50,755 bases of DNA from a virus. Taxonomy: Duplodnaviria; Heunggongvirae; Uroviricota; Caudoviricetes. The stretch covers positions 1-50,755 of the IMG/VR virus record IMGVR_UViG_3300032030_000012; one strand, 5' to 3'. Both the position numbers and the translations under genes were made by a program. This document shows positions 1 to 50,755 of this stretch, piece by piece. Below the pieces are notes generated by a model. That model saw only the letters and a program-made list of their open reading frames with translations. It was not told the DNA's origin and searched no databases. The stretch's first letter is position 1. Each line of letters opens with the position of its first letter.

Positions 1-430
1 TATTATTAGGTCTCATATAAATAAGAAAATCTTTACCTTGTAAATCTATACTATCTAAATATTCTTTATGAAAAATTCTATTATCTGTCATAGTATAATC
101 TTTTATTAAAGAAGATACAGAACTATTTGTTTGAATTATTTCAATATTATCAAAAGAAAAGGTAGTATCTATCTTAGGAATTCTACCTGTTAATTTTCTA
201 TCATTTACATAGGCTGTGTGAGGAGCAATAATATCATATTCAGTAGCGTCAGCATCAGATGTATCGATACCTATTTGTAGGTCATTAATTATCTGAGCAT
301 AAGATCTAAAAGGAATATGAGCTGGTATATCTTGACCTTTTTCTCTTAAAGCAGTTCTTATTTGCTGTTTAGTATTATCAAGATAATCTAATTTATTCAT
401 TATTGTGGTATTAGTATCATTTTCAGCCAT
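1..430 (-). CDS. Tail fibre/adhesin-type protein, 5' part only (runs off the window edge)
   Basis: Read manually: ATG at 430 after an AAGGAG RBS gives MAENDTNTTIMNKLDYLDNTKQQIRTALREKGQD...FRSYAQIINDLQIGIDTSDADA, a paralogue of the 6452..8050 N-terminus; open to the edge. Confidence 0.8.
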   Translation of the reverse strand, partial: MAENDTNTTIMNKLDYLDNTKQQIRTALREKGQDIPAHIPFRSYAQIINDLQIGIDTSDADATEYDIIAPHTAYVNDRKLTGRIPKIDTTFSFDNIEIIQTNSSVSSLIKDYTMTDNRIFHKEYLDSIDLQGKDFLIYMRPNN

Positions 431-458
431 ATTATTTCATTCTCCTTTACATTATTTA

Positions 459-475
459 ATCTATTAATATTTTAC
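459..475 (-). promoter_or_regulatory. Conserved motif GTAAAATATTAATAGAT, putative late promoter (copy 1)
   Basis: One of 11 intergenic copies; 28 nt upstream of ATG 430. Confidence 0.75.
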
Positions 476-483
476 GCAAAAAT

Positions 484-515
484 AAAGACTTAGAAATAAT
501 GAATTCTAAGTCTTT
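484..515 (-). terminator. Intrinsic terminator
   Basis: Inverted repeat aaagacttagaa/ttctaagtcttt with T-rich tail after the 527 stop. Confidence 0.8.
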
Positions 516-526
516 TATATTTATAA

Positions 527-2008
527 TTATTTTATTTTTATCCAATCTGTTCCATTACCATAATATGTTTCTATATCTTTAATAAGTTTATTTTGAGTAG
601 CATCGTATAAGATTACATCATTAAATCTATTATAGATTACACCATTTAATACTTTTTCATTTCTATATATTTCTGTTTTATATGCTCCCTCTATTAAACC
701 ATCTCTTGTATTTATTATTAATGTATTTGTTTCAAAATCATATGATTTATCATTTAAAGTTAAAGCTGACATAGAACTTGCATTTGTTCCATACATACTT
801 AATAACATATCATAATTATCATTTTTTATATAAAGTAATGGATAAGCATATCCAAAGCATCTTATAGTAGAAAATGGAGTACCTGATGAAGATATAGTTC
901 TTATAGTACTATCACCTATATTAGCTATGTATGAATCAACTGAAGATCCTTTTTCAGAATATAAAAATACTGATATATTATTTAAATATCTATTAATTGT
1001 ATTATATGAAGTACTTGTATTACTAAAAGACCAACCATATGAATTATTAATAATATCATAATAACCTTTACTCTTTGGGTAATAACCCTGCTGAGTACTA
1101 AAATGAAGTTTATCACTATTATAATATAAACCATATTTACGACCTACTTCAGTAAATCCTGTAGATGAATAATTAATAATAGTCCAAACATTATTATTAT
1201 TACAAAATTTTGAAGCACATAAATAAGTAACAGTACCATTTACAAAATCATATTTCCAACAACTTCTACATCTAGCAAAATATATTACACCTCTATCATT
1301 ATCATAACAAGCATCTATAAAAGCATTAGTTGTACCATCATATCTATCTGTAGAATATCCTACTAAATCATCTAGTAAACCTGTAATTTGCTCCCATGTA
1401 TCTGTAGATATAGTATATTTATATAAATAGTTATCATATCCTGTATGAGCAGAACCTATTATATAAATAGTATCATCATCTACCCAAACACATCCACCTC
1501 CACCTTGTGGTGTAGGACAAGCAGATAACTGTGTCCAAGTATCTGTATCAAAATCATAAGTATAATGCTGATGTATTCTTATAGTTGTATTGTCACTTTC
1601 TGTATAACTCCAGTAACCGAAAAAATGAGCAACATTTTCTCTTTGACAATAATCACAATTTAATAAATCTACTGGTACAGTTCTTCCTAAAATAATATTA
1701 CTTGTATCTCCAGGATCTAGTGTAGTATCATTTGAGAATAAAATTTTATAATCAGTATTATAATTATCATTTTCTAAATATATTTTGTCCCAAGTTTTAT
1801 CAGTTTTTAACCAAATGCCTTGATTTGCTTCTGGTGTATTATCTTGTGCATATATAGCTAAACCTATATCTCCACCATCTATTTGTACTGGTCTTAATGT
1901 TCCTTGTACCCCTAATACTTTTTCACCATATCTTATGTTTTGGGGTTTTAATTTATTAGTTTTTTCATTTTGAATATCATTTAAAACTTTTGTTAAATTT
2001 ACACTCAT
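527..2008 (-). CDS. Putative receptor-binding/tail protein with Kelch-like beta-propeller
   Basis: N-terminal EKTNKLKPQNIRYGEKVLGVQGT adapter shared with other fibres; Kelch-like YDFDTDTWTQL and YTISTDTWEQI repeats. Confidence 0.6.
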   Translation of the reverse strand: MSVNLTKVLNDIQNEKTNKLKPQNIRYGEKVLGVQGTLRPVQIDGGDIGLAIYAQDNTPEANQGIWLKTDKTWDKIYLENDNYNTDYKILFSNDTTLDPGDTSNIILGRTVPVDLLNCDYCQRENVAHFFGYWSYTESDNTTIRIHQHYTYDFDTDTWTQLSACPTPQGGGGCVWVDDDTIYIIGSAHTGYDNYLYKYTISTDTWEQITGLLDDLVGYSTDRYDGTTNAFIDACYDNDRGVIYFARCRSCWKYDFVNGTVTYLCASKFCNNNNVWTIINYSSTGFTEVGRKYGLYYNSDKLHFSTQQGYYPKSKGYYDIINNSYGWSFSNTSTSYNTINRYLNNISVFLYSEKGSSVDSYIANIGDSTIRTISSSGTPFSTIRCFGYAYPLLYIKNDNYDMLLSMYGTNASSMSALTLNDKSYDFETNTLIINTRDGLIEGAYKTEIYRNEKVLNGVIYNRFNDVILYDATQNKLIKDIETYYGNGTDWIKIK

Positions 2009-2012
2009 TATT

Positions 2013-2261
2013 TTATATACCTCCTCTATAAATATTTAAAGCTTTTTGTAGACATATTTCTTCATCATCTTTAGTAAATGTTGCGGTAGCACTATCATCT
2101 GGAATATTATTAGGATTATATATATTATTAGCTATGCTAAATAAATCACTGTAAGGAGCATCTGGAGTTCCTCCTGAAGGTAAGTTTTCTACTAAATCTA
2201 TACAATTATTTATTTTTAAATTATTATCATCTAACCATTCTTTATAAGAATTATAACTCAT
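2013..2261 (-). CDS. Hypothetical small protein (fibre cluster)
   Basis: 82 aa, AAAGGAG RBS, directly after motif copy 2. Confidence 0.7.
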   Translation of the reverse strand: MSYNSYKEWLDDNNLKINNCIDLVENLPSGGTPDAPYSDLFSIANNIYNPNNIPDDSATATFTKDDEEICLQKALNIYRGGI

Positions 2262-2282
2262 ATGATTTTTCTCCTTTCATTA

Positions 2283-2299
2283 ATCTAATAATATTTTAC
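2283..2299 (-). promoter_or_regulatory. Putative late promoter motif (copy 2, GTAAAATATTATTAGAT)
   Basis: 21 nt upstream of ATG 2261. Confidence 0.75.
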
Positions 2300-2306
2300 A
2301 GAAATA

Positions 2307-2338
2307 AAGAGATCTGAAATTATATTTAGATCTCTCTT
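2307..2338 (-). terminator. Intrinsic terminator
   Basis: agagatct/agatctct stem after the 2355 stop. Confidence 0.7.
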
Positions 2339-2354
2339 ATATTTTTATTTATTT

Positions 2355-4991
2355 TTAATATGCCCATCCAGCTGCAGTAAGTTCATCCAATCTATTACTG
2401 TAATATGAACTATTAAATTTAGTGTTATATAGTGGGCTATATGAATTATTTGGATTTAAATTTCTTTGATTACTTAATACATTACTATTTAATGCCATAT
2501 TAATTATATTTTGTATACTCGTATTGCTTAAACTATTACAGTCTTCAAACATACCATCCATATTTATAACATTTATAGTATTATAATTAGGAACATTTAC
2601 TAAATTATTACAGTCACAAAACATACGAATCATTGATACTACACTACTTGTATCAAAATTCGGAGCATTTTTTAAATTATAACAATATATAAACATAAGT
2701 CTCATATCAGTAACATTTGATGTATCATAATTTGGAACATTTACTAAATTTGTACAATTTTGAAACATCCAAGCCATATCAATAACATTAACCACATTTA
2801 AACTCGGAGCATTTACTAGATTATAGCAATTATAAAACATACTATACATATTAGTTACATTACTTGTATCTAAGTTTGGTATAGTTGTTAAATTATTACA
2901 ACCATAAAAAGCTGCAGCTATATTAGTAACATTTGATGTATTAAAATTTGGTACATTAGTTAAATTATTACAACCTTTAAATATGCCAGCCATATTAGTA
3001 ACATTACTTGTATCAAAATTTGGAACATTTGATAAACTCCAACAATTTTCAAAAGTATTATTCATACAAATAACATTAATTGTATTCCAATTAGATATAT
3101 TTTTTAAATTTTTACAATTTTCAAATGTGCATTTCATATCAGTAACATTCGATGTTTCTAAATTTGGAGCATTTACTAAGCTAGCACAATTATAAAAAGT
3201 ATATTGCAAATTAAGTAGTTTAGGAGTATTGAAATTTGGTACAGAAGTTAAATTTGTACAACCAGCAAATACATGATACATATCTACTACATTACTTATA
3301 TCAAAATTTGGTATAGTTGTTAAATTATGACAATCTGAAAACATTGAGTACATATTAATTACATTAGATAAGTTCATATTTGGTACACTAGTTAAGTTAT
3401 GACATCCATAAAACATCCAACTCATATCAGCTACATTACTTGTATCAAAATTTGATATATTTATAAGATTATAACAATACATAAATGCTGATTCTGTTGA
3501 AATAACATTACAAGTATTTATTTGAATATTAGCATATTTTAAAGTTGTCCCTCCACTAAACGTGCTAACAAGGAAGATTTGACCATTATCTACTCCATCA
3601 CTTTTAATTGTTAAATTAGTGTTTGTAGATGAATTTTCAGATGTTTTATAATCATGTAAAATATTTTCTAAAGTAATACCGTATCTATCAAAATCGTCAC
3701 CTTTATCATAAGTTTTCCAAGATGAACCATTACCTATATTATATTTATTAGACCAACCAATAGTATTCTGGTCACAGTCTAAATATCCTTTATTAAATAA
3801 TATATCCTTAGATTTTTCACTAAATCTGTTTGAATATATACCTGTATTATAAATAAGAACATTTTGAATCTGACTTGCATTAGGTACAAAGTTAGTTATA
3901 TTATTAAGAGCGAATTCTGATAAATTATTACAATACTTAAACATATTACTAATATTAGTTGCATTAGACAAATTTAATATCGGTACATTTACTAAATTAT
4001 TACAATATGAAAACATCCAACTCATATCAGCTACATTACTTGTATCAAAATTTGGAGCATCTACTAAATTATAGCAAATAGAAAACATATAGCTAGTATC
4101 AATAGTATCTACAGTATTAATATATGGTACGTTTACAATATTTCTTAAATTAGAAAATAATCTCGAGCAATTTTGTGGATTTTCCAAACTCAAATTACTT
4201 AAATTACCATATAAATTAACTCTTGTTTTTAATTGAGCTAAGTTTAAATTAGTATTAACAATATTACCTTCTTGCTTCCCATATTGCCCATAAAATATTC
4301 CATTATATACTGATTCTAAATTAGCATTTAATTGCGCATTGACTAATATAAAATTAGTTCCATCATGTCTAAATATACCATCAAGAGCTATATTTCTAAC
4401 TTTTATAAACTCACCATAAGCATCTCTCCATGCGTTAAAACTACTACCAGATGAATAGAATTTAAGTGTTACACCAAAATCAACAATAGTATCACTAGAA
4501 ACACGTTTATTATTAATTGTATCTAAAGTGTATGTAAGACCATCATTAGAGGTATAGTAAATGTCAAATGTACTAAGTGACCCCCCACCTCTGAGATAGA
4601 ATTCACGCCTGTTCCAAGTACCACGTAAGCGATTATTACCATCAGCAGGGTCTATACGAAATTCTACTGTACGAGATGTTGAAGTAGAAGAACTTAATAC
4701 TACTGTTTTAGGAAATAAAGCTTCTTGAAACGTAGTATTTTCTGTTAAATTATCTATAATATTATAATATACTACCCCTATATCTCCATTACTTCTATTT
4801 GAAATATCAACATACATATTTTCTAAAGAATCATACGAGTATACTCCTTTAGATCCTCCAGATACTATATTTGATATAGCATTTGGATAACTTGCAAAGT
4901 CAGTTACATTTTGACCTTTATTTTCTATTGCAGATTTTATATCTGCTTTTATATTACTTATATTTGTTAATAAATTATTTATTTCTGACAA
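2355..4991 (-). CDS. BspA/DUF285-like leucine-rich-repeat adhesin (tail fibre/RBP)
   Basis: About 18 repeats of ~24 aa (FDTSNVTNM.xMFxxCxNLxxVPN); N-terminal LLTNISNIK..IK.AI.NKGQNVT.FAS adapter; TTG start with AGGAGG RBS. Confidence 0.8.
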   Translation of the reverse strand: MSEINNLLTNISNIKADIKSAIENKGQNVTDFASYPNAISNIVSGGSKGVYSYDSLENMYVDISNRSNGDIGVVYYNIIDNLTENTTFQEALFPKTVVLSSSTSTSRTVEFRIDPADGNNRLRGTWNRREFYLRGGGSLSTFDIYYTSNDGLTYTLDTINNKRVSSDTIVDFGVTLKFYSSGSSFNAWRDAYGEFIKVRNIALDGIFRHDGTNFILVNAQLNANLESVYNGIFYGQYGKQEGNIVNTNLNLAQLKTRVNLYGNLSNLSLENPQNCSRLFSNLRNIVNVPYINTVDTIDTSYMFSICYNLVDAPNFDTSNVADMSWMFSYCNNLVNVPILNLSNATNISNMFKYCNNLSEFALNNITNFVPNASQIQNVLIYNTGIYSNRFSEKSKDILFNKGYLDCDQNTIGWSNKYNIGNGSSWKTYDKGDDFDRYGITLENILHDYKTSENSSTNTNLTIKSDGVDNGQIFLVSTFSGGTTLKYANIQINTCNVISTESAFMYCYNLINISNFDTSNVADMSWMFYGCHNLTSVPNMNLSNVINMYSMFSDCHNLTTIPNFDISNVVDMYHVFAGCTNLTSVPNFNTPKLLNLQYTFYNCASLVNAPNLETSNVTDMKCTFENCKNLKNISNWNTINVICMNNTFENCWSLSNVPNFDTSNVTNMAGIFKGCNNLTNVPNFNTSNVTNIAAAFYGCNNLTTIPNLDTSNVTNMYSMFYNCYNLVNAPSLNVVNVIDMAWMFQNCTNLVNVPNYDTSNVTDMRLMFIYCYNLKNAPNFDTSSVVSMIRMFCDCNNLVNVPNYNTINVINMDGMFEDCNSLSNTSIQNIINMALNSNVLSNQRNLNPNNSYSPLYNTKFNSSYYSNRLDELTAAGWAY
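3411..4054. repeat. Exact 44-bp direct repeat (3411-3454 and 4011-4054) inside the LRR gene
   Basis: aaacatccaactcatatcagctacattacttgtatcaaaatttg at both sites, 600 bp apart. Confidence 0.85.
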
Positions 4992-5010
4992 TTTTTATTT
5001 CCTCCTTTCT

Positions 5011-6357
5011 TTATCCTAATTCAGTTTCATCAGGATCATCATTTGAAGGTATAGCATCTATATATCCTTTATTATTTAATATTCTTAATTGATCATTTGT
5101 AAATTTATTGACATTTAAATTTGCATAAGATAAATATTTATTAGATAAATTAGTTGTAAATGGTAATGCATTAGCAATAGTTGCATAACTATTACTAGAT
5201 AAATTATTACAATTATAAAACATTTTATATATACTTTTAGTTTTATTTGTAATAGTTAAATTATCTATAGTAGTTAGATTTATACACCCTAAAAATAATG
5301 CTGAAGTATTTGTACTATCAATATATAAATTATGTATTTCTCTAAGATTTGTACAAGATACGAATAGTTGCCATATACTAGAGATATTAGTAAAAGTACA
5401 ATTAGAAACTATTACAGGTCCTTCAAATCTATCTTGATAAGTATCACTTTTCCAAAAAACTTGCCTCATATCACTATTATCAACTTGAATATTATATATA
5501 TTGGAAATATTAGTTTGTCTAGCAAATTGATATAATATTGAATTTGTAAATACACAATCATGTAATTCTCTTACATCTACATTTATAAATGTTTTTTCTA
5601 AAGAAATGTTATTAAATGTCATATTTACCATATTTATAGGAGGTAGATTAGTACATTCAGCATATAAATATCTGTAAATAACATCATTTTTAAAAGTATC
5701 AGGTTTTATAGGATATGTTTTTAAATTATAACACCTTCCAAACATTTCTCTAAAATTAGTACAATTTGGAAAATTAATATCTCCTACAAATTCTAAATTA
5801 TAACAATTTGCAAAAGTACTAAAACATTCAGTAATATTATTACTGCTCATAGAAGGAATACTTACTAAATTAACATCATTTATAAATATATTATTCAAAT
5901 TAGTTATACTATCATCTAAAGTCAATTCACTTAAATCTGAATATACTTGAGCTTTTATTTTAACTTGTTCTGTATTTAGATTACTGTTTACTTGTAATAC
6001 ACCAGTCTCTACCCCATTTGCTCCCCAAAATATAGCAGAATCTACATATTCTTTATTAGCAGTTAATCCTACAGGAGCAAGTTCCCAAACATTATTAGTA
6101 TATTGCCATAAAGCTTGTAAATTACTTGTATTTATATCATAAACTAAAGCTAAATCTCCTTCATTAGCTATATTAGATTGCATTTCAGAAATATTAGAAA
6201 ATAATAGTATATCTCCAGCACTTCCTGATTGTATATTTAAAATAGCCTTAGAAAAAGAAGCAAAATTAGTTACATTTTGACCTTTATTTATAATTGCTTG
6301 TTTCATATCATTTTTAATATTAGATATATTTGTCAATAAATCATTTAATTGAGCCAT
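5011..6357 (-). CDS. BspA/DUF285-like LRR adhesin, paralogue of 2355..4991
   Basis: Near-identical N-terminal adapter; F..CxNL repeats; shared C-terminal cap. Confidence 0.75.
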   Translation of the reverse strand: MAQLNDLLTNISNIKNDMKQAIINKGQNVTNFASFSKAILNIQSGSAGDILLFSNISEMQSNIANEGDLALVYDINTSNLQALWQYTNNVWELAPVGLTANKEYVDSAIFWGANGVETGVLQVNSNLNTEQVKIKAQVYSDLSELTLDDSITNLNNIFINDVNLVSIPSMSSNNITECFSTFANCYNLEFVGDINFPNCTNFREMFGRCYNLKTYPIKPDTFKNDVIYRYLYAECTNLPPINMVNMTFNNISLEKTFINVDVRELHDCVFTNSILYQFARQTNISNIYNIQVDNSDMRQVFWKSDTYQDRFEGPVIVSNCTFTNISSIWQLFVSCTNLREIHNLYIDSTNTSALFLGCINLTTIDNLTITNKTKSIYKMFYNCNNLSSNSYATIANALPFTTNLSNKYLSYANLNVNKFTNDQLRILNNKGYIDAIPSNDDPDETELG

Positions 6358-6386
6358 TAAAGTTTCTCTCCTTTCTTTGATTTATA

Positions 6387-6403
6387 TACTATTAATATTT
6401 TAC
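6387..6403 (-). promoter_or_regulatory. Putative late promoter motif (copy 3)
   Basis: GTAAAATATTAATAGTA, 29 nt upstream of ATG 6357. Confidence 0.75.
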
Positions 6404-6411
6404 GAAAATAA

Positions 6412-6437
6412 AAGAGATCTAATTAATTAGATCTCTT
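6412..6437 (-). terminator. Intrinsic terminator
   Basis: aagagatctaatt/aattagatctctt palindrome with T-tail on the minus strand. Confidence 0.8.
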
Positions 6438-6451
6438 AATATTATTTAATT

Positions 6452-8050
6452 TTAATCTAATATTTCTTCTGCTTGATCTAAAGCATTATCATAATCATCT
6501 TGAGAAATATCAGCAGATAATTTAATCCAATCTGTTCCATTATATCTATAAAATCCTTCAAAATTATAAGTATTAGATGTTTCTGTATATACTACTGCTT
6601 TATCTCCTTCTTGAGCTTCAGCTTCTTCCATATGAGCTACTGTATCATATATTTTAAATTGAAAATCACATTTATTTTGCAATAAAGCTTCTAATTCTTC
6701 TATTTTAGCTTGTTGAGCAGTTAATTCTTCTGTTAAATCTTCTCCACCTTCATGAGTACCTTCTATACCTAAAACAGTTGATCCTTTTGCAATTTGACTT
6801 GCTTGTAATCCTATAGCATTAGCTATACCTGAATAACTTTGTATTATAGAAACCCAAATATTATTGTCCATATCATCTCTTAATAATAAACCATTAGTAT
6901 TTAAACCACATTTTACTCTTATTTTATTTGCTCCGGCTACTTTTTCTGCAGGATAACTAGCATCACCAAAATTATATTGTTGTAAAGGTTTTAAAGTACC
7001 TGTTATTTTTTCTCCATCTGCATAAGCAGTATAACCTTCTTCAATTCTTTCTGCTGAAGCAGTAGCATCTGATGTGTCTGTTCCTGCATATGTTCCAGTT
7101 ATTCCAAGTATTTTTTCTCCCTCAGCTATTTTGTTTGCAGTTAAACCAACAGTTGTAGCAAGTTTAGTATTATTAAATAAAGTAATAACATCAGCGTGAC
7201 GTTTTATTACTGCAGGAGAAACATAATGACCAGTATTAACTTTTTGATAATACATATAATCTATAGAAGCTCCTTTATTCCTTAAAAATGTAGCTTGACT
7301 TAATTTAGTACCTCCATATAAATTAGTAGTTGAATACACTCCCTCTAATGCAACATCATATCTATTCATATAATTACTTGAATTAGGACCTTCTACATTA
7401 AAGCTACTATCTAATGCTATATAATCTGGATTACTATCTTGTTTAGTCATTTTATAATAAGTAGCTGTCACAGCTGCTGTTTTATCGGCATTAGCACAAT
7501 ACATATGAAAATTAACAGAATCAATCCAAAATACATCAGTTAAATCAGATGCAATACCTAATAAATAAGTATGAGTATAAAAACTTTCAGTAGTAGTAGC
7601 TTTACTTACAACATGCCATATAGCTATATTTTTACCTGTAACATCTACAGGTAAACTATTGATAGGTATTACAGCTCCATTATTTAAAACAATTTGAGTA
7701 CAATTACTATCTAAAGTATTGTTGCAATATATTTGTTCTTCTGGATTAGATGTAGTAGTATTATTACAAGCTGTTACATATGATTCAGTATTTTCATTAT
7801 ATTCTTTAATAGTACCTGTCATTTTTCCAGTAGCACCATAAGCTGTTTTGCCTTTTACTATATCATCTGCTACGGCTGTAGCATCTGACGTATCTGTTCC
7901 AGTTTCAATATTAGCTATTTTTTGAGCATAAGATCTAAAAGTATCATTATCATCAACTTCTTGTCCTTTAGATATAATAGCATTTTTAATACTTGTTTTA
8001 GTGCCTTCTAGATAGTCTAATTTTTCCATTATTGTTGATTCTTCATTCAT
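6452..8050 (-). CDS. Tail fibre-like protein
   Basis: Two DTSDATA...TAY..G.K.TGT fibre modules, two I..G..ILGI.GT modules, C-terminal coiled coil. Confidence 0.7.
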   Translation of the reverse strand: MNEESTIMEKLDYLEGTKTSIKNAIISKGQEVDDNDTFRSYAQKIANIETGTDTSDATAVADDIVKGKTAYGATGKMTGTIKEYNENTESYVTACNNTTTSNPEEQIYCNNTLDSNCTQIVLNNGAVIPINSLPVDVTGKNIAIWHVVSKATTTESFYTHTYLLGIASDLTDVFWIDSVNFHMYCANADKTAAVTATYYKMTKQDSNPDYIALDSSFNVEGPNSSNYMNRYDVALEGVYSTTNLYGGTKLSQATFLRNKGASIDYMYYQKVNTGHYVSPAVIKRHADVITLFNNTKLATTVGLTANKIAEGEKILGITGTYAGTDTSDATASAERIEEGYTAYADGEKITGTLKPLQQYNFGDASYPAEKVAGANKIRVKCGLNTNGLLLRDDMDNNIWVSIIQSYSGIANAIGLQASQIAKGSTVLGIEGTHEGGEDLTEELTAQQAKIEELEALLQNKCDFQFKIYDTVAHMEEAEAQEGDKAVVYTETSNTYNFEGFYRYNGTDWIKLSADISQDDYDNALDQAEEILD

Positions 8051-8052
8051 AC

Positions 8053-8481
8053 TTAGATCACCTCCCCATTAAGAGTATCTAAAGCTGTACTTAATGTACC
8101 TATTTTTTCATTTACTTCCTCTACTTTGGTATTTACCTCATCAATAGCTCCTTGAACAGTATCAGCTTCCATTCCTGATTCTGTATTATCATAAACAGTT
8201 TCTTCAGCTGTCATTTTGACTTCTTCTAGTTGTTGGGATGTTGTATTATAATGATATAATCTATTTGTCTCATTAACATAATATAATTTATTTGTTAAAT
8301 AATTTGATAATCCATTAGCTTCTGATAAAGTATTTATGAATATAATATCTGTGACTTTTGTTCTATTATTTCCAACATCCATATATACTTCTTGAGTATC
8401 TTTAACAAAAGTCATTTGACCATCAACTTGTGGTACATTTGTTAAACTATTTGAATTACATCTACTAAATTTAACTTTCAT
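8053..8481 (-). CDS. Small tail fibre-associated protein
   Basis: 142 aa; YDNTESGMEADTVQGAIDE fibre motif also present in 11817..15686. Confidence 0.6.
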   Translation of the reverse strand: MKVKFSRCNSNSLTNVPQVDGQMTFVKDTQEVYMDVGNNRTKVTDIIFINTLSEANGLSNYLTNKLYYVNETNRLYHYNTTSQQLEEVKMTAEETVYDNTESGMEADTVQGAIDEVNTKVEEVNEKIGTLSTALDTLNGEVI

Positions 8482-9137
8482 TTCTTTCTTTCTCCTTTCT
8501 TATTTTTATATTTTTCATACCAAATATTTCTATCTTTTTGTAATAATTCTTTTAATTTTAATCTATTTTCACGCTTAAAAGCTTGTATCATATCAATACC
8601 TAACTCATCTAAATAATCTTTAAAATAGATTGTATTTCTCTCATATATAAAACTTGTTTTTTGAAAAATAGATTTCCCATCAATATGTTGTACTAAACTA
8701 GGTCTATATATTAAATGAGGAATACCTAATCTATTTAGAGATATACTTAATAAATTACCATATGATTGTTTGATACCTTGTTTATACATAGGTAACATTT
8801 GTTCTGCTAATAATTTTCCTAATCCTTTAGGAAAATATGTACATTGATTATACGAAAAATTTTCACTATAATGTGTTGTATAATAAAATTCAGGTACTGT
8901 GAAAAAATTTATAATTGTGTTAGGATATTCAGAAATAACTTTCTCAATTTCCTCTTTAAAGTTTTTACACAAAACTAAATCATCTTCTAATAATACAGCA
9001 TCATATTCACTTATAGTATTCAAAGCATCAATAAAACTTTTTACTCCATCATACTCTTTATCAATAAGTGCTTTATAATCTATATCATAATTAAAATCTC
9101 TATCTCCTGTAGTTCTAACAAAATATTTTATTTGCAT
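8478..9137 (-). CDS. Glycosyltransferase-like protein (GT-A fold, GT25/GT2-like)
   Basis: AVLLEDDLVLC (DxD-type EDD motif) and PSLVQHID; paralogue of 11115..11759. Confidence 0.6.
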   Translation of the reverse strand: MQIKYFVRTTGDRDFNYDIDYKALIDKEYDGVKSFIDALNTISEYDAVLLEDDLVLCKNFKEEIEKVISEYPNTIINFFTVPEFYYTTHYSENFSYNQCTYFPKGLGKLLAEQMLPMYKQGIKQSYGNLLSISLNRLGIPHLIYRPSLVQHIDGKSIFQKTSFIYERNTIYFKDYLDELGIDMIQAFKRENRLKLKELLQKDRNIWYEKYKNKKGERKK

Positions 9138-9168
9138 AAATTTTCTACCTCTTTATCTTTTTACATAT

Positions 9169-10440
9169 CTAAATCTCTTCAGTTGTTATAAATTCTGATT
9201 GAATTCTTATATATTTATCTCCAACAAAATCAGGTGAGCTATCTTCTATATATAGATATCTGTCATCAAAATAACCACTACATTCAGCATACCAAGGTAT
9301 ATCTTCAAATGACGCATCATCTATTGCTTCTATATATTCAATAAATCTTGAAAGTTTCATATTACGAGATTCTTCAGGATCCCACTTCCATTCACTTGTA
9401 GGTACAATAGTTTGTAATTCATGGTAGCTACCATGAATATCGAGAAAAGATAAAATAGATCCAGTTGTCGATACTTCAAGAGCTAACCACGCACCTCTAT
9501 TTTCAGGATTAAAGCTATTATAAGTTGAAGCCAATATAAGAGTAGGTGCGCCAGTGCTATTATTTATAAACACCTTTTTATCTCCATTATATCGTAAATA
9601 ATCATTTAAAGCATCAATAATAACTTGTTTATTTATAGTTATCAATGATCCAGCTATAACACGAATATTAGGAATTATATGATCATTAAATCTAATATAT
9701 TGTAATGGAGTACTAATGTATTTATAAGTTTCATCAGAAAATATTATTTTTAAATTTTGATTATCAGGATTAATTGTGAATGTAGTATATTGATCATATA
9801 ATAAATCACTTAATGGAATATCTATTACTCCATATGCTCTAAATATTTGTACTAATTGATGTACTGTTATATTAGAACCAGGACAAGACATATCTTGAAT
9901 TACATAACTTCCGATTGTTGTTAAATGGCCATAAGACTCAGCTAAAGTTGCTATAGTTACTCTAAATTGATCTGTATTATATTCAAAATAAACCGTAGTA
10001 TTATTTCCTTGAGCTAATATTATAGTTGGAGAATTTGCACTTTGTATATGATGAATATATTTATTTGAAAAAGAAGCATAATCAGGTAAGTAATTTATAA
10101 TATTACTTAGAGCATTAAAGTCAATTTCAAGATACATATTATTATATATGTCTTGGTGATATCCATCATAATCAACAAATCTCCAGCCAGAATCACCTTT
10201 ATATTCTAAATATTTTAGATTTTTTTGATCATTCAATTTATTAAGTAAGCATATATCACCATCTGAAGCAGTACTAGGTAATTCTGTTATATCATATATA
10301 ATGTTAAGATTACCATTACCTTCATATGTTCCTGTAACATCAAATATAGTAGTATTTTTCTTTATATTTTCAGGAATAATCTTAGAAGTTTTTTCAGCTA
10401 GTATAGAATCAGCTTTTTGTTTTATTGTTTGTTTAGACAT
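9169..10440 (-). CDS. Putative adhesin/fibre with shared N-terminal adapter
   Basis: MSKQTIKQKADSILAEKTSKIIPENIKKNTTIFDVTGTYEG followed by a unique body. Confidence 0.65.
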   Translation of the reverse strand: MSKQTIKQKADSILAEKTSKIIPENIKKNTTIFDVTGTYEGNGNLNIIYDITELPSTASDGDICLLNKLNDQKNLKYLEYKGDSGWRFVDYDGYHQDIYNNMYLEIDFNALSNIINYLPDYASFSNKYIHHIQSANSPTIILAQGNNTTVYFEYNTDQFRVTIATLAESYGHLTTIGSYVIQDMSCPGSNITVHQLVQIFRAYGVIDIPLSDLLYDQYTTFTINPDNQNLKIIFSDETYKYISTPLQYIRFNDHIIPNIRVIAGSLITINKQVIIDALNDYLRYNGDKKVFINNSTGAPTLILASTYNSFNPENRGAWLALEVSTTGSILSFLDIHGSYHELQTIVPTSEWKWDPEESRNMKLSRFIEYIEAIDDASFEDIPWYAECSGYFDDRYLYIEDSSPDFVGDKYIRIQSEFITTEEI

Positions 10441-10463
10441 ATTTTAAACTCCTTTCTTAATAA

Positions 10464-11099
10464 TTATAATGTAGTAAATATATTATAATTTGATGTATCA
10501 ATTGTAGCTGATAAATTAGTTCCTTTAATATCCATTGTACTTAAAGGAGCTTGAAATTCAAATGATACTCCTCCATTTCCTAATGTTATTGGACACAAAA
10601 CATGATAATTTACAAAAGTGGATATAAAGTCAGATACTTTCATTGGATATGGATATTCAAAACAGCTATCAGCTTGAACTATATTACACATTGAATACAT
10701 CATATGTCCATCAGGAGTACAAACCTGAGCCTTTATACTGGCGGCATTTATTGTAATTATTATCTGAGCATTATCATAAACACCAACTTGACTACCATTT
10801 CTATGTGTATAAGTTCCTTTTGCTACAACTACAGCAGGAAAATATCCAGATCCTTCAGTATCTAAATATTTTTGTTTATCAGTAGATGAAAGTTGAGCAT
10901 CCATAGCTGCAGCTAATTGTCCTAAACTTATAGCAACATAATCAGCTGGATGCAGCGTGACAGAATGGGTATTACCTCCTTCATAAGTTCCTGTGACATC
11001 AAATATAGTCACATTTTTCTTAATATTAGAAGCTATTATTTTACTTGTTTTTTCTGATAATATAGCTTCTGCTTTTTGTTTTATTGTTGTCTTAGACAT
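10464..11099 (-). CDS. Putative adhesin/fibre with shared N-terminal adapter
   Basis: MSKTTIKQKAEAILSEKTSKIIASNIKKNVTIFDVTGTYEG followed by a unique body. Confidence 0.65.
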   Translation of the reverse strand: MSKTTIKQKAEAILSEKTSKIIASNIKKNVTIFDVTGTYEGGNTHSVTLHPADYVAISLGQLAAAMDAQLSSTDKQKYLDTEGSGYFPAVVVAKGTYTHRNGSQVGVYDNAQIIITINAASIKAQVCTPDGHMMYSMCNIVQADSCFEYPYPMKVSDFISTFVNYHVLCPITLGNGGVSFEFQAPLSTMDIKGTNLSATIDTSNYNIFTTL

Positions 11100-11114
11100 A
11101 TTTAAAACTCCTTT

Positions 11115-11759
11115 CTATTCAATATCTTTATACCAAATTAATCTATCTCGATCTAATAATTTTTGTAATTTTGCTTGATTTTCTTTAGTATATGCTTGTA
11201 TCATATCAATACCTAACTCATCTAAATAATCTTTAAAATAGATTGTATTTCTACCTAATTTTTTAGCGTCTCTAGTTGATATAGCATCAATATGTTGTAC
11301 TAGTGTAGGTCTATATATTAAATGAGGAATACCATTTTCAACTAATACAATATTTAATAATGAACCATATCTTTGCTCTCTTGGATATTTTATTTCATCT
11401 ACATATATCTCCATCATTTTATCAGCTAAAAACTTAGTTAATCCTTTAGGAAAATATGTACACTGATTATATATAAATATATCGGAAAAATGAGTAGTAT
11501 AATATCTTGAAGGAGAACTAAAAAAGTTAATTATATTATTTGGATATTGTTTAATAACTTTTTCAATTTCTTCCTTAAAATTTTTACATAATACTATATC
11601 ATCTTCCATTAAAACTGCATTATAATCATTTATATAGTATAAAGCATCAATATAAGATTTAACATAAAGATGCTTATAATCTATTATTTTTTCATATTCT
11701 ATCGGAAGATCATAAGGTCTTCCCTCCATCGTTCTTACAAAATATTTTATTTTATTCAT
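11115..11759 (-). CDS. Glycosyltransferase-like protein (GT-A fold)
   Basis: AVLMEDDIVLC and PTLVQHID; paralogue of 8478..9137. Confidence 0.6.
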   Translation of the reverse strand: MNKIKYFVRTMEGRPYDLPIEYEKIIDYKHLYVKSYIDALYYINDYNAVLMEDDIVLCKNFKEEIEKVIKQYPNNIINFFSSPSRYYTTHFSDIFIYNQCTYFPKGLTKFLADKMMEIYVDEIKYPREQRYGSLLNIVLVENGIPHLIYRPTLVQHIDAISTRDAKKLGRNTIYFKDYLDELGIDMIQAYTKENQAKLQKLLDRDRLIWYKDIE

Positions 11760-11783
11760 AGATATTCCTTTATTTAATTTTAG

Positions 11784-11811
11784 ATAAGGCTCTATATTTC
11801 AAGAGCCTTAT
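11784..11811 (-). terminator. Hairpin, probable terminator or processing site
   Basis: ataaggctct/agagccttat stem after the 11817 stop; weak T-tail. Confidence 0.55.
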
Positions 11812-11816
11812 ATCAT

Positions 11817-14800
11817 TTAGTTTCCTAATATATCATCTAATATATCTTCTACTTCTTCTTCAGTTCCACCTAATCCATTATATTCATCATCAGTTCCCAT
11901 TACTTGATTTAAATCATTAAAAGTATCTATATATTCTTGAGGATCTGGTGTAGTTCCTCCTTCAGTTTGTTCAGGAATTCCGATTAATTTTAGATTTCCT
12001 AATTCTACATCTTTCATGAATGATTCATATAAGGTTGATTGTGTAGTATCTGAAGTAAAGTTCTTCAATATTTTAGCCATTATTATAACATTCTGATCAT
12101 TTTCAACTGTTACATATTTTTGTAATGTATATGATCCAGTAGGTACATATAAAGTATTTTGAGCATATGTACTTATTTGTGTTTGAAGATCTGCTATTAA
12201 ATTATTGATAATAGATTGTAATGTTTCAGTTGCTTGAGCAGTATCATCTAAATTAATTTTTGAAGCATCTAATTGTACATTTTTATTAGCATCTGCTTGA
12301 GTATTATTGACTGTATCAACCTTACCAAAACTATTTTTATCATATACAACTTGATCACCATTAGCATCTGTACCATATACTTTATTTATTTCATCTGTCA
12401 AAGTAACTTTTGTATCTACAATTTCTTTAACTTCTCTTATTGCTGGAGATAATTTTGTACTTGTTAATCCTGAAGTACTTGGATCAAATATTACATTTTC
12501 AGGTTGAACTCTAAATTTAATTTTATTATTCCAATCCTGATCATTTTCCCAAATTGTATCTCCATAATCAGCATTACCAAAAGCTATTTGAATATCTCTA
12601 TTTTCAAAAGCTAGTTCTAAATCTTTAGTTCCTCCGCCGCTTTCAGTTCTATAATAATTAACTAATTCAATTGAATTAGAATCAACATAAGTGCTTTTTT
12701 GAGAGTGAATTTCTATTCCACTTTGATATATATTTTTATAATCTGTTGAAGTCGCATCAGTAGCAGCAAACATATGAGCAGCTTTTGATTTATCAAATTT
12801 AATACTATTTAAATTATTATCAGCAGCAATTCTAGCAGTTTCTTCAGCATCTATATTATCTTGTAATGCATCATCAGCTGCAATTCTAGCATTTTCTTCA
12901 GCAGTTATATCTGCTGTTATTGAGGTTTCTAAATCACTAAATTGTTCTTGAAGATCTTGTTGATCAGTAATATCTCCTTTAATTGTTCCCCATACAGCTT
13001 GAGCATGTTTCTTAAATGTCACTGCAACACATGTTTGTAATGTATCGTTTATAGATTCTACTCTTGCCCATGTTCCTTCTGGATCTGATATAATATCATG
13101 AACTTCTACATTCACTTTATCAGTAGGAGTTAATGTATTAAGAGGAATTATATTTTCACTTGGTATAGTTGTATTTAATGTTTCAGTTGTTACAAAGTAA
13201 TTTACATCAGTATCTAGATTTGCTTTTAAATCTATTACTCCAGTATCTCGATCTCTAGTTGCAACAATTGTATTATCACTAGAAATTACTTTTAATATTC
13301 CATTAGAAGTAGTTTCTGTTGAAGGATCTACACTTGTAACTCCTAATTTAATAATTTCATTATTTTGTAAAGCTTCTGTTGCAATAGTTCCTACAACTTT
13401 ATTATTAGTTAAATTCGCAAATGTTTTATTAGCTTTATTAGCTTGTAAATCTGTTATAGATTGTAAGTTTCTTGATATATTTTGATTTGCTGTTGTTATA
13501 TCATCTGCATTTGCTTGCACAAGTTCATCTAAGTTTGTTAAATGAGTTTCTTGTGTAGCATTTTGAGTTTGTAATCTTCCTATATCATAATTTGCATCTG
13601 TCATATCAGCCTGCAAATCTTGAATATCATGTGTATTATCAGCTATTTGTTGAGCATGCAATGCAAGTGTAGCATCATGAGATGTATCATGAGTTTGAAG
13701 AGTTGTTATATTATCCTCATTTGCTGATATTCTAGTTTCAGCATTTGTTAATCTTGTATCTTGTTGAGTATTTTTATCATCTATTGTAGTTGAATCAATT
13801 ACTATATGATCTGCATCTTGAAATCTTGTTTGAATTTGTCCTTGAGCTTTGAAATGTAAGTGTGATATAGTAGGTGTTTCTGTTGTAGTATTTTTAGTAG
13901 TTATTTTTAAAGTAGGCTCATTAGATTCTGTAGCAGCTACTATTTCTGAAACAAGTCCTGGAGCTATACTCTTATTAATTTTCTTATTATCCATAGTTGT
14001 TTCTTTTGTATTTATAGTGTTATTAAGAGTTGCCACTTCTTGATCTATTCTTTGATTTATTACAGATTCTTCTCCATCTATTTTATCATTTAGTGTTTGA
14101 ACTTCTTGATCTATTCTAGTGTTTATTTCAGATTCTTTAGTTGTAATAGTTGTATTTAGAGTTTCAACTTCATCATCAATTCTATCATTTATAGTATCTA
14201 CATGTCTTAACATTGTATTATTTAAAGTATTAACAGCATTATTTATTTTTGTATTATAATCTATAATAGAATTATCAATTCTTGTTCCTAACGCTGTATC
14301 TCTAGTTTTAGATTCTGCTTCAACTCTTTCTACTTCAGTATTAGTATTTGCAATTTGTTGATTAATTTCTGCTTCTTTAGTATTGATTGTATTATAAATT
14401 TCAGATTCTTTAGTATTTATAACTCCATAAATTTCAGACTCTTTAGTGTTGATCGTATTATTAATTGTAGCTTCTTTTTCATTTATAGTATTATAAATCT
14501 CTGATTCTTTAGTATTGATTGTATCTGTAAGATCTTGTACTTCTTGATCAATTCTAGAATTAATAGTATCTACATTATTTTGTAATTCTTGTTCAGATAC
14601 AACATCTATTTCTCTTCTTTCTTCAGCAGATGTACCATCTTCAAGTGAAAATTTATCTTCAATCATTGTTATATGACCAGTTGTTTCATTATATTCGAAT
14701 TGAACATCTCTAACTATTCTAGCTCCTTGTCCAGCTACAACTTTATCAACTTTTGCATCTAAAGTTTGTCTTACTGTTCCTTTTGAAGGATCTGAATCTG

Positions 14801-15686
14801 TATAATTAATATCTGATGCATCTATTTGAACATTTTTATTAAGATCAGCTTGTTTATGATTTACAGTATCAAGCTTTCTTAAATCATCTTTATTATAAAG
14901 ATATTGCTCACCATATTCATTAGTTCCATAAACTTTATTTTCTCTTGAAGTTTTCTTTACTTTTTCACTATCAAGATCAGCAAGTTCATCAATAGCTGCT
15001 TTAACATTATCAGATTCTAATCCTGATGTTAAGTGATTATATTTAATATCATTTGCATGTAATGATGCAAGTAATATCCAATGAGCTTTAGTAAATGAAC
15101 CTTCTGCCACAAATTCTTCTTCTAAGCATCTATATAATTTATTATCATAATAGCATATTTCATTAATGTAATATGTTTTACCAGCTTGATAATCATATAT
15201 ATGAGAATAAGATTGAAGATTTAAAGTTCTTATTCCTTCCTCATCTATTGTATAAACTCCTTGTAAAGAGTTGTCATTAGATTTAATTCTTAAATAAGCT
15301 TGTCTTGCTCCTCCAGTTGTTACATCTTTAGTAACACGATTAATTAATGCTAAAGATCCAGATTCATCTGTTATAGTAATATTTTCAATTAAACCATTAG
15401 CATTTTCAGTGAATATACTCTTATCTACTTTTTCATTAAGAGCATCTTTTAATACTTTACTATCTGATACTTCACCAATTAAATTTTCATAAGTAACTAG
15501 ATACTCTAATCCAAAATGTTCGTATGGTAAATCAGCCCAATTAGATTGACCATCTCCACGTTTAACACGATGTGTATCATCTTCAACACCGTATTCACTT
15601 AGAGCAAGTATTGGATTATTCATCATCCAGTTTGTACTAGTATCATGTCTTAAAATGATAGTGTAATATACTTTTTCTTCGTCCAC
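11817..15686 (-). CDS. Long tail fibre protein (Mtd_N/hyaluronidase-type N-terminus, long coiled coil)
   Basis: N-terminal LRHDTSTNW..NPILA..EYGVEDDTHRVKRGDG..NWADLPY; 11-residue repeats INTKESEIYNT; GTG start with GGAGG RBS. Confidence 0.75.
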   Translation of the reverse strand: MDEEKVYYTIILRHDTSTNWMMNNPILALSEYGVEDDTHRVKRGDGQSNWADLPYEHFGLEYLVTYENLIGEVSDSKVLKDALNEKVDKSIFTENANGLIENITITDESGSLALINRVTKDVTTGGARQAYLRIKSNDNSLQGVYTIDEEGIRTLNLQSYSHIYDYQAGKTYYINEICYYDNKLYRCLEEEFVAEGSFTKAHWILLASLHANDIKYNHLTSGLESDNVKAAIDELADLDSEKVKKTSRENKVYGTNEYGEQYLYNKDDLRKLDTVNHKQADLNKNVQIDASDINYTDSDPSKGTVRQTLDAKVDKVVAGQGARIVRDVQFEYNETTGHITMIEDKFSLEDGTSAEERREIDVVSEQELQNNVDTINSRIDQEVQDLTDTINTKESEIYNTINEKEATINNTINTKESEIYGVINTKESEIYNTINTKEAEINQQIANTNTEVERVEAESKTRDTALGTRIDNSIIDYNTKINNAVNTLNNTMLRHVDTINDRIDDEVETLNTTITTKESEINTRIDQEVQTLNDKIDGEESVINQRIDQEVATLNNTINTKETTMDNKKINKSIAPGLVSEIVAATESNEPTLKITTKNTTTETPTISHLHFKAQGQIQTRFQDADHIVIDSTTIDDKNTQQDTRLTNAETRISANEDNITTLQTHDTSHDATLALHAQQIADNTHDIQDLQADMTDANYDIGRLQTQNATQETHLTNLDELVQANADDITTANQNISRNLQSITDLQANKANKTFANLTNNKVVGTIATEALQNNEIIKLGVTSVDPSTETTSNGILKVISSDNTIVATRDRDTGVIDLKANLDTDVNYFVTTETLNTTIPSENIIPLNTLTPTDKVNVEVHDIISDPEGTWARVESINDTLQTCVAVTFKKHAQAVWGTIKGDITDQQDLQEQFSDLETSITADITAEENARIAADDALQDNIDAEETARIAADNNLNSIKFDKSKAAHMFAATDATSTDYKNIYQSGIEIHSQKSTYVDSNSIELVNYYRTESGGGTKDLELAFENRDIQIAFGNADYGDTIWENDQDWNNKIKFRVQPENVIFDPSTSGLTSTKLSPAIREVKEIVDTKVTLTDEINKVYGTDANGDQVVYDKNSFGKVDTVNNTQADANKNVQLDASKINLDDTAQATETLQSIINNLIADLQTQISTYAQNTLYVPTGSYTLQKYVTVENDQNVIIMAKILKNFTSDTTQSTLYESFMKDVELGNLKLIGIPEQTEGGTTPDPQEYIDTFNDLNQVMGTDDEYNGLGGTEEEVEDILDDILGN

Positions 15687-15700
15687 TTTCTTATACCTCC

Positions 15701-16243
15701 TTATTCAATATCTAACAAGACTTTTACTTGTTTTGGATTATTTGTAAATTTAATAACTTTACCTATTGATCTTGCTACATAAAATTCTTCATCTAGAAAA
15801 TCCTTTGATTTAGCTTTTCCAGGATGATCACTTAATGTTAATTTATCACCTAGATCTACATAACCACAAATGTTTACCATTTGTTCTCCCATATAAGCAA
15901 TTTGTATAATTTCTCTTTTATTAATATCAGAATCTCCACCTATTATCATTATTGTTTGAGGTTTATCAGAAGTTCCTGAATCAATTTCTTCTCTTTTAGA
16001 ATCTTCATCATAAGCATGACCTCCATCTAAAAATAATGGTACTGGATCTGTATTATTAGAATTTACACAAACTCCTATAATTAATCTAGAATTTGCCATT
16101 AGTTCATCACAATCATTAGCCTCAGCTCTTTTAACATATGAAGTTTCAGGATCTAACATTATGATATCACCAATTTCTATTATTTCAGAAGGAATAGATT
16201 TTCTATATGTCATTATATGATTGCATGTACAAGAATTTAACAT
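15701..16243 (-). CDS. Stand-alone domain resembling the C-terminal fibre chaperone (peptidase G2/IMC-like)
   Basis: EIIEIGDII...IIGVC...IAYMG..GDKL..IGKV..VKV parallels the C-terminus of 31825..34239. Confidence 0.5.
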   Translation of the reverse strand: MLNSCTCNHIMTYRKSIPSEIIEIGDIIMLDPETSYVKRAEANDCDELMANSRLIIGVCVNSNNTDPVPLFLDGGHAYDEDSKREEIDSGTSDKPQTIMIIGGDSDINKREIIQIAYMGEQMVNICGYVDLGDKLTLSDHPGKAKSKDFLDEEFYVARSIGKVIKFTNNPKQVKVLLDIE

Positions 16244-16261
16244 ATTATCTTACCTCCTTTA

Positions 16262-16735
16262 TTAATATTCATTCCATTCTAGTATGTTATTAACTGTATT
16301 TATTTGATTTTGAAGACCGGTCTCCATATCATCAATATCCTCTTTAGAATATGAATAATCTTTTTGAACACCTAGCATTTCCCATTTACCTTCACCAGTA
16401 TCTGGATCTTCTATATATCTCCATTCCTGATAACCATCTTCAGGATCATCTGATACCTTAATCAAATAAGATCTTCTAGTACTAATATTTTCAGTAGGTA
16501 ATTCTTCTACAATTAATGGTTTATTATCACCTACTCCAGCTTCGTCCATTGAATTATGGACTTCTTCAACACGATTCTGGGCTTCTTGCTCTGTATCATA
16601 TTCTTCTATTACTTTGGAGCCATTTACCATATAAAAAATGACTATGTTTTTATCATGTTTTCCTACAAAACAATCTTGTAACCAAAACAAATTCAACATA
16701 GCCCCATTCTTTAAAAGTATAAACATACTGATCAC
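16262..16735 (-). CDS. Hypothetical structural protein
   Basis: N-terminal domain paralogous to 16815..17003; C-terminal VEELPTENIS...EW.Y...KWEMLG fibre-like motif; GGAGGTG RBS. Confidence 0.65.
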   Translation of the reverse strand: MISMFILLKNGAMLNLFWLQDCFVGKHDKNIVIFYMVNGSKVIEEYDTEQEAQNRVEEVHNSMDEAGVGDNKPLIVEELPTENISTRRSYLIKVSDDPEDGYQEWRYIEDPDTGEGKWEMLGVQKDYSYSKEDIDDMETGLQNQINTVNNILEWNEY

Positions 16736-16814
16736 TCACCTCCATCTAACATCTCTGTATCCCAGAGCCCTTGAATTAGATTTTGTTTCCGCTTCTACTA
16801 ACTCTATTTAATTT

Positions 16815-17003
16815 TTAATCGATTAACTCTTTTTGTAGATCCTCGAATCTTGCTTGAGCATCTTCTTCTGTATCAAAATGCTCTCTGTATCCATCTAAAG
16901 ATCCTTTAACTCCATAATAGACTACATCAGATCCATCTACTTTAATTTCACTTATATGTCCTAAATTTTGTTTAGTTCCATCATTTAATTCTACGAATAA
17001 CAT
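16815..17003 (-). CDS. Hypothetical small protein
   Basis: 62 aa, AAAGGAG RBS, after motif copy 4. Confidence 0.7.
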   Translation of the reverse strand: MLFVELNDGTKQNLGHISEIKVDGSDVVYYGVKGSLDGYREHFDTEEDAQARFEDLQKELID

Positions 17004-17025
17004 AAATAGATTTCTCCTTTCATTA

Positions 17026-17042
17026 ATCTATTAATATTTTAC
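17026..17042 (-). promoter_or_regulatory. Putative late promoter motif (copy 4)
   Basis: GTAAAATATTAATAGAT, 22 nt upstream of ATG 17003. Confidence 0.75.
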
Positions 17043-17057
17043 AGAAACAGAGCAATA

Positions 17058-17091
17058 AAAAAGAACTAGTATATTTCAACTAGTTCTTTTT
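17058..17091 (-). terminator. Intrinsic terminator
   Basis: aaaaagaactagt/actagttcttttt. Confidence 0.85.
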
Positions 17092-17099
17092 AATAATTT

Positions 17100-17924
17100 T
17101 TATTTATTTTTAAATCTTGAATGTAACACATCTCTAACTCTTTTAACCATTTCTTCATTAGATGCTCCCATATCATCTAATCCAACTAATGAATCAGCTA
17201 TATCATAAGCACTATCATCTGTAAATATTCCACTTGAATTATCTAAATATCCTTTAATAGCTAATTCAATTATATCATCAGTTACTTCTCCGTTATTTTC
17301 TTTGATAGCTTGTTTTAAGAATTTAGGATTTGTAGGACCATTTACCCATAATTGATAGAAATATTCATAATCTTTTCCAGTAGCTTCAGATAGACCATTA
17401 AATATATATTCCCTATCTGTACTATCACTAATGTTTGCTATTTCATAAATTTCTTCACCTTTTAACATTCTATCATAAACATCTTTAAATGTTAAAGTAT
17501 CATCCATATCTACTAAGAAATCTTCTTCTTCTGGATATTCCTGTAATAACCATTCTTTAACATTTTGATCTAATTTAGCTTCTTTTTCTTGTAATTTTTC
17601 TACACCTTCTGTTAAATCAGTTCTCATAACTTCATCTAAATATACTCGCATATCTCCTACCATGAAAAATGGTCTAGCTTCTTCTAAAGGTCCTTCATCA
17701 TCTTCGTAGGCATATTCTATAGTTGATGTTTGTATATTATCTTTATCGTTTGATAAAGCCCATTCTACTTCATCATCAATACCATAGTTAATATCATAAA
17801 CAAGTACTGAATGAGAATTATCTACTGTATATACACCTTTAACTTGTTTTTCTTCTTTAGATTCTTCAATAACTTCATTTTCTGATTCTATGATTTTATT
17901 GATTAAAGATTCTTCTAATTTCAT
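17100..17924 (-). CDS. Acidic multi-module protein, putative head-internal polyprotein
   Basis: Likely start MKLEES at 17924 (GGAGGT RBS 8 nt upstream); linkers LEES, IIES, IEES, LTEG, LQEK, IKEN. Confidence 0.7.
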   Translation of the reverse strand: MKLEESLINKIIESENEVIEESKEEKQVKGVYTVDNSHSVLVYDINYGIDDEVEWALSNDKDNIQTSTIEYAYEDDEGPLEEARPFFMVGDMRVYLDEVMRTDLTEGVEKLQEKEAKLDQNVKEWLLQEYPEEEDFLVDMDDTLTFKDVYDRMLKGEEIYEIANISDSTDREYIFNGLSEATGKDYEYFYQLWVNGPTNPKFLKQAIKENNGEVTDDIIELAIKGYLDNSSGIFTDDSAYDIADSLVGLDDMGASNEEMVKRVRDVLHSRFKNK

Positions 17925-17937
17925 TTTTTCATACCTC

Positions 17938-19482
17938 CTATCCATTAACTCTTAAATTATCTATTTTAGTAGGATTTCCTGATTGATCTCCTAACAAAGT
18001 TACTTTTATATTAGGTACTTGACCTTCTACTATAAATAAATTAGCAGGATGTTCTTCTAAATATTTTTTAATATTCTCATCTACAGTTACTCCTGATTGG
18101 TCTTCTGCTTCTTTAATACTTTCTATTTGAGAAGCTCCAATACCTATAGCAAGATCTCCAGTTCTTTGATCCCATATTAAATTATTATTTAGAAAATAAT
18201 TATCATTAACTTTAAATTTAACATCTTCTTCTATCTTATTAACAGGCTCATTATCATTTAATTTTTTATCTATAATTCCTTTAGCAAATTTTAAGAAATT
18301 ATAAAATTCATCTAATCCCATTTCATATTGAGCTCTTTCAACTAATTCTTTTAATTGGGTACTATAATTAATTTGACCTTCTTCTACTTTTTTAGATTCT
18401 TCTAATTCTACTCCATATTTTTCCATTTCTTCATCTGTCATCTCTAAATCATTCTTTAATACTCTTTTATAATCTTCTGGTTGTAAATGATCAAATAACC
18501 ATTGTAATCCTATTTCTACTATATCTTGAATTTTACCATCTGGAATATCTTGGTCACCTTCATAAATACTTTGATCTATATCCATCTCTTTAAATAAATT
18601 TTCTAAATCGCTTGTATGAATATATCTATCTATTATAGCTAATATTTCACCAGCCATAAATTTTTTACTATCTTCAAATGATTCTTGAATAGTACCTTTC
18701 AAATTTTTATTTAAAGTATTATATACTGTATCATTTGTATACCCTGAAAATAATCCTTCTAAATTATTTTCAACTACATCAGCAGCTTTATCATCTTCTG
18801 TTTCACCTTCAATATTTAATACTATATCAAAAGCATCTAAATGATCTTTAACATAACTAAATAAATCTACTACAGCATAATCTTCATCAGCTCTTATAAT
18901 TTTTGTACCTTTAGCTATAGTAGCTAAACATTTATCAAATGAATCATTACTATTTTCATCATAATCAAAATAAACTATCATATCAATAGTATTATCTCCG
19001 ATATCTAATCCATCTAATCCTTTTTGATGTCTATCTAAAATTAAATCTGCTAAAGTTTTTATTTCTTTATTTTCTTCCATTTTATGAACTCCTTCCTCTA
19101 ATTTTTTAATTTCTTTTAATTTAATAAAATTTTTGTTAGCTTCTTTACATTTCATTATCATCTCAGGTTTACTCATATCTTCTTTTGGAGTAAACTCAAA
19201 CTCATTATCTTTACCATCTTGGTCTGAATATATAATATTATATTTTTGATCTTTTTTATATATATCAAAATTCTCATCTAAGTCTTTTATTACTTCATAA
19301 TCAGAATATATAGAAGCTCTTGTTTTAGGAGGGGTATGTTTTGCTTTTTCTTTTTTCATAAATTCTTGAGCTTCTTTTTCTGTTTCAAATTTATTAGTGT
19401 ATATAAATTCTTTAGGTTTTCTATAATATCCTCTATCATTACCTTCACACCAATCAGCTACTTTACATTTAACTCTGAACAT
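17938..19482 (-). CDS. Acidic multi-module protein, putative head-internal polyprotein
   Basis: 514 aa; linkers LDEN, LEEG, IQES, LEESKKVEEG, IEED separate unrelated modules. Confidence 0.7.
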   Translation of the reverse strand: MFRVKCKVADWCEGNDRGYYRKPKEFIYTNKFETEKEAQEFMKKEKAKHTPPKTRASIYSDYEVIKDLDENFDIYKKDQKYNIIYSDQDGKDNEFEFTPKEDMSKPEMIMKCKEANKNFIKLKEIKKLEEGVHKMEENKEIKTLADLILDRHQKGLDGLDIGDNTIDMIVYFDYDENSNDSFDKCLATIAKGTKIIRADEDYAVVDLFSYVKDHLDAFDIVLNIEGETEDDKAADVVENNLEGLFSGYTNDTVYNTLNKNLKGTIQESFEDSKKFMAGEILAIIDRYIHTSDLENLFKEMDIDQSIYEGDQDIPDGKIQDIVEIGLQWLFDHLQPEDYKRVLKNDLEMTDEEMEKYGVELEESKKVEEGQINYSTQLKELVERAQYEMGLDEFYNFLKFAKGIIDKKLNDNEPVNKIEEDVKFKVNDNYFLNNNLIWDQRTGDLAIGIGASQIESIKEAEDQSGVTVDENIKKYLEEHPANLFIVEGQVPNIKVTLLGDQSGNPTKIDNLRVNG

Positions 19483-19485
19483 TGA

Positions 19486-19887
19486 TTATTCCTCCTTATT
19501 TATATAAGATTCAAACATTTCAGTGTCATCTAAATCAATATATAAGTCTGAATCAGGAGCATATTTAAGATATTCCATATATTCAAAAGCTTTTTTAACT
19601 GAAAAACTTTCATCTTTTTCTAAATAATTTTCTAAAATATTAACATAAGAATCTTGATCAAAATATCCTTGTTCTTCTAATTCTTTAGCGTCTTCTAATA
19701 TATTATTTTGTTGATCTTCAGTTAATTCTGTATTATCTTCTTTAAAAATAGATTGAATTAATTTTACATTATCTACAGTTGAACCTATATCATCTAGAAT
19801 ATATTTCATTATATGATTTTTATCATCTATACCTTCTTTTAGATAATACATATATAAATATCTAATTCTTTTTTCTATATCTGACAT
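19486..19887 (-). CDS. Acidic hypothetical protein
   Basis: Likely start MSDIEK at 19887 (GAGGTG RBS); internal LTED linker. Confidence 0.65.
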   Translation of the reverse strand: MSDIEKRIRYLYMYYLKEGIDDKNHIMKYILDDIGSTVDNVKLIQSIFKEDNTELTEDQQNNILEDAKELEEQGYFDQDSYVNILENYLEKDESFSVKKAFEYMEYLKYAPDSDLYIDLDDTEMFESYINKEE

Positions 19888-19897
19888 AATATCACCT

Positions 19898-20494
19898 CTA
19901 ATCCCACCAAGCTCTAGTATAACCGCTATATTCACCATATTCATCAGGTTGATTATCAATACCTAATGAATTAATAAAGTCATAAAGAATCACTTTATTT
20001 TCTTTATTAGACTCTGCTTTAACTCCTACTATTTCTAATCTATAATCAGATCTATCAGGGCTTGCTATACCTATTTCAGCTATAAATTGAGGATTTTCTT
20101 CCATAAATTTTAATAAGACAGCATTTCCAGGACAATCATTATGAGCCATTTCAGGATCCCAAAAATCAGGCATTGCTTCTATTAAAGCATGTAATTGTTC
20201 AATAGTAGCATGATCATAATAAACATAGTTACCTATAACATCATCACCATCTAAATTTAATATCTTTAAAGCTACATCCCATTGAGTTTGTAAATTATTA
20301 TCTACTTCATTTTCTTCTTGAGTTGGATGAAACTCTATATCCTCAGTTTTATTAGATTTTTCTAATTCATTTAATTCGTCCATAATTTTATCCCTTTCTA
20401 TTTCTAATCTACTTGTATCATAATGTAAAGGAGCTGTTGATAATTTATATTGAACATTATCTAATCTTCTCTTTAATAAATCAATTCTATCCAT
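19898..20494 (-). CDS. Acidic hypothetical protein
   Basis: 198 aa; ends in the RAWWD motif seen in small phage proteins. Confidence 0.7.
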   Translation of the reverse strand: MDRIDLLKRRLDNVQYKLSTAPLHYDTSRLEIERDKIMDELNELEKSNKTEDIEFHPTQEENEVDNNLQTQWDVALKILNLDGDDVIGNYVYYDHATIEQLHALIEAMPDFWDPEMAHNDCPGNAVLLKFMEENPQFIAEIGIASPDRSDYRLEIVGVKAESNKENKVILYDFINSLGIDNQPDEYGEYSGYTRAWWD

Positions 20495-20499
20495 TTTTA

Positions 20500-20790
20500 T
20501 TATGCCTCCTCTTTTAAATTTTCTATAAAATTATATAATTCTGCTTCAGCTTCTTGATATTTTTCATAATCCAATTGATCTGTTAAGTATTCAACTTCAT
20601 CTAAAGAATCAACTTCTTCTATAATAGCATCATAATAATCTTCATGTTCTGGTACCCATTCTTCAATATAAGAATCTAAATTAGATTTATAATCTTCATC
20701 TTCTTCTATATTATTTCTATCTTTGTAATCTTTCCAATCCTGAAGAAACTCTTCTTTTATTATTTTAGCTAAATTATTCGTTATCTTCAT
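20500..20790 (-). CDS. Highly acidic small protein
   Basis: Likely start MKITNN at 20790 (GAGGAGG RBS); IKEE and LKEE motifs. Confidence 0.65.
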   Translation of the reverse strand: MKITNNLAKIIKEEFLQDWKDYKDRNNIEEDEDYKSNLDSYIEEWVPEHEDYYDAIIEEVDSLDEVEYLTDQLDYEKYQEAEAELYNFIENLKEEA

Positions 20791-21880
20791 TTTCTTCCTC
20801 CTCATTATTTTCTATATTCTCATCAGGCTCTTGTGTTGAATTTTTATTATCCTCTTTATATTTTTCTATCCATCTAGTCATAATATTAATTTCGTTAGGC
20901 TGTAATTTTGCTCCTGCAAAATTATCTTGAACATATTTCATTAAACTATCTTTAATATGGAAAGTATCAGCATTCATAATATAATCTTTATTATCTTCAA
21001 TATAATCGTTTGCAATTTCTTCAATTTGCTCTTGACGATTAGCAAATTTAGACCAAAATCCTTTCTTAGCATTTTGTCTTGCAAGTTCATCTGGTAATGT
21101 TAATTCTTGACCTTCTTTAGGTCTTAAATATTCATTTACTTTATCTATATTTTTCTCTATAAAATCCATTATAGTTCCAGTTACTTGTTGTAACCATTTT
21201 TTATTAGATAACATAGCAATAAGATGTTTACACATAGAACCATAATTATGAGGATTAGTAATATTAGCAGGTCGATTTTCAGGTTTACCATATTTATAAT
21301 CAAGCTGTGTAGCTTGATATGCAAATCTATATCCAAAATCTGGACAAGTACAATTTATTTTTATTTCTAAAGCATCTATTGATTCCATTATAGCTTGAGT
21401 TATAGCTTTAGTATTTACTTGATTATTAGGATTTCTTTCAGCCTCCATTTGAATCCAAATTAAAATATCATTCATTTCTACTGTATCATAATAATCTCCA
21501 ACTTTACAAGTTACTGTTATTGTATCAGTTCTAAAAATAGAAGTTGTATCTATATCTACAATACTAAATCCTTTATATTGAGCTGATTTTCTATATCTAG
21601 TAATTGTATCAGACTTTGCTAAAGCTAATAATTCATTTCTTGAAGCTTCTGTTAAAGAATATAATTTAGATTCTGTTAAATGCTTAATTGCATCATATCT
21701 AGTAGCTAAAACTGTTAATAAATCTTTTTTAGTTTTTTCCCATATGTAATTATTTCCACAACCATCATCATAACCATCTTCAAATTCTATAACCCAATAT
21801 CCATCTCCACCTTTGTAGAAATCTTTAATCATAAAATCATATTTAGATGGTATTCCTTGAAATTTACTTTCTAAGAGCAT
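20774..21880 (-). CDS. SWIM zinc-finger protein
   Basis: CTCPDF...CKH (CxC-xn-CxH); N-terminal LLES, LTES, LTEA motifs. Confidence 0.7.
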   Translation of the reverse strand: MLLESKFQGIPSKYDFMIKDFYKGGDGYWVIEFEDGYDDGCGNNYIWEKTKKDLLTVLATRYDAIKHLTESKLYSLTEASRNELLALAKSDTITRYRKSAQYKGFSIVDIDTTSIFRTDTITVTCKVGDYYDTVEMNDILIWIQMEAERNPNNQVNTKAITQAIMESIDALEIKINCTCPDFGYRFAYQATQLDYKYGKPENRPANITNPHNYGSMCKHLIAMLSNKKWLQQVTGTIMDFIEKNIDKVNEYLRPKEGQELTLPDELARQNAKKGFWSKFANRQEQIEEIANDYIEDNKDYIMNADTFHIKDSLMKYVQDNFAGAKLQPNEINIMTRWIEKYKEDNKNSTQEPDENIENNEEEENEDNE

Positions 21881-21904
21881 TTAACATATCTTCCTTTCGT
21901 TCAT

Positions 21905-21936
21905 ATTATATAACATTTTTAAATAAAAATAACGGG
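21905..21936 (-). promoter_or_regulatory. Second promoter class CCCGTT-N20-TATAAT (copy A)
   Basis: Same spacing as the copies at 43027-43058 and 48268-48299. Confidence 0.65.
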
Positions 21937-21955
21937 ATTTATAAACATTATTTCA

Positions 21956-21972
21956 ATCTAATAATATTTTAC
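21956..21972 (-). promoter_or_regulatory. Putative late promoter motif (copy 5)
   Basis: GTAAAATATTATTAGAT, just after a terminator. Confidence 0.7.
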
Positions 21973-21981
21973 ATAAAAAAT

Positions 21982-22007
21982 AAAGAGTAGAACTTAATCT
22001 ACTCTTT
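21982..22007 (-). terminator. Intrinsic terminator
   Basis: aaagagtaga/tctactcttt after the endolysin stop. Confidence 0.8.
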
Positions 22008-22024
22008 TTTGGAAAGGAATTTTA

Positions 22025-23266
22025 TTAGTATTTTAATTTTTGTCCTGGATATATTGTATAAGGAGATCTGATACCGTTTTTATCTGCTATTGATTTCCAA
22101 TTAACTCCTAATTTTGCACCTATTCCAGATAATGTATCTCCTGATTTAACTGTATATGTTCTAGATGAAGAGCTTCCTCCTCCTAATTTCTTATTTACAA
22201 TATCTTGTATAACACTGAAATTATATCCAGCTTCTTCTAATTTTCTTCTTCTATCGTCACCATTCCCCCATTTACCAGCTATAACTTCATCAGCTATTGT
22301 TTCATTTGATTTCTTTGGAGTAGATCCTCCTACTAATTCATTTACTTTATTCTGAATAGCATTATAATCATATCCAGCCTGAGTTAATCTATTTTTACGA
22401 TCATCACCATTTCCCCATTGCCCTGCAATTACTTCTCTGGCAATTTCATCAATAGACTTTTTAGCTGGTTGAGATCCACCTTTTAATATTTCATTTACTC
22501 TAGCTTGCACTGCATTATAATCATATCCTGCATTTATTAATCTATGCTTTCTATCATCACCATTTCCCCAGGCTCCATTTATAACTTCTCTTGCTACTTC
22601 ATCTATTGATTTAGTTGGAGCAGGTCTTGGATTAGTTCCGCCCTTAACTATAAAATCTTTATAACCATAATTCATATCTAATCTTCCTGAATATCCATTT
22701 AAATATCCATCAGATGTAAATTGCCATATACCACAACGAGAAGCATTTTCACCTTCAGAAGAAGTATTCATTCCTGTTTGTTTTCCTCCTCTTGTTGGCC
22801 AATGAGCTACCCATTTATCAAAAGCTGTTAATCCTGCAAGTTGATTATTAAACCAAGATGAACTAGCATATACCATTGCATAGTATCCTGCATTCTCGAA
22901 AGCTCTACATTCAATTGTACATATATCTCTTAATGTTTGATTTGAAGGCATACCATTTCTTTTTTTATAGCCATCTGCATCTTCCATATCAATTACTAAG
23001 AAGTTAGGTTTAACTGCATATGAATTAGCTAAATTAATAACATTTTGAGCTTCTTGAGCAGCTCTATCAGTATTTAAAGCATATGAATAAATATATAAAC
23101 CATATGGTTTTCCGTTCTGTATTGCTAAATTAACATTTCTATCAACTTTACTATCTTTACTAATACCTGCATGAGATCTAAATATGAAAAAATCTACTTG
23201 ATTTGACAAAGCTCCTATATTAATATCTCCTTGCCAAGCACTAATATCTGGTCCAATATATGCCAT
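22025..23266 (-). CDS. Endolysin: GH25 muramidase + 3x Cpl-7 (CW_7) + LysM
   Basis: PDISAWQG, IDME, WQFTS..LDMN; three SIDE.AREVI.G.WGNGDDRK..L..AGYDY repeats; YTVKSGDTLSGI...IYPGQKL. Confidence 0.93.
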   Translation of the reverse strand: MAYIGPDISAWQGDINIGALSNQVDFFIFRSHAGISKDSKVDRNVNLAIQNGKPYGLYIYSYALNTDRAAQEAQNVINLANSYAVKPNFLVIDMEDADGYKKRNGMPSNQTLRDICTIECRAFENAGYYAMVYASSSWFNNQLAGLTAFDKWVAHWPTRGGKQTGMNTSSEGENASRCGIWQFTSDGYLNGYSGRLDMNYGYKDFIVKGGTNPRPAPTKSIDEVAREVINGAWGNGDDRKHRLINAGYDYNAVQARVNEILKGGSQPAKKSIDEIAREVIAGQWGNGDDRKNRLTQAGYDYNAIQNKVNELVGGSTPKKSNETIADEVIAGKWGNGDDRRRKLEEAGYNFSVIQDIVNKKLGGGSSSSRTYTVKSGDTLSGIGAKLGVNWKSIADKNGIRSPYTIYPGQKLKY

Positions 23267-23343
23267 TATTCTTTTACCTCCTCTTCTTCATAATTTCTTA
23301 ATTCTTCGATGTTAACATCTTCGATAACTTCATTTTCATCCAT
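23266..23343 (-). CDS. 25-aa acidic leader peptide coupled to the endolysin
   Basis: GGAGGTAACTTAT RBS; MDENEVIEDVNIEELRNYEEEEVKE; TAATG overlap with the lysin start. Confidence 0.65.
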   Translation of the reverse strand: MDENEVIEDVNIEELRNYEEEEVKE

Positions 23344-23367
23344 TTATAAGTTACCTCCTCTCTTTTC

Positions 23368-23384
23368 ATCTATTAATATTTTAC
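23368..23384 (-). promoter_or_regulatory. Putative late promoter motif (copy 6)
   Basis: GTAAAATATTAATAGAT, 24 nt upstream of ATG 23343. Confidence 0.75.
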
Positions 23385-23398
23385 TTAAAAATGAAAAA

Positions 23399-23420
23399 GA
23401 GACTATTTTTCAATAGTCTC
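23399..23420 (-). terminator. Intrinsic terminator
   Basis: gagactatt/aatagtctc with T-tail. Confidence 0.75.
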
Positions 23421-23437
23421 CTTATATTATTTATGAT

Positions 23438-24598
23438 TTATTTATAGGCATTTATATTAACATATGCTACTCTTCCAGTTGCAACAGCTATAACTTTGTC
23501 AACATTACTTGAAGTATTTTCTAATATCTTAACAGTTGTATTTGCTTTATATGTATATACAGTACCTGTTAAATCTGGTTTTGAATACATATAAGTTGTA
23601 GATTTAAACTTTCTAGTTTCGCCTACAGTATTTCTTCCTGATGGTTTTGAATCAGCTAAATATTGTGTTGATACCCAACCACTTACAGGACTTTCTATAC
23701 TACTCCAATCTCCTGATTGACCTGTTACAACTACTTGAGTACCTTTTTGTAAGCTACCTATCACATTTCCACCAGGATTATCTCTAACGTTTAAAGGTAA
23801 TGAATTTGTATTTACATACATTGTTCTTTTTGTTACAGGCTCTGAATAAGTTAAATAATAATTTGCTACCCATTTATCTGATCCTATTCTAGCCCAATCT
23901 CCTTGTACTTCATATACTAATACTTGAGTTCCTTTTGGTAATGATCCTATTACATCCCCATTAGGAGCATTTCTTACATTTAAATTTAAAGATTGTGTAT
24001 TAACCCAAGCTACTTTTGGATCTGGTTGAGGTCCAGGTGTAGGTGGTTCTATACCTCCAATATTAAATGCAAAGAATCTTTGAGCATTTGAATTAGCTTT
24101 AAATTGATCTATTTGTACATATGCACTTGTTCCTTCTAAATCTACTAGTCCTTGTCTTCCAGGTCTATCAAATTTTCCGGTATATAAATAAGGATCATAT
24201 ATACAAATTTCATCTCCTCTATATCCTATAGCAAGTATAAAATGCCCATCAGTAGTCCATAAACCAGGTCCGCAGCAAATTACAACTGCCCAACCTTTTT
24301 TAACATAATCAAATGTTTCATATGAACTAGATAATCTTTTATATTCTAATCCCCATCTTTCTGCTACATAGGGATATAAATTATCACTTGTTCCTCCAGG
24401 TACTCTAAATCCTTCATTAATACAAATATCTCCCATTTGATCAGGATATATGATTTCTTTAGAACTAGATACTACCATGGCAGCACATGTAGGGCCACAT
24501 CCACTTGTTCCTATTGTTTTATCTTCATAACCCGGATAAGCAGGATATGGGTGGTTTTTCCATCTTGAATCTGTTTGATTGTAATAAACCTTACTCAT
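23438..24598 (-). CDS. Cell-wall hydrolase: C39-like cysteine peptidase + SH3b domains
   Basis: YYNQ.D.RW, SGCGPTCAAM, GHFIL, IYDP; SH3b repeats LNVRNAP.G.VIGSL.KG. Confidence 0.85.
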   Translation of the reverse strand: MSKVYYNQTDSRWKNHPYPAYPGYEDKTIGTSGCGPTCAAMVVSSSKEIIYPDQMGDICINEGFRVPGGTSDNLYPYVAERWGLEYKRLSSSYETFDYVKKGWAVVICCGPGLWTTDGHFILAIGYRGDEICIYDPYLYTGKFDRPGRQGLVDLEGTSAYVQIDQFKANSNAQRFFAFNIGGIEPPTPGPQPDPKVAWVNTQSLNLNVRNAPNGDVIGSLPKGTQVLVYEVQGDWARIGSDKWVANYYLTYSEPVTKRTMYVNTNSLPLNVRDNPGGNVIGSLQKGTQVVVTGQSGDWSSIESPVSGWVSTQYLADSKPSGRNTVGETRKFKSTTYMYSKPDLTGTVYTYKANTTVKILENTSSNVDKVIAVATGRVAYVNINAYK

Positions 24599-24759
24599 TA
24601 TTTACCACCTTCCTCTTCAATTTCTACTTTTTCGGCTTCTTTATAAGAATCGGCTTCTTCAAATGTCATTTTTGGAACTTCTAAGGTGTCTAATACATTA
24701 TCAACAAAAACTCCATTAACTGTTTCTAGAACATTATCTGTATTGTTTGTTTCTTCCAT
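24598..24759 (-). CDS. 53-aa acidic leader protein coupled to the C39 lysin
   Basis: GGAGGTAACTTAT RBS; MEETNNTDNVLETV...EIEEEGGK; TAATG overlap. Confidence 0.7.
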   Translation of the reverse strand: MEETNNTDNVLETVNGVFVDNVLDTLEVPKMTFEEADSYKEAEKVEIEEEGGK

Positions 24760-24783
24760 AATAAGTTACCTCCTTCTTATTAT

Positions 24784-24800
24784 TATCATTAATATTTTAC
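24784..24800 (-). promoter_or_regulatory. Putative late promoter motif (copy 7)
   Basis: GTAAAATATTAATGATA, 24 nt upstream of ATG 24759; no terminator upstream. Confidence 0.65.
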
Positions 24801-24808
24801 CTAAAGAA

Positions 24809-26692
24809 TTAATATCCTGTTGTCCAACCGGCATTTATAAATGCTTGATAATTACTTAATGTAGTACAGATTTGAGCTTGTTCTTTAGTTAATCCCCATT
24901 TTTTTAATGTTTTACTTCTAGCATATTGTAAATTAGTCATATTAATACTCATTTGCATAATATTATTTAAACTTTGATTACTTAAATTAGGACAATTTTC
25001 AAAACAACGATCCCAAGCGTCTAAGTTAGAAGAACCTGTAAAATGGCTAGTAGTAAATACAGGTATATCTACTAAATTAGTACAACCTCTAAACAGATCA
25101 TACATATTTGTAAAATGATCTGTATCAAATTCATTTAAAGTAACAGAAGTTAAACTAGTACATTGCGCAAATAAACCATGAACATTATTATTTGTTCCTA
25201 AAAAAATTAATTTAGGAACAGAAGTTAAACTAGTGCATCTATCAAACATTTCATAAATCCATATATTATCTTTTATTGTATAAGTGGGAACTGAAACCAA
25301 ACTAGTACAACCTTTAAACATTTCATAAGTGTCTTCAGAATTAGCAAGATTCATTTGAGGTGCTTTAATTAAATTTTCACAATCCTCAAAAGTAGCAACA
25401 GATCTTGTTATATTTATATTTAACATATCTGGTACATATATTAATTTTCTACAGCCTTTAAATTTTTGAGTATAATCACCTGAAGGTAAATTATATAATA
25501 AAGTACCATCACTCTTAGTAGGAATACATGCAATATCTGTTTCTGATACCTTAGGTAAATCTATAGGAGTTAAGCTATCATAAACTTGTTGACATTTTGC
25601 ATATATAAACGCGGCATTATCAACAAAAGATGTATCAATATTACCTCCTAAAGTACCTGTAGATTTTCCATCTATTCCTATAAAAACTTCATTATTCATT
25701 ACCTGATTAGCTTGAGCAGTAACTCCTATAGGAGCAGTTTTCCATTCTTCTCCATTGTATTTATAAAATCCATCATAATTAAATTGATTTATTTTAACTA
25801 TAGAATTTATAACAGATTGGTCTTCTATAAAATGAGCTTGAGTAGAATAATATTTTAAATCAAAGTCAAAATCAAAGTCATAATTAGCTGCATCTCCTGA
25901 AAAATTATACGCTTGATTATCAGGATCATATATAGCTGTATAGTATATGTTAGACCAAGAAGATCCTTGTTCTGTATTAATATCCAACGATACAAAATAA
26001 GGCTCATTTTCAGCCTCATATTCTTCAGCTTCTTCAACCATCAAATTAATTGTCACACCAGCATAATCTCCAGTAATATCATCATAGCCTGTAAATTCTA
26101 ATTGATAATAGCTTTCTTCTTCATAAATTCGTTGTAAAAAACTCAAATCTATAGAAAAATTCTTTTGAATATGAACATGTCTAAACAACTGATCAGCTGA
26201 TAAAATATCTAACAAAGTACTTCCAAATACAACAGCTAAATCCCCTGCATTACTATCAGTAGAATCTTTCATATCTTGAATAGTATCAAATTTTTTGATA
26301 GGTCCTTTAGTAAACCAATCAGAATAAGGAACATATGTATTTACAATAGCATTATTTCGTAATAACTGATCAGAAGCGGATTTTGATCTAACCCTAACTT
26401 CAGAATTATTAGGGAAGCGATCGTAATTATATACAGGACAATTAGTTCCAGATGAGTTACTACGTACTTCAGTTACAGTACCTGTTATTTTACTGCCTTT
26501 AACATAAGCTGTTTTATACTTACAAAGATCGCTAGCTACAGCCGTTGCATCTGATGTGTCTATTCCTCCTGAGCCTTCGTAAGTTCCTGTTACATCAAAT
26601 ATTTTTATACCTTTTTTAATATTTTCAGGAATGATTTTAGAGGTTTTTTCAGCTAAAATATCTTCTGATAATTCTAATGTTTTACTTGACAT
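24809..26692 (-). CDS. Mosaic fibre/adhesin with BspA/DUF285-like LRR C-terminus
   Basis: EKTSKIIPENIKK...FDVTGTYEG adapter, DTSDATA module, MF.GCTSL.SVP repeats. Confidence 0.75.
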   Translation of the reverse strand: MSSKTLELSEDILAEKTSKIIPENIKKGIKIFDVTGTYEGSGGIDTSDATAVASDLCKYKTAYVKGSKITGTVTEVRSNSSGTNCPVYNYDRFPNNSEVRVRSKSASDQLLRNNAIVNTYVPYSDWFTKGPIKKFDTIQDMKDSTDSNAGDLAVVFGSTLLDILSADQLFRHVHIQKNFSIDLSFLQRIYEEESYYQLEFTGYDDITGDYAGVTINLMVEEAEEYEAENEPYFVSLDINTEQGSSWSNIYYTAIYDPDNQAYNFSGDAANYDFDFDFDLKYYSTQAHFIEDQSVINSIVKINQFNYDGFYKYNGEEWKTAPIGVTAQANQVMNNEVFIGIDGKSTGTLGGNIDTSFVDNAAFIYAKCQQVYDSLTPIDLPKVSETDIACIPTKSDGTLLYNLPSGDYTQKFKGCRKLIYVPDMLNINITRSVATFEDCENLIKAPQMNLANSEDTYEMFKGCTSLVSVPTYTIKDNIWIYEMFDRCTSLTSVPKLIFLGTNNNVHGLFAQCTSLTSVTLNEFDTDHFTNMYDLFRGCTNLVDIPVFTTSHFTGSSNLDAWDRCFENCPNLSNQSLNNIMQMSINMTNLQYARSKTLKKWGLTKEQAQICTTLSNYQAFINAGWTTGY

Positions 26693-26705
26693 TATAATCT
26701 CCTCT

Positions 26706-29030
26706 CTAATTACTTAATTTATTCATACATTCTATACAAATATTCATATAGTTTCTTCCTATAGGATTATTTGATATTTTATCTTGTGTTATTATTTCTC
26801 CTCTTGTAGGTTTATTATTTCCAGCAAAATTATCTATATCTTTATTAAATTTAACATTGTTTCTATCATTATCAAATACAGCATAATTATTAACTTTATT
26901 TTGAATTTGTAATATAGAATCATATATACCTTGATAGTTTTCAGCTTTAATAATAGATTCTGCAGGTAATTCTTTATTAGTACTTGGTAAAGCACTTCTA
27001 CTAGCAAAATATACATCATATAATCTAACACTATAATTTCTAACAGTAGTATAATGTCTTAATAGTACTAATTCATCTTTCTTAATTCCTTCCACTTGTG
27101 TTATTTCATTTATAGCGGAATTATTTACAGTAGAAGTATCTGACCATTCACTCCAAATATTCGAATAATAATTCTTTTGGAATCTTATTTTAATTTTAAA
27201 AGAAGATGTATTTGGAAATGATGCTATTAATGATGGATTAATGACTAAAGGTTTCATATAAGTAACTGTATTTGTACTAAATATTGTAGGATATAAATCA
27301 AAAGTATAAGTTACATCATTTATATTTAACTCTATAGCTTTATATCTATAATTAGCAGCTGTAACATCTAATATATCAAAATCATCATCAGCAGGAGCTG
27401 TAACAAGTATTCTAAATTGATTATTATGCCAACTAGTTCCATTTAAAGGGCCATCAATAACTGGTTTTTTTAATTTACCAATTGGTTTTATAAATTGTTT
27501 TTTATTTTCAATACCATATAATTTTCCGGAACCATCTGCTTTATTATAAAAAGGTTGAATACCTACCCAATTTATAGTACCTCTATTTAATTCAGTTCTT
27601 ATATTTAAAGCTTGACCAGTGGTTAAGTTAGTTGTATTTAGAGTTTTAGTAGTTTTTACAGTACTACAAGTACTATCTGTATATACTTTAAATATATATC
27701 CATCAATAACTCCTCCATCTATATCAGAAGGATAAGTCCACTGCACATATACATAAGGATGTTCATCTATAAAATACTCTCTTCCTGCAAATAATTGTTT
27801 ACTTGTATCAGGAGTCTTATTATCAGAATTACAATCATAATATAAAATATTATTTTCTCCAATAGTTTTTGTAGGTTTATAATTAACTTTTACAGCAATA
27901 TTTGAAGTATCTTTAGTTTTTCCACTAGATTCATTTTTTCTTCTTAATTTAAGATTAAATGTAGCACTATCAGTACTTCTTTGAGCAACACTTAATATAC
28001 CATTTAAAAAAGACTTTGTTATAGTTAACGTTTGAGCTGTATTTCCGGCATCATTATTAGTAGGATCATGTTTACCCAAGTCTTTCCAAGAAGAACCATT
28101 ATCTACACTATAATAAGTTTTAAATTGATTTTCTAATGACGACCATTTTCTATTATTTGTAGACCACTTAATTTGTGGATTATTTTTAGCATCACCTGAA
28201 ATTGTAGATGGATCTACTGAAAAAGAAGTTATATCAGGTAATTTATATGTATATAAAGTTAATTCATTAGAATCAGCATATAAAGAGCTATCATAATCAT
28301 GAGTTCTTCTAGCTTTTACTTTATATGAACTAGCATGAGCTACACCACTATCAGAAGGTTTAAATGTATAATCTCCTCCATTATTACCAATAGAAGTAGT
28401 ATGTTCGTGATTATTAATAGTAACTTTTACAGTTGTAGGATTAGCATCTCCAGAAGTATTAGCTGCTACTGTTATAGATCTATTACTATCATAATTTGAT
28501 ATACTAGTATTAGAGCTTATAGATATTGTAGGTTTTTGATATAAAGAACTTAAAGATAAAGATCCAATTACTTCTCTACTATGTCCTTGATCACATTCTC
28601 CATTTGTTTTCCATACACAATAACAATATACTACTAAATCACCACTAGTCCAATTCAATTCTTGATTATAAGAAATACTAAAAGAACCTCCAGTAGGATT
28701 ACCACTTTTTGTTTGAGGATTAAACCATCCTTTACCTGATCTTGTTACCCATCCAGGAATAGAAGGATCCCAAGTAGTCATATTTTGAAAAGGTAATCTA
28801 GCAGTTGAATCTTGAGGGGTGACTATTTGTACAGATAAACCAGCATAATTTTGGCTTTGAGATGCAAAAGCAGGAGGAGTATTATAATGCCAACCTGAAC
28901 GTATAGCTATTGTTACTGTACCATTTACTCTAACTTTACCTGATCCTGATTTTGAAACTTCAAAACTACCTGAAGAATCTATTAAGGGACCTGTATGAAA
29001 AGCTTCTTTATAACAATTTAAAGTAGCCAT
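26706..29030 (-). CDS. Tail/baseplate-associated beta-rich (Ig/Fn3-like) protein
   Basis: 774 aa; WSEWSD motif; paralogous to 36680..34340. Confidence 0.6.
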   Translation of the reverse strand: MATLNCYKEAFHTGPLIDSSGSFEVSKSGSGKVRVNGTVTIAIRSGWHYNTPPAFASQSQNYAGLSVQIVTPQDSTARLPFQNMTTWDPSIPGWVTRSGKGWFNPQTKSGNPTGGSFSISYNQELNWTSGDLVVYCYCVWKTNGECDQGHSREVIGSLSLSSLYQKPTISISSNTSISNYDSNRSITVAANTSGDANPTTVKVTINNHEHTTSIGNNGGDYTFKPSDSGVAHASSYKVKARRTHDYDSSLYADSNELTLYTYKLPDITSFSVDPSTISGDAKNNPQIKWSTNNRKWSSLENQFKTYYSVDNGSSWKDLGKHDPTNNDAGNTAQTLTITKSFLNGILSVAQRSTDSATFNLKLRRKNESSGKTKDTSNIAVKVNYKPTKTIGENNILYYDCNSDNKTPDTSKQLFAGREYFIDEHPYVYVQWTYPSDIDGGVIDGYIFKVYTDSTCSTVKTTKTLNTTNLTTGQALNIRTELNRGTINWVGIQPFYNKADGSGKLYGIENKKQFIKPIGKLKKPVIDGPLNGTSWHNNQFRILVTAPADDDFDILDVTAANYRYKAIELNINDVTYTFDLYPTIFSTNTVTYMKPLVINPSLIASFPNTSSFKIKIRFQKNYYSNIWSEWSDTSTVNNSAINEITQVEGIKKDELVLLRHYTTVRNYSVRLYDVYFASRSALPSTNKELPAESIIKAENYQGIYDSILQIQNKVNNYAVFDNDRNNVKFNKDIDNFAGNNKPTRGEIITQDKISNNPIGRNYMNICIECMNKLSN

Positions 29031-29056
29031 TAAGTTGCTCCTTTCAAAATCAATAT

Positions 29057-29073
29057 TTCTATTAATATTTTAC
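29057..29073 (-). promoter_or_regulatory. Putative late promoter motif (copy 8)
   Basis: GTAAAATATTAATAGAA, 26 nt upstream of ATG 29030. Confidence 0.75.
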
Positions 29074-29080
29074 CTAAAAA

Positions 29081-29110
29081 TAAAGAGTAGATATTTTCAT
29101 CTACTCTTTA
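29081..29110 (-). terminator. Intrinsic terminator
   Basis: taaagagtagat/atctactcttta. Confidence 0.85.
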
Positions 29111-29125
29111 AATATTGTAAAATTA

Positions 29126-29566
29126 TTATTCTTCAACTTTAACTTCTTCAACAACTTCAGGTGCAGGTATTGATTCTTGTTTTACATTTTGGGCTAATAA
29201 TTTAAGATCTTTTAATAATTCTTGATTTTCTTTCTTATCAAACCATCCTTCATTTAATCCATATACTGCACTTTCTATTAACATGTTTATTTCTGCAGGT
29301 GTTATTTTAATTCCTTTACTTTGTAGTATTTCTGATACTTGAGCTGTGGCTTTTTCTAGTTTTTCTTTTCCACTTAAATCAGTATATACTTGTTCAACAA
29401 ATTTAACAGCATCTGTAACAACTGTTTTAGCAGTTTCATTATTTATTTTCTCTTCATATGCTTTTTTAAGAGCTGTTCCTATATATGTAAATAATGCTGT
29501 TATTGCTGTAGCAAGTATAGGTAATAATATTTGTATAAATTGATTTAATATTTCATTATTTTCCAT
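29126..29566 (-). CDS. Holin, LL-H family
   Basis: N-terminal TM helix; AVKFVEQVY..L.G.EK...A...I..LIESAV. Confidence 0.8.
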   Translation of the reverse strand: MENNEILNQFIQILLPILATAITALFTYIGTALKKAYEEKINNETAKTVVTDAVKFVEQVYTDLSGKEKLEKATAQVSEILQSKGIKITPAEINMLIESAVYGLNEGWFDKKENQELLKDLKLLAQNVKQESIPAPEVVEEVKVEE

Positions 29567-29603
29567 AATTCTTTTACCTCCTTTCTTTCTGTAATATATT
29601 ATC

Positions 29604-30437
29604 TTATTCTACTATTATAGATTCAAAAATATTTTTATATACAGTTTTATCTATATATTCTAAATCTGTAGTTGAATTACTAATTCTAACATTATCTAAT
29701 TTAATATTTTTAGGAGTATCACAAGCAGTAAAACCAATATTTGATACAGAATCATCCATATCCATTTTATACCAACCAGATTTAGTTACTTCTTCTTTAT
29801 GTATTTTAACATCGGAATTAAATGCTTTAATTAATGTTGTAAGATAATCATCAAATATAGATGGATAAAGATACATAATATATTCATTTTCATTTTCATT
29901 TTTAGAATTTCGATACAATATAGGAACTAATAATTCCATATTAGTAGGCATTATTCCAACTGATAAATTTTCTGATTCTAAATAATGTGAAAAAGATGTT
30001 CTTAAACGTTCAGTTAATGTATTACCTTCATCCATTAAACGTTGCATTTCTGCTTGAATTTCAGGATCATCAATATCTCCTTTTTCTTCATGTTCAGCTT
30101 TGTAATCTGCTATATATTTTTCTAAATACATCAAACGTTTAATAACACTAACATATTCAGAAAAAACATTAGGGTTTATATAATCTTTAAAACTAACAAT
30201 TATATTAGTATCAGCTTCTATTTTATCAGGTAGATTATCATTTTCTTCTACCTCTATGTTAAGATCTTCTAGTCTTCTATTTAATACTGCTAATTCTTCT
30301 GAGCTATATACAGTTATTGTTATAGTATCATCTTTTTCTATATAATTATCTATAAAACTAAGCAATCTCATTTTTGTTATTTCATTAATATTTTTAAATG
30401 TTACTTCTGCTGGTAACTGTGTTAAATCTAATATCAT
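29604..30437 (-). CDS. Hypothetical protein
   Basis: 277 aa, AAAGGAG RBS. Confidence 0.7.
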   Translation of the reverse strand: MILDLTQLPAEVTFKNINEITKMRLLSFIDNYIEKDDTITITVYSSEELAVLNRRLEDLNIEVEENDNLPDKIEADTNIIVSFKDYINPNVFSEYVSVIKRLMYLEKYIADYKAEHEEKGDIDDPEIQAEMQRLMDEGNTLTERLRTSFSHYLESENLSVGIMPTNMELLVPILYRNSKNENENEYIMYLYPSIFDDYLTTLIKAFNSDVKIHKEEVTKSGWYKMDMDDSVSNIGFTACDTPKNIKLDNVRISNSTTDLEYIDKTVYKNIFESIIVE

Positions 30438-30453
30438 TTTATAAATCTCCTTT

Positions 30454-30963
30454 CTAAATAAATATCATACAAGGTATTCCAGTTAAACCAGCTTGATATG
30501 CACCTAATACTCTATGTCTTCCATCAAATATCTTTTCTACAAAATCTATATAAGGAAGATTTTGCTTATCATCATTTTCTATTTTAGTAGCATAATCATC
30601 AACTACCTCATTAACAATATCAGGTCTATCTAATATATCTTGTATATTTGTATATTCTCTATCTTCTATAATATATGTATATTGTAAATATTGTTCAGGA
30701 GTTAATTCTACTATTCTAGGCTCTAGAAAATAATAATCATTCCAGTAATAAGATGTAAATTGATGATGTTCAACATACAATACATATTCTTTTATATTTA
30801 AAAATAAAGTATCTAAAGAAAACCCTTGATAATTTTTCTTTTTTGTAGCTTTAGGAATATTATATTTCTCTACATATATTTTTTCATTTTCCATTCTATT
30901 AAAATATTGATCAATTATTTTCTTATAATTTTCTACTATATATCTTGTATTTTCCCAACTCAT
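30454..30963 (-). CDS. ParB/Srx-like domain protein
   Basis: C-terminal DGRHRVLGA..AG...IP motif. Confidence 0.55.
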   Translation of the reverse strand: MSWENTRYIVENYKKIIDQYFNRMENEKIYVEKYNIPKATKKKNYQGFSLDTLFLNIKEYVLYVEHHQFTSYYWNDYYFLEPRIVELTPEQYLQYTYIIEDREYTNIQDILDRPDIVNEVVDDYATKIENDDKQNLPYIDFVEKIFDGRHRVLGAYQAGLTGIPCMIFI

Positions 30964-31054
30964 TATTTTAACTCCTTTTATATTTAGATATATAAAGTAT
31001 CAATTTTATTATAAAAATTGAAATTTACTATATTTATGTCTCAAATAACTATGA

Positions 31055-31309
31055 TTATTCAGCTATTCCTTTACCTTGCATTAATCTTTTTCTTTCTTGT
31101 TTTTTAAATCTATAAGCTTCTAGAACTTGCATATTTTCTGAATAATGTCCTAATACTTTTATTAAATTCCAAATAACATCCATTTGAGTTAATTGAGCTG
31201 TAACAGGTAAATCTGGATTTTCATGAATCTGTACAGCTCTTTTTTGTAAGTCTGAAACAACACTGTCTATTATTTCTTTTTTATAATCTCTATCATTATC
31301 TTTCTTCAT
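31055..31309 (-). CDS. Hypothetical protein
   Basis: Likely start MKKDND at 31309 (GGAG 9 nt upstream). Confidence 0.6.
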   Translation of the reverse strand: MKKDNDRDYKKEIIDSVVSDLQKRAVQIHENPDLPVTAQLTQMDVIWNLIKVLGHYSENMQVLEAYRFKKQERKRLMQGKGIAE

Positions 31310-31802
31310 CTTCCCATTCTCCATATAAAGCATCATCTATTAACTGTTGTGTTTCTCTCTTTTGTTTTGCTCTATTAAATTTTTCTTTTCTTTTTTCAGT
31401 ATCTAAATCTAAAGGAGATAAAGCAGTCATTGCAAGAATTTCTTGTATATCTTCAGGAGATAATATATCTTCAGGTCTAATATCTATTCCATTTTGTCTA
31501 GCTCTTAAAACAGATGCTTTATAATTTTGCATTGCTTGATTCACTAGTTGTTTTTCTCGTTCCGGTAAAGAATGAAGCCATTTATGATTATATCCTCTAA
31601 CAATAGCTCCATTCTCAACAGTAGCTTTTCCTCCTAGATGTTTTTCATGAATATGGTGATAAGTTAACATATCATCATATTTAGAATATCCTTTTATTTT
31701 CTTTCGTTTACTAGGAGGAATATATCTTAAACCTAACTTCTCTATAAAACAGATTTTACCAAAGAGTTTTTCTAATTCACGTCTAGCTTCATTATTGTTC
31801 AT
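31296..31802 (-). CDS. HNH endonuclease-like protein
   Basis: LTYHHI..K..GG.AT.ENGA.....H..LH. Confidence 0.7.
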   Translation of the reverse strand: MNNNEARRELEKLFGKICFIEKLGLRYIPPSKRKKIKGYSKYDDMLTYHHIHEKHLGGKATVENGAIVRGYNHKWLHSLPEREKQLVNQAMQNYKASVLRARQNGIDIRPEDILSPEDIQEILAMTALSPLDLDTEKRKEKFNRAKQKRETQQLIDDALYGEWEDEER

Positions 31803-31824
31803 GACTTATATTCCCCTTTCCGAT

Positions 31825-34239
31825 TTAACCGTTATATACTATTCTAACCTTTCCTTGATCATTCACAGTAGACATTACTACTCCAAATTTTTCAATTCTA
31901 TTATTAGTATAATCAACAGTTCCATCAGGAAGTGCTTTAACTATTTGACCAGGAGTTAAATAAGGATTATTTGTTTTAACCCAAATTTTACCTACCATAC
32001 CTACAATACATTTTTGATCTTCTTCTAAATCTTTTCCTCCAAGTAATACACCTTCTGTATTTGAACATATACCTACTATAGCATCAAGATCTGACATCAT
32101 TTCTACTTTATGAACTAATCCATCTTCTCTTATACATACTATATCTCCTGGCTCTATTATTTCTTCTGGTAATTTTTCAAATACTTCAGCATAGTCATTA
32201 TATACAGCATTATAAACTTTAGATCCTGTAATTGTTCCTGTTGTAGTCCAATTTCCAGTACCTGTTAATGTTCCATTAACTGTTGTATTCCCTAAAGATG
32301 TTGTTCCTGCATATAAATTCTTTTCACCTGAACTTCCTACATAGAAGTTACAGTTTGTTCTTAAATTTGTAGCGTTATTATCTTTAGTTATTGTTACATC
32401 TCCACCAGTTCCTCTAGAAAATGTTACAACACCATTTGAAGTTTTTAATCCATTACCTGTTATTAATCCAGTTGCTGTTATAGTACTATTAGTTGCTAAA
32501 GCTCCATCTAAATTTAATATTTTTTGATTATCAGTTTTGTATAAACTAACATCCATAGCACTATTATCATCTTTCCAATAAATAATTGGATTAACAGATG
32601 TGCTTGCGTTATATAATTCTAATTTACCACTATTATATAATTTAGAATATGATGTATTAGCAGTATTTCTTGTTAAATAATATCCAGCATCAGCTGTATT
32701 ATTTATTTCATTAATAGCTCCAGGTGTAAATATTGTTTTTATAGATGCATCAGCATTTGCTATTTGCCATTCACTATTTTTTAACCAAGTTTTCTCTTGT
32801 CCAAATGTTGTTGTAGATCCTAAATATAATGTAGTTGTAGCTCTAACATCATTTAAGAAATCTGATTTAGGACTTATTTTCATAAAGCTTACATTATCTT
32901 GTAATAATGATACTACTTGATTAGAATTATTATATTGCCATATAGCCTTTCCTACAGTGAATTTAGCTGTATTAGCATCTGTGAATGTAAAATTAAATGC
33001 TAAATTAGGAGCATTTGGATCTGTTATTTTAACATTATTATTATCTAAAGTTAATTTAGGTGAATTTGTATTTTCAGTAGATAATGATATTTCATTATCT
33101 CCTTCTATTGTAACTGGTCCTTCTGCATCAATACATATTCCACCATTATTGTGAATATGTAATTTATTATCAGTTTCTGATTCGTAAATTTCTCCTTTTC
33201 CTATACTCCATTTATAAGTATTACCTTCAACATCAATATTTATATCTCTATCAGAATTATCAATATAATAAATATTGCCAGTATCACCCCAGTTAGTTTT
33301 AGGATCTTGATTTATAAAATTAGTAATATATTCTATATCTTTATCATCTATAACACCATCATGATTTACATCAGATAATATTTTTTCTAAGTCTGTAGGA
33401 GTAGCAGTACCATCAACAAAAGTTTGGATTATTCTTAAATCTTCAGCATCAATAACTCCATCTCTATTAACATCTCCATAAAATTGTAATAGATTATTAT
33501 TTACTGTAGGATCTTTAATAGTTATATGAGAACCATTTTCATCCACATTCATAATAATTCCAGGATTACTATTTTCTCTATTATCAGCTATTGTAATAGG
33601 TCCATATACAATATCTCCTTCTTTAGAAAAATACCAATCAGGAATTTTATAAATATATTCTTGAAGATTTAATCTTCTTATATCTGGATGTTTTGGATCT
33701 AAAAATTTACATAGAATATCTTCTGCCCATATTCTTCCATATTTATCTTCGTCTTCTTCTAAATTAGAAAAATTAGTTCCATCCCATTCTACTGAACCTA
33801 AATATAATATATCTGGATCTGTTACAGGATCTGGTTTCTCATCAAAATATGTTAGATATACTCCTTTAAAAGTTCTTAAAGAACCATATACTAAATCACC
33901 TAAAACATTTCTAGAGCTATCTCTAGCTAGTTTGAATGCTAAATACCATTTTCCTATTCCATCTGGAGCTCCTATTGTAATAGAATTCTCCATAATAAGA
34001 TCCATACCATTAATTGAACATTGACCTTTTAATACTCTTATCAAAGGTTCTCCTGTAGATATATCACTTATTAAACTCAATTCAAAAGAAGGTTTAACTA
34101 TACAGAAGTTCTTACTTGATACTCTAGTTACAAATCTAGCCATATTAAATTCAAGATTCAATTTACCGTCATCTTGTTGGTTTGAACCAGGATAACATGT
34201 AATATCTTCTCCATTGTAATTTACTATTGGATGAGCCAT
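31825..34239 (-). CDS. Tail spike/fibre with dockerin-like domain and C-terminal autoproteolytic chaperone-like domain
   Basis: GDVNRDGVIDAED...SDVNHDGVIDDKD; C-terminal NDYAEVFE..PGDIV..VGICS..VGMVGKIWVK. Confidence 0.7.
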   Translation of the reverse strand: MAHPIVNYNGEDITCYPGSNQQDDGKLNLEFNMARFVTRVSSKNFCIVKPSFELSLISDISTGEPLIRVLKGQCSINGMDLIMENSITIGAPDGIGKWYLAFKLARDSSRNVLGDLVYGSLRTFKGVYLTYFDEKPDPVTDPDILYLGSVEWDGTNFSNLEEDEDKYGRIWAEDILCKFLDPKHPDIRRLNLQEYIYKIPDWYFSKEGDIVYGPITIADNRENSNPGIIMNVDENGSHITIKDPTVNNNLLQFYGDVNRDGVIDAEDLRIIQTFVDGTATPTDLEKILSDVNHDGVIDDKDIEYITNFINQDPKTNWGDTGNIYYIDNSDRDINIDVEGNTYKWSIGKGEIYESETDNKLHIHNNGGICIDAEGPVTIEGDNEISLSTENTNSPKLTLDNNNVKITDPNAPNLAFNFTFTDANTAKFTVGKAIWQYNNSNQVVSLLQDNVSFMKISPKSDFLNDVRATTTLYLGSTTTFGQEKTWLKNSEWQIANADASIKTIFTPGAINEINNTADAGYYLTRNTANTSYSKLYNSGKLELYNASTSVNPIIYWKDDNSAMDVSLYKTDNQKILNLDGALATNSTITATGLITGNGLKTSNGVVTFSRGTGGDVTITKDNNATNLRTNCNFYVGSSGEKNLYAGTTSLGNTTVNGTLTGTGNWTTTGTITGSKVYNAVYNDYAEVFEKLPEEIIEPGDIVCIREDGLVHKVEMMSDLDAIVGICSNTEGVLLGGKDLEEDQKCIVGMVGKIWVKTNNPYLTPGQIVKALPDGTVDYTNNRIEKFGVVMSTVNDQGKVRIVYNG

Positions 34240-34265
34240 TTATTTTGCCTCCTTATCTTTTATTC

Positions 34266-34282
34266 ATCTATTAATATTTTAC
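34266..34282 (-). promoter_or_regulatory. Putative late promoter motif (copy 9)
   Basis: GTAAAATATTAATAGAT, 26 nt upstream of ATG 34239. Confidence 0.75.
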
Positions 34283-34291
34283 ACAAAAATA

Positions 34292-34319
34292 AAAGAGATT
34301 ATTTTCATATAATCTCTTT
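34292..34319 (-). terminator. Intrinsic terminator
   Basis: aaagagattat/ataatctcttt. Confidence 0.8.
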
Positions 34320-34339
34320 ATATATCTATAAATTATATT

Positions 34340-35917
34340 CTATTTTAATAATATTACATTATCATATAAATATTTCATATAATTTCTACCACCAGTTCCA
34401 TCTTTAGCAGCTGTAACATATTCATCAGTTGTTGTAAATGATGTTATAATCTGATTTTGATAATCAAATTTAACTTTTACTAAATCATTATGAACAGGAG
34501 CATAATTATTAACTTGATTTTTAGTTTCTACAATTCTTTTAAAAATATTATCATAAGTATATTGAGATTGTAGAATAATAGTAGTTTTAGCTATAGCTTT
34601 ATCAGGTATACCACCTGTTACTGCATAAGTATTTTTTGCATTATTAACAGCATCTCTTACAGTATTATAATGAGTTGCCATTATAAAATCTCCTTGTGAT
34701 ACTGAATAACTAGGTACTACTTTTATTATAGTTACTTTATCTGACCATTCACTCCATCCATATTCTGTATCGGCTGTAGCATTATAAGGCTTTTTAACTC
34801 TTACTCTCATTATATAAGTAGATGTTTTGGTTATATTATTAGCATTTGGCCATATTATAATTTTCTTTTGATATGTTAAATCATTTACTAAAGATGAAAA
34901 TGTATAATTTTGACTTATCAGTGTAGCTCCCGAACTTGTACCATCTGTATTTGCAAATTTATAAACTTTTCCATTTATATCAAATTCTATATTATCATAT
35001 TTATAAGTTCCTGTTACAGAATCTTTATCAGGATCAGTAGGAAGTTGAAAACAAATTCTAAAATCATCATTTATCCAATTGCTATTATTGATAGGATATG
35101 TTATAACAGGTTTATTTAATCTATTCATAACAATAATAAAAGGTATTTTTTCTATTGTACCATTATAATACCAGAAATTAGCTTGAGTTTCTGTATCATT
35201 TTTAAAATATGGTGTAATATCTATATAAGTTAATAAACCATTTGCAGGTATATCATTCTTTGGAATAACATAATTCTTGTTTGATGTGTAATATGTTTTA
35301 ACCACAGTTCCTGCATTATTATATAATCTTATTCTATATCCTTGAGTATATCCAGCTTGAGCTTGTGTAGTATCATAAGACCATGAAACTGTAACATCAG
35401 TTAGTTTTGATTTAGCTATTACTTTAGATTTAGGTATATTATTTCCTGAACTGTCCTTATATGAAACGTTATTATTAACTATACCAATTCTAGGTCTATA
35501 ATAAACAGTAAATGTAATAGTAGGTTTATTTGTAGATTCATAAATGGTTGTACTTGTATTAAGTTTTGTACTCCATCTCTCCATTTGTAAAATTATACTT
35601 TGACCATCATTAGCTTTTGGAACTAAAGTTCTCATTTCTGCAGCAGTTCTTGACCAAGAAGTTATATTTCCTAATGAGGTCCAACCAGTATAATCTGCAG
35701 AACCTCTCTTTATTCTATATCTTGTTACAAAATCATTTTCATAAGCTGACCATGCTCTATTATTAGTACCAGATATTATAAATTTATTATCTTGATTAGC
35801 ATTTTGTGAAGTTCTAGTAGCCGTAATAGAATTATTTAAAGTTGGAATTCTATATGTATAAATAACCAATCCTTGTCTAGGATCCCAAGAACTAGGAGAT
35901 AGAGCTTCTCCGACCAT
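34340..35917 (-). CDS. C-terminal part of a frameshifted tail protein (paralogue of 26706..29030)
   Basis: LNKPVITYPIN.S.W...FRI, WSEWSD and GRNYM match the 774-aa paralogue; no RBS before ATG 35917. Confidence 0.65.
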   Translation of the reverse strand: MVGEALSPSSWDPRQGLVIYTYRIPTLNNSITATRTSQNANQDNKFIISGTNNRAWSAYENDFVTRYRIKRGSADYTGWTSLGNITSWSRTAAEMRTLVPKANDGQSIILQMERWSTKLNTSTTIYESTNKPTITFTVYYRPRIGIVNNNVSYKDSSGNNIPKSKVIAKSKLTDVTVSWSYDTTQAQAGYTQGYRIRLYNNAGTVVKTYYTSNKNYVIPKNDIPANGLLTYIDITPYFKNDTETQANFWYYNGTIEKIPFIIVMNRLNKPVITYPINNSNWINDDFRICFQLPTDPDKDSVTGTYKYDNIEFDINGKVYKFANTDGTSSGATLISQNYTFSSLVNDLTYQKKIIIWPNANNITKTSTYIMRVRVKKPYNATADTEYGWSEWSDKVTIIKVVPSYSVSQGDFIMATHYNTVRDAVNNAKNTYAVTGGIPDKAIAKTTIILQSQYTYDNIFKRIVETKNQVNNYAPVHNDLVKVKFDYQNQIITSFTTTDEYVTAAKDGTGGRNYMKYLYDNVILLK

Positions 35918-36680
35918 TAGATACTAAAGTAATTCTATATCTTTGACCATCAGAAAAACCTTTATCTATTCCTAAATCATAATAATCCCAAACTCCTGAT
36001 GAAGATCCTGTAACTCTTCTTAATACAGGTTCCCATCTAACTCCCCATTGTGTAGCATTATAATCATGAATAGCTAATGTTATAGGACAATTTGAATTTG
36101 AACCCGAATTATAACTATAATGCACTCCCCATTGTTTTCCAGATCCAGTTGTAGAAGTAGATTGTACTTTTGCTATTCTTGTATAATCATCAGGATTTAA
36201 CCATATAGAAGAAGGAGTATATGGATTATATGCAGGATAATATACTGTATCTGACCAAGTTCCATGATATGGACAACTAGTTCTATTACCAATATCAGTA
36301 GCTCTAGAACCCGATCCAGCTGTACAATTATTAGATTCACCTGTAGGATTTGCATATGTTCCTTGATGACACCATATATCTATAGTAACACCACTAGCTC
36401 CTGAAGAATTATCATTATATCTATCAAATTCAATTGATCCACTAGTATCACTATAGTTACCACCAACAAGGTAACCGATAGTTGAAGCATTATCTACTGT
36501 TACTTTAATACCTAAAGCATTAGAAGAACCATAATAAGCTCCTGAACCCAGACTATTATAAAAATCAAATTTATAATGCACATAAGGAGTTTTATCACTA
36601 GCTCTAGTAGCAGAATAGCTACATGATAGATACATAGTAGGACGCCAGTGCCATGATTTGCTAGAAAATAGATCAGCCAT
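35892..36680 (-). CDS. N-terminal part of the frameshifted tail protein
   Basis: 262 aa, GAGGAG RBS; overlaps the next ORF by 26 nt; last codons have atypical usage. Confidence 0.65.
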   Translation of the reverse strand: MADLFSSKSWHWRPTMYLSCSYSATRASDKTPYVHYKFDFYNSLGSGAYYGSSNALGIKVTVDNASTIGYLVGGNYSDTSGSIEFDRYNDNSSGASGVTIDIWCHQGTYANPTGESNNCTAGSGSRATDIGNRTSCPYHGTWSDTVYYPAYNPYTPSSIWLNPDDYTRIAKVQSTSTTGSGKQWGVHYSYNSGSNSNCPITLAIHDYNATQWGVRWEPVLRRVTGSSSGVWDYYDLGIDKGFSDGQRYRITLVSNGRRSSIS

Positions 36681-36696
36681 TTTTTCTCCTCTCTAT

Positions 36697-39651
36697 TTAT
36701 ATTTTTAGTATGAATACTTGTAAATCATTAATATCATAAACAACCGATGTATTAACTCTAATAGTATTATTATCAATAATACTATTATCTATATATAATT
36801 GTTCTCCAGTAGTAGAATTTCTAAACTGAACTATTATATTAGAAGAATTTAAATTATGAGTTACAGTAAATGTAGTACTTATATTATCTCCTAAAGTAGT
36901 AGTGTATGATGATATAGCTCTATCATCTACATATTTTTTAGTAGCTGGATGATAATCTTGAGTTGGATTATATGAACCAGTTGTATATGAATCTGCTTTC
37001 AAGAAAGATCCTTCAGATGATGTTGAGTAACTACTTGATACATTATCTACAACAAAGGTACTACCCTCACTTCTAAATGTAATAGTAAAGTAATATTTAA
37101 TCATATTAAGTGTACTTGCAGGTTGGTTTTGATTAATTACATTCCAATGTTCATGTAATCCTAAAACTCGCCATGTTAAACTTTGAGCGGTAGGATTAGG
37201 TAAAGTTGAGTTTATACAGAATATATTAAATTTATTATCTGTATTATTTTCTGCAAATATATAAATTGGTTTAGTATTTCTATTAGGTATAAATGAATTT
37301 AATAAATTAATAAAATCAGTTAATTCATCAGAACTCATATTATTACTATATCTTAAAACTTCATATGGTAAATTTGTATTAGCTGTTATTCTTATTCTAT
37401 CATTTGTATTAGTAACAGTTATACCTTCACCGAAATCTAATATATGTCTATATGGAACTAAAGATCCAAATGCATAAACATCATGGCCTATATTGTTAAA
37501 TATATTATCATAACCAGTTTGAGTTATTCCTAATTTTAATCCAAAATTTGAAGAACCATCTGATGATACAGCTGAACTTGTTCCTAATATCTCGACATCT
37601 CCACCATTATCAGAATTAATAGAGAAAGCAGATGTTAGATTAGATACTGAGGCTCCTTCTATTATACCATTTCCAGATGTAACAACTATCTTATTTTGAG
37701 GTATTGTATTACCTATTGTATAATTAATATAATTTGTATCTAAAGCTCCTACATCAGAAGCTTGTAATGTTACAGCTCCTGTATTTCCATTAACACTTAA
37801 TACATTATCATTAGTATCAATTTTATTCCAAGTACTATCATAATATAAACACCAATCTCCTACTTGGAACAATTTATTATTAAATGTAGCTTCTGTATCA
37901 GCTATCCAGAACTGACCTTCCATAGGATTGTTACTTGGAGCTCCTGTTTGAGGATTCCAATTACCTTTAGGTACTAATCCTGTTTGAGAAGCAGGTAATT
38001 GAGAAGGTGTTAATTTACCATCTTGACCTAAAGTAGCTACGGTTACACCTAAATCAGAACTTTGAACAATATTACTTCCAGGATCTAATGTTAAATTAAT
38101 ACTTGCTTGAGTTGCAGAAGTATCTATATCTACAATACCACTAGCTTCTCCTGTTACTATTAATCTTATAGGATGATCTAAAGCTGAAGATGTTTGAGCG
38201 TTACCTGGTAAATCACCATTTGCATTAACAGCTAAGGCTTTTCCTTCAGTAGGTATTTGACTTAATATATTATTTGCAGAAGTATTTATAGAAACATTTC
38301 CACTTAAATCTGTACTAACTGATCCTGTTATATCTCCAGTTAAACTAATACTAATTGCATTTGCTAAAGCATTTGTAGAAGCTGATGTTCCTGGTAATAT
38401 TAGATCATTATTTACTTTTAAAGGTTTTCCTGCTGTAGGAATATCAGTAGATGCTACAGAAGCTATTTTATTATCTACCTGATTTTTATTATAATAATTT
38501 TCAGGATCTACAGTTGAAATAGCATCTATTTGATCTTGTAAATCAACCATAGTAGCTTCATAATCTGTATGATGATGTTTTGAACCATCTATTTCTAAAT
38601 TAACTGTAGTATCAGTTAATTTATTAACAAGAGCACTTCCTGAAGCCCCTCCAGCAAAAGTTAATGTAAACGGATTTGCAGTCATTCTAAATGATCTTGA
38701 TTGTGAATTATAATTTACAGTTATACCTTCAGCTGTCATTCTTGAGAATACATCATTTACTTGAACCAATGCTTGATCTCTAGCAGCTGAGTTAAAATCT
38801 ATAATATCATTAGCTACATGACTATGACCTACAAGAGATATATCATCTAATGTCATACCATTAATTCTTTTAACATTAATATCTAAAGGACTTGGTAATG
38901 ATGGATCTTGTAGTTTAGAATATATATCCTGCGGAGTTATAACTTTTATAGCAGATACATCTAAGTTTCCTTCATGAAATACTTCATATATATGATCATC
39001 TTTAGGATACTCAGAAGGATCTTCCTCTGGTATTTCGGAATAATCAACAAACATTTGATTATTTTTATTATGAAATTCTGATCTTAAATATGATTTACCA
39101 TTATCACCTAATAATAATTCATCATTAGAACTCATTTTACCATTTGGTAATAATCTAATACCTCCTCCTAAAAAAGAAGATATTACCATATTATCATTAG
39201 ATTCTTCTATATAAATCTTACCTTTGATAATACGATTTTTATCACGAATAACAACAGATCCATCTTTTAATAAACCATTATTATCTAAAACAGTATATGG
39301 TTGATTTCCATTATATACATCAGTTATATTTCTATTGTCATCATATACATATGCACTTGGATAACTCGTATCTGTATATAAAGAAACCCATTTATTATTC
39401 CATAGCCATAATGAGTTATCTTCCCAGCAATAATAAGTTGTTCCATAAGCAGGTGTCATATAATAGAATAAATCATTTAAAGTATTAACTCCGGTATAAC
39501 TATAAGTTACTCTTCTACTATTTGATTCATCATAATATAATCTTTGTGTATCTAAGCACATATACATATTGCCTTGTTTTTTATTGGTAGTTAATAAATC
39601 AAATTCGTTCATTCTATATATTCTATTTATTTGTGGAGTTATCACTGCCAT
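36697..39651 (-). CDS. Large tail fibre/structural protein
   Basis: 984 aa, S/T/G-rich; VLSVNGNTGAVTL, HPATKKYVD and TVTHNLNS fibre motifs. Confidence 0.7.
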   Translation of the reverse strand: MAVITPQINRIYRMNEFDLLTTNKKQGNMYMCLDTQRLYYDESNSRRVTYSYTGVNTLNDLFYYMTPAYGTTYYCWEDNSLWLWNNKWVSLYTDTSYPSAYVYDDNRNITDVYNGNQPYTVLDNNGLLKDGSVVIRDKNRIIKGKIYIEESNDNMVISSFLGGGIRLLPNGKMSSNDELLLGDNGKSYLRSEFHNKNNQMFVDYSEIPEEDPSEYPKDDHIYEVFHEGNLDVSAIKVITPQDIYSKLQDPSLPSPLDINVKRINGMTLDDISLVGHSHVANDIIDFNSAARDQALVQVNDVFSRMTAEGITVNYNSQSRSFRMTANPFTLTFAGGASGSALVNKLTDTTVNLEIDGSKHHHTDYEATMVDLQDQIDAISTVDPENYYNKNQVDNKIASVASTDIPTAGKPLKVNNDLILPGTSASTNALANAISISLTGDITGSVSTDLSGNVSINTSANNILSQIPTEGKALAVNANGDLPGNAQTSSALDHPIRLIVTGEASGIVDIDTSATQASINLTLDPGSNIVQSSDLGVTVATLGQDGKLTPSQLPASQTGLVPKGNWNPQTGAPSNNPMEGQFWIADTEATFNNKLFQVGDWCLYYDSTWNKIDTNDNVLSVNGNTGAVTLQASDVGALDTNYINYTIGNTIPQNKIVVTSGNGIIEGASVSNLTSAFSINSDNGGDVEILGTSSAVSSDGSSNFGLKLGITQTGYDNIFNNIGHDVYAFGSLVPYRHILDFGEGITVTNTNDRIRITANTNLPYEVLRYSNNMSSDELTDFINLLNSFIPNRNTKPIYIFAENNTDNKFNIFCINSTLPNPTAQSLTWRVLGLHEHWNVINQNQPASTLNMIKYYFTITFRSEGSTFVVDNVSSSYSTSSEGSFLKADSYTTGSYNPTQDYHPATKKYVDDRAISSYTTTLGDNISTTFTVTHNLNSSNIIVQFRNSTTGEQLYIDNSIIDNNTIRVNTSVVYDINDLQVFILKI

Positions 39652-39677
39652 ATTTTTCTCTCCTTATAAAATAAAAA

Positions 39678-39706
39678 ATTAGTAGGATATCACTTATCCT
39701 ACTAAT
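39678..39706 (-). terminator. Intrinsic terminator overlapping the promoter motif
   Basis: attagtaggata/tatcctactaat followed by a T-run on the minus strand. Confidence 0.75.
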
Positions 39707-39713
39707 ATTTTAC
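39697..39713 (-). promoter_or_regulatory. Putative late promoter motif (copy 10)
   Basis: GTAAAATATTAGTAGGA, forming one arm of the hairpin. Confidence 0.6.
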
Positions 39714-39746
39714 TTATTTTAAATATCGCAATTTTTATAAATTTTA

Positions 39747-42161
39747 TTAATCATTATCGTCTTTAAGCTTCTTTGAATTTCTATATTCAAAATATTCACT
39801 ACCTTCTTTATCTATTGTATCAATAGTATATTGTTTACCTCTAAACCATCTCAATTCAGAAGAAGGATTCATAATATCATCATATTGAACATAATATACA
39901 TCATTTGGATTTTCTATAGAAGCTTGTTTTGCTTTTTCTTCAGCTTCTTCATTAGACATTTCATACCAAGTATGTAATACATGACCATTATCAAATTCAT
40001 TATAATGAGATATTCTTTTTTGTTTTGTTCCTTCTGTTTTTATCTCTTTTGATTCTAATAACTCATTATATATAAATTCTCTTAATTCTTGATATTCTCC
40101 ATTTTCATCTCCAAATTGACCTTCTAATTCATCTAAAGCTGATAGAGCATCATCTGGATCTTTTTCATCTAATTCTAGGTTTCTACAAAATGTTTTATAT
40201 TGTTTATCCATTCTTTTTAAATATGCATCATGGTCTTTATCTAAATCACTAGATTCATTTAAATCAAATTTTCCTATATTAGCCACCCAATATAATATTC
40301 CTGCATCTAAACCATATTGTTCTGCTAAAGCTTTTGCTTTATCTCCTGATAAACCTGCTTGATTAACTGGAATTAATTCTTTATATTTATCTTGTTCTTC
40401 TTTTGATAAAGCATTAAATTCATCTTTGAAATTTCTTCCTTCTATTTCATCTATTTTAGCTTCTTCATCTGACCCAGGTTCAGTACCTAAATCTGTTTTT
40501 ATTTCATCAGATTCTTCTATTATTTCATATTTTTCTATATCAGGAACTAAAACTTCACTTCCTGCCTCATTTATATATGTAGGTATAAATGAATTCTCAT
40601 AAGTTCCATCATCTACTTTAGTTAATATATATCCATCAGAAGTTTTTATTCTATTTGGATATTTTTTACCTTCAGTTGCTAATTTTTTTACTTCTTCATC
40701 TTGAGCATTTACTTTAGCTATTTCAGCATTTATAAATTGAGCTATTTCATCTACAGTATCTACAAAAGTTCTAGCTCCAGCTGCTCCTACAGTAACAGAA
40801 AATTTTCCCTGATCATTATCAAAATATATAAATATTGATCTTTTATTATTATCTTTATCATTTAATTGTATATCATTAAAGAATTCATAAAGATCTTCAT
40901 TAAATACTGTATATTGATTTAATACATAATCTTCTAACTTATTTAATAATTCTTCTTTATTTAATTTCTTTGTCTCTACTTCTTTAGCTTCTTCTTTCTT
41001 ATTAGGATCAGGAATATAATCCTTTCTTCCTAATAATTTATCATATACTCTATATGCATCTTGAACTGTTACACTACCATGCATATAAGATACTCTTTCA
41101 GTATTATCTCTTTTCCAGTCTAAACCTTCTTCTTTTACTATTTGTTTAACTTTATTAGCTAACCATTTTTTAATTTGTAATTCATCTTTGCCTCTAAATC
41201 CTGAAGAATAATCATTAGTATCAAACTTAGCAACAACTTCACTACCTTCATAATCTACAGACATATGTTGCCAAAATCTATCCATTCCAGGACTATTTTC
41301 CCATATACCATCAGATAACTGACCTTCAACTGAACTTAGTACATCATAAGCATTTCTATCAGTTAATCCTGTTCTTATAGTAAGATTATTTACACCTTCA
41401 TTTAATTTTTTAGATTCATCTAAATCTTCTTCCTCATCTTCATCAAAATTGTCATCTTCATTATAATATTCATCTTCGTCTTCATCATCCCAATGTTCAT
41501 TAAATTCAAAAGGGCCTTCACAATCATATATACTACCTTGTTTTGATTTTTCCAAAGAATCTAAGAAATTTTCATTTAAACAATAATCAGCTAATTCTCT
41601 TAATAATACTTCATAGTCATCTTCTTCTGTTATATCATATATACGTTTTAATATTTGAGGAACATCTCCTGGTGCATATTTATATAACCAATTAGCATAA
41701 GATGATAAATCATTAGCCCATCCATTTAATCCTGAATTTACATTATCAAACACATCACCATCATTATACCATTTATAAATTAATTTATTTACAGCAGTAA
41801 CTATTTGAGATGCAAATGTTTCACCTTCTCCTTGATCTGGCATATATTTATTTACTAAGTCTTCAAATTTATCATAATAGCTCCAATCAACTCCTTCTGT
41901 TAAAGGTTTTGTTAAAGCTTCATTTTCAGGATCTTCAAGTAAGGCTTTTGCTGTAGCTTCTTCTAATCCTTCTTTCTTTATAGAAGACATATAATCTTCC
42001 ATAGCTTCTTTTACACCACAATCAGGACATATATATGTTTTGTTATCTCTTCTAGATAAAGCAGGATAACTTAAAAACCAATTACCACATTTAGGACATT
42101 TCTTAGGAGTTTCATTATCATATGGCATTGGTTCTTTTTCTAACTCTTCTTTACTCTTCAT
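39747..42161 (-). CDS. Large acidic multi-module protein, putative head-internal polyprotein
   Basis: Likely start MKSKEE at 42161 (AAGGAG RBS); N-terminal CxxC..CxxC finger, then ~7 modules joined by LEEA, LTEG, LDES/LNEG, ATEG, IEES, LNES, LLES/KTEG. Confidence 0.75.
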   Translation of the reverse strand: MKSKEELEKEPMPYDNETPKKCPKCGNWFLSYPALSRRDNKTYICPDCGVKEAMEDYMSSIKKEGLEEATAKALLEDPENEALTKPLTEGVDWSYYDKFEDLVNKYMPDQGEGETFASQIVTAVNKLIYKWYNDGDVFDNVNSGLNGWANDLSSYANWLYKYAPGDVPQILKRIYDITEEDDYEVLLRELADYCLNENFLDSLEKSKQGSIYDCEGPFEFNEHWDDEDEDEYYNEDDNFDEDEEEDLDESKKLNEGVNNLTIRTGLTDRNAYDVLSSVEGQLSDGIWENSPGMDRFWQHMSVDYEGSEVVAKFDTNDYSSGFRGKDELQIKKWLANKVKQIVKEEGLDWKRDNTERVSYMHGSVTVQDAYRVYDKLLGRKDYIPDPNKKEEAKEVETKKLNKEELLNKLEDYVLNQYTVFNEDLYEFFNDIQLNDKDNNKRSIFIYFDNDQGKFSVTVGAAGARTFVDTVDEIAQFINAEIAKVNAQDEEVKKLATEGKKYPNRIKTSDGYILTKVDDGTYENSFIPTYINEAGSEVLVPDIEKYEIIEESDEIKTDLGTEPGSDEEAKIDEIEGRNFKDEFNALSKEEQDKYKELIPVNQAGLSGDKAKALAEQYGLDAGILYWVANIGKFDLNESSDLDKDHDAYLKRMDKQYKTFCRNLELDEKDPDDALSALDELEGQFGDENGEYQELREFIYNELLESKEIKTEGTKQKRISHYNEFDNGHVLHTWYEMSNEEAEEKAKQASIENPNDVYYVQYDDIMNPSSELRWFRGKQYTIDTIDKEGSEYFEYRNSKKLKDDND

Positions 42162-42200
42162 AATATATTTCTCCTTCATTTATTAGATTTTATTTTTCTA

Positions 42201-42217
42201 TTCTATTATTATTTTAC
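42201..42217 (-). promoter_or_regulatory. Putative late promoter motif (copy 11)
   Basis: GTAAAATAATAATAGAA upstream of the polyprotein gene. Confidence 0.6.
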
Positions 42218-42229
42218 CTGTTTCATATA

Positions 42230-42763
42230 TTATTCCATTAATTTCTTTTGATCAGCAAGTTGTTTTGCTCTTTCTTTTTGTATTCTTCTAAAATGGTTGT
42301 GTGTTAGTTGTTTTATATTATGAGATGGGCAGAGTTTTTGATATCTATCTAATACCTGATTAAATTGATATCTTGATATATTTTCTTGTTCACAAAATTC
42401 TCCAAGTGTCATTATTGAGTTCATATAACTAGTAATTATTCTAATTATTTGCTCATCATTATAGTTATTAACACTTGTACCAGCTTTATCTATTCTATCT
42501 CTAACATCAAATCTTGATTCTTCAGCAATGATCAAATTATTAGGATCTTTTTTACATTCATCACAAATAAATGTAATATAATATGGATCTTTTCTATTAT
42601 GTAATGTTTTACCTTCTTTACCACATATACAACATATTTTTTGAATTTCAGGTTTTCTAGCTATCATATTAATTATTTTAACTCTTGTTCTTTGCCAGTT
42701 TTGAGCTTCTATTTTCTCAGCTGGTGTTAGTCTTTTCTTTCCTCTATCCCATGTCTTTTTCAT
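42230..42763 (-). CDS. Basic zinc-finger protein with possible HTH (putative DNA-binding)
   Basis: CCICG...CDEC; C-terminal MTLGEFCEQENISRYQF; likely start MKKTW at 42763. Confidence 0.55.
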   Translation of the reverse strand: MKKTWDRGKKRLTPAEKIEAQNWQRTRVKIINMIARKPEIQKICCICGKEGKTLHNRKDPYYITFICDECKKDPNNLIIAEESRFDVRDRIDKAGTSVNNYNDEQIIRIITSYMNSIMTLGEFCEQENISRYQFNQVLDRYQKLCPSHNIKQLTHNHFRRIQKERAKQLADQKKLME

Positions 42764-42800
42764 TTTTCTCACTTCCTCTCCTATAATATTTTTATAGGCC

Positions 42801-42989
42801 TTAATCACAATTACTTACTTCTTTTAATATCATAATTATTACTATGATTGATAAAGGTATCATTAACCAAAAATGATTTTCTATAAATTGTTCTATTATC
42901 CCTAATATATAGAAAAATCCTAATATTAGTAATGTTCCTATTATACCTCCTATTAAATTTTTCATTAGTTCCTTAACGATTTTTTCCAT
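42801..42989 (-). CDS. Small two-TM membrane protein
   Basis: 62 aa with two hydrophobic segments. Confidence 0.7.
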   Translation of the reverse strand: MEKIVKELMKNLIGGIIGTLLILGFFYILGIIEQFIENHFWLMIPLSIIVIIMILKEVSNCD

Positions 42990-43026
42990 AGTATTTTTCT
43001 TCCTTTCTACATACTTTCTTAAATAT

Positions 43027-43058
43027 ATTATACTATATATTTTAAAAGATGGAACGGG
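43027..43058 (-). promoter_or_regulatory. Second promoter class CCCGTT-N20-TATAAT (copy B)
   Basis: Intergenic, upstream of 42989. Confidence 0.65.
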
Positions 43059-43060
43059 GT

Positions 43061-43516
43061 TTATAAAATATTTTTTAAATCTTTCAACTCCTTGAAAACA
43101 AAGTCTTTACAAGTGATTTCATCTAATTTTTTATTTAAATGAGCAGTAAATTTAGCCATACATTCATTACATAAATCTTTACCTAATTCAAATTCATTTT
43201 GAACATACCAATCAGAATCAGGTCTACCTGCTCCGAATTCCCCTTCATAATAATAAATATATTGATTCCAGTCTCTATTATCATATTCTTTTCCACATAT
43301 ATCACATTTGCATACTATAAAAGTTTTCTCTTCTTCTATTTCATGCATACCTCTTTTATCATCTGATAATAAATCATTAAAAGCAGGATGTTTTATATTA
43401 TGAGATCCACATTTATTACATACAAGTCTTATATTCTCAGATCCACAGTCATTACAAAATTGAACTAATCTATATTGACCAGTTTTAACTTTCCTCGTTT
43501 CCTTCCTCAAAAACAT
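43061..43516 (-). CDS. Zinc-ribbon protein
   Basis: Four CxxC pairs. Confidence 0.7.
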   Translation of the reverse strand: MFLRKETRKVKTGQYRLVQFCNDCGSENIRLVCNKCGSHNIKHPAFNDLLSDDKRGMHEIEEEKTFIVCKCDICGKEYDNRDWNQYIYYYEGEFGAGRPDSDWYVQNEFELGKDLCNECMAKFTAHLNKKLDEITCKDFVFKELKDLKNIL

Positions 43517-43910
43517 TTTCTTCAGACTCCTTTTTTATAATATCTTCTAAAGTTTCATCAGGATATTTACTAAGTTCTTTATCAACATCATAATTAGTTA
43601 AATCTTTTTCTCTATAATCTTTAACTAATTTTCCAGTATCTATCAGTTTATTATCCTTTATTTTTAATACAGTTCTTTTTAAAGCATCTTTCATATGTTT
43701 CATAGTAACTTTAATATCATCATAATCTTGAAATCTCATATCTACAGGTTCTGAAGTCCATGCAACAGGATTATCCATTTCATCATAATGTACTTCATGT
43801 AAAGCAAAATGTTTAACAAAATATTCTTCATAATCTTTCTTTGAATACCAAGTTTCTTTATATTCAATAAATCTAGTATTCCAATATTTTCCTGTCCATT
43901 CTTTATTCAT
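43485..43910 (-). CDS. Hypothetical phage protein
   Basis: WNTR...ALHEVHYD...P.AWT..P motif typical of small phage proteins. Confidence 0.65.
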   Translation of the reverse strand: MNKEWTGKYWNTRFIEYKETWYSKKDYEEYFVKHFALHEVHYDEMDNPVAWTSEPVDMRFQDYDDIKVTMKHMKDALKRTVLKIKDNKLIDTGKLVKDYREKDLTNYDVDKELSKYPDETLEDIIKKESEENVFEEGNEES

Positions 43911-44103
43911 AATCTTCTTCCTTTACTTTTCTTTTTTCATATTTATCATTATATATTCCAGAATCTCCATAATATTTTCTTCTTTTGTGTTGATAACAAT
44001 CTGGACATAATGCTTCTCCGTCAAGCCAAATTCTATCTCCTTCTCTTACATCATTTTTACACCAAGGACATTTTACTATTTCATCTAACCAACTATCACT
44101 CAT
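43903..44103 (-). CDS. Small zinc-finger protein
   Basis: CPWC...CPDC. Confidence 0.65.
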   Translation of the reverse strand: MSDSWLDEIVKCPWCKNDVREGDRIWLDGEALCPDCYQHKRRKYYGDSGIYNDKYEKRKVKEEDYE

Positions 44104-44351
44104 TTTCTATCTCCTAACCATAGATCTTCTGAATACAATTCATTATTATCTACTAACTTATTTAAATTTGGATTTTCTTTTTTAGCTATTATTAATGCTT
44201 CTTCTCTATTAACAAATCTTAAATCATCTGTTATAAATCCTTGTTCAGCATATTTAAAATCATTTGGATATAATATTATTAATTCGCTATGTGAATTTCT
44301 ACTAGCATATACTTTACCTTCTTTAGTTCTTATTGCTGGAGCTATTATCAT
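44100..44351 (-). CDS. Conserved hypothetical phage protein
   Basis: EQGF.T...RFV.R.EA..IA...ELYSEDLW. Confidence 0.7.
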   Translation of the reverse strand: MIIAPAIRTKEGKVYASRNSHSELIILYPNDFKYAEQGFITDDLRFVNREEALIIAKKENPNLNKLVDNNELYSEDLWLGDRK

Positions 44352-44353
44352 TT

Positions 44354-44647
44354 TTATTCATCCTCCAAATTACATATATAATATTGAATAGATTCATTAT
44401 AACTTATTGTATGAGGATATCTTTTAACAATATAATCTAAAAAATCATCAGTACCTGTATAATTAAATAATCCAAAATCATCATTATACTTTTCACAATA
44501 TAATTTATTATGATCTTTGCGAATTCTATCCATACAGTCCCAAACATTTGCATTATTTTTCAGATATTTTTTAATATCTATAGAATCTAAATACTCATAT
44601 TCATCATGTTCTTTCTTTTGCCATAACTCTTTCTCTTCTCTAGTCAT
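44354..44647 (-). CDS. Hypothetical protein
   Basis: Likely start MTREE at 44647 (AAAGGAG RBS). Confidence 0.6.
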   Translation of the reverse strand: MTREEKELWQKKEHDEYEYLDSIDIKKYLKNNANVWDCMDRIRKDHNKLYCEKYNDDFGLFNYTGTDDFLDYIVKRYPHTISYNESIQYYICNLEDE

Positions 44648-44649
44648 AT

Positions 44650-45006
44650 TCATTTCTCCTTTATATAATGACCGCATCTCCAGTCATCCCAACTATATTT
44701 ATCAGGATATCCTTGTTTCTTTTCCTTTGCAGTTCTAAAATTATCTTCTTTCCACTCTTCTAATTCTTTAGGTATATATTCCCAAACTTTAGTTATAATA
44801 TTTCCATTAGAAGATTTATAATCAAATTTTTCTATACCATGAGTATATAGAAATTCTTCTAATCTCCATTTAGATGCAAATTTAAAATACATTACATCTT
44901 TTGGAATATCATTAAAATAAGCTAAATATGATTTCCCATTATGTTCACCATATGCCTTTAATTTAGTATTATCATTAATAATTAAACAATCATTAAACCA
45001 AGCCAT
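44650..45006 (-). CDS. Hypothetical protein
   Basis: 118 aa, coupled to its neighbours. Confidence 0.65.
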   Translation of the reverse strand: MAWFNDCLIINDNTKLKAYGEHNGKSYLAYFNDIPKDVMYFKFASKWRLEEFLYTHGIEKFDYKSSNGNIITKVWEYIPKELEEWKEDNFRTAKEKKQGYPDKYSWDDWRCGHYIKEK

Positions 45007-45556
45007 ATCTGTTCTCCTTTATTTCTTCATATCCAAATCTATCTATCATTTCTTTTAAAGTTATAGGATACCAATCCCATAAATCACATCCACAATTATA
45101 TCTATTAGGTTGATCTATTTTATTAGGATTATTATGTAAGTGGCCATGAATATGTATAGATCCATAATGTTGTCTATCCCAATCTTCGATAGGATAATGA
45201 GATAGAATAACACATTTACCTTGATCTTCAATTCTTTTATAATAAGTTATTTCTTCCCACAATCTTTCCTTTAAATCAATACTATTTATCCATCCTTCAT
45301 CATGATTTCCAATTATTAAATGTTTTTTACCATTCAAAGATTTAACAATATCATTTATATTATCTATAGAAGCTTTACTACCTTTCCAAGCAAAATCTCC
45401 TAAAATATAAACAGTATCATTAATTCCTATTCTTTCATTCCATCGATCTATTAAGCCTTGTGTCATTTCTTCAATAGTTTTCCAAGGTCTATTTTCATAT
45501 TTTATAATATTACTATGTCCAAAGTGTAAATCAGATGTGTAAAATATCTTACTCAT
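44993..45556 (-). CDS. Calcineurin-like metallophosphoesterase
   Basis: SDLHFGH, LGD, GNHD, SHYP and HGHLH motifs. Confidence 0.9.
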   Translation of the reverse strand: MSKIFYTSDLHFGHSNIIKYENRPWKTIEEMTQGLIDRWNERIGINDTVYILGDFAWKGSKASIDNINDIVKSLNGKKHLIIGNHDEGWINSIDLKERLWEEITYYKRIEDQGKCVILSHYPIEDWDRQHYGSIHIHGHLHNNPNKIDQPNRYNCGCDLWDWYPITLKEMIDRFGYEEIKENRYGLV

Positions 45557-45863
45557 CTAAATTTACCTCCTCATTATTTATATATAACTTTCCACTATAA
45601 TAATGAATACTGCTATTTTTTATAATATCTTTACAGTTCTGTATTATAGCTTCTTTTATCTCTTGTTCATTAGATGTATTAGCAAGTATTGTCATTAGTT
45701 TTCCTTCTGATAATAAACTACCATTAACACCTTCTATTCTAAAATTTACTTCATGTTCATCCTCATATACTAATGTAAAATCAGATAAATAAGTACTACC
45801 ATAATCACAAGTAGGACATCCTTGTATATGATGAGAATCATATAATACATCTATTATTTTCAT
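45549..45863 (-). CDS. Hypothetical protein
   Basis: GCPTCDYGS motif. Confidence 0.65.
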   Translation of the reverse strand: MKIIDVLYDSHHIQGCPTCDYGSTYLSDFTLVYEDEHEVNFRIEGVNGSLLSEGKLMTILANTSNEQEIKEAIIQNCKDIIKNSSIHYYSGKLYINNEEVNLDE

Positions 45864-46447
45864 TATCTTTTACTCCTTTTATTATTCCATATAAATCCAA
45901 AATCAGTTCTTTTAATTTTACACATATCACCATTTTCTCTATGAAATACAATACCTTCTATATAATGAGTATTTAAATAATCTTTTATTCCTTCAAAAGT
46001 TCTAGGAACATTATCTAATATCTTATTACCATGTTTAAAGAAAGTATCAGATTCTAAATTATAAGGATTTGTTTGAAAATGAGGTCCACATAATTCATAT
46101 GTTCCATCTTCTAAATACTCTTTGTCTAATCTATTCCAAGCTTCTATAAACCATTTATCATCAGATTTATCTTCTTTAACTTCTACCCAATGAGGCCAAT
46201 GAGTTGTTATTGGATCTGGCTCAGGCTGACAAGGTATGGCTCCTTCAGGAGGCTGTTTACCTTGTTTTGCATCATATCTTTTATATAATTTGTTATTTTG
46301 TATCAAACAACAAGTACCATCATATTTTTCTGTAGCTAAACCTTCTCCGTTTATTACCCATTCACAACCAGGAGTTATTTGAGATGTTATAGCTTTAACA
46401 TTATGATTTTCAAACTCCCTTATAAATAAACTAGGTATCTTTTTCAT
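45863..46447 (-). CDS. RNA ligase-like nucleotidyltransferase (DUF5565/RLIG1-like)
   Basis: Motif I ATEKYDGTCC (KxDG), TYELCGP, EGIVF, KIKR. Confidence 0.7.
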   Translation of the reverse strand: MKKIPSLFIREFENHNVKAITSQITPGCEWVINGEGLATEKYDGTCCLIQNNKLYKRYDAKQGKQPPEGAIPCQPEPDPITTHWPHWVEVKEDKSDDKWFIEAWNRLDKEYLEDGTYELCGPHFQTNPYNLESDTFFKHGNKILDNVPRTFEGIKDYLNTHYIEGIVFHRENGDMCKIKRTDFGFIWNNKRSKR

Positions 46448-46449
46448 TG

Positions 46450-46749
46450 TTATTCCTTCCTAGGATCTTGAACTACCTTTAAACCAATACCTCTACTATA
46501 TTTATATAACATGAATAAAAATAAAGATTTAAACAATTCAAAATCTATATTATTTCTTTTACAATATCTTTCTACATTTTCATATGTAGGACATTCTATA
46601 AATACATTAGCTTGCAAATTTTCTAAATATACTATATCAATAGATAATTCTTCTCCATTTAATGTAAAATAAACTTTATTACTCCCTCTATCAGTTCTAT
46701 TACCAGGTCTTTCTTTTCCTATAATTTTAATATCTAAATTTAGATTCAT
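46450..46749 (-). CDS. Hypothetical protein
   Basis: Likely start MNLNL at 46749 (AAGGAG RBS). Confidence 0.6.
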   Translation of the reverse strand: MNLNLDIKIIGKERPGNRTDRGSNKVYFTLNGEELSIDIVYLENLQANVFIECPTYENVERYCKRNNIDFELFKSLFLFMLYKYSRGIGLKVVQDPRKE

Positions 46750-46833
46750 TTTTAATCTCCTTTTCTCAAGAAGATACATAATTATTCAGTTTTTACCTAA
46801 AACTCTGTTAAAACTTAAATATGCACGAAATAA

Positions 46834-47550
46834 CTATATATTTTCCAGATATTCTATCTCTTTATTATGCTTTTTAGCATAATCTATGTATAATTGAGTA
46901 GTTTTTCCAATGTATTTGTCTTTATTATAAACGAATAAGATATCAGAAATTAGTATTTCGTCTTCTATTAACTGATTTAATAATACTTGCTCTTCTTCAA
47001 ATAATTCAGGATTCTTTAATGATGAAGAAAAAACCATATTTCCTTGTAAACATAAATCTGTATATTTCTGGTTTATATCATCATTAAATTTTTTAGCTCC
47101 AACAAGTGTTATTATTTTTCTAGGTTTGTGTTTCAAATAGTTTACCAAATCAGTATCAAAAATGTTTAAGTATTTTTTATAAATCATATCACTATCATAT
47201 TCATCAATATGTACACGTTCTTCTTCAAGTTGATCTATATAATCTTTAGGAGTATATTCACCTGTTCTAAACATATCTAAAGAAACAAATAAATCAGCCA
47301 TAAAGTCAGCTATATTTTCTTTATCTATAAAATTTTCTTCACTAAAATATAAAGCATATACTACTGCTGTTAAAATATTTTGTAAACTATGATTAAGTTC
47401 TTCTTCAAAAGCTATGGCATAGTCTCTTCTAAAATTTGTGTCAATTTGATTTTCAAAAGATCTAATCCAGTCTACTAATTTTGATTTATCTTTATCTCTA
47501 GCTGCTTTTTCTAATCTTCTTAATTCATTTCTATTAATCAAACTTCCCAT
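46834..47550 (-). CDS. Hypothetical protein; C-terminal DUF4406/nucleoside deoxyribosyltransferase-like fold possible
   Basis: IITLVG..KF...SDILFVYNKDKYIGKTT....YAKKHNKEIEYLE. Confidence 0.55.
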   Translation of the reverse strand: MGSLINRNELRRLEKAARDKDKSKLVDWIRSFENQIDTNFRRDYAIAFEEELNHSLQNILTAVVYALYFSEENFIDKENIADFMADLFVSLDMFRTGEYTPKDYIDQLEEERVHIDEYDSDMIYKKYLNIFDTDLVNYLKHKPRKIITLVGAKKFNDDINQKYTDLCLQGNMVFSSSLKNPELFEEEQVLLNQLIEDEILISDILFVYNKDKYIGKTTQLYIDYAKKHNKEIEYLENI

Positions 47551-47571
47551 TATATACTCCTATTCTTGTTA

Positions 47572-48243
47572 TCAATCTTCCATTATAGTTATTTCAGCAA
47601 AATCTTCAGGATCCATTTCTGTATTATATTCTATATTTCCGAATATCTCTGGCATGTCTTCTTTAAACTTTAAAAGTAGTGGTATTAATAATTGATTTAT
47701 TGCAGGATGAGCATGTTTTGTACATCTTAAACTTAATACATGTTTCCATTCTCTTATATTACAAGTCATATTCACCTCTGCTGCTGTACTATGAGGTAAT
47801 AACATTCTTAATTGATCTGGAGTACAACCAATCTTACTCATCTCTAAATAAGATTCTTCAATATCCTCCATACAATTTTTCCAGAATTCATATTCAGCTG
47901 TATCTTCTTTAATATTTACTGGTTTAATAAATTTAATTTGATTATCAAATTTATCTCTACCATAATTACAATATCTTGTACTTTCAATAGAGAAAGAAGC
48001 TATTCTATGTCTTGTTAAGTCTTTATATACTCCTATATCACAAAGCATTCTTACAGATATTTTTTCATGTTCTAAAATACTTTCATGTCCTCTATTAATA
48101 CAATTTTTTAAAAGATTACTATAACTTGTATCTGTTATAGTATTCTCTGATCTATAACAAGTTCTGCAAGCTCTTTCTAATCTTTTCATAATCTTTTTTC
48201 CATCATAGTTTTCAACTTCTATTTTAGGATTAACTACAATCAT
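47572..48243 (-). CDS. thyX: FAD-dependent thymidylate synthase
   Basis: GHESILEH, RHRIASFSIESTRY (RHR-x7-S), R.LLP, N.REW.H...LR..AHP; start MIVVNP at 48243 with AAAGGAG RBS. Confidence 0.92.
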   Translation of the reverse strand: MIVVNPKIEVENYDGKKIMKRLERACRTCYRSENTITDTSYSNLLKNCINRGHESILEHEKISVRMLCDIGVYKDLTRHRIASFSIESTRYCNYGRDKFDNQIKFIKPVNIKEDTAEYEFWKNCMEDIEESYLEMSKIGCTPDQLRMLLPHSTAAEVNMTCNIREWKHVLSLRCTKHAHPAINQLLIPLLLKFKEDMPEIFGNIEYNTEMDPEDFAEITIMED

Positions 48244-48267
48244 CTCTGATTCTCCTTTACATTCAAT

Positions 48268-48299
48268 ATTATAACACATATTTTAAAAACTGGAACGAG
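48268..48299 (-). promoter_or_regulatory. Second promoter class CTCGTT-N20-TATAAT (copy C)
   Basis: Between a terminator and the thyX RBS. Confidence 0.65.
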
Positions 48300-48312
48300 A
48301 TTTACCAATAAA

Positions 48313-48345
48313 AAATAGATGTTATATATAATATAACATCTATTT
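48313..48345 (-). terminator. Intrinsic terminator
   Basis: aaatagatgttatat/atataacatctattt. Confidence 0.85.
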
Positions 48346-48383
48346 CTTGTATATTTATTTAATATTTTTTGGAGACAATTAAA

Positions 48384-50342
48384 TTAATCTAAAGGACCAT
48401 AGCTGTTTACCATATCAGCTGATCTTTTTAATATAGCTTTTGCTAAATCTCTGTTTTTATCTATTAACTCAAATTGTTCTTGAGTTATATCCCCTCTATC
48501 TCTCCAATAGTTTGTGCTATCCCATTTAGGAAGTATTTCATAATACTCATCTGCTTCTTCAACGGTATGACAACTTTCAGGAGTTCCTGTTACAAAATAT
48601 AATTTATTTGTAGTAGTTATTCCTACTTTTTCAAGTTCATCTTCAAATGCTTTTATTTTATCATCTTCTGATTCTTCTAATTTTGATTCTTCTTTATTAG
48701 ATAATTCAGCAGCTTTTAATATATTATCTATTGTATCTGATGCAGTAGCTATATCACTTTTATAAGTTCCTAAAAATTCTGATTCTCCACCTTCTATAGT
48801 ATCCCATAAATCTTGTAAAGCTTCTGATGCTGTTCTTAAAGCTTTTAAATCATTATAATCTGCTTTTATTTCTGCTTCATCCAATTTAGTCTCTATCATT
48901 CTTGTTTGTTGAGCTCTTTTTTGTAGAGCTAAGAATTCATTATTAGTTATTTCTTCATTAAAAGATGCCTCATTTAGAAAATCATCAAATTCTTTATCTG
49001 TAGCATCCATTGCTATTAATTCATTTAATTGTTCTAATAAATCTAAATAACTTTGAGTATGTTCTTCTTTATCTTCATTTATTATTTCTAGTATATCTTT
49101 AATATCCTGTTCTTTATTTTCTTCTAATGACTCTGTTCTTTTTGAAGTTATCTTTTTAACTATTTCTTTAATTTGTTGAAGATACCAACTTACTCTTTCA
49201 TACTGTTCTTTAGAATCATTATCTAAATTATATCTTCTAGTTATTTGAGAATCTTTAGATTTTTTATCCCAATTTTTATATTCAATTTCATCTTTAACTC
49301 TTTGTAAATATGATTTTAAATCTTTTAAATCCCATTCAGAAGCATTTAATAAATCTTCAGGTCCTAAAACTTTAAGTTCGTTTTTAGCTTCTTCAAATTC
49401 TCTTTTAGCTTTTTCATAATACTTATCTACATATGCTTTATAATCATCATCAGATACTTCTTTAACATCCTTTAAAGCTTCTTCATATTCAGCTTTAATT
49501 CTTTTACAGATTTCAGCTACATCAGCCAAATCTACTTGACTATCACTAACTCCATTATATTTATCACAATCTTTATATGAAGGTAATTTACTGTATTCAT
49601 TATAAGTTAATCCTTCTAAATAATCAACTCTTATAGATAAATAAACCTGACCATCATCTTTTAAATATGAAATAGGAACTCCATTACATATATAACCTCT
49701 AAAATGATTTCCATCATCTGAAAAATCTTCTTCAGGAAATCTTTCTATACCATATTTTTTAAAATTTAATTTATCTTCTTCTAATATATCTACATCTTCA
49801 TTTAATGCTTTTGTTTCCTCTAATTTATTATCAGCTGATTTAACTTCCTCAGATGCTTCTACTTTTTCTTCTTCATCTTCTTTCTCTTCTTTTGCATCTT
49901 CAAAAGTTTCAGGAGCAAATTCTGTTCCTTCTTCCTCTTCTTCTGTTTCTTGATTTATTCCATTTTCTTCAGCTACAGTTTCATCAGTTTCTACTCTACC
50001 TACCATTACAAAAGCTTCCGGTACTTGAGTACAAACAGGACATATAGCTCCTGGTTCTAATATTTCATCTGTAACAAAAGTAGCTCCACAAATAGGACAT
50101 GTTTGAAGATATTGACCTTCCCATTCTTCATCGAAAGGAATTTCACCTTCTGGAGTATCTTCAACAATTTCTTGAGCTCTTTCAATAACTTCTTCATATT
50201 CTTCACTATTTACTTTAGGATCTGTAACTACTAATATGTTATCTACTATTCCTTCTACATCATTTACATCTTTACTATCATCTAGTTCATCGTAAAGAGC
50301 TTTTAATGTAGCTTCTTGTAAATTCATTTTTTCTTTTTCCAT
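48384..50342 (-). CDS. Acidic multi-module protein, putative head-internal polyprotein
   Basis: Likely start MEKEK at 50342 (AAAGGAG RBS); LQEATLKAL, CPICG..CPVC finger, linkers LEET/LNED/LEED, RTES/LEEN, LDEA, LEES. Confidence 0.75.
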   Translation of the reverse strand: MEKEKMNLQEATLKALYDELDDSKDVNDVEGIVDNILVVTDPKVNSEEYEEVIERAQEIVEDTPEGEIPFDEEWEGQYLQTCPICGATFVTDEILEPGAICPVCTQVPEAFVMVGRVETDETVAEENGINQETEEEEEGTEFAPETFEDAKEEKEDEEEKVEASEEVKSADNKLEETKALNEDVDILEEDKLNFKKYGIERFPEEDFSDDGNHFRGYICNGVPISYLKDDGQVYLSIRVDYLEGLTYNEYSKLPSYKDCDKYNGVSDSQVDLADVAEICKRIKAEYEEALKDVKEVSDDDYKAYVDKYYEKAKREFEEAKNELKVLGPEDLLNASEWDLKDLKSYLQRVKDEIEYKNWDKKSKDSQITRRYNLDNDSKEQYERVSWYLQQIKEIVKKITSKRTESLEENKEQDIKDILEIINEDKEEHTQSYLDLLEQLNELIAMDATDKEFDDFLNEASFNEEITNNEFLALQKRAQQTRMIETKLDEAEIKADYNDLKALRTASEALQDLWDTIEGGESEFLGTYKSDIATASDTIDNILKAAELSNKEESKLEESEDDKIKAFEDELEKVGITTTNKLYFVTGTPESCHTVEEADEYYEILPKWDSTNYWRDRGDITQEQFELIDKNRDLAKAILKRSADMVNSYGPLD

Positions 50343-50361
50343 TTTAAAACTCCTTTCTAAA

Positions 50362-50755
50362 TTATATTCCAGCAATTATATCATTAATAGATGTTATTGT
50401 TTTAACTAAGTCTCCATCTATTTGAACTTGACCTGATATAAAAGCTTTTAGAGGTTCTGATGAACTTCTTATAGTTATATTAATTTGACCTCCTTGAGGT
50501 ACTGCTATAGTTGATTGACTTTCTCCATTATCAAATGATACTTGTACTTCCATACCTTCATCTGATAATTCATTAAATAATTGAGATGTTCTTAAAGTTA
50601 TTTGTCCATCTTCTGAATCTGCATCAAAATCTGGAGAACTTAATTTATCACCAATAGTATTTAAACTTTTTGTATTTTCTTCTTTTAATCTATTTTTAAT
50701 AATTAAAGATTCAGTTAGATTATTAACTTCTTTATATCTTTTTTCTTTTTCATCA
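50362..50755 (-). CDS. 3' part of a larger protein running off the window
   Basis: Frame is open upstream of 50553 to the edge: ...DEKEKRYKEVNNLTESLIIKNRLKEENTK...DEGMEVQV. Confidence 0.7.
   Translation of the reverse strand, partial: DEKEKRYKEVNNLTESLIIKNRLKEENTKSLNTIGDKLSSPDFDADSEDGQITLRTSQLFNELSDEGMEVQVSFDNGESQSTIAVPQGGQINITIRSSSEPLKAFISGQVQIDGDLVKTITSINDIIAGI

Follow-up and report, generated by a model that had tools for sequence, protein, structure and literature searches.

The gene at positions 39747 to 42161 of the analysed stretch of DNA (50,755 nucleotides, referred to here as the window) encodes a late phage polyvalent protein, in which eight unrelated and evolutionarily mobile modules are joined in a single chain by disordered linkers that carry a portable motif. 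On the evidence of sequence, the chain probably serves as a packaged polyprotein that supplies injected helper proteins. By analogy with phage T4, we give slightly better than even chances to the proposal that the linkers are sites for a gp21-type prohead protease and that the polyprotein is packaged, cut and ejected together with the DNA.

The gene and its expression signals

The source record (178,755 bp, 87% complete) is viral and includes genes for a portal, a sheath and an endolysin; the phage is large and of a gut type. The longest frame found by open reading frame analysis spans 39747-42179 on the minus strand (810 aa), but 42161 is a better start than 42179, because AAGGAG stands 9 nt upstream of it and because the database copy of the protein (P0002, 804 aa) begins there. 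The open reading frame 39747-42161 is real. Residues are numbered throughout on the longest frame (P0001, 810 aa), and subtracting 6 gives the position in the real 804-aa protein.

39747..42161, minus strand: CDS, candidate polyvalent protein or polyprotein, 804 aa
42171..42176, minus strand: Shine-Dalgarno AAGGAG, read from the sequence, 9 nt upstream of the ATG start (42161)
42203..42217, minus strand: late-type promoter motif, variant GTAAAATAATAATAG, just upstream of the gene
39678..39706, minus strand: intrinsic terminator, a hairpin then a T-run, downstream of the gene

The late-type motif that the earlier note had placed ahead of the gene proved to be real: in the window the pattern GTAAAATAWTAWTRR was counted 10 times where 0.06 would be expected, with a copy at 42203-42217, and genome-wide the motif stands before sheath-region, tail, fibre and lysin genes. 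Judged from its own late-type promoter and its own terminator, the gene is late-expressed. Its neighbours in its own genome are tail and fibre genes, not head genes.

Modules and linkers of the 804-aa protein

The following parts were distinguished, in order from the N-terminus.

41982..42161, minus strand: module A, Zn-ribbon CxxC...CxxC, residues 7-66, phrog_2945, with weak Pfam zinc-ribbon matches
41892..41981, minus strand: linker 1, residues 67-96, with KKEG, the leader-like helix LEEATAKAL and LTEG, pLDDT<50
41496..41891, minus strand: module B, helical domain, residues 97-228, pLDDT 80-92
41394..41495, minus strand: acidic tail of module B and tandem cassette LDESKKLNEG, residues 229-262, pLDDT ~31
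40986..41393, minus strand: module C, alpha/beta domain, residues 263-398, pLDDT ~80-85
40680..40985, minus strand: module D and the linker at its N-terminus, residues 399-500
40668..40679, minus strand: junction ATEG, residues 501-504, pLDDT<50 over 496-510
40524..40667, minus strand: module E, small beta-rich segment of low confidence, residues 505-552, strands predicted at low pLDDT
40437..40523, minus strand: linker with IIEES and EIEG, residues 553-581, pLDDT<50 over 540-581
40266..40436, minus strand: module F, helical, residues 582-638
40254..40265, minus strand: junction LNES, residues 639-642, pLDDT<50 over 637-648
40062..40253, minus strand: module G, helical, residues 643-706
40029..40061, minus strand: tandem cassette LLESKEIKTEG, residues 707-717
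39750..40028, minus strand: module H, residues 718-810

The description of the protein as a chain of about eight dissimilar modules is upheld by two kinds of evidence: the ends of homologue alignments bunch at residues ~90-97, 228, 262, 400, 504, 641, 712 and 785, and AlphaFold2 predicts confident blocks set apart by linkers of pLDDT<50. All of the junction strings that had been read from the sequence are present (KKEG/LEEA at 68-75, LTEG at 93-96, LDESKKLNEG at 253-262, ATEG at 501-504, IIEES at 553-557, LNES at 639-642 and LLESKEIKTEG at 707-717), and the CxxC finger (residues 28-54) matches phrog_2945, a profile of 68 positions, at 6e-14. Among close relatives, 14 alignment ends fall at residues 501-510, at the ATEG junction. 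Around LNES, alignment starts and ends bunch at residues 631-650.

The modules differ widely in distribution. Module B has 146 homologues among the fetched matches and 666 representative clusters, and a search with the module B alignment returned 74 viral loci, in which it is mostly stand-alone. Module C has 85 homologues in other architectures, short proteins included, and module H has 88, standing N-terminally in ArdA-bearing and in rubrerythrin/ferritin-bearing proteins. Sixteen homologues were found for module F, several of them within LPD11-bearing proteins, and 23 for module G, all in polyvalent relatives with varying upstream partners. Module D was seen solely in polyvalent relatives, where its order differs in P0008 and P0004, and module E, among the fetched proteins, in none but P0002, which is the database copy of the same protein. 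Module A sits internally in the relative P0080. Modules A, B, C and H were also found as stand-alone proteins, as expected in the earlier note if the modules are separable units.

Fold and family searches gave no function for any module. Foldseek searches of the modules against PDB returned no match at E<=0.001 and against BFVD a sole match, an uncharacterised homologue of module B; a module B profile search of PDB sequences returned no match, and the ESM Atlas no usable match. The best wide VIA-align score (Z 6.1) lies inside the noise range of the tool and was not relied on, and weak VIA-align rows within that noise (PsiB, T7 Gp1.2, AcrIIA11 and T4 Dmd) were set aside.

Relatives and the polyvalent-protein network

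A related-locus search with the whole protein gave no match, whereas the module B alignment gave matches; in searches of the region against phage records, megablast found no match and tblastn matched the Zn-ribbon alone. The relatives carry reshuffled modules, with breakpoints at the linkers, and in P0008 module F precedes module D. In relatives, modules B, F and H share polypeptides with LPD11, LPD18 and ArdA, and it is solely from this co-occurrence that we infer a possible effector role for the modules. A paralogous gene of 983 aa (genome 52624-55575) matches LPD11 at 4e-27; the 804-aa protein itself gave no match to a Pfam LPD domain, and Pfam searches of ten more proteins, relatives and paralogues together, found no domain but the Zn-ribbon.

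On these sequence features the protein probably belongs to the polyvalent-protein network of Iyer et al. 2017 (PMC5512222). Polyvalent proteins carry 2-15 unrelated domains per phage or conjugative-element polypeptide, and eight modules are present here; they stand in a late or virion-gene context, and here there is a late promoter, while the counterpart in the related genome G004 lies beside protease and capsid genes. An embedded peptidase, either a metallopeptidase or an assemblin-like one at the C-terminus, is typical of such proteins but not universal; Pfam and PHROGs searches found none within the 804-aa protein, and the assemblin-type protease of G004 is a separate downstream gene.

The linker motif

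The earlier note had asked whether [LIV]xE[SGAD] is enriched at AlphaFold domain boundaries and whether Glu content alone would account for its frequency. When the whole protein was shuffled, 10 occurrences were seen against 4.7 expected (p=0.018), and when linkers were shuffled apart from folded parts, the linkers held 9 against 2.13 expected (p=2e-4, about 4-fold) and the folded parts 1 against 2.3. The excess is over the composition of the linkers themselves, and Glu content does not explain it.

An unbiased scan, in which the 4-mers of relatives were ranked by the number of unrelated contexts, was used in place of raw 4-mer enrichment, which was dominated by module homology and discarded. 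The top words were LNES (22 contexts against 4.0 expected), LKES, KLNE, NESK, ESKK and KTES, while acidic low-complexity words stood at expectation. The portable linker motif is [LIMV]-x-E-[SGN], and the tandem cassette is often L-x-E-S-K-x-hydrophobic-x-x-E-[GS]. In 49 module B junction contexts, non-redundant and from outside the close relatives, E stands at -2 in 43 and L/I/M/V at -4 in 46. The motif was not found at the C/D junction of the target, nor ahead of module C in a family of 420-aa proteins.

Cassettes of the LDESKKLNEG type recur in four proteins of the same genome and also in relatives. The following protein has a cassette of this kind.

17938..19482, minus strand: 514-aa protein of the same genome, with cassette LEESKKVEEG at residue 360

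In relatives, L[ND]ES-KEV stands before module D, EIEG or ELQG directly precedes module F, and the LLESKEIKTEG cassette is kept ahead of unrelated downstream modules. In P0052, the G004 neighbour, module B is the sole part in common with the target, yet its cassettes are one residue off those of the target, which indicates that the cassette is independent of the modules.

These data also bear on a different explanation, namely that the protein is an uncut polyvalent protein that acts, or is delivered, as one multidomain chain, whose linkers would be flexible charged spacers offering micro-homology for the recombination that shuffles modules. Breakpoints of close relatives at the linkers and the variable module order, as in P0008, are what it would lead one to expect, and a codon comparison of nine cassettes leaves room for it, as codon usage is so extremely biased that peptide-level and DNA-level conservation were not separated. 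The Ser codons of the cassettes do differ (TCT, TCA and AGT), which argues against recent DNA copying, and neither a spacer nor a recombination role explains a near-invariant Glu in fixed register beside a module. We regard this explanation as rather unlikely, yet as the likeliest of the alternatives.

Leaders and N-termini

A leader pattern occurs five times in the genome against 0.48 expected, four of the five at the N-termini of other proteins; the copy in the 804-aa protein is internal, from residue 72 (leader-like helix, residues 72-83). The leader is common to several otherwise unrelated proteins and is also found on proteins encoded beside the capsid gene. The following protein has it near its N-terminus.

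48384..50375, minus strand: 663-aa protein in a late operon, leader MN-LQEATLKAL near the N-terminus

The strict pattern was not found in the related genome G001, where the ortholog of the acidic protein bears a variant leader. Leaderless stand-alone B proteins begin M-[S/A/G]-V-D-W, which minus the Met is the same N-terminus that a cut after Glu would leave on a fused module B. MKILKES, MKILTEN and MRFKTLTES exemplify the leaders, 7-10 residues long, of other stand-alone or N-terminal B modules; their layout matches that of the T4 capsid-targeting sequence, which is removed by gp21 (PMC9026906). The leader shared by unrelated proteins resembles the T4 sequence too and may have a role in targeting. 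If the linkers were simply spacers or recombination sites, it would go unexplained why the motif forms short N-terminal leaders of stand-alone proteins, which have no upstream module.

A prohead protease in relatives and the end of the contig

The earlier note had suggested looking for a gp21-like protease in the genome. None was found in the 178,755-bp, 87%-complete record with the prohead protease and capsid families PF03420, PF04586, PF07068, PF05065 and phrog_207, or with the G004 protease protein as query; the contig, however, ends within the C-terminal 52 residues of the capsid protein, beside the position of the protease in G001 and G004, so the missing match is not read as absence. Two relatives do have a protease of this type: G001 and G004, whose portals are 56-57% identical to that of the source phage, encode a Peptidase_S77 fused to a coiled-coil, scaffold-like tail (phrog_207 at 4e-36). 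In G004 the order is polyvalent gene (the positional counterpart of the target), protease-scaffold, major head protein. The predicted propeptide site of the capsid protein reads, in relatives, L-F-E-G ahead of YTQ.

The scaffold tails of the G001 and G004 proteases, which are likely substrates of the protease, hold 9 and 12 copies of [LIVMF]xE[SGN] where 2.6 are expected (p=8e-4 and p<2e-4), an excess that a spacer or recombination role likewise leaves unexplained, and no copy was found in the protease domain of these proteins. Among 253 open reading frames of G001, the protease-scaffold ranks second for the motif. Module B is leaderless in G019, an S77-positive record, and a fused form with motif-like junctions also occurs in G023, which is S77-negative and 86% complete; as the S77-positive genomes are mutually related, few independent events underlie the phyletic link.

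The most motif-rich protein of G001 is an acidic repeat protein, encoded beside the sheath gene, that does not look like an effector, as would suit a protein that is cut by the prohead protease without being cargo, an assembly or core-filling component like T4 gp67 and gp68, whose fragments would leave the head or be degraded ahead of DNA packaging and do nothing in the next host. The T4 core proteins are indeed cut into several fragments that mostly leave the head (PMC9026906). The modules, in contrast, are well-folded, conserved domains in AlphaFold2 models, many phages that lack an S77 protease encode them as leaderless genes of their own, and relatives fuse them to ArdA, LPD11 and LPD18, domains tied to phage-host conflict, which makes such a core role improbable.

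We attach equally little probability to a cytoplasmic late protein, for example a multi-inhibitor in the producing cell, whose motif would be read by another protease or by none. The tail and fibre genes that adjoin the target would suit such a protein, but its G004 counterpart abuts head protease and capsid genes, the leader is shared with products of genes next to the capsid gene, and the protein has no detected protease domain of its own.

Proposed mechanism and comparison with known systems

According to the reading that we favour, that of a packaged and processed polyprotein, the chain would enter the prohead core during assembly, perhaps directed there by the leader-like helix at residues 72-83, and the T4 gp21-type serine protease (Peptidase_S77) of the phage would cut after the Glu of each linker motif. 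The modules thus cut would be separate internal head proteins, leaving with the DNA at infection, with anti-defence or host take-over as their likely roles. Several observations count against this mechanism, besides the junctions that lack the motif and the G019 and G023 records: the leader-like helix is internal here, whereas T4 targeting sequences are N-terminal, and some characterised polyvalent proteins, such as the N4 virion RNA polymerase and ArdC, are described in the relevant passages of PMC5512222 as delivered uncut, a point that also favours the uncut chain.

The idea is not wholly new, since the same passages already predict packaged, peptidase-processed polyvalent proteins, with assemblin-like peptidases fused at some C-termini and an analogy drawn to RNA-virus polyproteins. 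The target shares with those proteins the many unrelated domains per chain, the heavy domain shuffling, the late or virion gene context, and the predicted packaging, delivery with DNA and processing into separate units. It differs in having no embedded peptidase or Pfam LPD domain of its own, in that most of its modules are uncharacterised families, and in its predicted processing in trans, by a prohead protease encoded elsewhere that would act at a defined motif of the linkers, a kind of motif unmentioned in those passages of PMC5512222.

In T4, the internal proteins IPI, IPII, IPIII and Alt carry the capsid-targeting sequence that gp21 removes (PMC9026906). The likeness lies in the gp21-type (Peptidase_S77) protease of the relatives, in candidate sites whose final Glu follows a hydrophobic residue at a distance of two positions, in short N-terminal leaders common to otherwise unrelated proteins, and in the predicted outcome, small head proteins ejected with the DNA. 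T4 cargo, in contrast, is encoded by separate genes with one N-terminal propeptide each, whereas the target has up to eight modules with a site at nearly every junction, and its leader is internal and unrelated in sequence to that of T4. An Asp at the cut position prevents processing in T4 yet leaves targeting intact.

Known proteases of the gp21 type cut after Glu, as at ATE|S and AQE|G in SPN3US (PMC7411985), and in phiKZ and SPN3US the ejection or inner-body proteins are processed by diverged gp21 homologues (PMC7411985, PMC10052503). These are also large myoviruses in which many head-internal proteins are cut after x-x-Glu (AXE), with S or G after the cut in documented sites and long propeptides cut at several sites. 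There, however, each protein yields a single retained mature fragment, the remainder being propeptide; PMC7411985 and PMC10052503 describe no release of several independently folded modules, and no sequence similarity was found between the target and the ejection or inner-body proteins of these phages.

More broadly, a clade of large, low-GC myoviruses could possess a cargo code readable from sequence, made up of a short leader and [LIMV]-x-E-[SGN] cassettes that the gp21-type protease would recognise, by which freely shuffled sets of small anti-host modules would be loaded into the head as polyproteins and cut apart there, a generalisation that we put forward tentatively and rate at somewhat below an even chance. 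If it holds, the sequence of an uncultured phage would suffice to predict which proteins it injects. If the linkers are real prohead-protease sites, they would connect two so far separate ideas, the targeting sequences and internal proteins of T4 and the computationally predicted polyvalent proteins, and would provide an easy criterion, at the level of sequence, by which packaged and injected head proteins of uncultured phages could be recognised. It is among such proteins that new anti-defence factors would first be sought; module B alone has 666 representative clusters. The arrangement would also suggest a natural way to load several foreign proteins into phage heads. New cargo would then be gained through linker-mediated recombination, and the arsenals of these phages would evolve by swapping modules at standard joints.

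Gene start, transcription signals and genome setting

All 48 window ORFs of at least 80 aa lie on the minus strand, at a window GC content of about 26%. The longest frame of the candidate polyprotein gene is 39747–42179 (P0001, 810 aa; residue numbers follow this frame, 6 being subtracted for the 804-aa protein). The ATG at 42161, already proposed as the start in the earlier note, is most likely the real one, as indicated by an AAGGAG 9 nt upstream and by an identical database protein of 804 residues (P0002). The late-type motif reported ahead of the gene was also recovered, with 10 copies of its pattern in the window where 0.06 would be expected, and genome-wide it lies 5' of fibre, tail, lysin and sheath-region genes. 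Late-promoter control can be regarded as firmly shown at the level of sequence signals and, because the motif lies upstream and a hairpin with a T-run downstream, the gene is read as a single-gene late transcription unit:

42203–42217, late-type promoter motif
39747–42161, minus strand, candidate polyprotein gene, 804 aa
39678–39706, hairpin then T-run, end of the unit

Two more promoter-like classes were seen (window 42801–48299 and genome-wide): one, ahead of replication genes, is an extended -10 (TGTTATAAT), and the other, ahead of the thymidylate synthase gene and of clusters of small genes, pairs a CGTTCC-type box with a TATAAT about 20 nt further on. The polyprotein gene is located where a cluster of the latter type gives way to late units.

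The 178,755-bp record, of which the window forms the initial 50,755 bp, is linear, estimated to be 87% complete and derived from a myovirus, with the following landmarks:

Genome 158496–160079 (outside the window), tail sheath
Genome 134322–136187 (outside the window), portal
Outside the window, tail lysin
Outside the window, DNA polymerase, NAD-dependent ligase and GroEL-like chaperonin
Window 22025–23266, endolysin
Within the window, fibre and tail genes, thymidylate synthase

In an 804-aa tail-spike-like protein (window 31825–34239), dockerin type I and Peptidase_G2 intramolecular-chaperone cleavage domains were identified (6.6e-9 each), a finding that hints at a cellulosome-bearing host among the Clostridia.

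Modular architecture and the polyvalent-protein network

Alignment ends against 240 database relatives gather at few positions of the protein. AlphaFold2 gives confident blocks at residues 100–225, 265–390, 448–500, 582–636, 645–710 and 741–765, while segments with pLDDT below 50 include 67–97, 228–263, 394–447, 496–510, 540–581, 637–648 and 710–740. Taken together, the alignment ends and the alternation of blocks and linkers divide the protein into eight modules, named A to H. The first, module A, matches phrog_2945 (6e-14) and is a Zn-ribbon, modules B to H gave no match in a Pfam search, and structure and sequence searches found no fold or function for any module. Relatives cover between 8% and 87% of the query, always as subsets of modules, and module order varies among them, with F ahead of D in one relative (P0008) and A placed internally in another (P0080). 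The expectation that the small modules also exist on their own holds for A, B, C and H, which occur alone or N-terminally in other proteins, so some of the modules are indeed found separately. The modular and shuffled architecture is firmly shown by these data. Module B is the most widespread, at 74 viral loci, mostly as stand-alone proteins of 130–180 aa, and in 666 representative clusters, at any position in proteins of 93–1482 aa. With few exceptions an acidic D/E-rich tail with W/Y comes after it (window 41394–41495 and the module-B alignment), and stand-alone module-B proteins often have an aromatic residue as their C-terminus, features that recall acidic C-terminal tails involved in DNA mimicry or in binding protein partners.

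Because relatives sharing its modules carry LPD11, LPD18, ArdA, rubrerythrin/ferritin or BspA-type repeats, and a second multi-module gene of the genome (52624–55575, 983 aa) carries LPD11 (4e-27), the protein probably belongs to the network of polyvalent proteins described by Iyer et al. 2017 (PMC5512222). In that paper, polyvalent proteins are predicted to be packaged and to reach the host together with the DNA, peptidases being expected to process them, some are described with C-terminal assemblin-like peptidases, and a likeness to RNA-virus polyproteins is drawn. The 983-aa protein (outside the window) begins MFKMDFLNEG and has three copies of the linker cassette described below, LPD11 standing immediately after one of them.

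A portable linker motif

The motif [LIV]xE[SGAD] occurs 10 times in the whole protein against 4.7 expected (p=0.018, whole-protein shuffle). When linkers and folded parts were shuffled separately, which preserves the high Glu content of the linkers, there were 9 copies in linkers against 2.13 expected (p=2e-4) and one in folded parts against 2.3. The excess persists in the linker-only shuffle, so Glu content does not account for it. In a scan of relatives of at least 300 aa, where unrelated flanking contexts were counted per 4-mer, the most diverse contexts belonged to LNES (22 against 4.0 expected), SLKE, KLNE, LKES, NESK, ESKE, ESKK and KTES, acidic words, DEED among them, being at the expected level. 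Upstream of module B, in 49 non-redundant contexts (close relatives left out), Glu stands at -2 in 43, L/I/M/V at -4 in 46 and S, G or N at -1 in 44. In the broader module-B family about half of the fused forms (24/54) have Glu at -2 and basic linkers replace the motif in other lineages, so the motif is specific to some clades.

A tandem cassette, L-x-E-S-K-x-hydrophobic-x-x-E-[GSNA], is present twice in the protein, in three other proteins of the genome and commonly in polyvalent-like proteins of relatives. The protein at the same relative position in the related phage genome G004 (P0052) has only module B in common (60% identity over 141 aa) and carries the same cassettes bar a single residue. 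The linker motif is thus both portable and enriched, and firmly shown to be so.

Some acidic proteins also bear these elements. A late operon of such proteins at window 17100–21880, which may be another cargo locus, encodes two that are among the most motif-enriched of the genome: one of 514 aa, whose cassette is located at residue 360, and one of 281 aa, with the likely start MKLEES. Just upstream of the tail sheath gene (genome 160102–161304, outside the window), a very acidic 400-aa protein bears the longer N-terminal leader described below, a Cys cluster and three cassettes. In the related phage genome G001 its ortholog, of 572 aa, has the top motif enrichment of that genome (14 against 2.65 expected) and contains a basic peptide repeated three times, on each occasion a short distance past a cassette.

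Prohead protease and capsid in relatives

The gp21-like protease that the earlier note suggested looking for was found in relatives; family and profile searches of the 178,755-bp record found no protease or capsid families, and the contig ends inside the capsid gene. Within the final 159 bases lies the coding sequence for 52 C-terminal residues of a major head protein, and this fragment shares 79% identity with the major head protein of G004, which is 467 aa long and matches phrog_138 (5e-19). G004 and G001 (213,708 bp, terminal repeats, 100% complete) have portals 56–57% identical to that of the source phage, and both encode Peptidase_S77, the T4 gp21 family, as the first ~175 residues of a ~500-aa protein with a coiled-coil tail (phrog_207 head maturation protease, 4e-36). 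G004 has, in order, homologues of the genes at 48384, 52624, 46834 and 42230 of this genome, an 817-aa polyvalent gene, the protease-scaffold, the major head protein and homologues of genes from the far end of this contig. The annotations firmly show a protease present and adjacent in relatives; given this gene order and a contig that stops in the head-protein gene, the protease gene of the source phage should lie just past the contig end.

The motif [LIVMF]xE[SGN] is enriched in the scaffold-like tails of the two proteases (9 and 12 copies, 2.6 expected; p=8e-4 and p<2e-4, respectively) and missing from their S77 domains; over 253 G001 ORFs the protease-scaffold ranks second, behind the acidic repeat protein beside the sheath gene. 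That linkers and protease-scaffold tails have the motif in common is, as a sequence pattern, firmly shown. T4 gp21 cleaves after Glu and turns core proteins into peptide fragments (PMC9026906), and SPN3US sites are AXE, with S or G next in documented sites (PMC7411985). In the capsid proteins of the relatives, L-F-E-G or Y-K-E-G stands right before a conserved YTQ-x-SNV and is a candidate propeptide site. The major head protein of G001 seems split (205510–207250) into a 75-aa ORF, its N-terminal part, and a 390-aa ORF, ~340 nt apart; the split could come from an intron, from a frameshift or from faulty assembly.

Leaders and phyletic pattern

Stand-alone module-B proteins take two forms. The leaderless form begins at the module itself, M-[S/A/G]-V-D-W, and minus its Met has the N-terminus that the predicted cut after Glu would leave on fused forms; the other has a short, motif-ending leader (MKILKES, MKILTEN, MRFKTLTES), and such leaders are seen on long polyvalent proteins too, for example the 1482-aa P0249. 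A longer leader pattern, [LI]-x-[DE]-[AE]-T-hydrophobic-x-x-[LI], occurs five times in the genome against 0.48 expected. Four copies are N-terminal (proteins of 400, 663, 83 and 188 aa, two of them encoded beside the capsid gene) and the fifth is internal, at residue 72 of the candidate polyprotein, directly after the Zn-ribbon. T4 capsid-targeting sequences are 10–19-residue propeptides, which gp21 removes from the unrelated internal proteins that share them (PMC9026906); the longer leader is likewise common to unrelated proteins, although the copy in the candidate polyprotein is internal.

Peptidase_S77 was found in 6 of the 45 viral records bearing module B, a pattern behind which there are few independent events since the positive records are related to one another. 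In four of these six, module B is fused or has a motif-ending leader, and in S77-negative records at least 90% complete it is nearly always leaderless at the start. The exceptions are G019, S77-positive with a leaderless module B, and G023, S77-negative, 86% complete and with motif-like junctions.

Interpretation

We lean towards reading the protein as a head-packaged cargo polyprotein, which would be taken into the prohead, have its linkers cleaved by the protease of the prohead and be ejected, with a putative effector role. The main rival, an uncut polyvalent protein whose linkers are recombination joints, is considered rather unlikely. Iyer et al. 2017, like the literature on T4 and on giant phages, had already foreseen the general idea of such a cargo. 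Relative to the papers searched, two features would be new: a defined linker code, ending in Glu, at almost all module junctions of a polyvalent protein, and the recurrence of this code in targeting-like leaders and in the scaffold attached to a gp21-type protease that is a separate protein.
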